From positions 2,272,001-2,336,000 of the forward strand of contig CAXXWQ010000003.1 in assembly GCA_963674945.2 (NCBI GenBank): DNA of 64,000 nucleotides, read 5' to 3'. The stretch comes from an uncultured Desulfosarcina sp. Its GTDB lineage: Bacteria > Desulfobacterota > Desulfobacteria > Desulfobacterales > Desulfosarcinaceae. The notes beneath the pieces are model-generated. The model had not been told where the DNA came from, ran no database searches, and saw only the letters and a program-made list of their open reading frames with translations. Position numbers and translations under genes: made by a program. This document shows, in pieces, positions 1 to 64,000 of this stretch. Position 1 is the stretch's first letter. Each line of letters starts with the position of its first letter.

Positions 1-810
1 CGGGTTCGGATTCACCGGCCACGGCGTGGTGAGAAATACCGACTATTGGAAATGGCCGATGCCAACGCCGAGAATACCCTTCGCGAACACATCCAGAAGG
101 CGACCGGTGATATGGAACTGCTCGAGGCGTTACAGCGGCGCCTTCACATGGCCCGGCCACCGGTGCGTATCGAGTGCTTCGACAATTCCAATCTGGCGGG
201 AACGAATCCGGTCTCGGCCATGGTGGTCTTCGTCAATGGCCGGCCGCACAAGGCCGGATACCGGAGGTATTCCATTCGAAGCGTCACGGTACCCGACGAT
301 TATGCAAGCATGGCCGAGGTGTTATCCCGACGATACGCCAAGATCGACCAGGCCAATCCCGAACCGGACCTTTTATTGGTGGATGGGGGCAGAGGGCAGT
401 TGGGCATCGCCGTCTCGGTATTGGACGAGTTGGGGATTGCCGGTCGATTTGCCGTCGCCGGTATCGCCAAACCGAACCGGCAAAAGAGGGAAATCGACGA
501 CAAGATCTACCTGCCCGACAGGGTCAATCCCGTTTCCATGGGATCGGATGGCCGCCTTCTGTTGCTGCTCGGGCAGATCCGGGACGAGGCCCACCGCTTC
601 GCCATCGTCTATCAGCGAAAACGGCGGACGCGAAAAACGATGCGTTCCGCCCTCGATCAGGTGACGGGGATCGGCCCAAAACGAAAGGCCACGCTGCTCA
701 AACACTTCGGCAGCATAAAAAACATCCGGGCAGCCACTGTCGATGAAATCAGCGAACTGCCCGGAATGAACCTGACCGTGGCCGAAGCCGTCAAACGGTC
801 ATTGTCTTGA
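1..810 (+). CDS. uvrC: Excinuclease ABC subunit C, 5'-truncated by the window edge
   Basis: Frame 1 is open from base 1 (RVRIHRPRRGEKYRLLEMA...). Motifs RIECFDNSN, PDLLLVDGGRGQL, IRDEAHRFA and a C-terminal HhH (GIGPKRKATLLKHFGS). Confidence 0.97.
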   Translation, partial: RVRIHRPRRGEKYRLLEMADANAENTLREHIQKATGDMELLEALQRRLHMARPPVRIECFDNSNLAGTNPVSAMVVFVNGRPHKAGYRRYSIRSVTVPDDYASMAEVLSRRYAKIDQANPEPDLLLVDGGRGQLGIAVSVLDELGIAGRFAVAGIAKPNRQKREIDDKIYLPDRVNPVSMGSDGRLLLLLGQIRDEAHRFAIVYQRKRRTRKTMRSALDQVTGIGPKRKATLLKHFGSIKNIRAATVDEISELPGMNLTVAEAVKRSLS

Positions 811-823
811 ATTCGTTTGCGGA

Positions 824-1774
<951 letters not shown>

Positions 1775-1826
1775 TTATTGGGTAATGTGCCGATAAGGAT
1801 TTTATGTCGAGGGTAACAAGGGACTT

Positions 1827-1854
1827 TTGATAGCACACCCAAATCCAATGTCAA
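1827..1854 (-). promoter_or_regulatory. Putative sigma70 promoter of mdh
   Basis: Minus strand TTGACA-N16-TATCAA with a TG extension. Confidence 0.45.
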
Positions 1855-1887
1855 TAAGTTTGTGCCACAACAATTGACCCTGAATCA

Positions 1888-1915
1888 TTGACAAAAAAAG
1901 GGCAAACAATATAAA
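1888..1915 (+). promoter_or_regulatory. Putative sigma70 promoter of the MglA operon
   Basis: TTGACA-N16-TATAAA, divergent from mdh. Confidence 0.5.
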
Positions 1916-1987
1916 AAGAATGTTACGGCAATAGGTTAGGTTCATTTGGAATTATCGTAGCATTCACATTCAATCACAGGATAGTAG

Positions 1988-2905
1988 ATGGACATCCGCC
2001 TGCAAATCAAATCTTTGCTGAATGAAGCTGAACTATATCGGTCCCAAGGGTTAAACATGGACGCGAAAGTGAAATATGAATCCGCGGCGGCCCTGATTAA
2101 TGGAATCGATAAGTTAAAGAATAAAGATAGCTTGCTGGAAACCATTACGTCTAAGATCAAATCCTTGGAGGAAAAGGAGGAGAAGGCGCAAACGGGTCCC
2201 GTATCACCCGAATTGTCTGAAAAAGGGCAGGACCTGATAAAAAACCTTTTCGGAGAAGATGATCTGGAAAAGGCCATTGCGCTGATTAAGTTCGGTCAGT
2301 TCGAACGGGCCATTGTCGAATTGACCCCCATGCTCAAGGACGATGAACACCGCGTGGAGGTTGCCAAGCACATCCTCCAGTGCAAATTCGCATTGGATTC
2401 CACAGACGATGCCATCGAACAATATAAAAAATGGTATTCCGAAGATCTTTTCTCCACCGAACAAATCGCCGCACTCTATCGCCATCTTCGAAAGGTGTTG
2501 GATCAAAAAGGGGTCTCAACCCCCATTCCCGGTCCCGTCATCGAGGAATCCGATGGGACACCGACCATCGATCCGGGCGACATCGACCTTCTCGGCTCCG
2601 ATTCCGCGGAGGAGATCCTGGATGTCACCTCCATCGGCATTACCTTTACCACCGGCGCCCAAAAGGGGAAGATGGTTGAATTCGATGTCAATTTCCAGTC
2701 CGGTGACATGTTGAGCCTGATTATTTCCAAGAAAGACAAAGGATTGATCGAAGAGTTAAAGGATGGAGACAAATTGGACGATATTCAATTTTATTCACCC
2801 ATTGCCATGTTCAAGGGGACAGCCGTCATCGCAAACAAGACCCAGATCGATGCGGGGCCGAAACAAGGCGACTTTTGCCTTGATTTAAAGGTGACGAGCA
2901 CTTGA
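1988..2905 (+). CDS. Hypothetical protein with helical/TPR-like N-terminus and PilZ-like beta-rich C-terminus
   Basis: 305-aa ORF. TPR-like segments (LEKAIALIKFGQFERAIVEL), an acidic/Pro linker, and a beta-rich last ~100 aa without an RxxxR motif. Confidence 0.7.
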   Translation: MDIRLQIKSLLNEAELYRSQGLNMDAKVKYESAAALINGIDKLKNKDSLLETITSKIKSLEEKEEKAQTGPVSPELSEKGQDLIKNLFGEDDLEKAIALIKFGQFERAIVELTPMLKDDEHRVEVAKHILQCKFALDSTDDAIEQYKKWYSEDLFSTEQIAALYRHLRKVLDQKGVSTPIPGPVIEESDGTPTIDPGDIDLLGSDSAEEILDVTSIGITFTTGAQKGKMVEFDVNFQSGDMLSLIISKKDKGLIEELKDGDKLDDIQFYSPIAMFKGTAVIANKTQIDAGPKQGDFCLDLKVTST

Positions 2906-2975
2906 GGGCAATCAAACCATTCATTACTGAAAGTGAAAACCTGAGCGTTCACCCTTACCAGTGAAGGATAGTTAA

Positions 2976-3590
2976 ATGGCCATTTTTAACCTGAAGAAGA
3001 AGCAAATCGAGTGCAAGATCGTCTATTATGGGCCAGGACGGTGCGGAAAGACAACCAATCTCGAATACATCTTCAAATCCTACAAAAAGCAAGTGACCGC
3101 CGAAATGGTGTCCATCAATACAGAAGGGGACCGGACCTTGTTTTTTGATTTTCTGCCCATGGGGATCGGGAAGATAAAGGGTTGTGACGTTCGTGTGCAA
3201 TTGTATACGGTGCCGGGGCAGGTCAAGTACAGTTCCACTCGAAAGCTGGTGCTCCGCGGTGTCGACGGGATAATTTTTGTGGCGGACTCTCTGGAAGTGC
3301 GTCGGGAAAAAAATATGACGTCCTTAAAAGACCTTCAGGCAAACCTCAAGGAGTACGGAAAAAGCATTTTCAAGATTCCTTTGATCATCCAATACAACAA
3401 AAGAGACCTGGGGGAAGAGGGCATTCCACTGATGTCTGTCGAACAGATGGAACGGGATTTAAACCGACAGCTCAAAGTACCCTCGTTTCCTGCAAGTGCC
3501 GTCAAGGGCGTGGGTGTTGGTGTGACACTCAAAGCCGGTCTAACGGAAACCTTGAAATCTCTTCAAAAAGAGTTCAAGTTCGCACAGTAA
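2976..3590 (+). CDS. mglA: MglA-family small Ras-like GTPase
   Basis: G1 YYGPGRCGKTTNL, switch I TEGDRTLFFDFL with the intrinsic Arg, G3 YTVPGQV, G4 YNKRD, G5 ASA. Confidence 0.9.
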   Translation: MAIFNLKKKQIECKIVYYGPGRCGKTTNLEYIFKSYKKQVTAEMVSINTEGDRTLFFDFLPMGIGKIKGCDVRVQLYTVPGQVKYSSTRKLVLRGVDGIIFVADSLEVRREKNMTSLKDLQANLKEYGKSIFKIPLIIQYNKRDLGEEGIPLMSVEQMERDLNRQLKVPSFPASAVKGVGVGVTLKAGLTETLKSLQKEFKFAQ

Positions 3591-3605
3591 GGGCCTGTTT
3601 GACGG

Positions 3606-4829
3606 ATGAATAATAACGTTACGCTGTCGGGAAGACTGCGTTTTCTACCCTTCGGAGATTTGATTCAGCTGTTGGGTTCCAATGGCAGTACGGGAGTTTT
3701 GCGTCTGGTCAGCCAGTGGGCGGATGATCCGGGATTCGTCTATTTTGCCGATGGGAATCCGGTGAATGCCCAAAACGGAAACAAAGAAGGACTCGATGCC
3801 CTTTACTCCATGTTCGGCTGGGTCGACGGCGATTTTGAATTCGTATCCGAGCCGATTATCGCGGACAAGACGATCACCAAAAGCCGAATGGGAATCATCC
3901 TGGAGGGGATGAAGCTTTTGGATGACGGCCACATCGAAAAACTGGACGCGCCGCCCCAACCGGGAACGGTGGCGCCCGATGTTTCATCCCCTTCGTCTTC
4001 GGCCCCTGAAAGCCGTATCGTCAAAGGCCCCCTTGTTGATTACATGTACGTGGTCGATGAAGAAGACTTCTTCGATGGTGAACATATCGTGGAAGAGGGT
4101 AAGCATGGCAGTTGGATGTGGGTCATTCTAGAAGGAATCGTGGACATCCAGAAAGAGGGGCCTTCGGGAAGAATCCCTATTATCCGGATCGGAGACGGTT
4201 CGTTTATCGGGAGCATGGCGTCCTTCCTGCTGCAGGGGCACATCCGTACGGCATCTGCCATTGCCGTGGGAAATGTTCAGCTGGGAGTCCTCGATTCCCA
4301 GCGTCTGGCACAGGAATACGCAAGCTTGTCCTATCCTTTCCGGATGTTCTTGACCAGTTTGGATAAACGTCTGAAACATCTCACCGAGCGTTCGATTCAG
4401 CACTATTTGAATGACAAGAGAGCCGACAATCTGCTAAAGGATCAAAAGTTGCTGGTCAAGCAGGGAAAGACCAAGGATGAGCAGATTTTTATTATTAAAC
4501 AGGGAAGGGCCTCCGTCGTCCGGAACACCCCTTCCGGTCCCGTCGTTTTGTGCCAACTGGGGAAGGGTGATTTTTTCGGCAATATCCCCTTTCTTCACAT
4601 GGGGCAGGAGCCGGAACAAAGTGCCATCTATGGTTCGGAAGATATCAAGATCTCAAAAACCGAGGTCGCATCGCTATCCGACGAATTCAATGGACTTTCG
4701 GTGACATTTAAGAATATCGTGAACAATATGGCCACATGCATGACCTTCACGGCCGACTCCATCTGTGAAGCCCGGCGTTCAAAACAAGAATCGATTGCCG
4801 CGGACACGAATGCTCGCCAAAAACAATAA
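3606..4829 (+). CDS. DUF4388 (PATAN-like) protein with two cyclic-nucleotide-binding domains
   Basis: N-terminal LSGRLRFLPFGDLIQLLGSNGSTGVL...GFVYFADG...MFGWVDGDFEF; two cNMP-type repeats (IVEEGKHGSWMWVILEG...GSFIGSM...RTASA; VKQG...IFIIKQG...GDFFGNI). Confidence 0.8.
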   Translation: MNNNVTLSGRLRFLPFGDLIQLLGSNGSTGVLRLVSQWADDPGFVYFADGNPVNAQNGNKEGLDALYSMFGWVDGDFEFVSEPIIADKTITKSRMGIILEGMKLLDDGHIEKLDAPPQPGTVAPDVSSPSSSAPESRIVKGPLVDYMYVVDEEDFFDGEHIVEEGKHGSWMWVILEGIVDIQKEGPSGRIPIIRIGDGSFIGSMASFLLQGHIRTASAIAVGNVQLGVLDSQRLAQEYASLSYPFRMFLTSLDKRLKHLTERSIQHYLNDKRADNLLKDQKLLVKQGKTKDEQIFIIKQGRASVVRNTPSGPVVLCQLGKGDFFGNIPFLHMGQEPEQSAIYGSEDIKISKTEVASLSDEFNGLSVTFKNIVNNMATCMTFTADSICEARRSKQESIAADTNARQKQ

Positions 4830-4882
4830 GCGGATTTTGTAGTTATCGACAACCATTACCGTCTAACCAAAGGTGACCCCCA

Positions 4883-5233
4883 ATGAACGAAAAAAGAAAG
4901 CATGAAAGGGTGGACTCGATTTATCTACTCAATTACGTGCACCTGGGAGAAAATGAAAAGAAACTGATGCAGGGCATGGGGCGAACGATGAATGTGTCCG
5001 AGACAGGAATCATGTTGGAAACCCATGTTCCCTTTTCCCAGGACGATGACATGGATGTCGTGGTTGGGCTGAAAGATGATATGGTCACCATTCGTGGGAA
5101 GGTGATCTTCTCGCGAACCATCGAAAAGGGAAAACACCAGGCCGGCATCCAATTCGTTTCCATTGACGAAGTGTCGCTTGCAACCTTGCGCCGCTATATA
5201 GAAGCGTTCAATAAACTCAGTTCTGCCACATAA
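4883..5233 (+). CDS. Stand-alone PilZ-domain protein (c-di-GMP receptor candidate)
   Basis: RKHER (RxxxR) and NVSETG (D/NxSxxG) motifs; GIQF in the C-terminal strand. Confidence 0.85.
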   Translation: MNEKRKHERVDSIYLLNYVHLGENEKKLMQGMGRTMNVSETGIMLETHVPFSQDDDMDVVVGLKDDMVTIRGKVIFSRTIEKGKHQAGIQFVSIDEVSLATLRRYIEAFNKLSSAT

Positions 5234-5311
5234 CCCATCCCTTCTATTTGCCGCTGCCATGGAGATCGGCATGTGGGGTTCGATATTTCGGGGATCGTAA
5301 GGAAAATTTTT

Positions 5312-6208
5312 ATGACAAACGTCGTTCGTGAAACCACATTTCCCAATTTGAAACTGTTACAGCGCGGAAAAGTACGAGACATGTACGATCTGGGCGATGC
5401 ATTTTTAATGGTCACAACGGACCGCATGTCCGCATTCGACGTCATCCTGCCGGACCCCATCCCGGACAAGGGGATCGTCCTCACCCAGATCTCCCTTTTC
5501 TGGTTCGATATCATGGCCCCTTTGGTGAACAATCACGTCATCACGGCCGACGTCTCCCAGTATCCGGAATCGTGTCGGCCCCATGCCAGGGAACTTGCGG
5601 GCCGCAGCATGCTCGTCAAGAAGGCCGAACCCCTTCCGGTGGAGTGCGTCGTCAGGGGATACATCACCGGTTCCGGTTGGAAATCCTACCAAGAGGACGG
5701 CACGGTGTGTGGAATCGAGCTTCCCGTCGGACTGGTGGAATCAGAACAACTCCCGGCGCCGATATTCACGCCTTCGACCAAGGAAGCTGTCGGAAAGCAC
5801 GACATCAATATCGATTTTCCTGAGATGGCCCGACGGATCGGGGCACCCGTCGCGGAAAAGGTCAGGGATCTCTCCCTTGCCATTTATAAGAAAGGTGCAC
5901 AGATCGCCGCGCAAAGAGGTATTCTGATCGCCGATACCAAATTCGAATTCGGCCTCGTGGACAACGATATCATCCTCATTGATGAGGTGTTGACGCCGGA
6001 TTCATCGCGTTTCTGGCCGCAAGCCACCTATACGCCGGGTGGAAGCCAGGAAAGTTTCGACAAGCAATATCTGCGGGATTACCTGCTCTCCCTTGACTGG
6101 GACAAGACGCCTCCCGGCCCCAAACTGCCCCAAGCGGTGATCGACAATACACGGGCCAAATATGTGGAGGCGCTGACACTTCTATCCGGCGACAGCCATG
6201 GACTTTGA
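5312..6208 (+). CDS. purC: Phosphoribosylaminoimidazole-succinocarboxamide synthase
   Basis: GKVRDMY, TDRMSAFD, ECVVRGY, ADTKFEFG, DEVLTPDSSRFW, DKQYLRD. Start set at ATG 5312 after AAGGA. Confidence 0.97.
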   Translation: MTNVVRETTFPNLKLLQRGKVRDMYDLGDAFLMVTTDRMSAFDVILPDPIPDKGIVLTQISLFWFDIMAPLVNNHVITADVSQYPESCRPHARELAGRSMLVKKAEPLPVECVVRGYITGSGWKSYQEDGTVCGIELPVGLVESEQLPAPIFTPSTKEAVGKHDINIDFPEMARRIGAPVAEKVRDLSLAIYKKGAQIAAQRGILIADTKFEFGLVDNDIILIDEVLTPDSSRFWPQATYTPGGSQESFDKQYLRDYLLSLDWDKTPPGPKLPQAVIDNTRAKYVEALTLLSGDSHGL

Positions 6209-7145
6209 GCACGCCACCGTTTCCATCCATGGGATCGAAACACAAGATTGCACGTTTCAAATAACGACCAACACCGACATCGAAAAACTCACGGGATCGA
6301 TTCAAAATATTGGTCTTATCCAGCCGCCGGTACTCCTTCCGAGAGAAGGAGGGCACGTGGTGGTGAGTGGTTTCCGTCGCATCGCGGCATGCGAAGCGTT
6401 GGATAAAAAAAAAATTCTTGCTCGAATCCTGCCATCCGGCGCACCCGATCGCCAATGCGCGCAAATCGCCATTTCGGAAAACGCTCATCAACGGACGTTG
6501 AATATCGTTGAACAAGCCCGATCGTATGCGTTGGTCCTTCGATTTTCCCATGGTATCGACGATGGATTACAGATGGCCGAAGCCTGCGGATTGCCCGCCA
6601 GTCGTGCGGCGCTGGATCGAATATTGCCAGTCACCAAGATGACGACGTGCCTGCAAGAGGGCATACTTCAAGAGAAAATTGCATTGCCCGTCGCCGCTAC
6701 CATCAGCCAATTTCATTCTGACGACGCCGAAGCGATGTGCAACCTGTTGCGCACGATCAACACGAATTTGAATATACAGCGCGAAATCGTAGATACGATT
6801 TTTGATATTTCCAAGCGGGATGGGCGATCCATCTCACAAGTCATACACCAAGACGCCGTATCTTCACTGTTGGAAAACATGAAACAGCCGTTACCCCAAA
6901 GAGTCCGGCAGCTCAGGAAGTTGCTGAAAAGAATCCGGTACCCGGAACTGTGCAACGCCGAAGAGCGATATGGACGGGAAGTAACGTCTTTGGGGTTGGA
7001 CCCGTGCATCCAGTTTCACCATCCCCCTTATTTCGAAGGCGGGGCCTATCGATTGACCATGACCTTTTCGTCACGGTTTCAGTTGAAGCACCTGCTTTCC
7101 GAATCGGCCAAACTGGCCGATCACCCCGTCCTTCTTCCAAAATAG
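6198..7145 (+). CDS. ParB/Srx N-terminal-domain protein (orphan)
   Basis: LTGSIQNIGLIQPPVL, VVSGFRRIAA (GxxRxxA) and ISENAHQR motifs; overlaps the purC stop. Confidence 0.8.
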   Translation: MDFEHATVSIHGIETQDCTFQITTNTDIEKLTGSIQNIGLIQPPVLLPREGGHVVVSGFRRIAACEALDKKKILARILPSGAPDRQCAQIAISENAHQRTLNIVEQARSYALVLRFSHGIDDGLQMAEACGLPASRAALDRILPVTKMTTCLQEGILQEKIALPVAATISQFHSDDAEAMCNLLRTINTNLNIQREIVDTIFDISKRDGRSISQVIHQDAVSSLLENMKQPLPQRVRQLRKLLKRIRYPELCNAEERYGREVTSLGLDPCIQFHHPPYFEGGAYRLTMTFSSRFQLKHLLSESAKLADHPVLLPK

Positions 7146-7307
7146 CGTCCCATACCCCGGCTCTTTACGCATCGATCAATATCATTGTTCGGTCCACATC
7201 TTTTTTGCCGTCTGCCTTCATCGGCTCCCTGTTCACCGTTTCCTCCATGACAAAATTAAAAGAGATAGAAAATCTATTTGCCGGTAGAAAAAATGAATTA
7301 ATTGCAC

Positions 7308-7338
7308 TTGACAAATCGAATGTAAAAGACTTTATAAT
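7308..7338 (+). promoter_or_regulatory. Putative sigma70 promoter of the TetR gene
   Basis: Perfect TTGACA and TATAAT hexamers, but a 19-bp spacer. Confidence 0.45.
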
Positions 7339-7368
7339 GTTTTAAGAAATAAATGGGATTCATTTTTT

Positions 7369-8001
7369 ATGGGGATCAGGGAAAGAAAAGAGCGGGAGCG
7401 TGAACGACGACGGCAGCAGATCATGGTTGCCGCCAAACGAATCTTTAGCATTAAAGGCTTCAGTCGCGCAACGATGGAGGACATCGCCAACGAAGCGGAA
7501 CTGAGTCCGGGTACCTTGTACCTCTACTTTAAAAACAAGGATGAACTTTACGCCTCTCTCTCGATTCGTATCCTGCAATACCTGCTCATCCGTCTGGAGC
7601 ACTTGAACGCCGAATCCATCACGGATTCGGAACAACTATTGGTTGCCTTGAAAGAGGCGATGATCGATGTGTATGATTTTGATCCGCTCATTCTGATCAA
7701 TATGTTTCACATGCAATCCAGCGACACATTGCGCAATCTCTCACCTGACCTTCTTCAACAAATCGAAACGCTGAGCCGGGACGCCTTGAAAGTGATGGCT
7801 GATATTTTCGAAGATGGGATTCGAAAAAAAAGATTCATCGATCATCAGCCGGCAGCAATTGCCGACTTCGTCTGGTCGCTCTTTACGGGAATTGTGCTGT
7901 GGGAAAGCGGCAAGATGGCCATCGAAGGGAAAAAAGATGGTTTGCGGGAAACGTTCGATATGGCGTTCGACATCTTTTCAAGGGGAATTATCGCAAACTG
8001 A
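7369..8001 (+). CDS. TetR/AcrR family transcriptional regulator
   Basis: N-terminal HTH: ATMEDIANEAELSPGTLYLYFKNKDEL. Confidence 0.93.
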   Translation: MGIRERKERERERRRQQIMVAAKRIFSIKGFSRATMEDIANEAELSPGTLYLYFKNKDELYASLSIRILQYLLIRLEHLNAESITDSEQLLVALKEAMIDVYDFDPLILINMFHMQSSDTLRNLSPDLLQQIETLSRDALKVMADIFEDGIRKKRFIDHQPAAIADFVWSLFTGIVLWESGKMAIEGKKDGLRETFDMAFDIFSRGIIAN

Positions 8002-8252
8002 ACCCAAAAGGTATGCCGTTTCCCGGCGCACAATTTGGTTCCGGAACATTATTGCAGCGCAATATTCAAATGTAATTGGATTTCGAACCTCAGCAACAAT
8101 ACAAATCAGATGAAAGGGGGGATGTGCATGTAGGGGAGGGCGCCTTCTTCTCAATTCGTATCCTCCGGCAATGGGTGATATGCGTTGACGAGAAGCCATT
8201 CGTAAAATGATCCGACTGTTTTTACTACCCTCAACAGGTAAGGAGAGTGATT

Positions 8253-10286
8253 ATGGCAGAAAAAGAAGTCGTCGAAACTTCGGAGGCACAAATCGCCGTT
8301 CATTGGCAGGAGGAAGGATACTACTACCCGTCAATGGAGTTCATTGCACAGGCAAACATGACGGACAAGGGGATATATGAACGGTTCAGCCTGGACAATT
8401 TTCCAAACTGCTACAAAGAATATGCGGATCTTCTGGACTGGTACGAATACTGGGATACGATCCTGGACACGTCCGATGCACCTTGTTTCAAATGGTTCAA
8501 GGGCGGGAAAATCAATGCCAGCTACAACTGCATCGACCGCCACCTGAAAGACAATAAAAACAAAACCGCCATTCACTTCGTCCCCGAACCTTTGGAAGAG
8601 AAATACGAGCACATCACGTACCAGGAGTTGTATGTGCGAGTGAACGAATTCGCCGCGCTGCTCAGAGATTTCGCCGGATTGAAACGTGGCGATCGGGTGA
8701 CGCTGCACATGCCCATGGTTCCCGAACTTCCCATCACCATGCTCGCCTGTGCACGGCTGGGCGTTATCCATTCACAGGTCTTCGGTGGTTTCAGCGGCAC
8801 CGCCTGCGCCGATCGGATCGTGGACTCGGGCAGCCGGGTGCTTATCACGATGGATTCTTATTATCGTAGCGGAACCCTTCTGGATCACAAGCAAAACGCC
8901 GATGTCGCGGTGAAACATGCCGAAAAGGATGGCCAGAAGGTGGACAAGGTGCTCGTCTGGCAACGATACAACGGCAAGTACAGCGCCAAGACCCCCATGG
9001 TGGAAGGGCGCGATTATTTTGTAAACGACGTGTTGAAGGATTACTACGGTGCACGGGTGGAGCCGGAACGGATGAATTCCGAGGATCCTTTGTTTCTGAT
9101 GTACACCAGCGGTACGACCGGAAAGCCGAAGGGATGCCAGCACGGTACGGGCGGCTACCTGGCCTATGTTACCGGCACCTCGAAATACGTCCAGGACATT
9201 CATCCCGAGGACGTCTACTGGTGCATGGCCGACATCGGATGGATTACCGGACACTCTTACATCGTCTATGGTCCCCTCGCCAACTGCGCGTCATCCGTCA
9301 TCTACGAGGGCGTTCCCACCTACCCGGATGCCGGTCGCTCCTGGCGCATCGCCCAGGATCTGGACGTGAACATCTTCCATACCGCCCCCACCGCCATTCG
9401 CGCCCTTCGCAAAATCGGTCCCGACGAACCGGCCAAATACAACTACCACTTCAAACACATGACCACGGTGGGCGAGCCCATCGAACCGGAAGTATGGAAG
9501 TGGTACCACAAGGAGGTCGGAAAGGGGGAAGCCATTATCGTCGACACCTGGTGGCAGACGGAAACCGGTGGGTTCCTGTGCAGCACCCTGCCGGCCATCA
9601 CTCCCATGAAACCGGGAAGTGCCGGACCCGGAATGCCGGGCATCCATCCCATCATCTACGATGACGAGGGCAACGAGGTTCCCAGGGGATCCGGAAAGGC
9701 TGGCAACATCTGCATTCAAAACCCATGGCCCGGAATGTTTCAGACCATATGGGGCGACCGGGATCGTTTCGTGGACACCTATTTTACCCGCTATTGCAAG
9801 AATACCGAAAGCACCGACTGGCGCGACTGGCCATACCTGACCGGCGATGCCGCAGTGGAAGCCGAGGACGGATACTTTCGAATCCTGGGACGCATCGACG
9901 ACGTGATCAACGTTTCCGGCCATCGCCTGGGAACGAAGGAGATCGAATCCGCAGCACTGGTGGTGGAAGAGGTGGCCGAAGCGGCCGTTGTTCCGGTGGC
10001 CCACGAGATCAAGGGAAAGGAACCGGATCTTTACATCTCCCTGAAACCCGGTTTCGAAGCCTCCGACGAGCTGGCCAAAAAAATCTCCGATGCCGTGTGC
10101 GAGGAGATTGGCAAAATCGCCAAGCCACGCAAGGTGTGGATCGTCAAGGATATGCCCAAGACCCGTTCCGGCAAGATCATGCGCCGTGTGCTCGGTGCCA
10201 TCTCCAACCGGTCGGATGTTGGAAACGTGATGACGCTGGCAAACCCGGAAATTGTCGAAGAGATCACAGCAATGGTTCAAAAATAA
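8253..10286 (+). CDS. acs: Acetate--CoA ligase (AMP-forming acetyl-CoA synthetase)
   Basis: YTSGTTGKPKG, ADIGWITGHSY, DTWWQTETGG, and PKTRSGKIMRR with the acetylation lysine. Alternative GTG start at 8247. Confidence 0.96.
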   Translation: MAEKEVVETSEAQIAVHWQEEGYYYPSMEFIAQANMTDKGIYERFSLDNFPNCYKEYADLLDWYEYWDTILDTSDAPCFKWFKGGKINASYNCIDRHLKDNKNKTAIHFVPEPLEEKYEHITYQELYVRVNEFAALLRDFAGLKRGDRVTLHMPMVPELPITMLACARLGVIHSQVFGGFSGTACADRIVDSGSRVLITMDSYYRSGTLLDHKQNADVAVKHAEKDGQKVDKVLVWQRYNGKYSAKTPMVEGRDYFVNDVLKDYYGARVEPERMNSEDPLFLMYTSGTTGKPKGCQHGTGGYLAYVTGTSKYVQDIHPEDVYWCMADIGWITGHSYIVYGPLANCASSVIYEGVPTYPDAGRSWRIAQDLDVNIFHTAPTAIRALRKIGPDEPAKYNYHFKHMTTVGEPIEPEVWKWYHKEVGKGEAIIVDTWWQTETGGFLCSTLPAITPMKPGSAGPGMPGIHPIIYDDEGNEVPRGSGKAGNICIQNPWPGMFQTIWGDRDRFVDTYFTRYCKNTESTDWRDWPYLTGDAAVEAEDGYFRILGRIDDVINVSGHRLGTKEIESAALVVEEVAEAAVVPVAHEIKGKEPDLYISLKPGFEASDELAKKISDAVCEEIGKIAKPRKVWIVKDMPKTRSGKIMRRVLGAISNRSDVGNVMTLANPEIVEEITAMVQK

Positions 10287-10298
10287 CGGATAACGATC

Positions 10299-10330
10299 GG
10301 GCCGGATCGAAGACGATATCGGTTCGGCCC
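10299..10330 (+). other. Stem-loop immediately after acs
   Basis: GGGCCGGATCGA / TCGGTTCGGCCC, a 12-bp stem with 2 G-U pairs and no U-tract. Confidence 0.55.
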
Positions 10331-10439
10331 CCAGAAAGTGTAGAAAGGAGGTGATAGATGCGCCTGGGCGACCGGGTCATTCGACTACCTTTCGGCGGCC
10401 GGTCAATGATATTTACACAAAGGCACAGGAGGAAACGTT

Positions 10440-12242
10440 ATGGGGCATACCACTTGGGTTTACATCATGTTGGGGATATACATCATTTACTGCTTTTATT
10501 GGGGGCTTAAAGGGTATTTTACGGAAAAGACCTCCTCCGGTTACGCCATCGCCGGACGGTCCATTCCCTTCTTTGCCTTCCTCTTGGCAGCAACGGCAGC
10601 ATCTTTTTCCGGATGGACCTTCATCGGCCACCCGGGATTGATCTGGCGGGATGGTCTTGCGTATGCGTTTGCATCCTTTTACGTGTTGACCATTCCCATC
10701 ACCGGCACCTTCTTTTCCAAACGGACCTGGCTGATGGGCAAACGGTACGGTTTCATCACGCCGGGTGACATGTACGCGTATTACTACAACAGCGAGGCGA
10801 TTCGCTTTCTGGTGGTGCTCACCGCCGTGCTGTACTCCATCTTCTACTCGGCGGTACAGCTTATGGCGTCTGCCGCCTTGTTCAACATCATCGCCGGCGT
10901 GCCGGTGACTTTCGGTGCCATCTTCATGGCATTCATCGTCTGGTTTTACGTGTGCACCGGCGGCCTGAAGGCAAGCACCTGGGTGGGGGTCATCCAGTTC
11001 ATCCTGCTGGTGGGCGGTATCATCATCCTGGGACTCTTCGTCGTCACCGCGCCCCAGTTCGGTGGCTGGTCCGGCTTTTCGGCGGCGGTCAACAACCTGG
11101 ACGCCAAATTCCTGGAAGTGCCCCGGGTGATCAACACCGTTGACTATCTTGGCGGTGCCCCGGGTGAAACCGGATGGACGGCGGTCATGGTCCTTACCTA
11201 TATGTTCGCGCTGATGGGCATCCAGAGTTCGCCGGCCTTTACCATGTGGACCTTTGGGATCAAGTCTCCCAAACCCCTTGCCTGGCAGCAGGCGTTCATG
11301 TCCACCTTCGTGGTTGGCTTTGCACTTTTCTTTTTCACCGCCTTTCAGGGCATGGGTGCCAAGGTACTCGAACTGCAGGGCATCGCGGCATTCCAGGACC
11401 TGAACAACGCAACGGTCGTACCGACCCTGATGGTGGAGTTTTTACCCCCCTTCATGCTGGGGATCGTCTTCATGGGTGCCATCGCGGCCATTCACTCCAC
11501 GGCGGCCCCGTATATCGGCACCGGCGGCTCCATTCTGCTGCGCGATATCTACTGGCGCTACATCCGGAAACAGGAAGCCAGCCATGCCGAGCAGATCTGG
11601 ATGAACCGTGTCTTCGCAACCCTTCTCACCATCCTCGCACTGGTCGTTGGCATGACCTCCAAGGCGGCCCTGGTCATCCTCGGGGCACTGGCCACCGCTT
11701 TCGGGTTCGTCATGTACGTGTTGCTACTGGGCGTCATCTGGGGATTCAAGTTCCCGCGGGTGGGCGCCGTACTGGGTGTGCTCGTCGGCATGATTGCCGT
11801 GTTCCTTACATATAAAATCTGGCCCAGCCCACTTTCCATGCACTGCGCGTTCTGGGGCACCTTCAGCGGACTCGTGGTGGCCTACATCTGCAGGGGACTG
11901 GGGATCAAGGACGATGAAGAGACGGCCAAGCGTCAGGCGGAGGTGAGAACCTTCCTCGACGATATCGACGAACCCAGTGAGTCGGGAAAACAGTGGCGCA
12001 GCGTAATGAAAATCGCCACCCCCGTCTGGTATTTCTTTGCCATCGGTCCGGCTTGTATCCTGGGCAACAAGGCATTCTCCTTCTCCGGCTTCACACCGCT
12101 TTGGTCCTGGCAGATCGCCTGGTGGATTCTTGGCATTGTCATGATGTGGGCCCTGTGCTTCAAGGCGGAGATGGCCACCACCAATGAGGTCCAGATCGAC
12201 CGCGCCGAGAAGGAAACCAACATCGTCATCAAAGAAGCCTAA
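10440..12242 (+). CDS. Sodium:solute symporter (SSS) family protein, probable acetate/monocarboxylate permease
   Basis: Many TM helices; YAIAGRS, ATAASFSGWTFIGHPG, TGGLKA and AAIHSTA motifs; GGAGG RBS. Substrate inferred from the adjacent acs. Confidence 0.9.
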   Translation: MGHTTWVYIMLGIYIIYCFYWGLKGYFTEKTSSGYAIAGRSIPFFAFLLAATAASFSGWTFIGHPGLIWRDGLAYAFASFYVLTIPITGTFFSKRTWLMGKRYGFITPGDMYAYYYNSEAIRFLVVLTAVLYSIFYSAVQLMASAALFNIIAGVPVTFGAIFMAFIVWFYVCTGGLKASTWVGVIQFILLVGGIIILGLFVVTAPQFGGWSGFSAAVNNLDAKFLEVPRVINTVDYLGGAPGETGWTAVMVLTYMFALMGIQSSPAFTMWTFGIKSPKPLAWQQAFMSTFVVGFALFFFTAFQGMGAKVLELQGIAAFQDLNNATVVPTLMVEFLPPFMLGIVFMGAIAAIHSTAAPYIGTGGSILLRDIYWRYIRKQEASHAEQIWMNRVFATLLTILALVVGMTSKAALVILGALATAFGFVMYVLLLGVIWGFKFPRVGAVLGVLVGMIAVFLTYKIWPSPLSMHCAFWGTFSGLVVAYICRGLGIKDDEETAKRQAEVRTFLDDIDEPSESGKQWRSVMKIATPVWYFFAIGPACILGNKAFSFSGFTPLWSWQIAWWILGIVMMWALCFKAEMATTNEVQIDRAEKETNIVIKEA

Positions 12243-12272
12243 GCGATAACGATTGCAAAGGAGGTATCGATT

Positions 12273-12359
12273 ATGAAATCAGAAGACCTGTGGATGATCG
12301 GATTGGTTCTGTTCTCCATCCTCTGGACTATGTCCTTTGGTTGGGGCTTGTTCGGATAA
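12273..12359 (+). CDS. 28-aa single-TM small protein, absent from the ORF track
   Basis: AAAGGAGGT RBS, then MKSEDLWMIGLVLFSILWTMSFGWGLFG*, starting 30 nt after the symporter stop. Confidence 0.7.
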   Translation: MKSEDLWMIGLVLFSILWTMSFGWGLFG

Positions 12360-12431
12360 TGGATACGTTGGGTCTGAACCCTGGTGCATGGCACCCGGTC
12401 TGACAACAACCAATCAAGGCAGGGGAAATGA

Positions 12432-12470
12432 ATCCGGACACCGTCCACCAAGACAGGACGATGTCCGGAT
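12432..12470 (+). other. Strong stem-loop after the small protein gene
   Basis: ATCCGGACACCGTCC / GGACGATGTCCGGAT, 15 bp with one mismatch and no U-tract. Confidence 0.55.
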
Positions 12471-12559
12471 CTGCCCCAATGCAAGAAGGTGCAGGCATAT
12501 CGGCTTTCGTATTTCGCCGAACAAAGCCGCGTTATCGAAAATAATGACAGACAGAGGAT

Positions 12560-12793
12560 ATGAAAATGTCTTTAAAACCGAAAAAAGTTACCTGCCAGTG
12601 CGGTAACACCATCGTCACTACACGCGATCGCACTTGGTGCGAACGGTGTGCCAATCCCGTGTACTATCACTCGAAGGATAAAAACAAAAATAAGTGGAAT
12701 CATGTTTACGTCACGGGTGTCCTCGTCGCCGTGATCGGCTTTTTAACCTATGTATTCATGGAACTTATTGCATCACCGCTTCTCTCTTTGTAA
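12560..12793 (+). CDS. Small Zn-ribbon protein with C-terminal TM helix
   Basis: CQC...CERC, a basic linker and a hydrophobic tail; GAGGA RBS. Confidence 0.7.
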   Translation: MKMSLKPKKVTCQCGNTIVTTRDRTWCERCANPVYYHSKDKNKNKWNHVYVTGVLVAVIGFLTYVFMELIASPLLSL

Positions 12794-12949
12794 AAAGTTT
12801 TTTCAGACCAAGCGTGATCAAAACCAGAAAAAATGGATCTAATTTTTCCATTTTTCAATGGTCTGAAATTAAAAAGAGAAAAACTTTTTATAGAATCTCT
12901 TAAATTGCTTTGGTTGAGCAGTTTCGAAAAAGATTGGGTCTTGCCTTCC

Positions 12950-13318
12950 ATGGCCTATAAAATCCTCATTGTCGATGATGAACCGAGTATTACCATACCA
13001 TTGAAGTTTCTCATGGAGAAGAATCAATTTGAGGTGATGGTCGTTCACAACGGAGAAGATGCCCTTTCTACGATCGATTGTTTTCAGCCGGACCTGATAT
13101 TGCTCGATGTCATGCTCCCATCCCTGGATGGATTCCAGGTCTGCCAAAACCTGAAGTCCGATCCAAAACGAAAATCCATCAAGGTGATTTTTCTTTCCGC
13201 CCTGACGCGTGATCTGGACATGGCCAAGGGAAATACGCTGGGTGCGGATGCCTATATCACCAAGCCTTTTTCCAATGCCGACGTCGTCCGGCAGGTGAAA
13301 GAACTTCTTTCGGGATGA
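12950..13318 (+). CDS. Single-domain response regulator (receiver only)
   Basis: KILIVDDE, LLDVMLP, FLSA, YITKPF. Start moved to ATG 12950; ATGA overlap with the next gene. Confidence 0.92.
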   Translation: MAYKILIVDDEPSITIPLKFLMEKNQFEVMVVHNGEDALSTIDCFQPDLILLDVMLPSLDGFQVCQNLKSDPKRKSIKVIFLSALTRDLDMAKGNTLGADAYITKPFSNADVVRQVKELLSG

Positions 13319-15501
13319 GATGGAACAATAAATTCTGGCTTTTCGTCCTCGTCTGTACCCTGTTTACAACCGGAATTGCCGCTACCCTGGCAATTCTATT
13401 CTGGAGACAACTCACTTTCCTGGAGCAGCAGACCCTGATCGGGCTGTTCAAGGCCCAATTCTGGTACTTTTTCAGCACATGCGTTTTTCTTTTCGCCGCT
13501 TTCGGCTTTACCCTCGACTGGTTCTTTCGTTTCTACATCCTTCCCCTGAATCAAATGATCGAAGAGACCCGCGTGATGAAATCGGTCAATGCGGCCCATC
13601 GTCTGCAAATCGACGGCAGCCGGGAGATCAAAATGCTTTCGGAGCTGATCAATTGTTTTGCCGACCAGTACGAAGCGGCCAAACACGACATCGACCAGAC
13701 CATCGAGAACGAAAAAGCCAAAACCGAAGCAGAAAAGAACATCCTGGCGACGATCATGGCCGAACTCACCCAGGGGGTGATGATCTGCGATACGGTGGGG
13801 AGAATTTTGCTTTACAACCATCGGGCGCAACGGCTCTTGAACCGGGATCGTGCCCAGACGCTGACGGAAACACCGGAAGAGGAAGAAAAGGCGATACCCG
13901 ATGGTTTCGTAGGGCTGCGGCGAAGTGTGTACGCCCTGATAGACAAGGATCTGGTTCGGCATGCCCTTAAGGAGATTCAAAGAAAGCTGGAGACAAAAAA
14001 GGAGAATGTATCCTCGCAATTTGTCATGGTAAATGCGCAGCGTCGGCAATTGCACGTGGAGGTGCTTCCGATACTCGATGCCGATCAGCGATTTGCGGGA
14101 TTTGTGTTGATCTTTTCGGATATCACCCATGAACTGGAGGATGCGATCCAGTTAGACCGACGGCTCAGTGAAATGGCCATGGCACTTCGTTCCTCCATCG
14201 CGGCCATTCGTTCGGCCGTGGACCTGCTGATTCAATTCCCCGAAATGAAGGCTCAGGAGAAAGAGGCCTTCTTTACGATTATTTCGGATGAGACCCAATC
14301 CTTGAGCCAGAATTTGGGGTCGAAGTTCAGCGACACCAACCAGTATACTAGATCCCGGTGGCCGCTGGTTCCCATCATCGTGATCGATTTCATATCCACC
14401 TTGAAAAGCGAATCGGCCGACATTGCGAATATTGCCGTCGATGCGGACGAGTGGGATGCACGATGCATGATCAAGGTGGACAATTACTCTATGGTTCTGG
14501 CCATACACTTCGTCATCTCCTGTTTGATGGAGGAGTGCAATGCCGCCTTGGAACGGATTCGCTTGAGCGCACCCGGAAATCTGGTACAGATGGATCTCAT
14601 CTGGAGGGGACAGCCGGTCAAGATTGAAACCTTGCGACGATGGAACGAACGGCCATTGGCCATATACAGAAGCGGATACACATTGACATTGAAAGAGGTG
14701 CTCACCCATCACCATGCCGAGCTATGGCCGCACACCGAAAATGCCGATGGTGAGGAAAACTGCTTACGGCTGTTCATTCCCATGATCCAGTCCAAAACAC
14801 ACGCGGAAGATGTGCGAAAGGTCACCTTTCTGCCCAAGGGGCGTCCCGAATTTTACGATTTCGATCTCTTTAGCCAGGCCGGCCGGACACCCGAGCTGGA
14901 AAATCGGCTTCTGGGGGAGCTGACCTATACGGTTTTCGATACGGAAACAACGGGCCTGGATCCCAGAGGCGGAGACGAAATCATCTCCATCGGCGCCATC
15001 CGCTTGGTCAACGGTCGGCTGTTGTATACGGAAAGCATCAGCCAATTGGTCGATCCCGGTCGTCCGATTCCGGCTGAGTCATTCAAATATCACGGTATCG
15101 ACGACGAAATGCTCAAGGGCAAACCTTCCATCGATCAGGCGCTGGCCTTTTTCCACCGTTTTGCGAAAAATACGGTACTGGTGGGTCACAATGCCGCCTT
15201 CGATATGCGGATGCTCCAAATGAAGGAGAAGGAGACCAACATTCGATTCATCAACCCGGTGCTGGATACCATGCATCTTTCCGCCATCGTCCATCCCTCC
15301 CACAGCGACCATTCCCTGGACAGCATCTCCATAAGACTCGGCGTAGACGTGGTCAAGCGACACGACGCCTTGGAAGATGCCATTGCCACAGGCAAGGTCT
15401 TTTTGAAGATGATTCCCCTGCTCAACGAGAAAAAGATCTTTACCCTCAAAGATGCACTTGTTGCTTCGCAGCGGACATACTATGCTCGGCTCAAGTATTG
15501 A
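13315..15501 (+). CDS. Membrane-anchored HAMP/PAS/pseudo-HisKA protein with C-terminal DEDDh 3'-5' exonuclease (DnaQ-like) domain
   Basis: Two N-terminal TMs; PAS (GVMICDTVGRILLYN); HisKA-like helix without His (AMALRSSIAAIRSAVDLL); Exo motifs VFDTETTG, GHNAAFD, HDALED. Confidence 0.88.
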   Translation: MRWNNKFWLFVLVCTLFTTGIAATLAILFWRQLTFLEQQTLIGLFKAQFWYFFSTCVFLFAAFGFTLDWFFRFYILPLNQMIEETRVMKSVNAAHRLQIDGSREIKMLSELINCFADQYEAAKHDIDQTIENEKAKTEAEKNILATIMAELTQGVMICDTVGRILLYNHRAQRLLNRDRAQTLTETPEEEEKAIPDGFVGLRRSVYALIDKDLVRHALKEIQRKLETKKENVSSQFVMVNAQRRQLHVEVLPILDADQRFAGFVLIFSDITHELEDAIQLDRRLSEMAMALRSSIAAIRSAVDLLIQFPEMKAQEKEAFFTIISDETQSLSQNLGSKFSDTNQYTRSRWPLVPIIVIDFISTLKSESADIANIAVDADEWDARCMIKVDNYSMVLAIHFVISCLMEECNAALERIRLSAPGNLVQMDLIWRGQPVKIETLRRWNERPLAIYRSGYTLTLKEVLTHHHAELWPHTENADGEENCLRLFIPMIQSKTHAEDVRKVTFLPKGRPEFYDFDLFSQAGRTPELENRLLGELTYTVFDTETTGLDPRGGDEIISIGAIRLVNGRLLYTESISQLVDPGRPIPAESFKYHGIDDEMLKGKPSIDQALAFFHRFAKNTVLVGHNAAFDMRMLQMKEKETNIRFINPVLDTMHLSAIVHPSHSDHSLDSISIRLGVDVVKRHDALEDAIATGKVFLKMIPLLNEKKIFTLKDALVASQRTYYARLKY

Positions 15502-15532
15502 CGTACAAACCCAATAATGGCAAATTTGTCCC

Positions 15533-16630
15533 ATGAAGCTGAAAAAGTTATTTGTTGATGCCGCCATTGAATCCCATCCCCAGACCAGACGCATTTCAGA
15601 GAAAATCGGCCTTTCGGCCCAGGTCGTCCATGACCCGTCGGATCTGTTCAGAAGGGTTAACCAATCCCCCGACCCGGTTGGTCGCGGCAAGGAGATGCTG
15701 TATCTGACGCGTAACAAGGGGAATTTCGTTAAATCCTGTCCTGGAACGCGTGAATACACCTGCTGTGACTACAAGATCCTGCACGTGGCCTGTTTTTGTA
15801 CCATGGATTGCGCCTATTGCATCCTGCAGAGTTATTTCCATCCCCCCCTTCTTCAATTTTTCGTCAACCGGGAGGACATGGATAACGAACTCGACAGGCT
15901 TTTCGAGAATCGTGAGACTGCCCGTGTAGGTACAGGCGAGTTCACCGACAGCCTCATCTGGGAAAACTGGACGGATCTCACCGACCACCTGGTTGCCCGC
16001 TTTGCCGCCCAGGACAGCGCTGTTTTGGAATTGAAAACAAAGACCGTCAATATTCATCGGCTCGAGGGGTTGAATCACCGGAAACGGACGATTCTGGCCT
16101 GGTCATTGAACACGCCGGCCGTCATCCAGTCCGAAGAACGGAGAACCGCATCCTTGGAAGCACGCCTGAAAGCCGCAAGAAGATGCCAGGACTGGGGATA
16201 TCCCCTGGCCTTTCATTTCGATCCGATGATTCTCTACCCTGGATGCGAGGCTGCATATGAAAAGGTCGTTCACCAACTCTTCTCGTGGATTCGACCCGAG
16301 AATATCGTGTGGATCAGTTTGGGGACATTCCGTTACATGCCATCACTGAAACCAATCGTCGAAAAGCGGTTTCCGGAGTCCAAAATCGTCTATGGGGAAT
16401 TTATCACGGGACTGGACAACAAGATGCGCTATTTCAAACCCCTTCGCATCGACTTGTATCGAAAGATGGCGAAATGGATAAGGGCTCTCGCTCCGGACGT
16501 GACCCTCTATTTCTGCATGGAGGACGATGAAGTGTGGAATGGCGCCCTTGGCTTCTCGCCACCTGCAGATGGCGGCCTTAAAAGAATGTTGGATGCGTCT
16601 GCCGTCAGGATATGCGGACTGAATCCATGA
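15533..16630 (+). CDS. Spore photoproduct lyase (SplB)-like radical SAM protein
   Basis: CTMDCAYC (CxxxCxxC), GEFTDSL, LELKTKT, WSLN, ASLEARLKAA, YFCME. Confidence 0.85.
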   Translation: MKLKKLFVDAAIESHPQTRRISEKIGLSAQVVHDPSDLFRRVNQSPDPVGRGKEMLYLTRNKGNFVKSCPGTREYTCCDYKILHVACFCTMDCAYCILQSYFHPPLLQFFVNREDMDNELDRLFENRETARVGTGEFTDSLIWENWTDLTDHLVARFAAQDSAVLELKTKTVNIHRLEGLNHRKRTILAWSLNTPAVIQSEERRTASLEARLKAARRCQDWGYPLAFHFDPMILYPGCEAAYEKVVHQLFSWIRPENIVWISLGTFRYMPSLKPIVEKRFPESKIVYGEFITGLDNKMRYFKPLRIDLYRKMAKWIRALAPDVTLYFCMEDDEVWNGALGFSPPADGGLKRMLDASAVRICGLNP

Positions 16631-17298
16631 AACGAACAGCAGGCCGTTTTATTGGGAGACCGGTTGTTGCTCTTCATGTACTATTGGTCATTATCCATCT
16701 CGGCTTTACCCCATCCTGTGAAGCCGGCCAACGCTGGGTCCGCGTGAAGTGGGTGGTCGATGGGGATACGATCATCCTGAAAGATGGTCGACATATACGT
16801 TATATCGGCATGGATACGCCCGAAATCGATCACGAGCACGACCGGGCCGAACCCATGGGGTACGAAGCAAAAATCGCCAACCGTCGACTGGTGGAAGGCT
16901 GGAAACTGCGACTGGAATTTGATCGGGAAAGGCATGATCGGTATGACAGGATTCTTGCCTATGTGTATCGAAGCGACGGGCTTTTCGTAAATGGTGAGCT
17001 TCTCGAACAAGGTTTTGCCCACCTGCTTATCCACTTTCCCAACACCGCCAAAGAGAAGACCCTGCGAAACGCCCAGCGAGCGGCCATGCAAGCGGGCAGG
17101 GGAGTATGGAAAACCATCGACAAAAATGCCCGCCCTTCCCATGGTTATCTTGGAAATCGGCGGTCCAAACGATTTCACGCTCACGATTGCCCAAGGGGCA
17201 ACAAAATGTCTCCCAAAAATCGAATCCGGTTCAAAAACCTTTGGGAGGCGTTTTGGAACGGGTATGCACCGGACAAGGCGTGCATCGCTTTTCCATAA
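16627..17298 (+). CDS. Thermonuclease (SNase) family protein with C-terminal Ada-like metal-binding domain, probably secreted
   Basis: Signal-peptide-like N-terminus; VVDGDTI, RYIGMDTPE, DRYDRILAYVY; tail GNRRSKRFHAHDC...GYAPDKAC. ATGA overlap with the SplB-like gene. Confidence 0.9.
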   Translation: MKRTAGRFIGRPVVALHVLLVIIHLGFTPSCEAGQRWVRVKWVVDGDTIILKDGRHIRYIGMDTPEIDHEHDRAEPMGYEAKIANRRLVEGWKLRLEFDRERHDRYDRILAYVYRSDGLFVNGELLEQGFAHLLIHFPNTAKEKTLRNAQRAAMQAGRGVWKTIDKNARPSHGYLGNRRSKRFHAHDCPRGNKMSPKNRIRFKNLWEAFWNGYAPDKACIAFP

Positions 17299-17324
17299 AA
17301 AAAGGAGGGCCAACGCCCTCCTTT
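17297..17324 (-). terminator. Intrinsic terminator between the convergent nuclease and EF-G genes, probably bidirectional
   Basis: AAAGGAGGGC-CAAC-GCCCTCCTTT with an A-run on the left. Confidence 0.8.
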
Positions 17325-17353
17325 CTTATCGACTCGAAATCCTAAGGCGACTA

Positions 17354-19417
17354 CTATTCCTGTTCGGCTTTTATCTGCTCGATCACCTTGGTGGCGATCT
17401 GGGCGGGCACCTCGTCGTATCGTAAAAATTCCATGGAGTACATCCCACGACCACCGGTCATGGACCGCAGATCCGGTGCATAGGTCTGGAATTCGGCCAG
17501 AGGCACTTCCGCGTTGATTACCTGGTTCTTGCCGGCGGAATCCATTCCGAGTACTCTTCCTCTGCGGCTGTTCAGATCGCCCATAATGTCTCCCATATAC
17601 TCGTCCGGAGTGGTGACGGTCACCTTCATGATGGGCTCCAGAAGAACCGGATTGGCATCCTCGCAGGCCTTTTTGTAGGCAAGAGAACCGGCCACCTTGA
17701 AAGCCATTTCCGATGAGTCCACGGCGTGATAACTGCCGAAATCACAGGTTGCACGAAAATCCACACATGGGGCTCCGATCAGCGGCCCCTTCTGGCAGGC
17801 TTCCACGATGCCCTTTTCCACTGCCGGAATGTATTGTTTGGGAATCACGCCGCCCACGATGGCGTCCACAAATTCGAAACCGGCACCGCGGGGCAGGGGC
17901 TCCATGGCAATCCAGCAGTCCCCGTACTGACCGTGACCGCCGGATTGTTTCTTGTGTTTGCCCTGAACGCGCACTTTCTTTTTAATCGTTTCCCGATAGG
18001 GAATCTTCGGCGTCTTTAACAGGACCTCTACGTTGTATTTTCGTTTCAATTTCTCGATGGTGCTTTCGATGTGCACCTGCCCGGAACCGGAGAGCAGGAT
18101 CTCTTTGGTTTCCGGGTTCCGTTCCAGCTTCAGGGCGATGTCTTCCTCCAGGAGTTTGGTCAACGAGATGTAGATTTTGTCCTCGTCACCGGTGGCTTTG
18201 GATTCAAGGGCGAAGGAGATTAATGTGGGCAAGGGCTCGGCACAGGTGTATCGGATCTTATTGCCGTCGTCGCAAAGGGTGTCGCCGGTTTTTGTCTCCT
18301 TGAGCTTGGCAACCGCGACGATAGAGCCGGGTCCGGCCTCCTTGGCGGGTTTCTGCTCTTTTCCTGCGACGGTCAACAGCTGGTTGAACCGCTCTTTGGT
18401 TTCCTTCGTCGAGTTGTAAAAGTTGCCATCGCTGCCCAGCTTTCCCGATACCACCTTGAAGATGGTCAAGCGGCCGGCATAGGGATCGGCAACCGTCTTG
18501 AATACGAAGGCGGAGAAGGGGGCACTTTCATCGAAGGCCCGTTCGATCTCCTCGTCGTTTGCCGGGTTCACGCCTTTCATGGGAGGATTGTCCAGGGGGG
18601 AGGGCAGACAGCTGGTCATGAAATCCATTAACAGATCGACACCGATATTGCGCGTGGCAGAACCGCACAGCACCGGTGCGAACGCTCTGTCGAGGATCCC
18701 TTTTTTCAATGTTTTCCTAAGTTCATCGTTTGTGATCTCCTCGCCTTCCAGATAGCGCTCGATGAGGGCATCATCCGCCTCGGCCACATTTTCGATGAGG
18801 GTTTCCCGTTCGGTCTCCACGGTGTCCTGCATATCGCCGGGAATATCGATCTCGGTTGCATTACCGCTTTCGTCATAGGAGTAGGCTTTCATTCCGATAA
18901 GGTCGACGACGCCGGAAAAGTCCGCCTCGCTGCCGATGGGAAGCTGAAGGATAATGGGTTTTGGAGAAAGGCATTGGACCGCATCTTCGACGGTGCGGGA
19001 AAAATCGGCGCGCTCTCTGTCCAATTTGTTGATGAAGATCGCGCAGGGGAGGTTGAATTCCGATGCAAATTCACAAACCTGCTCTGTCTGCACCTTGACG
19101 CCGTCCACGGCATCCACGAGGATGAGGGCTGTATCGGCAGCCTGCATGCACAATTTGGAATCGGAGATGAAATTCTGATCTCCAGGGGTGTCGATAAGAC
19201 TGATGGTATGCTTTTTCCAGGGCAGCTGAAAAAAACCACTGGAAATACTGGCTTGCCGCTTGAGCTCTTCCGGCTCGAAATCCATCACCGTATTGCCGTC
19301 TTCCACCCTTCCGATGCGGGTCGTCATGCCGGCCTTGTTAATCATGACCTCTGCAAGTGATGTCTTTCCAGATCCACCATGGGCAACTAGTGCCACATTT
19401 CGTAAGGTTTCATTCAT
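17354..19417 (-). CDS. fusA: Elongation factor G paralog (EF-G2-like)
   Basis: Full EF-G architecture (DTPG, NKLD, KKQSGGHGQY, HAVDSSEMAF), with divergent G1 (AHGGSGKTS) and G2 (RQASIS). Not in an rpsL-rpsG operon. Confidence 0.9.
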   Translation of the reverse strand: MNETLRNVALVAHGGSGKTSLAEVMINKAGMTTRIGRVEDGNTVMDFEPEELKRQASISSGFFQLPWKKHTISLIDTPGDQNFISDSKLCMQAADTALILVDAVDGVKVQTEQVCEFASEFNLPCAIFINKLDRERADFSRTVEDAVQCLSPKPIILQLPIGSEADFSGVVDLIGMKAYSYDESGNATEIDIPGDMQDTVETERETLIENVAEADDALIERYLEGEEITNDELRKTLKKGILDRAFAPVLCGSATRNIGVDLLMDFMTSCLPSPLDNPPMKGVNPANDEEIERAFDESAPFSAFVFKTVADPYAGRLTIFKVVSGKLGSDGNFYNSTKETKERFNQLLTVAGKEQKPAKEAGPGSIVAVAKLKETKTGDTLCDDGNKIRYTCAEPLPTLISFALESKATGDEDKIYISLTKLLEEDIALKLERNPETKEILLSGSGQVHIESTIEKLKRKYNVEVLLKTPKIPYRETIKKKVRVQGKHKKQSGGHGQYGDCWIAMEPLPRGAGFEFVDAIVGGVIPKQYIPAVEKGIVEACQKGPLIGAPCVDFRATCDFGSYHAVDSSEMAFKVAGSLAYKKACEDANPVLLEPIMKVTVTTPDEYMGDIMGDLNSRRGRVLGMDSAGKNQVINAEVPLAEFQTYAPDLRSMTGGRGMYSMEFLRYDEVPAQIATKVIEQIKAEQE

Positions 19418-19529
19418 TTGGCCCTCTCAAGCTCCTCTCTCCATTGAATTTTCTGCTTGCGGCAGATTTTTATTAAAGCCTTATTTAATAGATCGGAAAC
19501 ATAAAAAAATCAAGTTCAAAAACGTATCA

Positions 19530-20276
19530 TCAGGTGTGTGCCGACGGTCGCAAGAGGATGATGAACTCCTGGTTTCCTTTCGGCCCCAATATGGGCGAGG
19601 GGACCACGGGACCACAAACAAGGGAAAGCGTCGAGAAGAATCGGCGAAGGTCTTCGATAATCTTCTCGTGCTGGGAAGGATCCTTTACCACGCCGCCTTT
19701 CCCCACCCTTCCCTTGCCGGCTTCGAATTGTGGCTTGACAAGGGCCAGAACAATGCCATCGCGTGCAAGAAAGGGAAGTACGGCAGGAACGACGAGTTTT
19801 AAGGAGATAAAGGATGTGTCGATGGTGATCAAATCCACGGGGCAAAAGATGAGGGAGGGATCGATCTTGCGGATGTTGGTGCGTTCGATGACGACCACGC
19901 GATCATCCTGCCGAAGGGACCAGGCAAGCTGGCCGTATCCCACGTCCACGGCGAATACACGTGCGGCACCGTGCTGTAAAAGACAGTCGGTGAATCCGCC
20001 GGTGGATGCACCCACATCCATGCAGATCTTGTCGGTGCAGTCGATTCGGTTTTTGATCAGCGCCGCCTCCAGCTTTCGTCCGCCGCGGCTTACATAGCCA
20101 ATGTCATCGCCTTTGATGGAGATATCGACGTCTTCGGAAAATCGGATGCCGGGTTTGTCGCAGCGGTCCTGATCGACCAGAACGCGACCGGCCATGATCA
20201 GTGCCTTTGCACGCTGTCGGCTCTGACAGAGATTTCTTTCAACGAGAAGGGTGTCGATTCGTTTTTTATTGGCCAT
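19530..20276 (-). CDS. tlyA: TlyA family rRNA 2'-O-methyltransferase
   Basis: S4 domain, YVSRGGRKL, DVGASTGGFT, VKPQFE, GPKGNQEF. Confidence 0.95.
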   Translation of the reverse strand: MANKKRIDTLLVERNLCQSRQRAKALIMAGRVLVDQDRCDKPGIRFSEDVDISIKGDDIGYVSRGGRKLEAALIKNRIDCTDKICMDVGASTGGFTDCLLQHGAARVFAVDVGYGQLAWSLRQDDRVVVIERTNIRKIDPSLIFCPVDLITIDTSFISLKLVVPAVLPFLARDGIVLALVKPQFEAGKGRVGKGGVVKDPSQHEKIIEDLRRFFSTLSLVCGPVVPSPILGPKGNQEFIILLRPSAHT

Positions 20277-20294
20277 TTACGGATATGTACCGGG

Positions 20295-22223
20295 CTATCC
20301 CACATGAATCCCCGTGATTTTATGATCCAGGGCTTGGATCATCTCACAGGCGGTCTCTACAATCGCCGTGGCATCAAGCCGGTATTTGCGACGAAGAAAA
20401 TCCTGGGGACCGTGCTCGACGAAAAGATCGTCGATCCCGAGTCTTCGTACGTTGCTGTGCTGGATGCCATGATCGTTGAGAAGTTCCAAAACCGCACTTC
20501 CGAATCCCCCTACGATGGTATTTTCCTCGATGGTAATGATATGGTGGAAGCTTTGCACCTGGGAAATGATCAGCGCCTCATCCAGCGGTTTAACGAACCG
20601 GGCATTTACCACCGTGGCATGAATGTTGTGATTTTGGGATAAAATGGCGGCGGCACACACCGCCTCGTGAACCAGATGGCCGACGGCGAGAATCAGCAGA
20701 TCCTTTCCCTGGTTCACGATTTCGGCTTTTCCCACGGCAATCGTCTGAACAGCGTCGTCCAACTCCACGCCGGTACCGCGGCCCCGGGGGTAACGAATGG
20801 CGATGGGGCCGTCGTGGGACACGGCAGTTGCCAGCATGTGGCGCAACTCGTTTTCGTCTTTGGGCGCCATGATCACCATGTTGGGGATGGTCCGCAAAAA
20901 GGAGATGTCGAACAGGCCGTGGTGGGTGGGGCCGTCTTCGCCGACGATGCCGCCCCGGTCCATTGCAAAGACGACGGGAAGATTTTCGATGCAAACGTCG
21001 TGAATAATCTGATCGAAGGCGCGTTGAAGGAAGGTGGAGTAGATGGCGACCACCGGGCGAAATCCCTCCGTAGCCATACCGGCGGCAAAGGTGACACCGT
21101 GCTGTTCGGCAATGCCCACATCGAAAAATCGTTCCGGGTAGGCCTCTGCAAAAGGCGCCAGTCCGGTCCCTTCGGGCATGGCGGCGGTGACGGCGATAAT
21201 CTTATCATTGGATCTGGCAAGTTCCACCAGGGTCTTGCCGAATACGTCGGTGTAGGTGGGCACGTCTCCGGATTTTTTCCGGCAGACGCCCGTGTCCACG
21301 TCGAAGGAACCGACACCGTGAAAGTAAACGGGATTTTTCTCCGCCTGTGGGTATCCCTTTCCTTTTTTGGTGATCACGTGAAGGAAAATCGGATCGTCTA
21401 ACTTTTTGATGTTTTGCAGGATGTCGATCAAATGGTCGAGATTGTGGCCGTCGATGGGGCCGAAATAGTCGAAATTGAAGGCCTCGAACAGCATCCCCGG
21501 TGTTACGAACGTTTTAAATGATTCCTCGCTGCGCTTGGCAAAACTGTAGACATTCTCTCCGATGCGCGGCAGCGATTTTAAAAATTCACCCAACTTGCTT
21601 CGCATCATCTGGAGTTTGGAGGCCGAAAAGGTCCGGCTGAGCAAAGAGGAGAGGGCGCCGACATTGTGAGAGATGGACATCTCGTTGTCGTTCAGGATAA
21701 CGATCAGATCTTTGTCATTGTGTGTATCACCCGTTTGGTTCAATCCTTCGTATGCAAGACCGGCGGTAAGTGATCCGTCGCCGATGACGGATACCACCTT
21801 GGCGGGGTCCTGGTTGAGCCGTTTCGCACAGGCGATGCCGAGGCCGGCACTGATGGAGGTGCTGCTGTGACCGGTGGTAAAGGCGTCGAAGGGACTTTCG
21901 CTTCGTCTGGTAAAACCGGAAAGTCCGCCATGACGCCGCAGGGTGGGAAACTGGGTCCTGCGACCGGTGAGGAGCTTATGGGCGTAGGACTGATGCCCGA
22001 CGTCCCACAGGATTTTATCCTTGGGTGTATCGAAAACATAGTGAAGGGCAATGCTTAGCTCTACCGCCCCAAGGCTGGATGCCAGATGGCCACCGGAGGT
22101 GGAAACCACGTCGACGATGGTTCGGCGAATCTCTTTTGCCAGTTTTGGAAGCTGAGACCGGGGTATTTTCTTCAAATCGACGGGAGAGTCGATGCTATTT
22201 AGAAGATGCAGGTCTTCAGACAA
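20295..22223 (-). CDS. dxs: 1-deoxy-D-xylulose-5-phosphate synthase
   Basis: GGHLASSLG, DVGHQSY, GDGSLTAG, IAEQH, GEDGPTH. Confidence 0.98.
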   Translation of the reverse strand: MSEDLHLLNSIDSPVDLKKIPRSQLPKLAKEIRRTIVDVVSTSGGHLASSLGAVELSIALHYVFDTPKDKILWDVGHQSYAHKLLTGRRTQFPTLRRHGGLSGFTRRSESPFDAFTTGHSSTSISAGLGIACAKRLNQDPAKVVSVIGDGSLTAGLAYEGLNQTGDTHNDKDLIVILNDNEMSISHNVGALSSLLSRTFSASKLQMMRSKLGEFLKSLPRIGENVYSFAKRSEESFKTFVTPGMLFEAFNFDYFGPIDGHNLDHLIDILQNIKKLDDPIFLHVITKKGKGYPQAEKNPVYFHGVGSFDVDTGVCRKKSGDVPTYTDVFGKTLVELARSNDKIIAVTAAMPEGTGLAPFAEAYPERFFDVGIAEQHGVTFAAGMATEGFRPVVAIYSTFLQRAFDQIIHDVCIENLPVVFAMDRGGIVGEDGPTHHGLFDISFLRTIPNMVIMAPKDENELRHMLATAVSHDGPIAIRYPRGRGTGVELDDAVQTIAVGKAEIVNQGKDLLILAVGHLVHEAVCAAAILSQNHNIHATVVNARFVKPLDEALIISQVQSFHHIITIEENTIVGGFGSAVLELLNDHGIQHSNVRRLGIDDLFVEHGPQDFLRRKYRLDATAIVETACEMIQALDHKITGIHVG

Positions 22224-22241
22224 GGTTTCATCTCCTGGTGA

Positions 22242-23153
22242 TTATCGATTTCGTTCAATAACATAACGCGCGATGGCGCGAAGGGGCTCGGCCCTTTTAT
22301 CAAAGCCGTCCAATCTCTTCAAGGCATTGTTGATCAGGGTTTCGGCCATGGCTTCGGCCCCATCCAATCCCAGAAGGTCGGGATAAGTGTTCTTTCCCCG
22401 GAGTTTATCGGTACCGGTTGCCTTTCCCATTACAGTAGGGTCACCCTTTACATTCAAAATATCGTCGGTTACCTGAAAGGCAAGGCCGATATTTTCCGCA
22501 TAACCCAAAAGCGACTGGATCTGTTTATCGGAAGCCCCTGCAATCATGGCACCGGATTCTACCGATACTTCGATCATCTTTCCGGTTTTCAGGCGGTGCA
22601 ACGCCTCCAGTCGGGCAGCGGAGATGGAAGATCCTTCGAGCATCATGTCCTGCATCTGTCCTCCGAGCATCCCCTGGTACCCGGAGGCGGCGGCGACCTT
22701 AGCCATGACATGCAACCAGCGTTCGGTAATCTGCGAGTGCGATCGTCGGCTACCGGCCAGGGCCAGAATTTCGAAAGCGAAGGTCAATAAGGCGTCACCG
22801 GCCAATATGGCCGTGGGTTCATCGAATTTGACGTGACAGGTCGGATTGCCACGACGCATATCATCGTCATCCATTGCAGGAAGGTCGTCATGGATCAGCG
22901 AATAGGTGTGGATCATCTCCAGAGCACAGGCAAGGGGCATCACCAGTTCGTCGTCCCCGCCGACACTCTGTGCGGCGGCGATGCAAAGAACGGGACGAAG
23001 TCGTTTCCCGCCGGCCATGACCGAATAGGACATGGCGCGCAGGATTTTCGGGTCCGTATCCGAGTCACCCAGATACCCTCGCAGCCACCGGTCCACCCGA
23101 CTGCGAACAGCCATCAAATACGATTTCAGATCAAATGCGGGATCATCGGTCAT
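22242..23153 (-). CDS. ispA: Farnesyl diphosphate synthase / polyprenyl synthetase
   Basis: GGKRLRP, LIHDDLPAMDDDDMRRG, FQVTDD. Confidence 0.95.
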   Translation of the reverse strand: MTDDPAFDLKSYLMAVRSRVDRWLRGYLGDSDTDPKILRAMSYSVMAGGKRLRPVLCIAAAQSVGGDDELVMPLACALEMIHTYSLIHDDLPAMDDDDMRRGNPTCHVKFDEPTAILAGDALLTFAFEILALAGSRRSHSQITERWLHVMAKVAAASGYQGMLGGQMQDMMLEGSSISAARLEALHRLKTGKMIEVSVESGAMIAGASDKQIQSLLGYAENIGLAFQVTDDILNVKGDPTVMGKATGTDKLRGKNTYPDLLGLDGAEAMAETLINNALKRLDGFDKRAEPLRAIARYVIERNR

Positions 23154-23389
23154 GAGGATTCTTCCTCGAAAGGTTCTTGCCGTACTTGACCGGTATCGTC
23201 AATCATCAGTAGATTGACCCGCTTTTCGGCTTCATCCAGGATATTGGTGCAATGCTTCGATAGCTTCATGCCGGCTTCGAATTTTTCCAGGGCCTTTTCC
23301 AGTGGAAGATCGCCGGACTCCAGCTGATCGACGATTTTCTCCAGATCCTTGATCGCTTTTTCGAAGGAAGGGGCGGTTTTGGCTGCCAT
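23150..23389 (-). CDS. xseB: Exodeoxyribonuclease VII small subunit
   Basis: SFEKAIKDLEKIVDQLESGDLPLE...; AAGGAG RBS before ATG 23389. Confidence 0.95.
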   Translation of the reverse strand: MAAKTAPSFEKAIKDLEKIVDQLESGDLPLEKALEKFEAGMKLSKHCTNILDEAEKRVNLLMIDDTGQVRQEPFEEESS

Positions 23390-23405
23390 ATATGTCGGGT
23401 TCTCC

Positions 23406-24845
23406 TTAATTGCTGGATCGTTCTGTTTCAAAATCAAGGTCCCGTTGATCGACGGTGACCGTCAGCTTGCCTTTGCCGAGAAGAACTTCCAGGTGTTGTC
23501 CCGTCTCCACCTTTTTCGCGTTTCGAACGATCGCGGCATCGGAAATGGTTCGCGTGATACTGTACCCTCGCTGTAAGATGGCCAAGGGATTCAGGGCGTC
23601 GAGCATGGCAAAACAGGTGGCATTTGCAGCCCGTTTTTCTTTTATCGCGCGATTTGTATGGGAAACCAGCAGGCGTTGCAATGAGATCCTGCGATCGCGA
23701 AGCACTCCGATGGTACGGGATGGTGACAGGGCCGTTAACGCCTTTTGACCATAGGAGAGACGCTCCCGGTTTCGGGATAATAATCCGGCCATCGTCGATT
23801 CGAGCCCCATGACCGTATCGTCCAGGCGAAGGCGCATCTCCTGTAGCCGCTTTCGCGGATGAACCAATCGTACAGAAAAATTGGAAAGCTCTATTTTCTT
23901 TATATACAAATCTTTATCGACAAAACGATAGAGTCTTTGTTTAAGGTTCTCGATCCTTTTGATTCGTTCTTCTTTTAATGGGATAGCAATCTCGGCAGCC
24001 GCAGATGGTGTGGGTGCGCGAAGATCGGCGACGAAATCGGCGATGGTAAAATCCGTTTCGTGTCCCACTGCAGATACTACTGGAATCTGGGATGCATGTA
24101 TGGCTCGCGCGACGCCCTCGTCGTTAAAGGCCCAGAGGTCTTCCAGGGATCCGCCGCCGCGGGCCAAAACGATGAGATCGGCATTTGCCAATCGATTGAT
24201 GATGGCAATGGCGCGAATGATTTCGTCTGGGGAACGATCACCCTGTACGCGAACGGGAACCACGTCGATGGAAATATTGGGGTAACGCCGGTGGGCAACG
24301 TTGATGAAGTCATGTACGGCGGCACCGGTCGGTGATGTCACGATAACCACAGTTTGTGGCAGGTCGGGCAACGGTCGCTTGTGTTTTTCATCGAACAATC
24401 CTTCCTCGTACAGACGACGTTTCAGTTTTTCAAAGGCGATCTGTAAAAGACCGGCACCTTTCGGCTCCAGGTGTTCGAAAATGATTTGATATGTCCCGCG
24501 AGGCTCGTACACACTGATACGCCCGAGGCCGACGATGGAAAGACCGTCTTCCATTCGAAACTTCAATCCATTCACCTGGCGGCGAAACATGACGGCGCCG
24601 ATCTGGGCGACATCATCCCTAAGGGTGAAATAACAATGTCCCGAGGAAGGAATTCTTAAGTTTGATATTTCTCCTGATATCCATATGAAAGGAAATGTTT
24701 TTTCGAGTATCGCTTTAATTTTTTGCGTCAGCTCCGAAACCCCATAGATGTGACCGTTGTTTACCGGGTTCGATTCGCTGTGCAAGTTTTTGGGGGCGAC
24801 AATTTTCATTTTCGGAAGCGGCGTTTGTGGAAGAACGGATGACAT
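23406..24845 (-). CDS. xseA: Exodeoxyribonuclease VII large subunit
   Basis: GEISN, SGHCYFTL, RGGGSLEDL, AVGHETD, APTPSAAAE. Start uncertain. Confidence 0.96.
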   Translation of the reverse strand: MSSVLPQTPLPKMKIVAPKNLHSESNPVNNGHIYGVSELTQKIKAILEKTFPFIWISGEISNLRIPSSGHCYFTLRDDVAQIGAVMFRRQVNGLKFRMEDGLSIVGLGRISVYEPRGTYQIIFEHLEPKGAGLLQIAFEKLKRRLYEEGLFDEKHKRPLPDLPQTVVIVTSPTGAAVHDFINVAHRRYPNISIDVVPVRVQGDRSPDEIIRAIAIINRLANADLIVLARGGGSLEDLWAFNDEGVARAIHASQIPVVSAVGHETDFTIADFVADLRAPTPSAAAEIAIPLKEERIKRIENLKQRLYRFVDKDLYIKKIELSNFSVRLVHPRKRLQEMRLRLDDTVMGLESTMAGLLSRNRERLSYGQKALTALSPSRTIGVLRDRRISLQRLLVSHTNRAIKEKRAANATCFAMLDALNPLAILQRGYSITRTISDAAIVRNAKKVETGQHLEVLLGKGKLTVTVDQRDLDFETERSSN

Positions 24846-24879
24846 AACTGCAACGTCCGATAAGATATATTATGTTAAA

Positions 24880-25185
24880 TTATAGATCGTGCTGCGTCTG
24901 CTCTGGACCTTTTTTATCCCGGGTTTCGTATCTTTTTATCAGGTCACGTACCGCAGGTACCACATAATGGCCTTCGTGTGGCAAGTGGCAGATGGAACGC
25001 GCCAGGACATCCGTCTTTTTTCGGACGGGAATCTTTTTATCGATGATGCAATGCATCTTCCCCTTGACCCGACAGAAGCCACTTTTCACGGGTATGCCCG
25101 CAGCGGTAAAGCTCTGCTCGCTGACGGTTACGCCGAGTTTTTCCGCCAAATCCTTCAGTTCCTGGTAAATCTGCTCCGGCTTCAT
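24880..25185 (-). CDS. Conserved hypothetical protein (~101 aa)
   Basis: GAGGTG RBS before MKPEQIYQELKDLAEKLG...SGFCRVKG. Confidence 0.7.
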   Translation of the reverse strand: MKPEQIYQELKDLAEKLGVTVSEQSFTAAGIPVKSGFCRVKGKMHCIIDKKIPVRKKTDVLARSICHLPHEGHYVVPAVRDLIKRYETRDKKGPEQTQHDL

Positions 25186-25316
25186 GCAAACCACCTCGAA
25201 ATAATGAATCATGCATACCAGCTTTGCCCTTGAAAATAAAGAAGCTTGTGTTATATTTCAAATGTTTACCAACGTAATCGAAATTAATTCTAACCATTGC
25301 CATATGGAGGTTTTCG

Positions 25317-26012
25317 ATGCAGTCCATTTCCATGGAAAGAACCACCACACAGGTGCAGGTCAACACATTCGTGCGTAGCGTCTACAACTGGATGTTTATC
25401 GGTCTGTCGCTTACCGGATTCGTGGCCTGGTTCGTGGCCAGCAATCCGACAATACTGAATTTTGTTTACAAAGCCATCTGGCTCTTCATCATCGGAGAGC
25501 TTGCCCTGGTGTTCATGCTTGCCGGCCGTGTTCATAAAATGAAGGCATCCACGGCAACGGGCATGTTTTTGTTCTACGCAGCCCTCAACGGTGCCACCTT
25601 GTCGTTCATATTCCTTGCCTATACCATGTCATCCATCGCATCCACGTTTTTCATCTGTGCCGGTACATTTGCCGCCTGCAGCATGTTCGGCTGGGTTACC
25701 AAACGGGATCTGACGGGTCTTGGCGGTTTTATGTTCATGGGGCTCATCGGCATCCTCATTGCCTCGGTGGTCAACATCTTTCTCAAGAGTCCGGGAATGC
25801 AGATGATTATCAGCTACATCGGCGTTCTGGTGTTTACCGGGCTCACCGCCTATGATACCCAGAAACTCAAGGTCATGGCCGCTTCCCAGCCCGCGGGATT
25901 GGATGGGGCGGTTGTAAGAAAAGGCGCAATCCTCGGTGCGCTGACGTTGTACCTGGATTTTATCCTGATGTTTCAATATCTTCTGATGATTTTTGGTGGA
26001 AGTCGGGATTAA
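25317..26012 (+). CDS. Bax inhibitor-1/YccA family membrane protein
   Basis: About 7 TM helices; VYNWM, LTAYDTQKLK, GALTLYLDFI. Confidence 0.93.
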   Translation: MQSISMERTTTQVQVNTFVRSVYNWMFIGLSLTGFVAWFVASNPTILNFVYKAIWLFIIGELALVFMLAGRVHKMKASTATGMFLFYAALNGATLSFIFLAYTMSSIASTFFICAGTFAACSMFGWVTKRDLTGLGGFMFMGLIGILIASVVNIFLKSPGMQMIISYIGVLVFTGLTAYDTQKLKVMAASQPAGLDGAVVRKGAILGALTLYLDFILMFQYLLMIFGGSRD

Positions 26013-26050
26013 TTTCCTCCCCGATACGCCCAATCTACCTGATATCAGAT

Positions 26051-26089
26051 AAAAAAACCTGGATGAAGATCGACTTCATCCAGGTTTTT
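26051..26089. terminator. Bidirectional intrinsic terminator
   Basis: AAAAACCTGGATGAAG-ATCGA-CTTCATCCAGGTTTTT between convergent genes. Confidence 0.88.
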
Positions 26090-26117
26090 CGTCTTGCGAA
26101 CGGTATTGTTTGTTCGA

Positions 26118-27476
26118 CTACCCCAAACTGTTTCTGACCGCCGATGCGATCCGTTGGCAAAGGGAATGGGTCATCTCTTTCGTCGGGCCTTCCACCATCA
26201 CGCGACATTGGGGTTGGGTACCGGAGTACCGCACCAGGACGCGTCCCCTGCTTCCCAGTTCGCCTTCCACCCGGTCGATGGCGCTTCGTATGGCATCCAC
26301 GGTGTCAAGTTCCGGTTTCGAACGGACGTTTACATTCACCAGACACTGGGGAAATACTTCCATCACCCTGGACAGCTCGGATAATGGACGTTTTTCACTA
26401 TCCATCGCCGTTGCCAAATTCAGTGCGGCCAGCATTCCGTCGCCCGTGGTGTGACGGTCCAAAAAGATCATGTGGCCGGAGTCTTCCCCACCCAGCACGG
26501 CGCCGGCTTGCATCATCTCCTGCATTACGTACCGGTCTCCCACGCCTGCCTTGATGTGTTTGATTCCCATCTTCTCCAGGGCGATGCCCAGGCCCATGTT
26601 GCTCATGATTGTCGTGACGACAACGGAATTGGTCAGCGTTTTTTTCGTCTTCATGTACCTGGCGCAGATGGCGATGACCTGGTCGCCGGTAAGCACCTTT
26701 CCCGTTTCGTCCACGGCGATCAACCGATCGGCGTCACCGTCGAATGCAAGGCCAAGCTTCGCCTTCTCGGCAATTACCGTCTTTGCCAGCGTTTCCGGAT
26801 GCTGGGAACCGCATCCTTCGTTGATATTGAGGCCGTCGGGCTGGCAAAAAATGGGGATGACCGTCGCACCAAGGTCGGTGAAAAGTGCCGGTGCGATTCG
26901 GCTGGCGGCACCATTGGAGCCATCGATCACGATTTTTACGCCATTCAACGAAAGACCGCTCGAAACTGCGGTGGCTTTCAAAAAATCGGTGTATTGGGGT
27001 TCTGCATCCTTTACACGGTGCACCTGCCCCACACGCTGAATGGTTTCCCCTTTGGCGTTTCGAGGCGCGGTGGATTCGATTTTCTTTTCGATTTCGGCTT
27101 CATCGGCATCGGAAAGTTTGAACCCTTCACCGTTAAACAACTTGATGCCGTTGTCCGCAAAGGGGTTGTGGGAAGCGGAAATCATGATGCCGGCATCGAA
27201 TCCGCCTTTTCGGGTCAATGAGGCAACCGCCGGCGTAGGAATGACACCGGCCGTGTGAACCGACTTTCCCATGGAGCAGATTCCCGCACAAATGGCGCTG
27301 ACCAGCATATCTCCGGAAATGCGTGTGTCCTGTGCAATGATGAATCGTCCGGTGGAATCATCGCCGTCAAAGAAAGCGGCGATGGCCCGGCCAACGTGAA
27401 TGGCCGTCTCACAATCCAGGGGATGGGCGTTGGCCTCTCCCCTGATGCCGTCGGTTCCGAAATACTTGTTGGCCAT
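26118..27476 (-). CDS. glmM: Phosphoglucosamine mutase
   Basis: YFGTDGIRG, MISASHNP, DGDADR, RYSGTQP. Start at ATG 27476 after GGAGG. Confidence 0.96.
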   Translation of the reverse strand: MANKYFGTDGIRGEANAHPLDCETAIHVGRAIAAFFDGDDSTGRFIIAQDTRISGDMLVSAICAGICSMGKSVHTAGVIPTPAVASLTRKGGFDAGIMISASHNPFADNGIKLFNGEGFKLSDADEAEIEKKIESTAPRNAKGETIQRVGQVHRVKDAEPQYTDFLKATAVSSGLSLNGVKIVIDGSNGAASRIAPALFTDLGATVIPIFCQPDGLNINEGCGSQHPETLAKTVIAEKAKLGLAFDGDADRLIAVDETGKVLTGDQVIAICARYMKTKKTLTNSVVVTTIMSNMGLGIALEKMGIKHIKAGVGDRYVMQEMMQAGAVLGGEDSGHMIFLDRHTTGDGMLAALNLATAMDSEKRPLSELSRVMEVFPQCLVNVNVRSKPELDTVDAIRSAIDRVEGELGSRGRVLVRYSGTQPQCRVMVEGPTKEMTHSLCQRIASAVRNSLG

Positions 27477-27541
27477 TGGCCTTATTCCTCCTGTCGTTTC
27501 TTGATGGCAACGGTGTGAAAAAAGTCTGATGCTTGGCCGGT

Positions 27542-28744
27542 TTACCGACACGCCGGAAAAAGTCGCAGCAACCGATCGCAAACGTCGTCCACGATTCCTT
27601 GAAGCCATTTGGTGCCTTCGGCTGCTTCGTCTGTGCCAAGCCCCCGTATGGTTTCGACGTAATCGGAGTCCGGCGTGCCGATCTTGGTCTGTATGATGGA
27701 TGAAAACGTCCGGTTTTCCAGCCGGTCCATGTGATCCAGGCAATGCAGGATCACATCCCTTACCGCCAGTCGGTTTTCGAAGAGTTCTTCCTTTTGTGAA
27801 ACGAGGGACGAGGAGGCGGCCTCTTTCAACTGATCCTGATACATTCGTTTGGATTCTTCCAGTTTTTCACAAAACGCGACGAATCGTTTGATGCGTTCGT
27901 CGATGGCAAGGCGCATGGTGAAAAGCAATCCATCGTATAAGGCGCGGGGGAAGCGATCGCCGATGAAAAGCGATCGAACATGGTGGTACCACGCCATCAA
28001 GGAGACAAGATTTGCCATGTATACGATGTTGTTGACCGCCTGTCGCTTCACACTGCCGTAAACGCCCGTGGTGTAAGGAAGGCTGCCGCCCCGGCCTCCA
28101 CCGGCAAAGACAAGACGGTCCGGCTTTCGCTGGTCCTTTCGATATACCGATCCGGCGGCGATGATGGTTCCATAGGCGATGCGGCAGGGGCCGACCATTC
28201 CCCCCTGCCCTCCCAGGAAAATCGGTTTCTGGTTGATCATGACCCCCTTTGGGACGTCGCCGATCAAAGAAGCCGTGGCCTTGTCCTGATTGGGGGTGTA
28301 ATTGAAGTGGATGTAGGAGCTGCCCACTTCACTGTGATTCTTTTTGCCGGTGCCACCGGCCATCAAACAATCACAAAAATTGATCAGACTCCCCAACGTC
28401 ACGAAGGGAAATAAGATGGTCTGTTTGAGTCCCACGGTGTGGGCGATGCTGGCATGCTCTTCCAGGATGGTTCCGGCACGGACATGGGCGCCGGATCCGG
28501 CCTCGGCACCTTCCAGAAAGACCGACGTTTCAAAATAACCGCCCTTTAGCTTGACATTGGGACCGACAAAGCAATCTTTGATCGTAACCGGCCCTTCGTA
28601 TCCCAATTCGGCGCCTTTGCATATCAGGGTTTTGCTCCCGATGATTCTGCATCCGGGATGAATGGTGGCATCGTCGGCAATACGATCCGCGTCTACCTCC
28701 TTACCGATGATACTGCCGTACCGCTCCTCGCCATTATCTTTCAT
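27542..28744 (-). CDS. GlmU-like left-handed beta-helix acetyltransferase without a uridyltransferase domain
   Basis: Hexapeptide repeats; HVRAGT, VGLKQT, EVGSSYIHFNY (cf. GlmU IGAGTITCNY), IIAAGS; directly upstream of glmM. Confidence 0.7.
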   Translation of the reverse strand: MKDNGEERYGSIIGKEVDADRIADDATIHPGCRIIGSKTLICKGAELGYEGPVTIKDCFVGPNVKLKGGYFETSVFLEGAEAGSGAHVRAGTILEEHASIAHTVGLKQTILFPFVTLGSLINFCDCLMAGGTGKKNHSEVGSSYIHFNYTPNQDKATASLIGDVPKGVMINQKPIFLGGQGGMVGPCRIAYGTIIAAGSVYRKDQRKPDRLVFAGGGRGGSLPYTTGVYGSVKRQAVNNIVYMANLVSLMAWYHHVRSLFIGDRFPRALYDGLLFTMRLAIDERIKRFVAFCEKLEESKRMYQDQLKEAASSSLVSQKEELFENRLAVRDVILHCLDHMDRLENRTFSSIIQTKIGTPDSDYVETIRGLGTDEAAEGTKWLQGIVDDVCDRLLRLFPACR

Positions 28745-28755
28745 CGTTTTCTTCT

Positions 28756-30582
28756 TTATTCGGTAATGGATTCCAATTGAACGACGAATTTTTTCAAAAA
28801 CAAGCCGTTTTCCCGGCAAAACGCCTCAGCCGACCGGCAAGCCGCCGCATTCATTTTGCCGTTGAAGGAGAGAAGAAGCCCGGATATGTCGTGCTTTTCC
28901 TTGAGCAGGGACAGTTTTTGAAAATCTCCCAGAATGGGAAATCCCTGGACACGCTTTCCCAACTTCAACGGATCATCATCGATGAAACCCACGGGGTTGA
29001 TGTGAAGGCGCGGATTGTTCAAAATTTCCCGAAGCAGAAGTTCGCCTCCCCTTCCCGCACCATAGATAATGACCCGGTCTCCAGACAGGGTTTTTCGTTT
29101 GATCGTCTCGGTGAACAGCCGAAACGATCCCCGGGTCCCCAAAAGGAACAGAGTGGTCAAGACCCAATCGATCAGGAAAACGCCTTTGGAAAAACCGGTG
29201 AATCGAAAAAGAAAGGTGACCAGGGTGATGGAAAGTATCGTCGCCAGAATCGTTCCCCGCACATAAAAATAGATGTCTCGGGTACTGATATATTGCCAGA
29301 AACCGGCGTAAATTCCGGAAAAGTAGAAGACGATCAGTTTTGCGGCGATGATGATGGGCAGTGACTTTAAGAATATATTGAAATAATAAACGAAATCGGC
29401 TCCATCGAACCGGAGTCGATAGGCCAGATAGTAAGAAAAGGCCACTAGGCCGAAGTCCAGGATCACCATCATGATCTGCCGCCGATGGGTCAGTTCGATG
29501 AGTACCGGCGTAAACTTGTGGCCCCGGAGGACAGAGAACTCTTTTTCCGGATATACGCGCAATTGTGCCAGATAGACACCCATGAGAATCATGGACAGGA
29601 CAACGGGAATGATGACCGCGGGCGATGTCATGGAGTCGCTTTGGTGGACAACGACGGCTGCCAGCCCCGATACGGCGCCTACACCATAGAGAAAGAGAAC
29701 GGCCCCTTTTTCAGTGAACCCCATCAAGACGAGGCGATGAGATGTGTGGTCCCTGCCTCCTGTGGATGCCTTCCGTCCGCTGAGCAGTCGAATGATGGTA
29801 ACCAGGCTGGTATCCAAAAGGGGAACCATGAGGATCAGCAGGGGCACGGAAATGGTGCCGATATGACCTTGGGGGGAAAAATTTCCATAATGAAGACCCA
29901 ACACCGCCAGGGAAAAACCGATGATGAGGCTACCGCAGTCTCCCATGAAGATGGATGCCGGATTGAAGTTGTAGACCAAAAAAGCACCACAGGATCCGGC
30001 CACGATCAAGGCGACACGAAGTGCCGTGGCATCGATTTCCAGGTACAACACCGATAGCGTCAAGGCGGCAATGGTTGCGACGCCGGCACACAGTCCGTCC
30101 ATGTTGTCCAGCAGATTGAAGGCGTTGGTGATCCCGACGATCCACACCAGGGTCACCATGGCGTCCAGGGTCATGGATTCGAACCAGTTGAGTCGAAACC
30201 CCAGGTAGACCACGACGCTGGCGACGATGATCTGTCCGATCAGTTTGTTTTGCGGCTTGAGACTGAAAAAATCGTCGGCCAATCCAAGGATGAAGAGAAA
30301 TGTCGCGCCACACCAGATTACGGCGGCAATGGAGGGTGATGAACCGGAAACACCGTTGGCAGCGATCAATCGACTCCAGAGAAGACGAAAATCCCCGATC
30401 CACAACAAGGGAAAAAGCAGGCCTGAATAGATAGCGATGCCACCGAATAACGCGGTCGTTTTCTTGTGCCATCGATCCGCCCGTGGTTTTGCCACCCACT
30501 CTCTGGAAATGGCGACCTTGCGTACGACAGGTGTCATGACCAGGCAGATCAAAAAAGCTGCAATACAGGGTATGAAATTCAT
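28756..30582 (-). CDS. WecA/MraY-family undecaprenyl-phosphate HexNAc-1-P transferase fused to a CapD/PglF-type N-terminal membrane + Rossmann domain
   Basis: GLADD, NAFNLLDNMDGL, FMGDCGS, DHTSHRL; then additional TMs and IYGAGRGG...GFIDDD. Confidence 0.85.
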   Translation of the reverse strand: MNFIPCIAAFLICLVMTPVVRKVAISREWVAKPRADRWHKKTTALFGGIAIYSGLLFPLLWIGDFRLLWSRLIAANGVSGSSPSIAAVIWCGATFLFILGLADDFFSLKPQNKLIGQIIVASVVVYLGFRLNWFESMTLDAMVTLVWIVGITNAFNLLDNMDGLCAGVATIAALTLSVLYLEIDATALRVALIVAGSCGAFLVYNFNPASIFMGDCGSLIIGFSLAVLGLHYGNFSPQGHIGTISVPLLILMVPLLDTSLVTIIRLLSGRKASTGGRDHTSHRLVLMGFTEKGAVLFLYGVGAVSGLAAVVVHQSDSMTSPAVIIPVVLSMILMGVYLAQLRVYPEKEFSVLRGHKFTPVLIELTHRRQIMMVILDFGLVAFSYYLAYRLRFDGADFVYYFNIFLKSLPIIIAAKLIVFYFSGIYAGFWQYISTRDIYFYVRGTILATILSITLVTFLFRFTGFSKGVFLIDWVLTTLFLLGTRGSFRLFTETIKRKTLSGDRVIIYGAGRGGELLLREILNNPRLHINPVGFIDDDPLKLGKRVQGFPILGDFQKLSLLKEKHDISGLLLSFNGKMNAAACRSAEAFCRENGLFLKKFVVQLESITE

Positions 30583-30717
30583 CTGTACGTTCGATTACCT
30601 GCTTCTAAGGAACTCGTTTGCCAATACAAATAAATAATTACGATAAAAAGCGTTTCCCATTTCTGCCCATCGTCAAAATAATGGAGGAATGCGTTTTTTG
30701 TCATACTGTTCAGCTAT

Positions 30718-31701
<984 letters not shown>

Positions 31702-31824
31702 GAGGCTGTATCCAGTGTTTGAGATGTTGTCGATTGTTTTGGAATGTATTCAATTAACCGAAAATGAAGGCGTTGACAATGACGATCTGAACAAATGTGA
31801 ACCCGGTGTATTCGTTACCCTTTC

Positions 31825-33762
31825 CTATCCCATTTGCCATCTGTCCCGCCACATTTCCCACATGAGAAGGGACCATAGCCTGTGGTGGTGGTCTTTTGTT
31901 CCCTGCTGGTGCTCTTTCAGGATTTGCCGGACGACATCGGCGTCGAGCCTTCCTTCGGCTTTGAGTCGATCCGTGGAAAGATAGTCATGCAACAGTTCCT
32001 GCAACTCATTTCTGAACCATTGGGCGATGGGTACGCCGAACCCCATCTTGGGCCGCTCAACCAGATGCCGTGGAACATACCGGGTCAAAAGTTCCATCAA
32101 CAGGTATTTTCCCTTCCCGCTTCTGTATTTCAATGAGACCGGCAGGCGGGATGTGAATTCGACTACACGGTGGTCGAGCAATGGCACCCTCACCTCGAGG
32201 CTGGCAGCCATACTGGCACGATCGACCTTCGTTAACATGGCGTCGGGCAAGTAGGTTTGCCGATCCACCATCATGAGTCGATCCATGACGCATCGATGGG
32301 AAGGTGCCATGAACGCGTTCTCGAATGTGCCGGACGGCACGGGTCGTCCCGTCAGTTGCAATACCGCTTCTTTGGACCAGATCGAAACGGTCATCCGATA
32401 CAAGTCGGATAAATCGGCATATCCCAATTGATTGATCAGTTTTTCCCATTTGTCGGGAAAGTTTGCGACCTGGAACCGCCGGGGCAACAGGTGGCGAATT
32501 CTGTCGTAATAACGGGCCGTTTTTGACGCGGGAATCATCCCAAGGACCTGTTTGACAAACTTTCTGGTGCCGGTGGGAATCCAATTCATCGTTCTTGTCA
32601 TTGTATCGGTCATCCAGTAGCGAACGTACCCGGCAAATTGTTCGTCACCACCATCTCCCGAGAGGGCCACGGTCACCTGATCCCGTGTCAATTTGCTGAC
32701 GAGGAAAGTTGGAACCGCAGATGAATCGGCAAAGGGTTCGTCATATATTTCTGCCAACCGGTCGATCGTATGCAATGCATCCTGCGGGGACACATACAGC
32801 TCGGTGTGCGCCGTTCCTAAGTGGTCGGCTACCTTGCGGGCCCAAGGTGCCTCGTTGAAGCCCTGCTCTGTAAAGCCGATGCTGAAGGTTCTTACAGGGC
32901 TGTCACTGACTTTCTGCATCATGGCCACGACGATGGACGAGTCCACGCCGCCACTGAGCAGGGCACCCAAGGGAACGTCGCTGATCAGATGATCGGAAAC
33001 CACCCGTGTCAATAGGCTGTCCAATCGGCGCAATGCGTCTTCTTTGTCGATGGTCTCAACGGGGTCGTTTGCTGGACGATTTTCGGTTGGTGTCCACCAC
33101 CGTTTTTTTGACACCTGATTGCCGTCGTAAAGCAGAAAATGACCGGGTTCCAATTTAAAGGTATCGAAAAAGATCGTTCGCGGGGCAGGAATATATTGAT
33201 AATGAAGGTACAAGGAGAAGGCATCCGGGTCGATGCGTCGCGCAAAGCCGTTCATGGCCATCAAGGCTTTGAGCTCGGACCCAAAAAGCAATCCTTTTTC
33301 TGTAAAGCTGTAATACAGCGGCTTGATTCCCAGGCGATCCCGGGCGAGGAACAGATGCCCTTTTCTTCGGTCCCAGATGGCAAGGGAAAACATCCCGTTG
33401 AACCGTTCAAGACAGTCTTCTCCCCATTGGGCATAGGCGGCCAGGACCACTTCCGTATCGCTGGTTCCCATGAAGGCGTGGCCCAGCCGAACCAAATCGC
33501 GCCTGATATCGAGGAAGTTATAGACCTCCCCATTGAAAACGATAACGAGATTGCCATCGTTGCTTTCCATGGGCTGGCTGCCGGTCGGCGACAGATCGAT
33601 GATGGAGAGCCGCCGGTGGCCCAACCCCACGCCATGAAGGTCGTCAAAGAAGATACCGGCATCGTCCGGTCCCCGGTGGCGCAGCGAATCCGTTGCCGCT
33701 TTCAGGCTTGCCGCGAAGTGATGAAAATCCTGCGTGATACGAAACCCCACGAAACCGCACAT
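31825..33762 (-). CDS. asnB: Asparagine synthase (glutamine-hydrolysing)-type amidotransferase, probably a glycan amidotransferase
   Basis: N-terminal MCG, HRRLSIID, RDRLGIKP, LSGGVDSS, SGDGGDE; sits in a glycan locus. Confidence 0.93.
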   Translation of the reverse strand: MCGFVGFRITQDFHHFAASLKAATDSLRHRGPDDAGIFFDDLHGVGLGHRRLSIIDLSPTGSQPMESNDGNLVIVFNGEVYNFLDIRRDLVRLGHAFMGTSDTEVVLAAYAQWGEDCLERFNGMFSLAIWDRRKGHLFLARDRLGIKPLYYSFTEKGLLFGSELKALMAMNGFARRIDPDAFSLYLHYQYIPAPRTIFFDTFKLEPGHFLLYDGNQVSKKRWWTPTENRPANDPVETIDKEDALRRLDSLLTRVVSDHLISDVPLGALLSGGVDSSIVVAMMQKVSDSPVRTFSIGFTEQGFNEAPWARKVADHLGTAHTELYVSPQDALHTIDRLAEIYDEPFADSSAVPTFLVSKLTRDQVTVALSGDGGDEQFAGYVRYWMTDTMTRTMNWIPTGTRKFVKQVLGMIPASKTARYYDRIRHLLPRRFQVANFPDKWEKLINQLGYADLSDLYRMTVSIWSKEAVLQLTGRPVPSGTFENAFMAPSHRCVMDRLMMVDRQTYLPDAMLTKVDRASMAASLEVRVPLLDHRVVEFTSRLPVSLKYRSGKGKYLLMELLTRYVPRHLVERPKMGFGVPIAQWFRNELQELLHDYLSTDRLKAEGRLDADVVRQILKEHQQGTKDHHHRLWSLLMWEMWRDRWQMG

Positions 33763-33880
33763 GTTTAATCTACGCTTTCAATCGTGAATATGTGAAATGA
33801 TTTCTTGTGGAAAGAAAGAATGTTCGGTAAAACAACGGTCACAAAACCGACAACCCAAACAGACACATTGAATTTCTTCG

Positions 33881-35404
33881 ATGCAACCCTATCGCCAACT
33901 GACCCGATCTCCCGTGCTCGCGAAAAACACCCTGTTCAACCTTGTGGGATACGGTTTCCCATTGATCGTCGCCCTGTACTGCATTCCCAAAATCGTGGTT
34001 GGATTGGGTACGGATCGCTTCGGAGTTCTAACCCTTGCCTGGGTATTGATCGGATACTTCGGACTGTTGGATCTGGGGCTGGGCAGGGCATTAACCCAGG
34101 TTGTCGCCGAGAGGCTGGGCACGGACCAGACCGATGAAATCCCGGCGACCATCTGGACGGCCCTGTTGGGCATGCTGGTATTGTCCCTCTTTTTGAGTAC
34201 GATTCTTTTTTTCTGCAGCAATTTTCTGGTGCTTCGTTTCTTGAACATTCCCCCGGAACTAGTAGAAGAAACCGTTGGCGCATTTCACTGGGTAGCGATT
34301 TCGGTGCCCGTTGTGATCATCAGTGTCGGCCTTCGGGGGATTCTGGAGGCCTACCAGCGATTTGACCTGGTCAATGCCGTTCGTATTCCATTGGGTATTT
34401 TTTCCTTTGCCGCACCGCTGGCCGTGATCCCTTTTACCGTGAAGTTGCAATGGGTGATCATGGCACTTTTTCTGGGTCGTCTGTTTGCGGCTGGCGGCCA
34501 ATTTCTGTTTTGCCGTCAGATCATTCCCGGCCTAATCTCCCGTTTTTCCATGGATACGAAAGGATTCTGGATTTTAATGCGATTCGGTGGCTGGATGACG
34601 GTGACCAATATCATCAACCCCTTGCTCGTGCATGTGGATCGATTTTTCATCGCGTCTCTCCTGTCGACCACTGCGGTTGCCTACTATGCGACACCATCCG
34701 AAATGATCATGAAAATCGCCCTTCTTTCGGGTGCCTTGATGAGCGTTCTGTTTCCGGCCATATCCACGAGCTTCAAGATCGACCGGCAACGAAGTGCCTT
34801 TTTGTTGGAGAGGGGATTGATTTATGTTTTTCTGGGCATCTTCCCTCTATTGGTGATCCTTTTTTCCCTTGCTCCGGAGGGGCTCGCCATTTGGCTGGAT
34901 GAAGAATTCATGAGAAACAGTTCGTCGGTGACGCGGATCCTGCTGGCTGGTGTTCTCTTTTATTGTATGGGCCAAATTCCCTATGCGTTCATCCAAGGCG
35001 CCGGTCGACCGGATCTGACCGGCAAGCTTCACCTGATCGAGCTTCCTCTGTACATATTTTTTGTAATCCTGGGAATCCATTGGGCCGGTATCGCCGGTGC
35101 GGCGATAATCTGGGCGCTTCGGTTCATCGGGGATACGACCTGTATGCTCCTGATGGCAAAAAAACTGCTCGGCAACCATGATTTTCAGATAAAGCCCGTC
35201 ATGGTTGCCGTTTCCATGTCCTTTCCGGCGATGGGCATGCTTGCCCTGCCGGTACCACTTTCATGGCGCATGATGGGCTGCATACTGGTCCTTGTGGCCT
35301 TCTTGTGTTTGGCGTGGCGATATCTATTATCCGCCGGCGAAAAAGATATGATCAACCATGTTCTTCGCACGGCGTCGCATTGGAGGGGAATTCATCGTGG
35401 TTGA
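33881..35404 (+). CDS. wzx: Wzx-type oligosaccharide flippase
   Basis: Multi-TM protein; LAKNTLFNL, LDLGLGRA, VDRFFI. Confidence 0.88.
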   Translation: MQPYRQLTRSPVLAKNTLFNLVGYGFPLIVALYCIPKIVVGLGTDRFGVLTLAWVLIGYFGLLDLGLGRALTQVVAERLGTDQTDEIPATIWTALLGMLVLSLFLSTILFFCSNFLVLRFLNIPPELVEETVGAFHWVAISVPVVIISVGLRGILEAYQRFDLVNAVRIPLGIFSFAAPLAVIPFTVKLQWVIMALFLGRLFAAGGQFLFCRQIIPGLISRFSMDTKGFWILMRFGGWMTVTNIINPLLVHVDRFFIASLLSTTAVAYYATPSEMIMKIALLSGALMSVLFPAISTSFKIDRQRSAFLLERGLIYVFLGIFPLLVILFSLAPEGLAIWLDEEFMRNSSSVTRILLAGVLFYCMGQIPYAFIQGAGRPDLTGKLHLIELPLYIFFVILGIHWAGIAGAAIIWALRFIGDTTCMLLMAKKLLGNHDFQIKPVMVAVSMSFPAMGMLALPVPLSWRMMGCILVLVAFLCLAWRYLLSAGEKDMINHVLRTASHWRGIHRG

Positions 35405-36014
35405 TCATGTCCAGATCCCGGATCCCATTCGGAACAAGCTTGAATCAGGAGATCGAATCGATCTCGAGTTGGGTTGCGGAAACCGCAAACGCCATTTCCA
35501 TGCCATCGGCATCGATCGACTGCCCTACGAAGGGGTCGATATTGTGGGCGATATCGAATCGGTTATCGAACAATTTCCCATCGGCCGCGTCGACCATGTT
35601 TACGCGTATCATTGTTTTGAACACTTGCCGAATCTTGAAAGAATCATGGATCGTTTGGCGCGGATCATGAAATTATCCGGCAAACTGTTTGTCGAGGTAC
35701 CGCATTTTTCGAATCCTTATTACTACTCAGATTCGACCCATCGGCAGCCCTTTGGATTGTATACCTTTTCCTATATAACCCGCGAAGCGCTATTTCAACG
35801 ACGTTGCCCGACATATCAGCGCCGGATCGATTTCGAGTTGAAAAACGTCAAGCTGGTCTTTAAATCGCCCCCCCCTTTTTACGGACGCTATGGCATGAAG
35901 AAAATCGTCCAGTCCATTGTCAACCTGAGCCGGTACATGCAGGAATTCTACGAGGAAAATGTATGCTGGATGGTGCCCTGTTATGAAATCCACTACGAAC
36001 TGGAACGGTGCTGA
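35397..36014 (+). CDS. Class I SAM-dependent methyltransferase
   Basis: LELGCG, HCFEHL, VPHFSN...DSTH. GTG start after GGAGG. Confidence 0.85.
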   Translation: MVDHVQIPDPIRNKLESGDRIDLELGCGNRKRHFHAIGIDRLPYEGVDIVGDIESVIEQFPIGRVDHVYAYHCFEHLPNLERIMDRLARIMKLSGKLFVEVPHFSNPYYYSDSTHRQPFGLYTFSYITREALFQRRCPTYQRRIDFELKNVKLVFKSPPPFYGRYGMKKIVQSIVNLSRYMQEFYEENVCWMVPCYEIHYELERC

Positions 36015-37078
36015 TGCGGATACTGCTCCTTAGCCGCTACACGCGATTGGGTGCCAGCAGCCGCATGCGCTGTTTTCAGTACATTCCCCTGCTGTCCCGG
36101 TGCGGTATCCATGTCGATATTCAGTCTTTGTTCGATGACAGATACCTGGTCGATCTGTATGGCACCAACCGTCGCCATTGGCGAAATATCGTCGCCAACT
36201 ATCTTCGGCGCGTACCGGCACTTCTTACCCTTGGCCGGTATGATCTCTTATGGATCGAGCAGGAGCTGTTTCCGTGGTTGCCGCCGCTGGCAGAACGGCT
36301 GCTGTACGGATGCAAGGTGCCCTGTATCGTCGACTATGACGACGCCATTTTTCATCGGTACGACCTGCATCGGAAGCAATTGGTTCGGCAAGTTCTGGGT
36401 CGAAAGATCGATTTCATCATGAATCGTGCCGAAGCGGTGGTCGTGGGCAACCGATACCTTGCCGAGAGGGCTATCAACGCCGGCGCCAATCGGGTTGCCA
36501 TGATTCCCACGGTCATCGATTTGGAACGCTACGTGCCGAAACCCGATTATGAACGCATACAGGTGACCATTGGCTGGATCGGCAGCCCCGCGACCTATCC
36601 ATTTTTCGAATCCATTGCACCGATACTGACAGATCTAATGAAACGGCTTCCCATTCGGGTCGAAGTCGTGGGCGGGCCGGAAATAGGCGAACGAGGGATG
36701 TGGCCCTTTACCTATCATCGGTGGTGTGAAGCGTCGGAAGTCGATCGTCTGAACCACTTTGACATCGGGATCATGCCGTTGCCCGATACACCCTGGACGC
36801 GGGGAAAATGCGGCTACAAATTAATCCAATATATGGCTTGCGGCATCCCCGTCGTCGCATCCCGTGTGGGCACGAACCTGGATATTGTGGAGCCGGAAAA
36901 AAGTGGATTTTTGGTATCGACCGCGAAGGAGTGGATTGATGCCATCGAACGCCTCGTTACAGACGCTGCGCTGAGAAGAACCATGGGACGACAGGGGCGC
37001 CGGCTTGTGGAAGCGCACTACCATCTGGGTAAAACGTTGCCGGTTCTGGTCCGGTGTATGGTTCAATCACAAAGGTAA
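36008..37078 (+). CDS. Glycosyltransferase family 4
   Basis: GASSRMR, DYDDA, DIGIMPL...KCGYKLIQYMACG. Confidence 0.9.
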   Translation: MLMRILLLSRYTRLGASSRMRCFQYIPLLSRCGIHVDIQSLFDDRYLVDLYGTNRRHWRNIVANYLRRVPALLTLGRYDLLWIEQELFPWLPPLAERLLYGCKVPCIVDYDDAIFHRYDLHRKQLVRQVLGRKIDFIMNRAEAVVVGNRYLAERAINAGANRVAMIPTVIDLERYVPKPDYERIQVTIGWIGSPATYPFFESIAPILTDLMKRLPIRVEVVGGPEIGERGMWPFTYHRWCEASEVDRLNHFDIGIMPLPDTPWTRGKCGYKLIQYMACGIPVVASRVGTNLDIVEPEKSGFLVSTAKEWIDAIERLVTDAALRRTMGRQGRRLVEAHYHLGKTLPVLVRCMVQSQR

Positions 37079-37113
37079 TGTTGGTCGGATACGGCATCGG
37101 CCAGGTTTTGATG

Positions 37114-37710
37114 TTAGATGTCGTTGTTTTCGACCGCTTTTAGGAATGCATCAATATTTGAGCTCAGCAAAAGTGGAATCGCCTTGTCGATTCGATTTGC
37201 ATCCCAATCCCACCATTTTATTTCCAAGAGTCTTTCGATGACCCGATCACCGAATCGTTTTCCGATTTCGTGGGCCGGATTTCCGGCGACAATGGCATAG
37301 GGCTGCACCGTTTTGGTAACCAACGCCCGGGCACCAACCACGGCACCATCACCAATCTTGACGCCTGACAGAATCATGGCCTCTTTGCCGATCCACACAT
37401 CGTTACCAATGACGACGCTCCCTTTGGTACGGGGATGTCCAACGATATGGGATGCAGATTTCCGCAGCACACTAAAAGGATAGGTAGTGACCCAATCAAT
37501 GTTGTGCTCCCCGCCAAGATATATTTGAACGCCATCAGCGATCGAACAATAGGCACCAATGGATAGGGTTGAACCTTCATTCCAGGAATGAATTTTTAGC
37601 CCACTGGCATAGGTTCCTCGACCGAATCGATAACCCGGATATCGTCGATCCAATTGAAACGATCTTCGCAAGAGATAGGCACGCGCGATCTTTTTGAGCA
37701 GTTCGACCAT
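37114..37710 (-). CDS. CatB/Vat-like hexapeptide O-acetyltransferase
   Basis: TTYPF, IGNDVWIG, VAGNPA, IKWWDW. Context points to glycan acetylation. Confidence 0.88.
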   Translation of the reverse strand: MVELLKKIARAYLLRRSFQLDRRYPGYRFGRGTYASGLKIHSWNEGSTLSIGAYCSIADGVQIYLGGEHNIDWVTTYPFSVLRKSASHIVGHPRTKGSVVIGNDVWIGKEAMILSGVKIGDGAVVGARALVTKTVQPYAIVAGNPAHEIGKRFGDRVIERLLEIKWWDWDANRIDKAIPLLLSSNIDAFLKAVENNDI

Positions 37711-37724
37711 TATTGTTGGCCTTC

Positions 37725-40700
37725 CTAATCGGCGATCATCATCAATCGATTGTACAATCCTTCAATATCCTCAACGAGACGGGCAATGGAGTAGTTCTCG
37801 ACAACATAGCGTTTGGCTTTGTCAAAACGTTTCCGGTCATTCAGATAACCACTTTCAATCATATACATCAGTGCATTGCAGAAGGTTACGGCGTCATCTT
37901 TCGGGCACATGATGCCCCTTTTGCAGATGCGGAAAGCAGACCGGACAGGTTGATCCGGTTGGTGAACTCCCAATAGATCCTTGATTCCGCCGACATCCGT
38001 CGTAACCACCGGAACACTCGCTGCCATGGCTTCGATGATGGAAACCGGTGTGCCTTCATTTAAGGAAGTCAATGCGAGGATATCGAGGTCCGCATAAATC
38101 ATGGGGATATTCTTTTCCCACCCGTAAAAAATAACGTGGTCGGCCAAATCGTTTTCGATCGCATATTTTTCCAGCGATTGTCGAAGTTCACCGTCTCCAA
38201 TGATAAGAAAGTGGATTTTTCTGTCTTTGGTTTTTTTCAGTAATAAACTTGCCGAATCAAGGAACATTTTGTGGTTCTTGATTGGAACGAGCCGGCCCAC
38301 GATTCCGATGAGGATGGTATCGTCTGAAACCCCTATTCTTTTCCTGAGAATATATTTACGTTCGTAACATTGCAAAAATGGCTGCAAATCGAAACCGAGT
38401 TTTATCGTAACGATTTTCTCCGGTCGACTGATTCTGTATAGATTCAACAGCTCCCATTTTTGTGACTCACTGATGGCAATGATCCGATCCGTATATTTAC
38501 CCAACATTCGTTCAATCAGATTGAACAGATAAGTTGAGAATATATTGAAATAACTATCCAGGATATGGCCATGGAATGTATGTATGCTTATGATTTTTTC
38601 CTTTTTTCCGAAATTACATAAGATAACTGCTATACGGGCAATCGTTCCTGCCTTGGAAGTATGCGAGTGGACAATATCGGGTTTGAAAGATCGAATTGTT
38701 TTTATCACTTTTTTGAGCGAGATCAATTCCTTTAACGGTTCGATCTCTCTTTGAAGTTCCGGGATATGAATCAGCGTATCCTCGTTTACGTTGACGATGT
38801 AGCTCATATCGCCTTCATGTGAGGATATGGAACCGGTAATTAATTTTGTATCGAATTTACTCTTGTCCAAACATTCTGTAAGATTTTTTACATGAATTGC
38901 CGGGCCACCGATATTCATTCTTGAAACAAGCCGTAGAACCTTTATCTGTCTACCTGCTGATTTTCCAATATGCGGTCTTGCTTGGCGATCCTTGACTATC
39001 GGCTTCCTTGTGATTTCCTGATATAATTGAAGTGTACGTTCAACCATAGTATCATTGGAAAACAGATCTTTGACCCTCTTGTAACCGGACTCACCGTAAG
39101 ATTTTCTCTTGCCTGGATTATCAATGAGAAATTGAATTGCATTGGACAGGGATTCATCATCGGCGGGTCTTATCACGATTCCCGTTTTCTGATCGAGGTT
39201 GACGAAACTGGTACCTGTCCCCAACTTCGTGCTGATGACTGGTTTTTTACAACACATGGCTTCGAGTTGGACGATGCCAAATGCCTCGCTTCGAAGATGG
39301 GATGGCAAAACAAAAATATCGCATGCCTGATAGTAGGCGTTGACATCGTCATCCGGTAATTCACCCAAAAAATGGATTTTTTCACCAAGATGGTTTCTGT
39401 CAACAAATCGTCGCAGCTTTGATTCTTCCGGCCCCGCACCAATTAACAAGAGAACGGCATTAATCCTTCGCATCGCCGACAACAGATAGTGCAATCCCTT
39501 ATAATAACGAAAACACCCAACAAACAGAACTATCGGATGCGTTCCGTACCGGCGTTTAATCTCGTTAATTTGAAAGCGATCTTCGTATGACCTGAATCTT
39601 TCGATATCGATCCCAAGCGGAATCACAGTGCATTTATCTTTATACTTATTTAAAACAGCTGAAGATTCAATGTAGTTGGGTGAAGTGGAAATGATCCTGT
39701 CGGCTTTATCAAGAAAAACTTTTCTGAAAGGTGAATAGATTTTTCCCAACTTATCCTGTCTGATGATGTCGCTGTGATATGTGACGACAAGTTTTTTATG
39801 GAGATTGGTTAAGAAATACGAAAATTCTGCAGTCGGGTTTGGATAATGGAAGTGAATAATGTCGGCGCTCTCTCCAAATCGTTTCAGATAACGATAGAAG
39901 GTCGGCGTCAAGGGTGCAGAAGAAAATCTTCCAAGCTGTGGCGCCTTATGAATATTTATGCCGTTGTACGTCTCCTTTTCATACCTATTGATGGTGTTGG
40001 AAACGAGAACTTCGACATCTATTCCGCGACGCATCAGTCCAGTGGACAACAAGTTGATATGACTTTCGATTCCTCCTTTCACGGGAGGATAAAAATCCTT
40101 GTAGACATGTAGAACTTTCATCTTGGAGATGTTTCGCGAAACTCTCGTTTTGTCAGTAGAAATTTTTGTTTTGACGATATGTTTGGAATCGGCTTCCGTA
40201 GCCCGCTCAACGACCAATCGCAAGAAACTGAACAAAACAGAAATCAGGAACCGGAGCATCAGTGCAACGCCGGCAAAGGGAGATAACAGGGAATAGGGCC
40301 ATGTTGCATATTTTTCGAAAAGACGATAACCGCTTTTGTGAAAATGAAATTTAGAGAAGATGGGCTTGGTGCTGCTGCTCATTCCAACAATATGGGTTGC
40401 CTTGGCAAAGGGAAAGTAGACAACCTTCCAGCCTTTATTTCTCACCCTTCGGCACAAATCGGTATCTTCCCAGTAGAGAAAAAAATGTTCATCGAATCCA
40501 TTAATATTTTCAATGGCATTGCGTCGGATGACCATACACGCACCCGAAACCCAGTCCACTTCCCTTGGACTTTCATTATCATCCGCCCACGTCAATATAT
40601 TCGATTTGGTGATGGAGTTGTTGGGAAATATTCTTGTCAGAGGAGATTTGCGACCGAACAAAGATGTAAGAGGTGTTGGAAAAGACCGCGCCGATCCTTG

Positions 40701-41075
40701 GACGCTGCCATCTTCATCCATGATCTTTGGCCCGATAATTCCAATGCTCTCATTTTTTTCCATGAAACCGATGGCGATTTCGAAAAAATTCTTGGAAATA
40801 AAACAATCCGGATTGATGAGTGTTACGTATTTCGAGTCGCAATATCGAAGTGCCCTATTGATCGCGGCACCAAAGCCGATGTTCTTTTTGTACGTAAACA
40901 GTTTGATTTCCGGGAAACGAGCTTTGGCTCGGGTTACGTCGTCCGTTGATGCATTGTCGACGACGATGATGTTGAGACGGTGATCACGGCTTATATTTCC
41001 AAGGAGGCATTCGATAGAACGAATGAGGCAGTCCGTACTATTGAAATTTACATAGATGATATCCGATAATATCAC
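37725..41075 (-). CDS. Tri-domain glycosyltransferase (GT2 + GT4 + GT4)
   Basis: GT2 (VDNASTD, DWVSGACM, EDTDLC), GT4 (EAFGIVQLEAM) and GT4 (EGTPVSIIEAMA) in one 1116-aa ORF. Confidence 0.9.
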   Translation of the reverse strand: MILSDIIYVNFNSTDCLIRSIECLLGNISRDHRLNIIVVDNASTDDVTRAKARFPEIKLFTYKKNIGFGAAINRALRYCDSKYVTLINPDCFISKNFFEIAIGFMEKNESIGIIGPKIMDEDGSVQGSARSFPTPLTSLFGRKSPLTRIFPNNSITKSNILTWADDNESPREVDWVSGACMVIRRNAIENINGFDEHFFLYWEDTDLCRRVRNKGWKVVYFPFAKATHIVGMSSSTKPIFSKFHFHKSGYRLFEKYATWPYSLLSPFAGVALMLRFLISVLFSFLRLVVERATEADSKHIVKTKISTDKTRVSRNISKMKVLHVYKDFYPPVKGGIESHINLLSTGLMRRGIDVEVLVSNTINRYEKETYNGINIHKAPQLGRFSSAPLTPTFYRYLKRFGESADIIHFHYPNPTAEFSYFLTNLHKKLVVTYHSDIIRQDKLGKIYSPFRKVFLDKADRIISTSPNYIESSAVLNKYKDKCTVIPLGIDIERFRSYEDRFQINEIKRRYGTHPIVLFVGCFRYYKGLHYLLSAMRRINAVLLLIGAGPEESKLRRFVDRNHLGEKIHFLGELPDDDVNAYYQACDIFVLPSHLRSEAFGIVQLEAMCCKKPVISTKLGTGTSFVNLDQKTGIVIRPADDESLSNAIQFLIDNPGKRKSYGESGYKRVKDLFSNDTMVERTLQLYQEITRKPIVKDRQARPHIGKSAGRQIKVLRLVSRMNIGGPAIHVKNLTECLDKSKFDTKLITGSISSHEGDMSYIVNVNEDTLIHIPELQREIEPLKELISLKKVIKTIRSFKPDIVHSHTSKAGTIARIAVILCNFGKKEKIISIHTFHGHILDSYFNIFSTYLFNLIERMLGKYTDRIIAISESQKWELLNLYRISRPEKIVTIKLGFDLQPFLQCYERKYILRKRIGVSDDTILIGIVGRLVPIKNHKMFLDSASLLLKKTKDRKIHFLIIGDGELRQSLEKYAIENDLADHVIFYGWEKNIPMIYADLDILALTSLNEGTPVSIIEAMAASVPVVTTDVGGIKDLLGVHQPDQPVRSAFRICKRGIMCPKDDAVTFCNALMYMIESGYLNDRKRFDKAKRYVVENYSIARLVEDIEGLYNRLMMIAD

Positions 41076-42040
41076 GTATCACTTCCTTTTTTATTGGGCA
41101 CGAGATTTTTGTCCAATGCATCCCAGATTGTTTTTGCCCCGACACTGCGATTTCTTTGTATATTTGTTCGTTTCTTCATCACCTCCGGTAATCCCCGTAT
41201 GGCATCCATCTTGGACCGGAGAATCACGCCACCCTGTCCCCTGTTCAAAAAATAGAAGATTGTAACGATATTCAAAATCAGATGTATTGGCAGAAGGAGC
41301 CATAACAAGCTGCCAGGCATGTTCTTGAAAAATGTCCAAACCAGATTGCGGTGGCCATAATAAACGGTAAAATCACTATGTCTGCCACCGGTTGTTGCCG
41401 AACCGGCATGATAAACAACCGCGTCCGGAACATATTTTGCCGAATAACCCATAAGGCGGAGCCGAAAGCCCAAATCGATATCCTCGGAATAACAGAAATA
41501 CATCTCATCGAAACCGCCTATGGAACGAATTGCATCGCGTCGATACATGGCGGCAGCGGCACATGGTGAAAAAATCTCACGTTCTTCGATATCACCGGGG
41601 GTCTGATGCTGGCCATGCCGATGGCGCCACACGAGGCCGGTCAGATGGTAGCAATCTCCGATTCCATCGATTGTATTTTTGTTGTCATAAGACAACTGCC
41701 TGGAGCCAAAGGCTGCTGTGGTGGGATATTTCTCGGCGGCCCGCAGCATATTTTCAATCCAATGGGGTTCTGCGAATGCATCGGGATTGATAAGGGCAAC
41801 GAATGTCGAATCGCATTTGGAAAGTGCATGGTTGTTGGCGCCGGCAAATCCAATATTGGTTTTCAATTTTAAAATGGAAATTCGGTCCGATGCGATGCCG
41901 ATTTCCAAAGAATGATCAGAACTGTTGTTATCGACGACAATAATTCTTTCAGGTAAACGGGTTTGCATCAATAAATGTTGAATGCATTTATGCAGCAGAT
42001 CTCCACTATTCCAATTAACAATGATAATGTTGATGGACAT
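41072..42040 (-). CDS. Glycosyltransferase family 2
   Basis: VDNNSSD, INPDA, GGFDE...EDIDL. Confidence 0.9.
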   Translation of the reverse strand: MSINIIIVNWNSGDLLHKCIQHLLMQTRLPERIIVVDNNSSDHSLEIGIASDRISILKLKTNIGFAGANNHALSKCDSTFVALINPDAFAEPHWIENMLRAAEKYPTTAAFGSRQLSYDNKNTIDGIGDCYHLTGLVWRHRHGQHQTPGDIEEREIFSPCAAAAMYRRDAIRSIGGFDEMYFCYSEDIDLGFRLRLMGYSAKYVPDAVVYHAGSATTGGRHSDFTVYYGHRNLVWTFFKNMPGSLLWLLLPIHLILNIVTIFYFLNRGQGGVILRSKMDAIRGLPEVMKKRTNIQRNRSVGAKTIWDALDKNLVPNKKGSDT

Positions 42041-42063
42041 ACTGTAGTATCATGACAGAAAAA

Positions 42064-43488
42064 TTATCGCCGAATCGCTGAGCTGTTAATTTTTCCTTTT
42101 ACCATATTGTAAAGTATTCCAAGTGATAAAAATGATATCCATGCAATTGGATGCAAATATCGAATGCTTGTCAACTGAGAAAACATCGCGATAATCATCA
42201 GTTGAGCAAGATGCAGAAAAAAGATGAAATATATGAAAAAATTTTGGGGACGCATAATAATTACTCCCAAAAAAAGAATTATGGGAAAAACTAGAAGAAA
42301 CTGGTACCATAGTATCGCTTTTTGAAAGTAAGCTCCGGTAATCGAGGATTTGTTGGGGTAAGGATCCAAAGACAGACAATATGCCTCTGAGATTTTGTTC
42401 AATGTCTTTTCGTTGAGAGGTATGTTTAAACCACGATGTCTCACTGCCGCTTTGTTGAGCGACGAATTTTTTAAATAATCCAAATAAGTAGCTGCGCCGA
42501 TTTTAATTATTCCAACAGGATCGTGGAGTAACAGATATTTTGCAGCTCTCATGGAAAATTGGTTGGCTTCATCCCTGTTTTCAAATTTTTTAATCAACGA
42601 CTTAATTAAACATCCGGGCAACCAGCGTTGTGAATTGCGAGCTTGTATATTACCTATCTCGCATTTTGAGTTGTTGATTATTTCTCTTAAATCAGGACCA
42701 AAAGGGATCGTGTTCGTTTCTAACAAGGGCGCCCAAGCAGATAGTAAGGCAAAACCTGTTGCGGAATAATTTGGAAGTTTGCCATATCTGGTTTGGATTG
42801 TCTTGGCAGTGGAAAATAGAAAAGGAATTGTAAAAAATACAACAAACCAAAAGGAAAATATTTTGAGCAAACGATGTAGCCTATTCGCTTGAATTTGACT
42901 ATTTTTGTGTGTTCGAATTATTGTTGCTGTTACGTGAATTGATGCCAAGAATAATCCGAGCAAATATATTGGAATGAACACCATCCTTAGTTTAATCATT
43001 AAAAAACCACTGATAATCGATAAAACCAGATGGCTCAGCTTAACCGTAGAAACATAATGAAGTAAAAAATATACAAAAAGCACAAAAAACAAAAGTGAGA
43101 AGGTTTCAGTCATGACATTGCGTTCGTAAAAAAGCTGTATCGGTTCAATTGAACAAAGAACTGCAATGAATCCGTATTCCCAAAAATTCAATTCAAAATA
43201 CCTTTTTAGAATAGCCGATAACACGATGCAGGTGCTTGCACTTGCTAAAACCTGGAGAAATAGAAGGGGTATGAGAGAATGGCCAAAAAAAGTAACGGCA
43301 GCTATGAGTATCCCATAGAAATACGAACGATCTGGAGGCGCCGATCCAGTGAGAGCCGTATGAATGTAGCTCAAAGAGTCTCCTTGAAACAACATCACGT
43401 TCGGGTCAATTATGAAAAAGAAAAACTTTATGGAAAAAATAAAAAAAACAAGTATTCCCCAATATTTATTGTCGTTACACGGAAGCAA
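42064..43488 (-). CDS. Multi-pass membrane protein, putative GT-C (GtrC/ArnT-like) glycosyltransferase
   Basis: Many TMs; acidic first-loop motif GDSLSY followed by DRSYFY; MTET; a large periplasmic loop; RYLHP near the C-terminus. Confidence 0.6.
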   Translation of the reverse strand: MLPCNDNKYWGILVFFIFSIKFFFFIIDPNVMLFQGDSLSYIHTALTGSAPPDRSYFYGILIAAVTFFGHSLIPLLFLQVLASASTCIVLSAILKRYFELNFWEYGFIAVLCSIEPIQLFYERNVMTETFSLLFFVLFVYFLLHYVSTVKLSHLVLSIISGFLMIKLRMVFIPIYLLGLFLASIHVTATIIRTHKNSQIQANRLHRLLKIFSFWFVVFFTIPFLFSTAKTIQTRYGKLPNYSATGFALLSAWAPLLETNTIPFGPDLREIINNSKCEIGNIQARNSQRWLPGCLIKSLIKKFENRDEANQFSMRAAKYLLLHDPVGIIKIGAATYLDYLKNSSLNKAAVRHRGLNIPLNEKTLNKISEAYCLSLDPYPNKSSITGAYFQKAILWYQFLLVFPIILFLGVIIMRPQNFFIYFIFFLHLAQLMIIAMFSQLTSIRYLHPIAWISFLSLGILYNMVKGKINSSAIRR

Positions 43489-43512
43489 TCGCAGATCCTA
43501 TAATTTGGATGT

Positions 43513-43926
43513 TTATTGTTTCTCGGAGAAATTAAAGATATTTCTAAAAACAAAAAACCTTGCCATAGTAGTAATGCTGAGGATAATAAAAAGAGATAAA
43601 ATATAATATACGCCGAGGACTCGAAACATAAGGAGAAAACCGAGATAGTCAATCAACCGGAAGAGACCGTTCGTTAATAAAAACCTGACATATTCTTTTA
43701 ATAGCGGGCCGCTGCTCCGAAAAACGAAACAGCGGACGTTGAAAAAATTTACATGGAAAACGACGATAAAAACCAAAGCAACCGCAATTTCTTCTTTAAC
43801 GTGCAGTCCATCAACGAAGATAATAGGCAGCCCCATAGATAACAATGCACTGATACCGCTCGTGAAAACAAAACGAGTGGCAGAATTCTTTTTTATTGCT
43901 TTGAATAGTCCGGTGGCAAAGTGCAT
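43513..43926 (-). CDS. GtrA-family small flippase
   Basis: 137 aa, 4 TMs; RFVFTSG...NFFNVRCFVFR...RFFVFR pattern. Confidence 0.75.
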   Translation of the reverse strand: MHFATGLFKAIKKNSATRFVFTSGISALLSMGLPIIFVDGLHVKEEIAVALVFIVVFHVNFFNVRCFVFRSSGPLLKEYVRFLLTNGLFRLIDYLGFLLMFRVLGVYYILSLFIILSITTMARFFVFRNIFNFSEKQ

Positions 43927-43993
43927 GTATCATCTATGAAACATCATATAAAAACAGATATTCATCCTGCTTTTATCCATGTCTGTAACACTT

Positions 43994-45040
43994 TTATTTT
44001 CCACGAAGCCAGGTTGTTGTCAGTACATAAAAAAAACGAAAAGCGTAAAGAAGTTCATGCCCTTTTTTACTCTTGCCACTGATGCGCCGTCTAAAGACAA
44101 TCGGTCTTTCGTCGATCTTTAATTTTTTCTTTGCTGATAATATCAGAAACTCTGAGGTATGATATTGATCCTGAAAAAGGCGCAGGCTTTTCAATGATTC
44201 AGTTCTGATGGCTCTGTATCCACTGGAACAATCCGTTATTTTCGTGCCCATCAGCAGGTTTATCAATCGACTGAACAAGATGACACCAAGATGGCGCCAC
44301 CAGTGAGTGATTTCATGTTTTCCTAAAATTCTTGAGCCAATGATGACATCTGCCTCATTTTCTATCACTGGTTGTACTAGGTCCGGTACAACTTCGGGGT
44401 CGTTTTGGCCATCAGCGTCAATGGTTACGACAACAGCAGATTCAGTGATAACTGCAATATCAAAGCCAGTGCGCAAGGCAGCACCGCCACCCCGGTTAAC
44501 AGGCACCTTGGCCAGCAGACATCCGGCCGCCTTTACAACCAATGACGTATTATCGGTGCTTCCATCATCAACAACAAGAACATTTATTGGAACTCCATTG
44601 GCATCTTTGGGAAATCTACGCAAAACCTTTTTTAAGTTATATTCTTCATTAAGTGCAGGGATAATGCAAAGTATCGTATTCTTTAAATTGGACGTGTTGT
44701 GTTCTAAAAACTCACTGACGACCGAATTTCTGATGTATCGGTCAAACTGACGATTTAATTTTGTTATTCTGTTAAAGAGAATTATGATAAGAACCCAGAA
44801 AATGATGAAACCGATCATCAAGAGAGCTATAAGTCTGCTACCAGTGAATTTACCTATGGCGAGAATGTCGCTTAATATTTGCGCAATGTTTGGAAAAATG
44901 GCGACAAGTCCAATGATAAAGCCTGTAAAGAGAATACTCAGAGGAAAAAGGGATTCTTCACGCTCTATTCTGAGCGAGCGGCCGCCGACGATAAAAAAAG
45001 CAAGCGAAACAAAAATACCAACAAATTGTAGTTGAGACAT
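43994..45040 (-). CDS. DUF2304-like membrane domain fused to a DPM1/GtrB-type polyprenyl-phosphate glycosyltransferase (GT2)
   Basis: Three N-terminal TMs; IPALNEE, VDDGSTD, NRGGGAA, IDADGQ, IGSR, TDCSSGYRA. Confidence 0.85.
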   Translation of the reverse strand: MSQLQFVGIFVSLAFFIVGGRSLRIEREESLFPLSILFTGFIIGLVAIFPNIAQILSDILAIGKFTGSRLIALLMIGFIIFWVLIIILFNRITKLNRQFDRYIRNSVVSEFLEHNTSNLKNTILCIIPALNEEYNLKKVLRRFPKDANGVPINVLVVDDGSTDNTSLVVKAAGCLLAKVPVNRGGGAALRTGFDIAVITESAVVVTIDADGQNDPEVVPDLVQPVIENEADVIIGSRILGKHEITHWWRHLGVILFSRLINLLMGTKITDCSSGYRAIRTESLKSLRLFQDQYHTSEFLILSAKKKLKIDERPIVFRRRISGKSKKGHELLYAFRFFYVLTTTWLRGK

Positions 45041-45081
45041 AATGTCAATCCTAAGAAAACAATCGATTGTTATATATAATA

Positions 45082-46858
45082 CCTGAATTTTGCACCAACA
45101 ATTTAACCAAGTCTGGATACCACCTGGGAACCCTTGCTACAATGGGGGTTACGACACCAACCCATAAAAGCAGGAGGTACCCAGATGGTAAAATCCAAGA
45201 AATCAAATTTCCGGAAAAACCGCAACCCTAAAGGATTTAGAAAAAACGGCGCCAAGGCCAAGAAAATCAACGCTTCAACCGCTTACGATACCTGTAGCGA
45301 GCAATTGAGCCCATTTGGCGGGCTTTTACCGCTGATCAAATTTTTGGACTTGGTCGAATTTCAGAAATTATTTGACTTCGCATATAAACCGCCCACGCGT
45401 AAACCTAAGCTGGGCCACTATTCAATGGTGGTCGGCTTGCTGATGCTACTGTTTATAGGGTTTAACCGAATCTGGCACTTTTCCTATCTGCGCCTGGACG
45501 CCATGCTGTGCGGATTTTTCAAACTCACGCGTCTGCCGGTGGCCAGCACCTTCTGGCGCTATGTCGATAGCCTGGGCATCAACCAGGCCCATGCGCTGCT
45601 GCATTTGATGGCCCTGTTGCGCAATCGGGTCTGGCAGCTTTGCGATATCTCCTATTACCGCATCTGCCTGGATATCGATACTACGGTGGAGACCGTGTTT
45701 GGCAATCAACAAGGTGCGCTAAAGGGTCACAACCCACGCAATCGGGGTAAAAAAGGATACCGGCCGGTGTTATGTTTCATCGAACAAAGCCGCGAGTATT
45801 TGCTGGGCAAGCTTCGCAGGGGCGAAACCATCAGCGGCAAACAAACCGCAGCGTTCATCGCTAAAATAAAAAGATACCTTCCCGATTGCGTTAACCAGGT
45901 GTTGATTCGCGCAGATGCGGAATTTCAAAGCTGGCATAGCATTCATGAATGTCTCAAGGCTGGTTACAATTTTATCATCGCCAACAAGAAATGTGAGCCG
46001 CCATTTGATCCCAACGGGTGGTACCGGCCGCATCGGCGAAAACCCTATGAATTCAACAGCTGTATCTACCAGCCGACGGGGTGGCTGCAGCCCGTTCGGT
46101 TTGTGGCCATGCGAATCCCCAAGCAAGATAAGGTTGTCAAAGACCAATACGTGCAGTGTGAACTGTTTGAAGTCGACCGTTATGAATACCGCATCTTTTG
46201 TACCAATCTTGGCCGTAAGGCCCATAAGGTCATCGCCGAGTATGACAAACGAGCCGATGTTGAAAACCTCGTGGGGGAGGCCAAACGCGAAGGCCTGGAT
46301 GCGATTCCGTCATCGCGCTTTAAAAACAACTATGCTTATTTTCAAATCGTCATGCTGGCCTACAATATCTGGCGCTATTTGAAGATGATCGCCGAGTTGA
46401 GTGCTAAAACTGAACCGCCGGTAGAAAAAAGCGAGCAGCGCCATGGCTTCTCAGGTATTGAAACCAATACGGTGCGCATAGCGCGGCTGCGCCTGTTGAT
46501 CATTGCAGCCAAAGTAGTAATGTCATCAAATAAAGACAAAGTTCGTTACTCGATCCAGGACAGCCGAACGCCAGCATTGATGTCTTTTCTAAAATACCTG
46601 GATAAAAAAAGATCGCAGCCCAAACCATGGGCCGGTAGCATACTCCAGACTGCTATCGGTTAGCCATGCAGTTGATGCAAAAAATTTCTTGCATAAAAAT
46701 ATCATGATTGATCTTAAATACATACTGTATAAGTTGCCAAGGCGTTTTACTGCAACATGTTCTCAGCGCCACCATTGACTGTAGCCTCGGAAATTGGGAG
46801 CGAATCTAAAAAAATCGCGGACATTGGCCGCTATGGCCGTATGCGTGCAAAATTCAGG
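45082..46858 (+). mobile_element. Intact IS1380-family insertion sequence (1777 bp)
   Basis: Perfect 14-bp TIRs CCTGAATTTTGCAC (45082-45095) / GTGCAAAATTCAGG (46845-46858); 5-bp target duplication TAATA at 45077-45081 and 46859-46863; one DDE transposase ORF. Confidence 0.93.
45185..46663 (+). CDS. IS1380-family DDE transposase
   Basis: LSPFGGL, LDIDTT, GYRP, IRADAEF, YDKRADVENLVGEAK; GGAGG RBS before ATG 45185. Confidence 0.9.
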   Translation: MVKSKKSNFRKNRNPKGFRKNGAKAKKINASTAYDTCSEQLSPFGGLLPLIKFLDLVEFQKLFDFAYKPPTRKPKLGHYSMVVGLLMLLFIGFNRIWHFSYLRLDAMLCGFFKLTRLPVASTFWRYVDSLGINQAHALLHLMALLRNRVWQLCDISYYRICLDIDTTVETVFGNQQGALKGHNPRNRGKKGYRPVLCFIEQSREYLLGKLRRGETISGKQTAAFIAKIKRYLPDCVNQVLIRADAEFQSWHSIHECLKAGYNFIIANKKCEPPFDPNGWYRPHRRKPYEFNSCIYQPTGWLQPVRFVAMRIPKQDKVVKDQYVQCELFEVDRYEYRIFCTNLGRKAHKVIAEYDKRADVENLVGEAKREGLDAIPSSRFKNNYAYFQIVMLAYNIWRYLKMIAELSAKTEPPVEKSEQRHGFSGIETNTVRIARLRLLIIAAKVVMSSNKDKVRYSIQDSRTPALMSFLKYLDKKRSQPKPWAGSILQTAIG

Positions 46859-46911
46859 TAATAACTATAGGTTATATAAGAGCCTTCTTGGATATATTAA
46901 TTCGTTTGCCC

Positions 46912-48120
46912 TCAATTCACTGGAGATGCTGATCCAATGAAATCAACGGACATGTCAGACCTCCAGGTAGATGTGCATATTACTTTTTTGAGATCGCAGC
47001 GTTCTTTATATTTTTTTGCAATATCCATTACTTCAGTCAATAATCCGTCATCAAGGGTGATAGGGTTCAAACCCAGATTAAGAAAACTATCCTTGTTAAA
47101 CCGAAGTTCATTTTCTGCATCTTCATTCCTTGGGTTTTTATAATATCGAATTTTGGCACCCGTGATCTTGGCGATTTTCGATGATAGTTCTTTGATATTA
47201 TGGCATTCGGTTGTTTGATTAAATATTTTTACGCGCTGGCTTTTTTCCGGAGGATTTTCTACGGCAAGCTTTATACAATTAACAGTATCTTTTATGTGAA
47301 TAAAGGCTCTGGTTTGTCCTCCTGTTCCATGAATCGTTAACGGATGGCCGACAGCGGCTTGCATGAGAAAGCGGTTAAGGACAGTCCCATAATCACCATC
47401 ATAGTCAAAACGGTTGATTAATCTTTCGTCAAGCAAGGTTTCCGAGGTGTTTGTACCCCAGACAATTCCCTGATGGAGGTCCGTAATGCGAACTTGGTCG
47501 TTTTTGTTGTAGTAATAGAAAAAAAGCGCATCCTGGGTTTTGGTCATATGGTAAATGCTTCCTGGGTTCGCGGGATACATTATTTCGAGCTCAGTTTCCT
47601 TGCCATCCACATCAACCTTAACCCTGAGGTATCCTTCGGGTATTTCCATCCCGGCGGTTCCATATCCATAAACCCCGGTTGTGCCAAGATGAATCATGTG
47701 AATATCCAGTCCAGATTCGACAATGGCACAAAGAATATTGTGGGTCGCACTTAAATTGTTATTGACGGTGTATCTCTTATGATAGGCGGATTTCATGGAG
47801 TAAGGCGCAGCGCGCTGTTCTGCGAAATGAATCACCGCCATTGGCTTTATTTCTTTGAATAAGGTTAAAATTCGATGATAATGTTCCGACACATCAATGA
47901 ATTTAAAATGTATTTTTTTTCCGGTTATTTCTTCCCAGCACTGAAGGCGTTTGCTGATCGGCTGAATTGGGGTCAATGAACTGCATTCAAGCTCAATATC
48001 AATCTTACGCCTTACGAGATTATCGACAATCGTCACATCATATCCATTCTTGGATAGATACAGGGCCGTCGGCCAACCACAAAATCCGTCACCACCAAAG
48101 ACAATCACGCTTTTTTTCAT
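46912..48120 (-). CDS. sqdB: UDP-sulfoquinovose synthase
   Basis: GGDGFCGWPTAL, HFAEQRAAPYSM, PGSIYHMTK, DLHQGIVWG and RFDYDGDYGTVLNRF are SqdB/SQD1 signatures. Confidence 0.93.
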   Translation of the reverse strand: MKKSVIVFGGDGFCGWPTALYLSKNGYDVTIVDNLVRRKIDIELECSSLTPIQPISKRLQCWEEITGKKIHFKFIDVSEHYHRILTLFKEIKPMAVIHFAEQRAAPYSMKSAYHKRYTVNNNLSATHNILCAIVESGLDIHMIHLGTTGVYGYGTAGMEIPEGYLRVKVDVDGKETELEIMYPANPGSIYHMTKTQDALFFYYYNKNDQVRITDLHQGIVWGTNTSETLLDERLINRFDYDGDYGTVLNRFLMQAAVGHPLTIHGTGGQTRAFIHIKDTVNCIKLAVENPPEKSQRVKIFNQTTECHNIKELSSKIAKITGAKIRYYKNPRNEDAENELRFNKDSFLNLGLNPITLDDGLLTEVMDIAKKYKERCDLKKVICTSTWRSDMSVDFIGSASPVN

Positions 48121-48230
48121 TTTATCTCCAAATTTTTCGAGCCGTTTTCTTGATCAGGCGTTAATGTGCTGAAATAAGATACCCTTTATGCAACAACATG
48201 AAAAAAACAGTTGACAATATTGTTGTCGTA

Positions 48231-49121
48231 CTAACCTGCGGAAAGGCGTACACACCGATTCCTAAATTCTTTCAATTCTTTTTCTAAATCATCAAACACG
48301 CGTAACCTATGAAGAAATTTTTTTCTTGCATAGTCATACAATTTTAAATCAAGTCTATTTCTTTCCGAAAGGAGTGCAAAAATTTTATTTCCAACATCGT
48401 TTTTCATTTTTTCAATGCGGATCTCCAAGGGTTCTGTATTGGTCTGGCCGATGTTTTGTTTTACATAGGAAAGATCCATAAAAGGGAAATATTCGCGTAA
48501 CGTTTTCTCGAAGAGAATCATGCTTTCATCAAAAAACTCGACGAATCCGAATAGCGCCGTGCCATCTATATAAGCCTTGGATCGGGACAGGTTCTTTTCA
48601 TCCATCTCTCTTCGCCAGTCAACTGATGGCGATTGGCTTTTAAAAACGTGGAAATTGCGGATTGATGGCGGAACATCATGCTTCATCCGCCATTCCACAT
48701 ATTCACAAAGGGAGTGATCCCGTGCAAAACGGGCGCCCAGCGTGTCAGATTCGGTCTGCCGTCTTTCAAATCGATAGACCGAGCGTACCCGCTCGAGGGG
48801 GTGCCGAAACATCATGATCGTATAAAAGCCGACATCGTCTATCGTTGGTAACGGGAGTCGAAGATGATGGGAAGACAGCGCTGCGATTTCTGGGTTCTCT
48901 GTCAGGTAAGGCCCCAAATAGTCAGCACCTCGCATCATCTTTTCATCGTCGCGGTGATCGATGAACTTTTCTTGGAAATTTTTCGCCAGTGCCCAGTCGA
49001 TGGTCGTTCCCGCATTCTTGAACAGGTGATTGTGGATGATTACCTTTCTATTATCACTTCGCGGCAAAGACGTGGAGCTACCCATGGTCTTAAGCTTTTG
49101 TATCAATGATCGCCAGCCCAT
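48231..49121 (-). CDS. Sulfotransferase family protein
   Basis: 5'-PSB-like HNHLFKNAGTT and 3'-PB-like FRHPLERVRSVY motifs; N-x-LD-x-x-LY near the C-terminus. Confidence 0.8.
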   Translation of the reverse strand: MGWRSLIQKLKTMGSSTSLPRSDNRKVIIHNHLFKNAGTTIDWALAKNFQEKFIDHRDDEKMMRGADYLGPYLTENPEIAALSSHHLRLPLPTIDDVGFYTIMMFRHPLERVRSVYRFERRQTESDTLGARFARDHSLCEYVEWRMKHDVPPSIRNFHVFKSQSPSVDWRREMDEKNLSRSKAYIDGTALFGFVEFFDESMILFEKTLREYFPFMDLSYVKQNIGQTNTEPLEIRIEKMKNDVGNKIFALLSERNRLDLKLYDYARKKFLHRLRVFDDLEKELKEFRNRCVRLSAG

Positions 49122-50011
49122 TATATCGCATCCTCGTTTGCATCGTATATGCGATAATAGGTCTCTACGATTTCGAGGCCGCCGAACCTTTTGTTTTTGC
49201 CGGTTTCGGTACCTTCTTTATCAATCTTGACGACTTCCACCCCGCACCAACTGTCCGCCACAGGGGGATCCAGGCCGAGTTCATGGACCACCCACGGGTT
49301 TACCGGGGGGCAAAATTGTCCCAGCGGTTCGAAGTCATCGGAAGAATGGTTCCGGTCATTTGGTATCCTGGCCCAATGCAGCAGATTTTTGGCTGTTTCT
49401 GATAATAGTTCGGCCACCGGGTGGTTAAAGGTAAAGAATAACCTTCGATCACTTTGATTTTTCGCGATATAATCTGCAATTTCGATATCGCAATCCGATT
49501 CCCGCATTCGCAACTCTGACAAAGAGGCTTCCGGAATCTTACCATATTGCTCGCGGTTGTATTCGATGTCCAAGTGGCGCCGCAAGGCCTCTGCCGGCTT
49601 GATTCCTTCTTTCCACCCTTCGAGAATGGTCTGATTGTGATAATCGCCCAAAGGCCCCCGTAAGGGGGATCGATTTGCATTCCTGATATAAGTCAGCTCC
49701 GGATTGTATCCCCTGAAGAAGATGTTGGGCCAGACGACGACCTTGTTGCCCCAGTTTGCTTTCAGTTCCTTGCTGCGAACGAAGGTGCATGGGTAGTTGT
49801 CCATTACTCGTTGTGCGAAAATCCAGTCGGCACTGAGAAAATGCTTTGCGTAGGTGTCTGTCTCCTCATTTTTCAATAAATGAACAATTCCTATGGCCGT
49901 AACCTTGACTCTTCCTGAGATAGCGGTCAGTTTCTGAGCAAGTGGACGCGCCTGGCAATTTCCGATGACCACCACATTGATTTTGTTTTTTTTCTTCCAG
50001 AAACGGAACAC
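49121..50011 (-). CDS. WcbI-family polysaccharide biosynthesis protein (putative acetyltransferase)
   Basis: IGNCQA, FFRGYNP, DYH, LFFTFNHP. Confidence 0.78.
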   Translation of the reverse strand: MFRFWKKKNKINVVVIGNCQARPLAQKLTAISGRVKVTAIGIVHLLKNEETDTYAKHFLSADWIFAQRVMDNYPCTFVRSKELKANWGNKVVVWPNIFFRGYNPELTYIRNANRSPLRGPLGDYHNQTILEGWKEGIKPAEALRRHLDIEYNREQYGKIPEASLSELRMRESDCDIEIADYIAKNQSDRRLFFTFNHPVAELLSETAKNLLHWARIPNDRNHSSDDFEPLGQFCPPVNPWVVHELGLDPPVADSWCGVEVVKIDKEGTETGKNKRFGGLEIVETYYRIYDANEDAI

Positions 50012-50028
50012 TCTCGAATTTCCCGTCC

Positions 50029-53000
50029 TTATCCAAGCAGTTCATTGGTCAATTGATATAGTTTCTCATTGACCGCTTCAATGGAAATTTCCCGTTGGCA
50101 AAACTGAATGCCCGCAGATGAAAGGGATTGCCAACGCTCCTGGTTACCATAGAGGTCCTGAATCAAAGACGCCATATCGTCGGCATCCTTTGCCACGAGA
50201 ATGTTCTCATCATGGCAAAGTCCCGTTCCTTCAACGGCGATCTCCGTGGCAACGCAAGGGATGCCATAGCTTAAGCTTGTAACGACCTTCCCTTTCATGC
50301 CTGCCCCGTAGCGCAGTGGCGCCACAGAAAGCCGACACGCCCCGAAGAGTTCTGACAAATCCGGCACATATCCCCGGATGATGACGTTATCCTCAGATAG
50401 CGCTTCAATCTCGCTTGGCATATCGCTTCCCGCGACAATGAATTTGCCTGAAAATCCCTGTCGGCGGAGAATGGGCCATACATCGGAGATGAAGTAGACA
50501 ACGGCGTCGATATTGGGCGGATGACTGAATCCACCGATGAATACGATGTCTTTCAATTCATCCCACGGTCTTCTCGTGGGCTCCGGAAGATCGCGGGCCA
50601 CGGGTATATGGTATGTCCTGGCATGTGGCAAAATGTCGTTGATTACCTGAATTTCATAGTAACTGCGGCACATTGTTGCATCGGCCTTTTTTATCACATC
50701 GAGTTCATCTTCCCGCGTTTTCGCAGCCTTCTCATCCATTCGTGGAGAAAGGCACAAAGCTGCCTGCCGAGACTCCCGAAGAAAGTGAAGATCCACGGTA
50801 TCGAATACGATTTTTGCCTTACCGGCATGCTTTTTTACGATATCGATTAACGGGGCTGCCACCTGCACGCGACATAAGATAATCAAATCGGCCTTCGGAC
50901 CATATTGGCGTATGGCTTCTTGTGTGGATTCAATCCAGGGGAGGTGGACACACTCAACTCCCAGTCGCTGCAAATCCGTTGTATAGCCCTCGAAGGCAGT
51001 GACGTCCAATGTTACAAACGTAATATGGAATCCGAGATTTTTAAAAATCTTCATGTAATTGACGGCATCGATGGAACCCGAATCTTTATTCGGCCTGGGT
51101 GTCGTCGCGTCGATGAACAGGATTCGTCCCTTGATTCCACGAAGATAGGGAAGTGTGGGGGGGTTGCAAGAGCCATGGGATGACAGCTCCTGTCTCCATT
51201 TTTCTAAGAATTGATACCGATTCACCACTTGATATCGTTTTACGCCTTCGTTCTCCCGGGTACCACAGGTAGTACCCTCGAAGTGAACCAGCTGTGATTT
51301 GGGCTGATAGACAACACGCCGATGGGCCGCACGCACCTGAAAAGAGAGATCGGTATCTTCGTAGTAGGCCGGAGAATATCTTTCGTCAAACCCACCTATC
51401 AATTTCCACAGCGCAGCGGGAATTGCAATGGATGCACCCGAACAATAGTCTACATCGCGAGCATGATCGTACATGGGCTCAAACGGATCTTCAAAACGTC
51501 CGAAGTTCCACCCGCTGCCGTCTTCAAAAACGATTCCACCGGCTTCCTGGAGTCGGCCTTCCGGATAGATCAACTTCGATCCCACTAGGCCGATCTCGGG
51601 ATCATTTTCCAATGTCCGTATGAGTTCTGTTAACCACCCACTCAGTACGATGGTGTCATTATTTAAAAACACCAAGTAGTTCCCTTTAGCTATCGTGGCG
51701 GCCTCGTTGCAATTTCTCAAAAATCCCAAATTCTTCTTATTTCGCCGATAGATGACATTGGCAAACGGTTCGGTAAAGACATCTTGTGTTGCATCTGTCG
51801 ACCGATCGTCCGATACGATGATTTCATAATCGATTCCATCTTGACCATCCAGATAAATGGAGTGGATGCAGGCAAGCGTGTATCGGATTTGATTGTATAC
51901 GGGAATGATGATGGAGATATTTGGTTCTTGGGTTTGTTTAATCGTCTGTGCAACTTTTTTTAGGCCATTTTTCCAGCAGACGATTTCATTTTGGCGGGGT
52001 AACGGTGGTCGCTTTGAATGGGAAAATCGTGGCAAATCGTAAAGATCAATCAAAGAAATGGCCGGATCATGAATTGTACCAAATGGTTGGTTGGGGTCGC
52101 GAAAATGAACCTCCTCACATCGATTGGCAAACAATGCCAAATTTCCTTTACTCATCAACAAAAAGTCGAGCGTACGACGAATTCTTCCCGGATTGATCAA
52201 CCCGAGTGCCTGATTTGGATTCATCAGGAACAGGCGGAAAATACGAAGCAGGAGTTCAACGTCGCTTTTTTGAATTCGTCTGCCATGGTAGCGATGTTCA
52301 GGAGGAACCAGAAGGCAATCGATACGTTTGAGTTCTGCGTGAATACCGGACTGCCCCAATCCCAGAAAGCGTGTCAATTTTGCTATGACTCTCACGATAC
52401 GGGAATGGGATATCGCATTCAATCGTGTTTTATATTCGTTATGCTCCGATGTGATGCCGTTGAACTTTTTCCAAAGCTCTTCATGGTGTCCTTCCAATTG
52501 ATGCAACTCATCTTGAAGTCTGCCGCGCTCCCCTCGCAGCCGCTGGGTCTCTTTGGTAAGACGGTTGTTTTCCTTAAAGAGGTCGTCATTTCTTCTTGCC
52601 AGTTCTTGGGCTTCTTTTTCAATCCGACGATTTTCCTCCTCAAGCGTTTTGCTCTTTGACTCAAGGTCCGCCAATCTGCGCATTGAAGTTGAGAACCGTT
52701 CCACCTTGGGTATTTTTATTACCCATTTGCCGTTTTTTTGTAACTGCCGCATTTGTTGCGCGAGGACCTTCATCCGGGATGCATCGTTTGGGACCGGTTG
52801 CCCTGCACAGAGTGCATCAAATAGTGAAGTGACCGGCCCGTCGGTCTGCAAAGCCCTGTCCTCGGCGTCATGGTGACAAAGTTTCGGATCTACGAATGCC
52901 TCGATCTCATTTCGGCTTGGCGATTGCAAACCGTTGACACCGTTGTCGGTCAACCAACGGTGGACATCTTTGGTCGTTTCGTAGGGTCTTTTGAGAATCG

Positions 53001-53526
53001 ATTCATATCGAACGGAAAGATAGTGAATACCTACCAAATGGACGCATAAAGCGCGCATGTAATATTCCCATAATGCAAGGCCGTACTTCATCGGGATGCC
53101 GTTGCGCTCCTCCAGCGATTTTGCAGCCGAAAACGGAGATCGCAGCACAAGGATAAAAACGGCTTTTTCCAAATGGTGACACCAGAAAGGCAGCGTAAGA
53201 CATAAACGAGGATCTTTTATGAACCAGGGACGGTGAGAATCCAATCGGAAAATGATATCTCTGATTTCGGTATCGATCAGACTCCGATCGGCTTCGGATA
53301 TTTTTTGAATATCGAGGTCGTAAACTTCCCACCAATTCCCGCCGGCAACGTCTAAAATGAGATCGTTTGCCGCCATCACGTCCTTTCGCTCCCAGAACCC
53401 CTTCGGATTATCGGGAGCCGTTACCATGGAGGCTTCTTCACTTCCATAATAGCAGCCCATTAGATTCACAATTCTGGCCAGAGCGGATGTGCCGGAACGG
53501 TGCATACCCAACACGATGATCTGCAT
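50029..53526 (-). CDS. Multidomain protein: sulfotransferase-like + coiled coil + GT2 + GT4
   Basis: LGMHRSGTS, GFWE, KDPRL; heptad coiled coil (~aa 280-370); GT2 (IPVYNQ, DDRSTD, LNNDT, EDTDL); GT4 (APLRYGAGMKGK). Confidence 0.87.
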   Translation of the reverse strand: MQIIVLGMHRSGTSALARIVNLMGCYYGSEEASMVTAPDNPKGFWERKDVMAANDLILDVAGGNWWEVYDLDIQKISEADRSLIDTEIRDIIFRLDSHRPWFIKDPRLCLTLPFWCHHLEKAVFILVLRSPFSAAKSLEERNGIPMKYGLALWEYYMRALCVHLVGIHYLSVRYESILKRPYETTKDVHRWLTDNGVNGLQSPSRNEIEAFVDPKLCHHDAEDRALQTDGPVTSLFDALCAGQPVPNDASRMKVLAQQMRQLQKNGKWVIKIPKVERFSTSMRRLADLESKSKTLEEENRRIEKEAQELARRNDDLFKENNRLTKETQRLRGERGRLQDELHQLEGHHEELWKKFNGITSEHNEYKTRLNAISHSRIVRVIAKLTRFLGLGQSGIHAELKRIDCLLVPPEHRYHGRRIQKSDVELLLRIFRLFLMNPNQALGLINPGRIRRTLDFLLMSKGNLALFANRCEEVHFRDPNQPFGTIHDPAISLIDLYDLPRFSHSKRPPLPRQNEIVCWKNGLKKVAQTIKQTQEPNISIIIPVYNQIRYTLACIHSIYLDGQDGIDYEIIVSDDRSTDATQDVFTEPFANVIYRRNKKNLGFLRNCNEAATIAKGNYLVFLNNDTIVLSGWLTELIRTLENDPEIGLVGSKLIYPEGRLQEAGGIVFEDGSGWNFGRFEDPFEPMYDHARDVDYCSGASIAIPAALWKLIGGFDERYSPAYYEDTDLSFQVRAAHRRVVYQPKSQLVHFEGTTCGTRENEGVKRYQVVNRYQFLEKWRQELSSHGSCNPPTLPYLRGIKGRILFIDATTPRPNKDSGSIDAVNYMKIFKNLGFHITFVTLDVTAFEGYTTDLQRLGVECVHLPWIESTQEAIRQYGPKADLIILCRVQVAAPLIDIVKKHAGKAKIVFDTVDLHFLRESRQAALCLSPRMDEKAAKTREDELDVIKKADATMCRSYYEIQVINDILPHARTYHIPVARDLPEPTRRPWDELKDIVFIGGFSHPPNIDAVVYFISDVWPILRRQGFSGKFIVAGSDMPSEIEALSEDNVIIRGYVPDLSELFGACRLSVAPLRYGAGMKGKVVTSLSYGIPCVATEIAVEGTGLCHDENILVAKDADDMASLIQDLYGNQERWQSLSSAGIQFCQREISIEAVNEKLYQLTNELLG

Positions 53527-53633
53527 CTATACGCTATCCTCCTGATAATGCATCGAAGGTATTGAGATTTTCCAAGACCGTTGCTGTTTTTGGTGACAGG
53601 CGCATCCAGTGTCCTTTATCGGGAGGAAAAACA

Positions 53634-54596
53634 TTATCGCGTCACTCGAAATATTGACAAACCATTGTCAAGATGGCCGAAGTTTTCCGAGGCGTACACT
53701 TCGATGAACGCGCGTGAGAACCCCGCCGCCTGAAAAGAGTGAATGACATCCCAGCCAAAATCCGTGAAGACCAGCGCTCCCGATGAACTGATTGGGTTGC
53801 CATGAAATACCGGAGGCCGTTGGTAAACGGCTCCACGGGAACCCTGGCGCGCCCGTTTGATAGAATTTTCCAGACGATTGTGGAAAGGAAATGTGGCCAG
53901 CAGCACCCCTCCGGACCGAAGCACGCGGGCGCATTCCGTAAAAGCGCGATATGGATCCGGAACGTGTTCGAAAACATCATTGCTGACGATCAAATCAAGA
54001 CTGCCGCTAGCGAAACTCAACTGTGTTGCATCCTCGTGTCGAATTCCACCCATCCGAAAGATATGATATGTCAATTTCATTTGGTTTCGAATCCATCGAA
54101 AAAGATATGGATGAATCGGCGTGATGTACTGCCATGCCTTGACGATGGATCCGCTTTTAAATTTTTTGCCAAAGTATTCGCTGCCGATAATGGTATGCCC
54201 CTTCAGATGCCCGGCGAGGTATCGGTAAAACGACGTCATCTTTTCCATCAAATAGACCCGCTGCCCCGCCCTGCCCTGCAGTTGATGCTTCACAACCGCG
54301 GCCATCAGCCGCTGCCGGCTTGACATCATACAACCTGGACAAATCAGCCCCTCACGCCAATTCAATGCGAGTCGCTCATTTTTCTGTCCTTTACTTCTTC
54401 TGCCATCTAATACAAAGGAGACCTTCTCATTGCATGGCAAGCAGTAGCCTTTAACGAAACGTGTGCCGGGTGATGTGGCAATTGTGTACCGGACGTTTTG
54501 CAGCCGTTTGAATATCTTGTTTTCCATGCCACACGCAAAGTTCCTCCGCGTCGATGCGATAAATACCGGCGAGATATTGGGGCTTGTAACTGTCAT
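53634..54596 (-). CDS. Class I SAM-dependent methyltransferase with N-terminal Cys pairs
   Basis: CLPC...CPGC, SNDVFEHVPD, ECARVLRSGG, HGNP. Confidence 0.8.
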   Translation of the reverse strand: MTVTSPNISPVFIASTRRNFACGMENKIFKRLQNVRYTIATSPGTRFVKGYCLPCNEKVSFVLDGRRSKGQKNERLALNWREGLICPGCMMSSRQRLMAAVVKHQLQGRAGQRVYLMEKMTSFYRYLAGHLKGHTIIGSEYFGKKFKSGSIVKAWQYITPIHPYLFRWIRNQMKLTYHIFRMGGIRHEDATQLSFASGSLDLIVSNDVFEHVPDPYRAFTECARVLRSGGVLLATFPFHNRLENSIKRARQGSRGAVYQRPPVFHGNPISSSGALVFTDFGWDVIHSFQAAGFSRAFIEVYASENFGHLDNGLSIFRVTR

Positions 54597-54642
54597 GAAG
54601 GGATTCTCATTGTGCGTCGGGCAGATATGCCAACCGTGTGGC

Positions 54643-55380
54643 TCACCCGCTCCGTTTCGGGGATATGCTTTCCAAATAAGCCGTCAACACCTCATCGACA
54701 ATACCCTGGGCACGGGTCCTGCCATCCTCGATCCAGACCAAACGATTGCAGACTTCTTTGAGTAATGATGCATTGTGAGATACCAATACGACTGTCTTTT
54801 CCGATTGTATCTGTTTTTTCATCGCTTCGGTGGATTTATTCCGAAAGGCCTCATCGCCAACGCCCAGAACTTCGTCGAGCAAGATCACATCCGGATTTAC
54901 GTGGTACGCTACCGAAAATCCCAGCCGTGCACGCATACCCGTCGAGTAGGTATTGACCGGTTCCTCGAAAAAACTGTTTAGCTCGGAAAAAGAGATGATC
55001 TCATCCATTTTCGAAAGTATCTCTTTTTTCGTTGCTCCCAATAACATTCCGTTAAGTATTGCGTTTTCTCGACCACTTAAGTAGGGTACGAATCCGGCCT
55101 GTAATGATATCAGGGATATTCGAAGTCCAGGTCGATGGATCTTCAGTTTCCCGGTATCTGGAGCGATGATGCCGGCCAAAACCCGAAGGAGTGTGCTCTT
55201 ACCGACACCATTTTTACCAATAATCCCCAAGGTTTCTCCAGCATATAGATCAAAAGATACGTCCTTTAGAGCCCAGAAAAAGGAGCGTTTTAGGAACCGT
55301 TGCCGGCGGCTGTAATACACTCCGACATTCCGCATACTCAGGATCTTGTTCTCTGAATACGATGGGTTTTCTGTATACAT
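54643..55380 (-). CDS. wzt: Polysaccharide ABC exporter ATP-binding subunit, no C-terminal carbohydrate-binding domain
   Basis: GKNGVGKST, YSTGMRARL, LLDEVLGVGD, VSH; 245 aa. Confidence 0.92.
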   Translation of the reverse strand: MYTENPSYSENKILSMRNVGVYYSRRQRFLKRSFFWALKDVSFDLYAGETLGIIGKNGVGKSTLLRVLAGIIAPDTGKLKIHRPGLRISLISLQAGFVPYLSGRENAILNGMLLGATKKEILSKMDEIISFSELNSFFEEPVNTYSTGMRARLGFSVAYHVNPDVILLDEVLGVGDEAFRNKSTEAMKKQIQSEKTVVLVSHNASLLKEVCNRLVWIEDGRTRAQGIVDEVLTAYLESISPKRSG

Positions 55381-55388
55381 AGTTCGGA

Positions 55389-56186
55389 TCAGTGAATGAT
55401 TTTTGGATATACGCGGTCAAACCGACAATAAATCCATATGGAAAACAGCAATAAAACAAACGAAAGCAAAAGGATAAAAAACAGACTGTGCCAGTCCGGA
55501 GAGGCGCCATCAAGGATAATCCTTCGGTACATGACAATCAGGGATGCCATGGGATTAAGCAAGAGGAACCGCTGAACGGACACAGGAAGGCTGGCAACGT
55601 CGAAAAAGATACCGGAAAGAAATAAAAACATCATGAGTACGTTGTCCAGAATCATCCGGAAATCCGGGAAAAACGGCATAAGGGCGGCAATCAGACTCGT
55701 AATTGCAATGGTCAGCAACAATTGGGTCATGATCAGTGCCGGTAAGAATACCCATGCCAATGAAGCTTTTGTAGACATAAATTGCAAGAAAATGAGAAAA
55801 AGAGTCAGAACGATGAGAAATTTGAAGGTATTGATTACGGTTGCCGTCAGGGGAAAGATGATTTTGGGCAGGTAAACCTGGTTCATGAGGCTGGCATTGG
55901 CCAGAAGACTGTTCGAGCCGGTAGTGATTGTTGCATGGAACCATTTCCATGCGATCAAACCCGTAAGTAGGAAGAGAATGAAATTTTCATCCCCTCGGTG
56001 AAAAAGATGGACGAACACGACGTAAAAGACGCTCATATACATCAACGGTTCAATGATCCACCACAGTACGCCCAAATAGCCCCTCGATGCCTCTGCGCGA
56101 AGCCCGGCTTTGGCATTTTGAAACACCAGATCAGTGAAATTCGTTACTGCTTCTATCTTTGAAGGGAGAATAGGATTGTTTTTCAT
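55389..56186 (-). CDS. wzm: Polysaccharide ABC exporter permease
   Basis: LGVLWWIIEPL, SGIFF, LNP. Start at ATG 56186, next to the upstream stop. Confidence 0.92.
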   Translation of the reverse strand: MKNNPILPSKIEAVTNFTDLVFQNAKAGLRAEASRGYLGVLWWIIEPLMYMSVFYVVFVHLFHRGDENFILFLLTGLIAWKWFHATITTGSNSLLANASLMNQVYLPKIIFPLTATVINTFKFLIVLTLFLIFLQFMSTKASLAWVFLPALIMTQLLLTIAITSLIAALMPFFPDFRMILDNVLMMFLFLSGIFFDVASLPVSVQRFLLLNPMASLIVMYRRIILDGASPDWHSLFFILLLSFVLLLFSIWIYCRFDRVYPKIIH

Positions 56187-56187
56187 T

Positions 56188-57348
56188 TCAAACACGGGCC
56201 AATATGGATGCGATAGATTCCTGCGCTCCTTCGTCGAGATAGGGGTGCATGGGTAAACTAAAGATCCTTTCACTGCAATCTTCGCTTACGGGAAAATCGC
56301 CAGGCTTGTATCCCAAAGATTTGAATACACCCTGCAAATGCAGTGGTATGGGATAATAAATCGCCGTCGGAACACCGGCATTTGTGAGTGCCGCCTGGCA
56401 GGCGTTCCGGCGTTCTTTGCTTTCAGCAAGCAGCGAGTACTGGGCCCATACCGATCCATACCCTTCACCCACGGTGGGGATGGTCAATGAATCAATGCCC
56501 GCAAGCAGTGTACCGTAACGCCTGGCCACTTCATCTCTAAGCCGGACCTCCTCGGGAAAAATATCGAACTTGGCCAGCAGAATGGCAGCCTGCAGGGTAT
56601 CCAAACGACCGTTTATTCCGATACGAATATTGTCATATTTATCCATTCCTTTGCCATGGATGCGGATGGACCGCAATACGTCGGCAGCCCTCTCATCATT
56701 GGTAAAACACATCCCGCCATCGCCGTACCCTCCCAATGGTTTGGCGGGAAAGAAGGAGGTACAGCCGACATCGCCCAATGAACACGCCATTTTCCCTTTG
56801 TACCGGGCGCCGAAGGATTGGGCAGCATCTTCGATGACAAACAATTGATGTGCAGAGGCGCAGGCGACGATGGCCTCATAATCGGCCGGCAACCCGAACA
56901 GATCCACGGCAATGATGCCTTTTGGGGTCAGGGGAACGTCGGTATTGTCCGGCAGTGGCAGCAGCGTCCGATCGTTGTCTTCGATGGCCTTGATCGTCGT
57001 TTCCAGATATTGGGGATCCATATTGAAGCATGCAGGATCGATATCCACGAAAACCGGCGTCGCGCCCAACATTCGAATTACTTCTGCCGTGGCGATAAAG
57101 GTGAACGGGGAGGTGATGATTGCATCCCCCGGGCCGACATCATAGGCCATCAAAGCCATCAACAGGGCATCGGTTCCCGAGGCGCATCCAATGGCATGGT
57201 CGACGTTGCAGTGGTCCGCCAAACGGGCTTCGAGTTCATCGATTTCCGGTCCCATAATATATTGGCCATGATCCAGAACCGCCTCGATGCGGGCGTTAAC
57301 CTCTTTCCTTATTCTTTTCTGTTGCGATTTCAAATCGATAAATTGCAT
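56188..57348 (-). CDS. DegT/DnrJ/EryC1/StrS PLP-dependent sugar aminotransferase (WbpE-like)
   Basis: SGTDAL, IEDAAQSFG, SFFPAKPLG, NGRLDTLQAA. Confidence 0.93.
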   Translation of the reverse strand: MQFIDLKSQQKRIRKEVNARIEAVLDHGQYIMGPEIDELEARLADHCNVDHAIGCASGTDALLMALMAYDVGPGDAIITSPFTFIATAEVIRMLGATPVFVDIDPACFNMDPQYLETTIKAIEDNDRTLLPLPDNTDVPLTPKGIIAVDLFGLPADYEAIVACASAHQLFVIEDAAQSFGARYKGKMACSLGDVGCTSFFPAKPLGGYGDGGMCFTNDERAADVLRSIRIHGKGMDKYDNIRIGINGRLDTLQAAILLAKFDIFPEEVRLRDEVARRYGTLLAGIDSLTIPTVGEGYGSVWAQYSLLAESKERRNACQAALTNAGVPTAIYYPIPLHLQGVFKSLGYKPGDFPVSEDCSERIFSLPMHPYLDEGAQESIASILARV

Positions 57349-57493
57349 GGTCTTCCACTTCGCTTCCGTAAAAAGTCCTTTTTAATTGGAATAATGAACG
57401 AGTTCCTTAGAGGCCTATTTTATTTGTAGGGTTAACGGGTTCCTAAGAAAGAGCCAAGCGATCCCCGCATATTCGCAAAACAGCGTCCAACGG

Positions 57494-58132
57494 TTAGAAC
57501 AAGAGTATTTTGTCGGGTGGTACACCAACACGTTTCAAGGTGGCGACAGCCGCTTCATGGTCCGTTTCGACTGCAATCAGAACCACATCGAAATCGACTC
57601 GCTTGAGTCGTGAGACTGCCTTGACGACCATCTGCTCGAATATCTCCCCTTCCCTATCCGAATCGACGACATCAAGCAATTGTAAACCGGTCCCGATAAG
57701 TGACAGATAGGCAATTTCAGCCAGTTCACCGGAACCGTAGAAAATGAGTCTTGAAAGTCCCTGTTCGCTCAGCTGTTTGTATACATCATGGACCCGGCAT
57801 CTGGCAGATTTGAAGTATTGGTATGAACTTAAAATATACGCATAGGTTAAACGAGTCTTTTCCATCGCACCCGCAGGCGTGAGGATGTACCTGGCCCGCT
57901 TTTTGGGCACGGTGGTGACCTTGCAGTATCCTTTTTTTACCAATCGCTTGATAAAAGAATTGATCATTCCTAGCGAGATCTGCAATGCATCGGACAGGTC
58001 TCGTTGGGACATTGGCTTGTCCTCGGCGATGGCCTCCAAAATTTGGAGTGTTTTAAGACTCTTGGCATCCATATGGAGATTAATCGGGCGTAGCTCCGCC
58101 GTTTCGATTACATGCTTGTCTGCATTTGGCAT
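57494..58132 (-). CDS. Winged-helix (EPS-associated MarR-like) transcriptional regulator with C-terminal Rossmann-like domain
   Basis: SQRDLSDALQISLGMINSFIKRLVKKGY...YILTPAG; FYGSGELA. True start may be ATG 58072. Confidence 0.85.
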   Translation of the reverse strand: MPNADKHVIETAELRPINLHMDAKSLKTLQILEAIAEDKPMSQRDLSDALQISLGMINSFIKRLVKKGYCKVTTVPKKRARYILTPAGAMEKTRLTYAYILSSYQYFKSARCRVHDVYKQLSEQGLSRLIFYGSGELAEIAYLSLIGTGLQLLDVVDSDREGEIFEQMVVKAVSRLKRVDFDVVLIAVETDHEAAVATLKRVGVPPDKILLF

Positions 58133-58170
58133 CGAGCAGGAGTATGCACGGCAGTTGGAAAAACGATGAA

Positions 58171-58208
58171 GTGTTCAACTATTGAACACAAAATAGGCGG
58201 GGTGTCAA
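58171..58208 (-). promoter_or_regulatory. Putative promoter of the glycan locus overlapped by a palindromic operator
   Basis: Minus strand TTGACA-N16-TTCAAT; perfect inverted repeat GTGTTCAA-CTA-TTGAACAC at 58171-58189. Confidence 0.6.
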
Positions 58209-58400
58209 TGCAAAAAAATACAGGATATTGTGTTCAGGGGAAAAAGGCGGGACAAGGAGCAGGTGCCCATCCAACCACGACTGTTTTCTTTTATCGGGAA
58301 TATGGCAAAAGGTTGTCCATGCAGGTTCCAATGGACCATTAAAAAATCCCGTAAACAAATCGTCGGGTTTGGATGGGCACAATTTTAGACGGCTGTGACC

Positions 58401-58679
58401 TTATATCACGATACGGTCTTTATTGGCCTCCCAAGTCTTTTTTCCGATACCCTTTACGTTCATGATCTCTTCCGGTTTCTGGAAATCACCTTTTTCTTCA
58501 CGATATTCGACGATCCGTTTCGCATATTTCGCGCCAACCCGGTCCAATTGCATCAATTGTTCGATGGATGCCGTATTGATATTGACCTTTTCCGTGGCGT
58601 TTGCATAACATGTACTTGCGACAAAGATAGCCATCGTGAGAAAGAGAACGTAAATAACTTGTTTTTGAATTTTCGCCAT
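58401..58679 (-). CDS. comEA: ComEA-family helix-hairpin-helix DNA-binding protein
   Basis: Signal peptide; VNINTAS, VGAKYAKRIVEYRE, VKGIG. Confidence 0.9.
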   Translation of the reverse strand: MAKIQKQVIYVLFLTMAIFVASTCYANATEKVNINTASIEQLMQLDRVGAKYAKRIVEYREEKGDFQKPEEIMNVKGIGKKTWEANKDRIVI

Positions 58680-59058
58680 GTGAATCCCTCCTAGTTATAA
58701 TGTTAGTATAGCTGCCATGCCCGTCATGGCAAAATCGTTGTTTTGTTGATCGAACGAAAGGATTAGGATGTATAATGACAGATCAGATGAAAAGGAGAGT
58801 TCAAGACAGCGGCAATAACAATGGACGATCGATACTGAATATTGCCGAACAAGAAAAGCAGATTCGATGCCAATATGTATCGACCCCAGTCACGGTTTCA
58901 TGCATTTGATTTTTTTGTTTACGATAAGAAAAGGTTACGGACCATGCATATAATTGACATGCAGGCTGGATGGTCTTCGGAGTCTCTTTTCACTGCACAG
59001 ACCTCGCTTTCCATGGTCTTTTGTGTTTACATTTTTAGCCATGCCCACAAAACAATTT

Positions 59059-60411
59059 ATGAAAAATTATAAAATTCTCTTCATCGATGACGATCGACAA
59101 ATTCTGAACATCGTCGAACGATATATAGGGAGGTTCGGATTTACTGTCATTACCGAATCAAACGGTTTGCGGGCCATCGAAATGGTTCGAAACGATTTTT
59201 TTGCCATTGTCATTACCGACCTGATCATGCCCGAGATCGGTGGCATGGAGGTACTGAAAAAAATTAAAGCGTCGTCTCCGGAAACGGAGGTCATCGTGGC
59301 TTCCGGCTACGGCACCATCGAAACCGCCATCGAGGCGATGAAGTTGGGAAGCTATGATTTTTTGCAAAAACCCATCAATTTCGACCGATTCAGGATCCTG
59401 ATCGAACGCATCATCGAGAAAAAACAACTGGAGGATGAGAACCGATCCATTCGCAATCGTCTGAAGGAGCGCTATAAGTATGATGAACTCGTCGGGATGT
59501 CACCTCCGATGCAAAACATCTATGAAACCATCGATAAAATCAGTTCGAGCAGCCCGACGGTCTTGATTGAAGGAGAAAGCGGAACGGGAAAAGAGCTGAC
59601 GGCCAACGTCATCCATAACAACAGCGATCGAAAAAACGGTCCTTTTATCCCCGTTAATTGTGGAGCGATTTCCGAGGGAATTTTGGAAAGGGAACTGTTC
59701 GGCCATGTGAAAGGGGCGTTCACGGGTGCATTGCAAGATTCCATCGGATTGTTCAAAGCCGCCGATGGAGGAACCATTTTTTTAGATGAAATCGGAGAGG
59801 TCTCACCGTCCGTTCAGGTCAGTCTTTTGCGCGTGCTGCAGGAAAAAAAGGTCCGACCTGTCGGCGACACGCGGGAAACAATAATCGATGTACGGATTAT
59901 CGCAGCGACAAACAAGAAATTGGATGAGGCCATAAAACAAAACACGTTTCGGTCGGATCTTTACTATCGGCTCAACGTTATTTCCATCAAGATGCCGCCG
60001 CTACGTGATATCAAGGAGGATATTCCCTTATTAATCCGGCATTTTATCAAAAAGCACAAGCCGGCGGGAATCGACAGTGATCCCGAAGTGAGCCCTGCGG
60101 CAAATGCCATTTTGATGGGATATTCATGGCCGGGCAATGTCCGGCAACTGGAAAATGTGATCCAAAGAGCTTTCGCATTGGGTATGAAAAACGGTATTCT
60201 GGATATCGACGACCTGCCCGGTGAGATTGCGAAAAAGGCTAACAGAAAAACCACAGATGATATGATGTATAATCTGAAGGTCATTGAGGAACGCACCATC
60301 CGACGCGCCCTTCAGAGAACGGGGGGTAACAAGGCCGAAGCCGCCAAATTGCTGGGTATCAACTTGACGACGGTATACCGCAAGATGGCTCGGTACGACA
60401 TCATTGATTAG
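59059..60411 (+). CDS. Sigma-54-dependent NtrC-family response regulator
   Basis: Receiver (IDDD, TDLIMP, KP), GESGTGKE, GAFTGA, LDEIGE, WPGNVRQLEN, Fis HTH. Confidence 0.95.
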   Translation: MKNYKILFIDDDRQILNIVERYIGRFGFTVITESNGLRAIEMVRNDFFAIVITDLIMPEIGGMEVLKKIKASSPETEVIVASGYGTIETAIEAMKLGSYDFLQKPINFDRFRILIERIIEKKQLEDENRSIRNRLKERYKYDELVGMSPPMQNIYETIDKISSSSPTVLIEGESGTGKELTANVIHNNSDRKNGPFIPVNCGAISEGILERELFGHVKGAFTGALQDSIGLFKAADGGTIFLDEIGEVSPSVQVSLLRVLQEKKVRPVGDTRETIIDVRIIAATNKKLDEAIKQNTFRSDLYYRLNVISIKMPPLRDIKEDIPLLIRHFIKKHKPAGIDSDPEVSPAANAILMGYSWPGNVRQLENVIQRAFALGMKNGILDIDDLPGEIAKKANRKTTDDMMYNLKVIEERTIRRALQRTGGNKAEAAKLLGINLTTVYRKMARYDIID

Positions 60412-60562
60412 CCGTATTCAATCCGGGTGTTTTGCATCCGGAACCAGCCCGGACGATACTGTGCTGACGTGCTTTTGATTCGTGACAAGCTTCGATTCGA
60501 CATGTATAATAGCGTAAGTTTTGCTTTTTGATTTCTAAACCGTAGAATGATGGAGGGCAAAA

Positions 60563-61012
60563 ATGTCTGATGGATTGGATGTGATTATTGTCGATGACGA
60601 TCCAATCGTATGTGAACTTATATCTACGACCATAGATCGGTTCTACACGTGGGGAAACGTTTTCTCTTTCACGGATCCGGAGGAAGCAATCACCTATTGC
60701 CGGAATAGAGACATCGGTGTCGCTATTTTCGTGGTGGACGTTTTTTTGGGCGGTGCAAGCGGTTTCTTCTTTTTAGACGCCATCGAGGAAAAGTTTCCCA
60801 CTGCGCATTCCGACGCCGTCATCATTACGGGAAATGCCAGTGATGACATCGTAAACATGTGTGTGGCTTCCAATGTAAACCACCTTTTGGAAAAGCCGGT
60901 CAAACCCTATGCCCTTCAACTGGCGGTCAGGGCAATCGCCGAGAAATACTTGAAATTTGCCAAACGGATATTTCAAGATCCCGATTTCGCCAAAAGCATA
61001 TCCAATTTGTAA
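60563..61012 (+). CDS. Single-domain response regulator
   Basis: IVDDD, VVDVFL, ITG, LEKP. Confidence 0.85.
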   Translation: MSDGLDVIIVDDDPIVCELISTTIDRFYTWGNVFSFTDPEEAITYCRNRDIGVAIFVVDVFLGGASGFFFLDAIEEKFPTAHSDAVIITGNASDDIVNMCVASNVNHLLEKPVKPYALQLAVRAIAEKYLKFAKRIFQDPDFAKSISNL

Positions 61013-61126
61013 CGCAAACCTTATAAACAGGCTTTACGCAAGTGATTTTGGCAATGCCAGAGGGAGGAATCCGTATAACGATACCGCGACGACCGGTAAC
61101 GCGGCCCAAAAGCATTTTCATAAGGC

Positions 61127-61918
61127 TTACAGCAGACCGCGATAATTACCACCATCCACCAAAAGGTTCTGCCCTGTGATATAACGAGCCTGCCGACTGG
61201 CAAGAAAGGCTGCAGCAGCGCCGAAGTCGGATGGATCGCCGATGGTGTTGGTGGGATTTGCCGACATCATCTCTTCAATGATATTTTTGGCATCTTTGCC
61301 CTCCTGGGTGGCGCGGTGGGCCGCCAGCTGTTCGATTCGCGATGTTCTGTGAATTCCTGGGAGCAAGGCGTTTACGGTTATACCATGTGGGGCAAGTTCC
61401 GTGGCGATGGTCTTTAAAAAACCCGTCAATCCGGTTCGTGCCATATTGGAGAGAAGCAGGTTGTCGATGGGCTGTTTGACAGAAATGGAGGTGATGGCGA
61501 TGATTCGCCCCCACCTTCTGGCTTTCATGGCTGGTGTTACACCCTGGATCAGATGAACGGCACTCATCAGATTCAGATCCAGGGCTTTCTGGTATTCCTC
61601 GATCGGTGTGCTCGCATAGGTCCCCGGGGCGGGTCCCCCGGCATTTGTCAGCAGGATTTCCGGATCTCCCAACTTCTCTCTCACCTCTTCCAATAGCCTA
61701 TGGATATCTTCTTTCTTACTCAAGTCTGCAAAAAACCCGGTAACCTTTGCGCCTGTTTGGGCGGAGATTTCTCCCGCAGCGGATTTCACCGAGTCAATGT
61801 TCCGGGAACAGATTGCCACCTGGCACCCCTCGGCGGCCAATTGCTGCGCACACCCTCTTCCCAGTCCTCGACTGGAAGCCGTCACCAACGCAATCTTTCC
61901 TGCAATGCCGAAATCCAT
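61127..61918 (-). CDS. Short-chain dehydrogenase/reductase (atypical SDR)
   Basis: TASSRGLG, TNAGGP, SNMAR in place of YxxxK, VDGG. Confidence 0.9.
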   Translation of the reverse strand: MDFGIAGKIALVTASSRGLGRGCAQQLAAEGCQVAICSRNIDSVKSAAGEISAQTGAKVTGFFADLSKKEDIHRLLEEVREKLGDPEILLTNAGGPAPGTYASTPIEEYQKALDLNLMSAVHLIQGVTPAMKARRWGRIIAITSISVKQPIDNLLLSNMARTGLTGFLKTIATELAPHGITVNALLPGIHRTSRIEQLAAHRATQEGKDAKNIIEEMMSANPTNTIGDPSDFGAAAAFLASRQARYITGQNLLVDGGNYRGLL

Positions 61919-62156
61919 AACGATTCCTCCATGAGATGTATTGTATTGTGCGACTCGCCGATTGAATCGCAGGGTTCAACATGGTAATGGGGACGCCAAG
62001 CGCCATGGGACCATGTGGAAGAAAATAACAACATATAGTTGATTGTCGAGCCGACAGCCATGTTCCGGCAATACCCAAGAAGCATACAGAAGAAAATCCT
62101 GCAGATGACCATACCAATGCGTCAATCCGTTGTTACTGCCAAGGAGCATCGCTGGA

Positions 62157-63322
62157 TGGCAAGGACGGTGGTACTCCTCCTGTGCCTCGTTTTCGCGACC
62201 GCTGCCCGCGGGCAGGATTTCTTTATCTCCTTGACCAAAGATCGCTGGACGGCCGGTCAACGGATCGAGTTTTTACTGTTTCCGGCAAACAGCGAAATGA
62301 GCGAAGATGGCGCTGCACCACCGGATCAGCTGACGTGCATCCTGTCAGACAACGGGCGGACTTATTCCGTTCAGGCCAACAGGGTTGAACCGAAAAACAT
62401 GGACACGATTGATGCGACAAAGACGAAATCCCCATCCCGCTATGCCTTTGATTCACCGGATCGCATCTTTGGGACGGTTCGAATGAAGATTGCCGGAATC
62501 GATTGTCCGCCGATCCTGTTCGATATTGCTGCACAAAAAGAAAGTTCCGCTGCAGAGGCCGACTATACCTCCCTCGACGCATTCTTTGCGCTTTACCAAC
62601 CCTACCTGAAAAACATCGACGCTTATGAACCCATGTACTTTTTGATTGGAACAGAACCGGAGAAAAGCAAATTTCAGATCAGTTTCAAATATCGTTTTTT
62701 CAACCCCGAGTCGGATTTTTCAGTCCGCCATCCCTGGATCAATGGATTGCATTTGGGCTATACGCAGACCTCGTTCTGGGACCTGAATTCCAGTTCCGCT
62801 CCGTTTGAAGACACCAGTTACAAACCGGAACTCTTTTGGTTGTCGAAAAATTTTGTGACAGGTGAAGCGAGCCTAAAAGGCCTGTTTCTCCAGACCGGCG
62901 GGCAGCACGAATCCAATGGTCTCGGCGGGGAAGAGTCCCGGAGCACCAATTATCTTTACGTCAGGCCGGTCTTTATTTTCTATTGGAAACCCTTTCAAAG
63001 CGGACTCCAAGTGGCGCCAAAAGTGTGGGCCTATGTGGGAAATGACAACGAAACCAATGCGGACTTGGATGAATATCAAGGCTATTTTGATCTGGAAGTC
63101 ACAGTGGGAAAACAAAATGGCTTTGTCTTGGCGTCTTCTTTCCGTTGGGCCAAAGAAGGTGCTTCCATATGCCTGGATCTCACCTATCCGTTGCATCGGC
63201 TTTTTTTCAAATCACTGGAAATGTACTTGCATGCGCAATACGCAAATGCGCTGGCAGAACGGTTGATCGCATATGACGAGCGGTCTCACGCCTTCCGTCT
63301 GGGTTTTTCCATCGTGCGCTGA
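62157..63322 (+). CDS. pldA: Outer-membrane phospholipase A (OMPLA) with extra N-terminal domain
   Basis: KFQISFK, GYTQTSFW, SAPFEDTSYKPE, catalytic HESNG, beta-signal-like C-terminus. Signal peptide from ATG 62157; start uncertain. Confidence 0.85.
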
Positions 63323-63548
63323 GCCGTTTCAATAATTGTCGGGAAAAACACCTGTCTGTATCGGTAGCATTTGATCAATTCGGGCTTATTTGTCTCCACG
63401 TATCAGATGGTACCTCCTATCGTCGCTTGTACGGGGCAGAAGTACAGTAACAGCAATTAGATTGACTGGAATATCGCATTATGCAATTCTAGTTTCGATG
63501 TTCTTTTGCATATTGCACGATTCACTTCGTACCGCAAAAACCGATTCC

Positions 63549-64000
63549 ATGGCACCTGAAAAAAAAGACGATGCGCGAGATGTCATTCTCGATTCAATCA
63601 ACGAGGGGGTCTTTACCATCGATATGGATTGGCGCATCACGACATTTAACCGCGCCGCGGAAAGGGCCACTGGAATACCACGCGAAAAGGCTTTGTACCG
63701 TCCCTGCCGTGAGATCTTTCAGGCCAATATCTGCAAAGAAGACTGCGCACTCAATCGAACCTTTACAACCGGAAAGCCGATCGTCAACACCAACGCGTTT
63801 ATCACAAATTGCCATGGCCAGCGCGTCCCCATCCGTGTTTCCACCGCCATCATTAAAAACGAAGCAGGGAAGATCGTCGGTGGTGTGGAAACCTTTCAGG
63901 ATCTCAGCCAGCTCGAGCTGCTCCAGAAACAACTTCGCAGCATTTATACCTTTGAGGACATTATCGGCCATAGCTCGGAGATGCGACAGTTGTTCGAAAT
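63549..64000 (+). CDS. PAS-domain sigma-54-interacting regulator, 3'-truncated by the window edge
   Basis: MAPEKKDDARDVILDSINEGVFTID...FNRAAE...GGVETFQDL...FEDIIGHSSEM, open to the window end; absent from the ORF track. Confidence 0.85.
   Translation, partial: MAPEKKDDARDVILDSINEGVFTIDMDWRITTFNRAAERATGIPREKALYRPCREIFQANICKEDCALNRTFTTGKPIVNTNAFITNCHGQRVPIRVSTAIIKNEAGKIVGGVETFQDLSQLELLQKQLRSIYTFEDIIGHSSEMRQLFE

Follow-up and report, generated by a model that had tools for sequence, protein, structure and literature searches.

Four genes in the window (the whole 64,000-nucleotide stretch of DNA that was analysed) appear, judging from their sequences, to form a three-component glycosylation module that would attach sulfoquinovose to a surface glycan as a side branch in the periplasm, a reading to which we give a probability of about 60%. 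SqdB would make UDP-sulfoquinovose out of UDP-glucose and sulfite, a DUF2304-GT2 fusion protein would load the sugar onto undecaprenyl phosphate, a GtrA protein would flip the undecaprenyl-phosphate-sulfoquinovose, and a GT-C protein would transfer the sulfoquinovose on the periplasmic side, where it would most probably branch off the glycan that the surrounding Wzm/Wzt locus makes and exports. The fold and family of every part, as far as profiles and models tell, fit the Gtr/Gac scheme. GT2 and GT-C enzymes are inverting at each step, so that two inversions predict an alpha-linked sugar. An earlier note on this DNA had proposed a sulfoquinovose-bearing surface polymer; this is supported in part, since the architecture and the linkage across genomes bear it out, and the donor, the lipid intermediate and the acceptor are inferred. 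As the GT2 family travels with sqdB in distant microbes, surface decoration is likely, rather than the known sulfolipid only. As to the idea that the pathway draws on the sulfite pool of a sulfate reducer, dsrA is present in the host genome, but a link to sulfite does not single out sulfate reducers, because aerobic actinomycetes are where the module occurs most often.

Profile, fold and coordinate analysis confirmed the gene order first noticed from the sequence alone. Reading with transcription, it runs from sqdB (46912..48120, 402 aa), a predicted UDP-sulfoquinovose synthase of the SDR fold, through a 1,777-bp IS1380-family element (45082..46858, plus strand) to the DUF2304-GT2 fusion, a predicted polyprenyl-phosphate glycosyltransferase (43994..45040), the GtrA-family small membrane protein, a predicted flippase (43513..43926), and the predicted GT-C-fold membrane glycosyltransferase of 474 aa (42064..43488). 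All parts of the cassette lie on the minus strand, with the transposase (45134-46663, plus strand; NF033539, 197 bits, cut-off 180) as the sole exception. The element has this family's transposase, is bounded by 14-bp inverted repeats without a mismatch and lies between two copies of a 5-bp target (45077-45081 and 46859-46863); it occurs as one copy only in the assembly. With the IS and one copy of the target taken out, sqdB and the GT2 gene are exactly 89 bp apart, the same spacing as previously calculated. The IS lies ahead of the GT2 gene, 36 bp from its start, in the orientation opposite to the operon. On the operon strand the IS contains one terminator-like site and 12 promoter-like sites (6.8 +/- 2.4 by chance), and there is none of the latter at the IS-GT2 junction. 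The insertion may have lowered the expression of the three downstream genes in the window's strain. Contigs of run X1 match the sequence outside the IS without differences, both IS junctions were recovered also in run X3, from another study, and an IS-free allele was not seen in 4 runs. All four reading frames are intact. Their GC content is 0.36-0.41, compared with 0.54-0.56 in five housekeeping genes and 0.51 in the genome. The AT-richness noted before is therefore real relative to housekeeping genes but not special to the four genes: low GC extends to the neighbouring glycosyltransferase and sulfotransferase-like genes (0.43-0.45), which makes it a property of the entire 37.7-49 kb block.

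SqdB is homologous over its full length to SqdB, SQD1 and Agl3 (phmmer E 7.5e-96 against SQD1, 1QRR), and the catalytic residues His98, Arg103, Thr147, Tyr190 and Lys194 are retained. It is 67-69% identical to the sqdX-adjacent SqdBs of cyanobacteria and Trueperaceae. Against NCBIfam NF041015 it scores 326 bits with a cut-off of 575; the model is narrow, as 2 control genomes match it and only 1 of them passes. The methionine that follows the catalytic threonine in 78 of the 80 closest relatives is replaced by threonine at position 148, a residue shared with the other 2 of these 80 and with two haloarchaeal homologues. Agl3 was inactivated by Met145Ala, alanine being the sole mutant tested there in the available part of PMC4388408. 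Given the IS and this Met-to-Thr change, activity of the cassette in the window's strain is uncertain. The absence of sulfolipid genes that had been remarked on locally holds genome-wide for sqdX and sqdD. No match to GT8 (PF01501), the family of SqdD, was found anywhere in the genome, and no SqdX orthologue either; the best match to seven SqdX-like proteins, a PHP-GT4 fusion (C1:115528-118047), reaches 29-33% identity, whereas SqdX-like proteins from different phyla share 47-49% with one another. Of the genes that complete the SQDG pathway, sqdX or sqdD (with sqdC), the two searched for, sqdX and sqdD, were thus not found.

The fusion protein begins with a DUF2304 domain of the GacJ/Rv3632 type (aa 4-103; 27.5 bits, cut-off 25.5), followed by a DPM-synthase-like GT2 domain (aa 126-286) with a DxD motif (DADGQN); the DUF2304 helices would serve as the membrane anchor. 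We compared the GT2 and GT-C models with representative structures using VIA-align. The GT2 model is closest to DPM synthase (5MLZ; Z 26.4, rmsd 2.7, 222 aligned), with ArnC and GtrB next and the soluble-acceptor enzyme GpgS also high (Z 20.1). Sequence gives the same nearest neighbour, DPM synthase at 1e-22 versus GtrB at 1e-10. The protein scores below the curated cut-offs for PpgS (84 bits, cut-off 370), AglJ (94.5, 325), ArnC (49.5, 529) and PgfS (33, 500). GtrA matches PF04138 (34.2 bits, cut-off 26.1) and has 4 hydrophobic segments. The 474-aa protein matches PMT_2 below threshold (23.2 bits, cut-off 26.1). Its model (pLDDT 85) resembles Pmt1-Pmt2 (Z 21.0), Pmt4 (20.1) and ArnT (18.8); the top 20 matches (Z 11-21) are all either GT-C-fold enzymes or subunits of GPI transamidase, and the next one drops to 7.2. 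These matches are 9-11% identical and do not reveal the acceptor. Asp37-Ser38 after helix 1 and Glu122-Arg123/Glu128 are invariant, and Asp37 provides the acidic residue that GT-C enzymes carry in the first external loop. The protein belongs to an unnamed family of >1000 clusters whose profile had no match among solved sequences. A first profile gave no match in 80 sqdB loci; a larger one did. In actinobacteria one protein combines the GT2 with a GT-C domain, which matches the profile of the window's GT-C family (E down to 8e-16). Related loci also encode membrane proteins with TPR.

The cassette sits within a surface-glycan locus of the ABC-transporter type. Upstream and co-oriented with it on the minus strand (48231..56273) are genes that may supply the acceptor glycan and its ABC exporter: a weakly matching sulfotransferase-like protein, a WcbI-like protein, a sulfotransferase/coiled-coil/GT2/GT4 fusion, a methyltransferase, wzt and wzm. 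Downstream, again on the minus strand (37114..42040), candidate backbone synthesis genes encode a rhamnosyltransferase-like GT2 (41072-42040), a GT2-GT4-GT4 fusion (37725-41075) and an acetyltransferase (37114-37710). A WecA/MraY-like initiating transferase with a CoA-binding domain is encoded at 28756..30582 (minus strand).

Linkage of sqdB to DPM1-like GT2s in other genomes, which the earlier note had named as a check, was found in three genome samples (the actinobacterial family of Prauserella, the window's class and the window's phylum), each searched with sqdB and GT2 queries. In the Prauserella family, sqdB is present in 74/76 carriers of the GT2 clade versus 5/95 non-carriers, and 70 of the 74 co-occurring pairs lie within 1516 bp. 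The corresponding figures are 16/18 versus 33/282 for the class, with the pair within 6 kb in 7 genomes and, in 4, about 10-90 bp apart in the order of the window, and 6/8 versus 32/392 for the phylum, with both genes on one contig in 5, 9-22 kb apart. In the phylum sample, flanks of 8 kb had at first pointed to no linkage, but whole-genome searches showed co-occurrence. On haloarchaeal plasmids a sqdB homologue lies 2-6 kb from the GT2 in 2 of 3 loci examined. The SqdB partners, whose identity to the window's SqdB is about 68%, 43% or 33-39%, belong to different subfamilies, which points to functional coupling of the GT2 clade and sqdB rather than a single inherited block. The genomes are kin, so the co-occurrence counts overstate independence. 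As a control, we looked for sqdB around generic DPM-like GT2s in 80 metagenome loci (544 kb in all, 30 of the loci at least 8 kb long) and found it in none; this set serves as background only, the generic GT2 patterns having drawn distant GT2s. Of 47 metagenome GT2s placed in the tree, 1 belonged to the clade, and its 3.7-kb contig had no sqdB. Support for the clade's deep node is weak (FastTree 0.855, IQ-TREE SH-aLRT 46), and the clade's sequence signature (82/82 inside, 0/53 outside) is descriptive, as it was defined after the tree was viewed.

The coupling has exceptions in both directions. No sqdB was found in 2 of the 76 actinomycete carriers or in the GT2 carriers G305, G259, G773 and G841 (90-97% complete). 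For the two closest relatives of the GT2 whose context could be read (49-50%; in G561 and G539), the gene stands in a GT2-GtrA-membrane protein triad and sqdB is found at a different place in the genome. Nor does sqdB require the module, since 9 of 64 other genomes of the window's family have a sqdB homologue in glycan loci without a GT2 match in the stretches read. Among the closest 80 sqdB loci, a clade GT2 occurs within 9 kb in 8 and sqdX in 12, and the clade GT2 is absent from five Parvularculaceae-type genomes with a close sqdB. No second locus was seen with all four genes in the window's order.

The same route may carry a related C-sulfo sugar, such as 6-sulfofucose made by epimerisation at C4 or an analogue with an amino sugar, or may end on protein or lipid A, which we consider unlikely. 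Many partner SqdBs make the sugar variant possible: those at class and phylum level and in haloarchaea lack the equivalent of Arg101, those of the class are preceded by a PF02719 dehydratase-like gene, members of an epimerase family, 40-64% identical between phyla, adjoin sqdB in many loci, and an archaeal glycan contains 6-C-sulfofucose (PMC11407970). The window's own SqdB, however, keeps Arg103 and closely resembles sqdX-linked SqdBs, the cassette has no epimerase, and the genome holds no close member of the epimerase family (best 37%). For another acceptor one may cite the top-ranking protein O-mannosyltransferase folds, followed by ArnT, and the TPR-containing proteins of related loci, but matches at such low identity are silent on the acceptor and the cassette is embedded in a glycan operon. 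It is quite unlikely that the UDP-sulfoquinovose goes to one of the glycan locus's cytoplasmic GT2 or GT4 enzymes while the triad carries an ordinary sugar, as this leaves unexplained both the coupling (74/76 and 16/18) and the adjacency to different SqdB subfamilies.

Very unlikely, in our view, is a silent or decaying acquisition, with SqdB impaired and the triad cut off by the IS from its promoter. The position and orientation of the IS, its terminator-like site, the Met-to-Thr change and the lack of the cassette in the relatives searched would agree with this, but the four frames are intact, the same threonine occurs in other homologues, promoter-like sites exist inside the IS at near-chance frequency, and the argument bears on the strain, not on the module. 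That sqdB works for SQDG synthesis, by way of a divergent GT4 encoded at another place in the genome, seems highly improbable. Homologues of the PHP-GT4 fusion (44-51%) do lie 2-4 kb from sqdB in loci L011 and L014, whose SqdBs rank among the closest to the window's SqdB; here, however, its identity to SqdX is well under that of SqdX proteins to each other, and it is unlinked to sqdB, which lies within the glycan operon. Such a role could coexist with the lipid-carrier module.

Sulfoquinovose is generally regarded as a product of phototroph sulfolipid synthesis. It has reportedly been found in the O-polysaccharide of Shewanella japonica, a report that our literature search did not find. No polyprenyl-phosphate-sulfoquinovose pathway was found in the literature searched, most subscription journals being outside its coverage. 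We think it reasonably probable from the sequences that the GT2 clade represents undescribed polyprenyl-phosphate-sulfoquinovose synthases in sulfate reducers, actinomycetes, proteobacteria and haloarchaea, and that, as one joint claim, they place C-sulfonated sugars on surface glycans or proteins, explain many sqdX-less sqdB genes and form a second, non-photosynthetic source of sulfoquinovose. If true, the lipid-carrier route adds a new polyprenyl-phosphate sugar, predicts acid-stable sulfonated envelopes in cultured Prauserella, Saccharomonospora and Rhodanobacter, and fills a gap pointed out in bioRxiv 10.64898/2026.10.19.760023 by giving sqdX-less sqdB genes a role. It also cautions that sqdB is unsafe as a sulfolipid marker.

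Compared with sulfolipid synthesis by SqdB-SqdX or SqdB-SqdD, as outlined in PMC13436972, the window has a SqdB of the same subfamily, but no SqdX orthologue or GT8 gene was found in the genome, and transfer would use a lipid carrier and an extracytoplasmic acceptor. Agl3 of Sulfolobus acidocaldarius likewise feeds UDP-sulfoquinovose into a surface glycan, but that is a beta-linked archaeal N-glycan, and the available part of PMC4388408 mentions no polyprenyl-monophosphate-sulfoquinovose route. In the GacI/GacJ/GacK/GacL system of Streptococcus pyogenes, as described in 10.1101/180810, a GT2 with a DUF2304 activator makes a polyprenyl-monophosphate sugar and a GT-C enzyme uses it to decorate an ABC-exported glycan with side chains, as we propose here; the same source notes DUF2304-GT2 fusions in deltaproteobacteria. 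The Gac donor is UDP-GlcNAc and its flippase Wzx-like, whereas here the flippase is of the GtrA type, sqdB is the linked nucleotide-sugar gene, the DUF2304 is N-terminal and fused, and the host is of the Gram-negative type. PpgS/Rv3632 of Mycobacterium tuberculosis also pairs a GT2 with a DUF2304 partner to give a polyprenyl-phosphate sugar (10.1101/180810; NF058614), but from UDP-GalNAc, and the window's GT2 scores 84 bits against the PpgS cut-off of 370. GtrABC and Klebsiella GmlABC, according to PMC7556023 and PMC11231755, are three-gene modules by wzm-wzt that add a side sugar after export, as proposed for the window, and IS insertions in such modules alter the O-serotype; they carry Glc or Gal, and GtrB has C-terminal helices that the window's GT2 lacks.

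The four genes of the cassette all lie on the minus strand: sqdB (46912-48120), the gene for a DUF2304-GT2 fusion (43994-45040), gtrA (43513-43926) and the gene for a 474-amino-acid membrane protein (42064-43488). An IS1380 element (45082-46858), bounded by 14-bp inverted repeats and flanked by a 5-bp target duplication, separates sqdB from the fusion gene, and computing the empty site gave 89 bp between them, the spacing claimed in the earlier note. The element occurs once in the assembly; its flanks in the window show zero differences from contigs of sequencing run X1, and both junctions are present in run X3, from a separate study. GC content is 0.36-0.41 in the cassette genes, 0.43-0.45 in adjoining genes and 0.54-0.56 in housekeeping genes, in a genome of 7.08 Mb with 51% GC. 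This genome contains dsrA, scoring above the cut-off, so the host is a sulfate reducer.

The cassette lies inside a co-oriented gene run with gaps of at most 110 bp except at the insertion element. The run begins with wzm, wzt, a methyltransferase gene, a sulfotransferase/coiled-coil/GT2/GT4 fusion, a WcbI-like gene and a weak sulfotransferase-like gene, and ends with a rhamnosyltransferase-like GT2, a GT2-GT4-GT4 fusion and an acetyltransferase; a WecA-like gene follows farther downstream. These gene families mark it as an ABC-transporter-dependent surface-glycan locus. The two sulfotransferase-like domains of the operon (48231-49121 and 50029-53526) suggest that the exported glycan may also bear O-sulfate, and sulfotransferases also come after the GT2 in numerous related loci. 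A wzx, methyltransferase and GT4 block (33881-37078) is reversed relative to the remaining locus and has the genome-average GC, and the locus therefore looks mosaic. An HTH regulator and DegT-family genes (56188-60411; relatives' loci L193, L194, L195 and L196) mark a conserved site where the set of glycan genes varies between relatives; several of these sets include a distant sqdB homologue.

We propose, with a probability of about 0.6, that the cassette takes UDP-sulfoquinovose to a lipid carrier, flips it and delivers the sugar to the Wzm/Wzt glycan, the chemistry being predicted. By homology, SqdB would form UDP-sulfoquinovose from UDP-glucose and sulfite. Fold and genomic coupling suggest that the GT2 would then make undecaprenyl-phosphate-sulfoquinovose, which GtrA would flip and the GT-C protein would use to modify the glycan after export, by analogy with GacIJKL (Streptococcus pyogenes side chains) and GmlABC (Klebsiella O antigen). 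A silent cassette we regard as very unlikely. SqdB matches the reference synthase SQD1 (E 7.5e-96) and retains the five residues that act in catalysis in SQD1 or on which Agl3, the Sulfolobus acidocaldarius homologue, depends: His, Arg, Thr, Tyr and Lys. It has Thr at a position where 78 of the 80 closest relatives keep Met; Ala at the corresponding Met is described as inactivating Agl3 (PMC4388408). By profile, the closest solved relative of the GT2 is DPM synthase (1e-22), followed by ArnC and GtrB, and its model (pLDDT 88) matches DPM synthase (Z 26.4), GpgS (20.1) and ArnC (20.0); it scored above no named family cut-off. DUF2304 is the activator family of GacJ and Rv3632 (10.1101/180810). 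The membrane-protein model (pLDDT 85) has a GT-C fold, matching Pmt1-Pmt2 (Z 21.0), Pmt4 (20.1) and ArnT (18.8) at 9-11% identity, and one homologue (P0014) is fused to GtrA.

That sqdB serves sulfolipid synthesis only is hardly credible. Its product is 67-69% identical to SqdBs adjacent to sqdX, which adjoins sqdB in 12 of the 80 closest loci; neither a GT8 match nor an SqdX orthologue turned up in the window's genome, in line with the earlier note, which recognised no sqdD or sqdX, and its top SqdX-like match is a PHP-GT4 fusion unlinked to sqdB (contig C1, 115528-119983). Such fusions with an SqdX-like GT4 domain lie near sqdB in two Desulfohalobiaceae loci (L011:501-2921; L014:12416-14887) and are possible divergent glycolipid or sulfolipid synthases.

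Identical genome samples were searched with SqdB and with a profile from the 25 closest sequences of the GT2; the counts include kin genomes, which are not independent. Among 400 genomes of the phylum, sqdB was present in 6/8 GT2 carriers against 32/392 non-carriers, five of the six pairs sharing a contig at 9-22 kb. Among 300 genomes of the class the figures were 16/18 and 33/282, with seven pairs within 6 kb, four of them with sqdB immediately upstream (gap about 10-90 bp); in one family's six genomes the two genes were unlinked. Three families containing both carriers and non-carriers had sqdB in 5/5 and 12/90, respectively. The Prauserella family (Pseudonocardiaceae) was picked since it contributes five of the 80 sqdB loci, and is a replication rather than a blind sample: of 171 genomes, 76 had the GT2, 79 sqdB and 74 both, with 70 pairs within 1516 bp (71/73 carriers and 68 close pairs without the unpublished genomes G951, G976 and G1018). 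Two of three opened haloarchaeal plasmid loci (four matches in total) had an sqdB homologue near the GT2, and sqdB was absent from all 80 loci that carry generic DPM-like GT2s, of which only 30 reach 8 kb. The earlier note had proposed linkage across genomes as a check, and co-occurrence was seen in the phylum, class and Prauserella-family samples. Two trees placed every GT2 with known context in a single clade, weakly supported at its base (0.855; SH-aLRT 46); the tree covered roughly half of the background loci and one sixth of the sequences P0041-P0134. The SqdBs paired with these GT2s span different subfamilies: in the actinomycetes, seven are about 68% and 63 about 43% identical to the window's SqdB, and all three of the 63 that were read keep the catalytic Arg; in the window's class, identity is 33-39%. 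Most carriers found are actinomycetes, so sulfite supply is not what selects the module; drawing on a sulfate reducer's sulfite pool, as was claimed, stays plausible in this dsrA-positive host.

Several results speak against tight coupling. The gene often stands apart from the module: among the 80 loci with the closest sqdB, 72 had no clade GT2 within 9 kb. Conversely, sqdB was not found in six GT2 carriers (G305, G259, G773, G841, G990 and G1043). In the window's family, a distant sqdB lies within glycan loci of 9/64 members, and the stretches read showed no match to this GT2. Of the GT2 relatives with known context, the two nearest (G561 and G539, 2/152 genomes) have the GT2 in a triad with GtrA and their sqdB on separate contigs; that gene is frequent in their family in any case. 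Set against the co-occurrence counts, it seems quite unlikely that sulfoquinovose is transferred in the cytoplasm and that the triad has nothing to do with it.

A related sugar, or another acceptor, is conceivable though unlikely. The SqdB partners in the window's class and phylum and in haloarchaea lack the equivalent of the catalytic Arg101. Those of the class follow a dehydratase-like gene; a sulfotransferase accompanies them, as does a membrane protein of the LPG_synthase_TM family in place of GtrA. Most class sqdB homologues likewise lack the Arg, nearly always behind a PF02719 dehydratase-like gene (L188-L196, L259, L264, L266, L267, L269, L270, L272); these homologues may make something other than UDP-sulfoquinovose. 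An epimerase family whose members share 40-64% identity between phyla recurrently adjoins sqdB (L266:3547-4536, L189:7970-8956, L188:10067-11080, L186:752-1783, L054:12074-13144, L069:10179-11099, L041:8011-8934) and is a candidate UDP-sulfoquinovose 4-epimerase leading to 6-sulfofucose. Together, the Arg-less partners, dehydratase-like neighbours and recurrent epimerase indicate that the clade's donors may be related C-sulfo sugars. For the window, sulfoquinovose itself is favoured, as its SqdB has the Arg and that epimerase is missing.

In two sqdB loci (L053:1577-6945; L069:4516-7853), the gene stands in a glycosylation cluster immediately after genes for a type IV pilin and for large glycosyltransferase-like membrane proteins, a hint that the pilin may be glycosylated with a sulfo-sugar. 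In two more (L058:8068-10185; L051:8143-10194), the sqdB frame runs on upstream into sequence that we take, by appearance, to be PAPS/APS-reductase-like, possibly a local sulfite supply.

The three-component scheme was already known, as was sulfoquinovose in archaeal surface glycans, as described in PMC4388408 and PMC11407970; sulfoquinovose as the sugar of that scheme was not found in the literature searched. New from the window are the compact four-gene version with GtrA, in the ABC-glycan locus of a sulfate reducer, and the co-occurrence of the GT2 and sqdB within its class.
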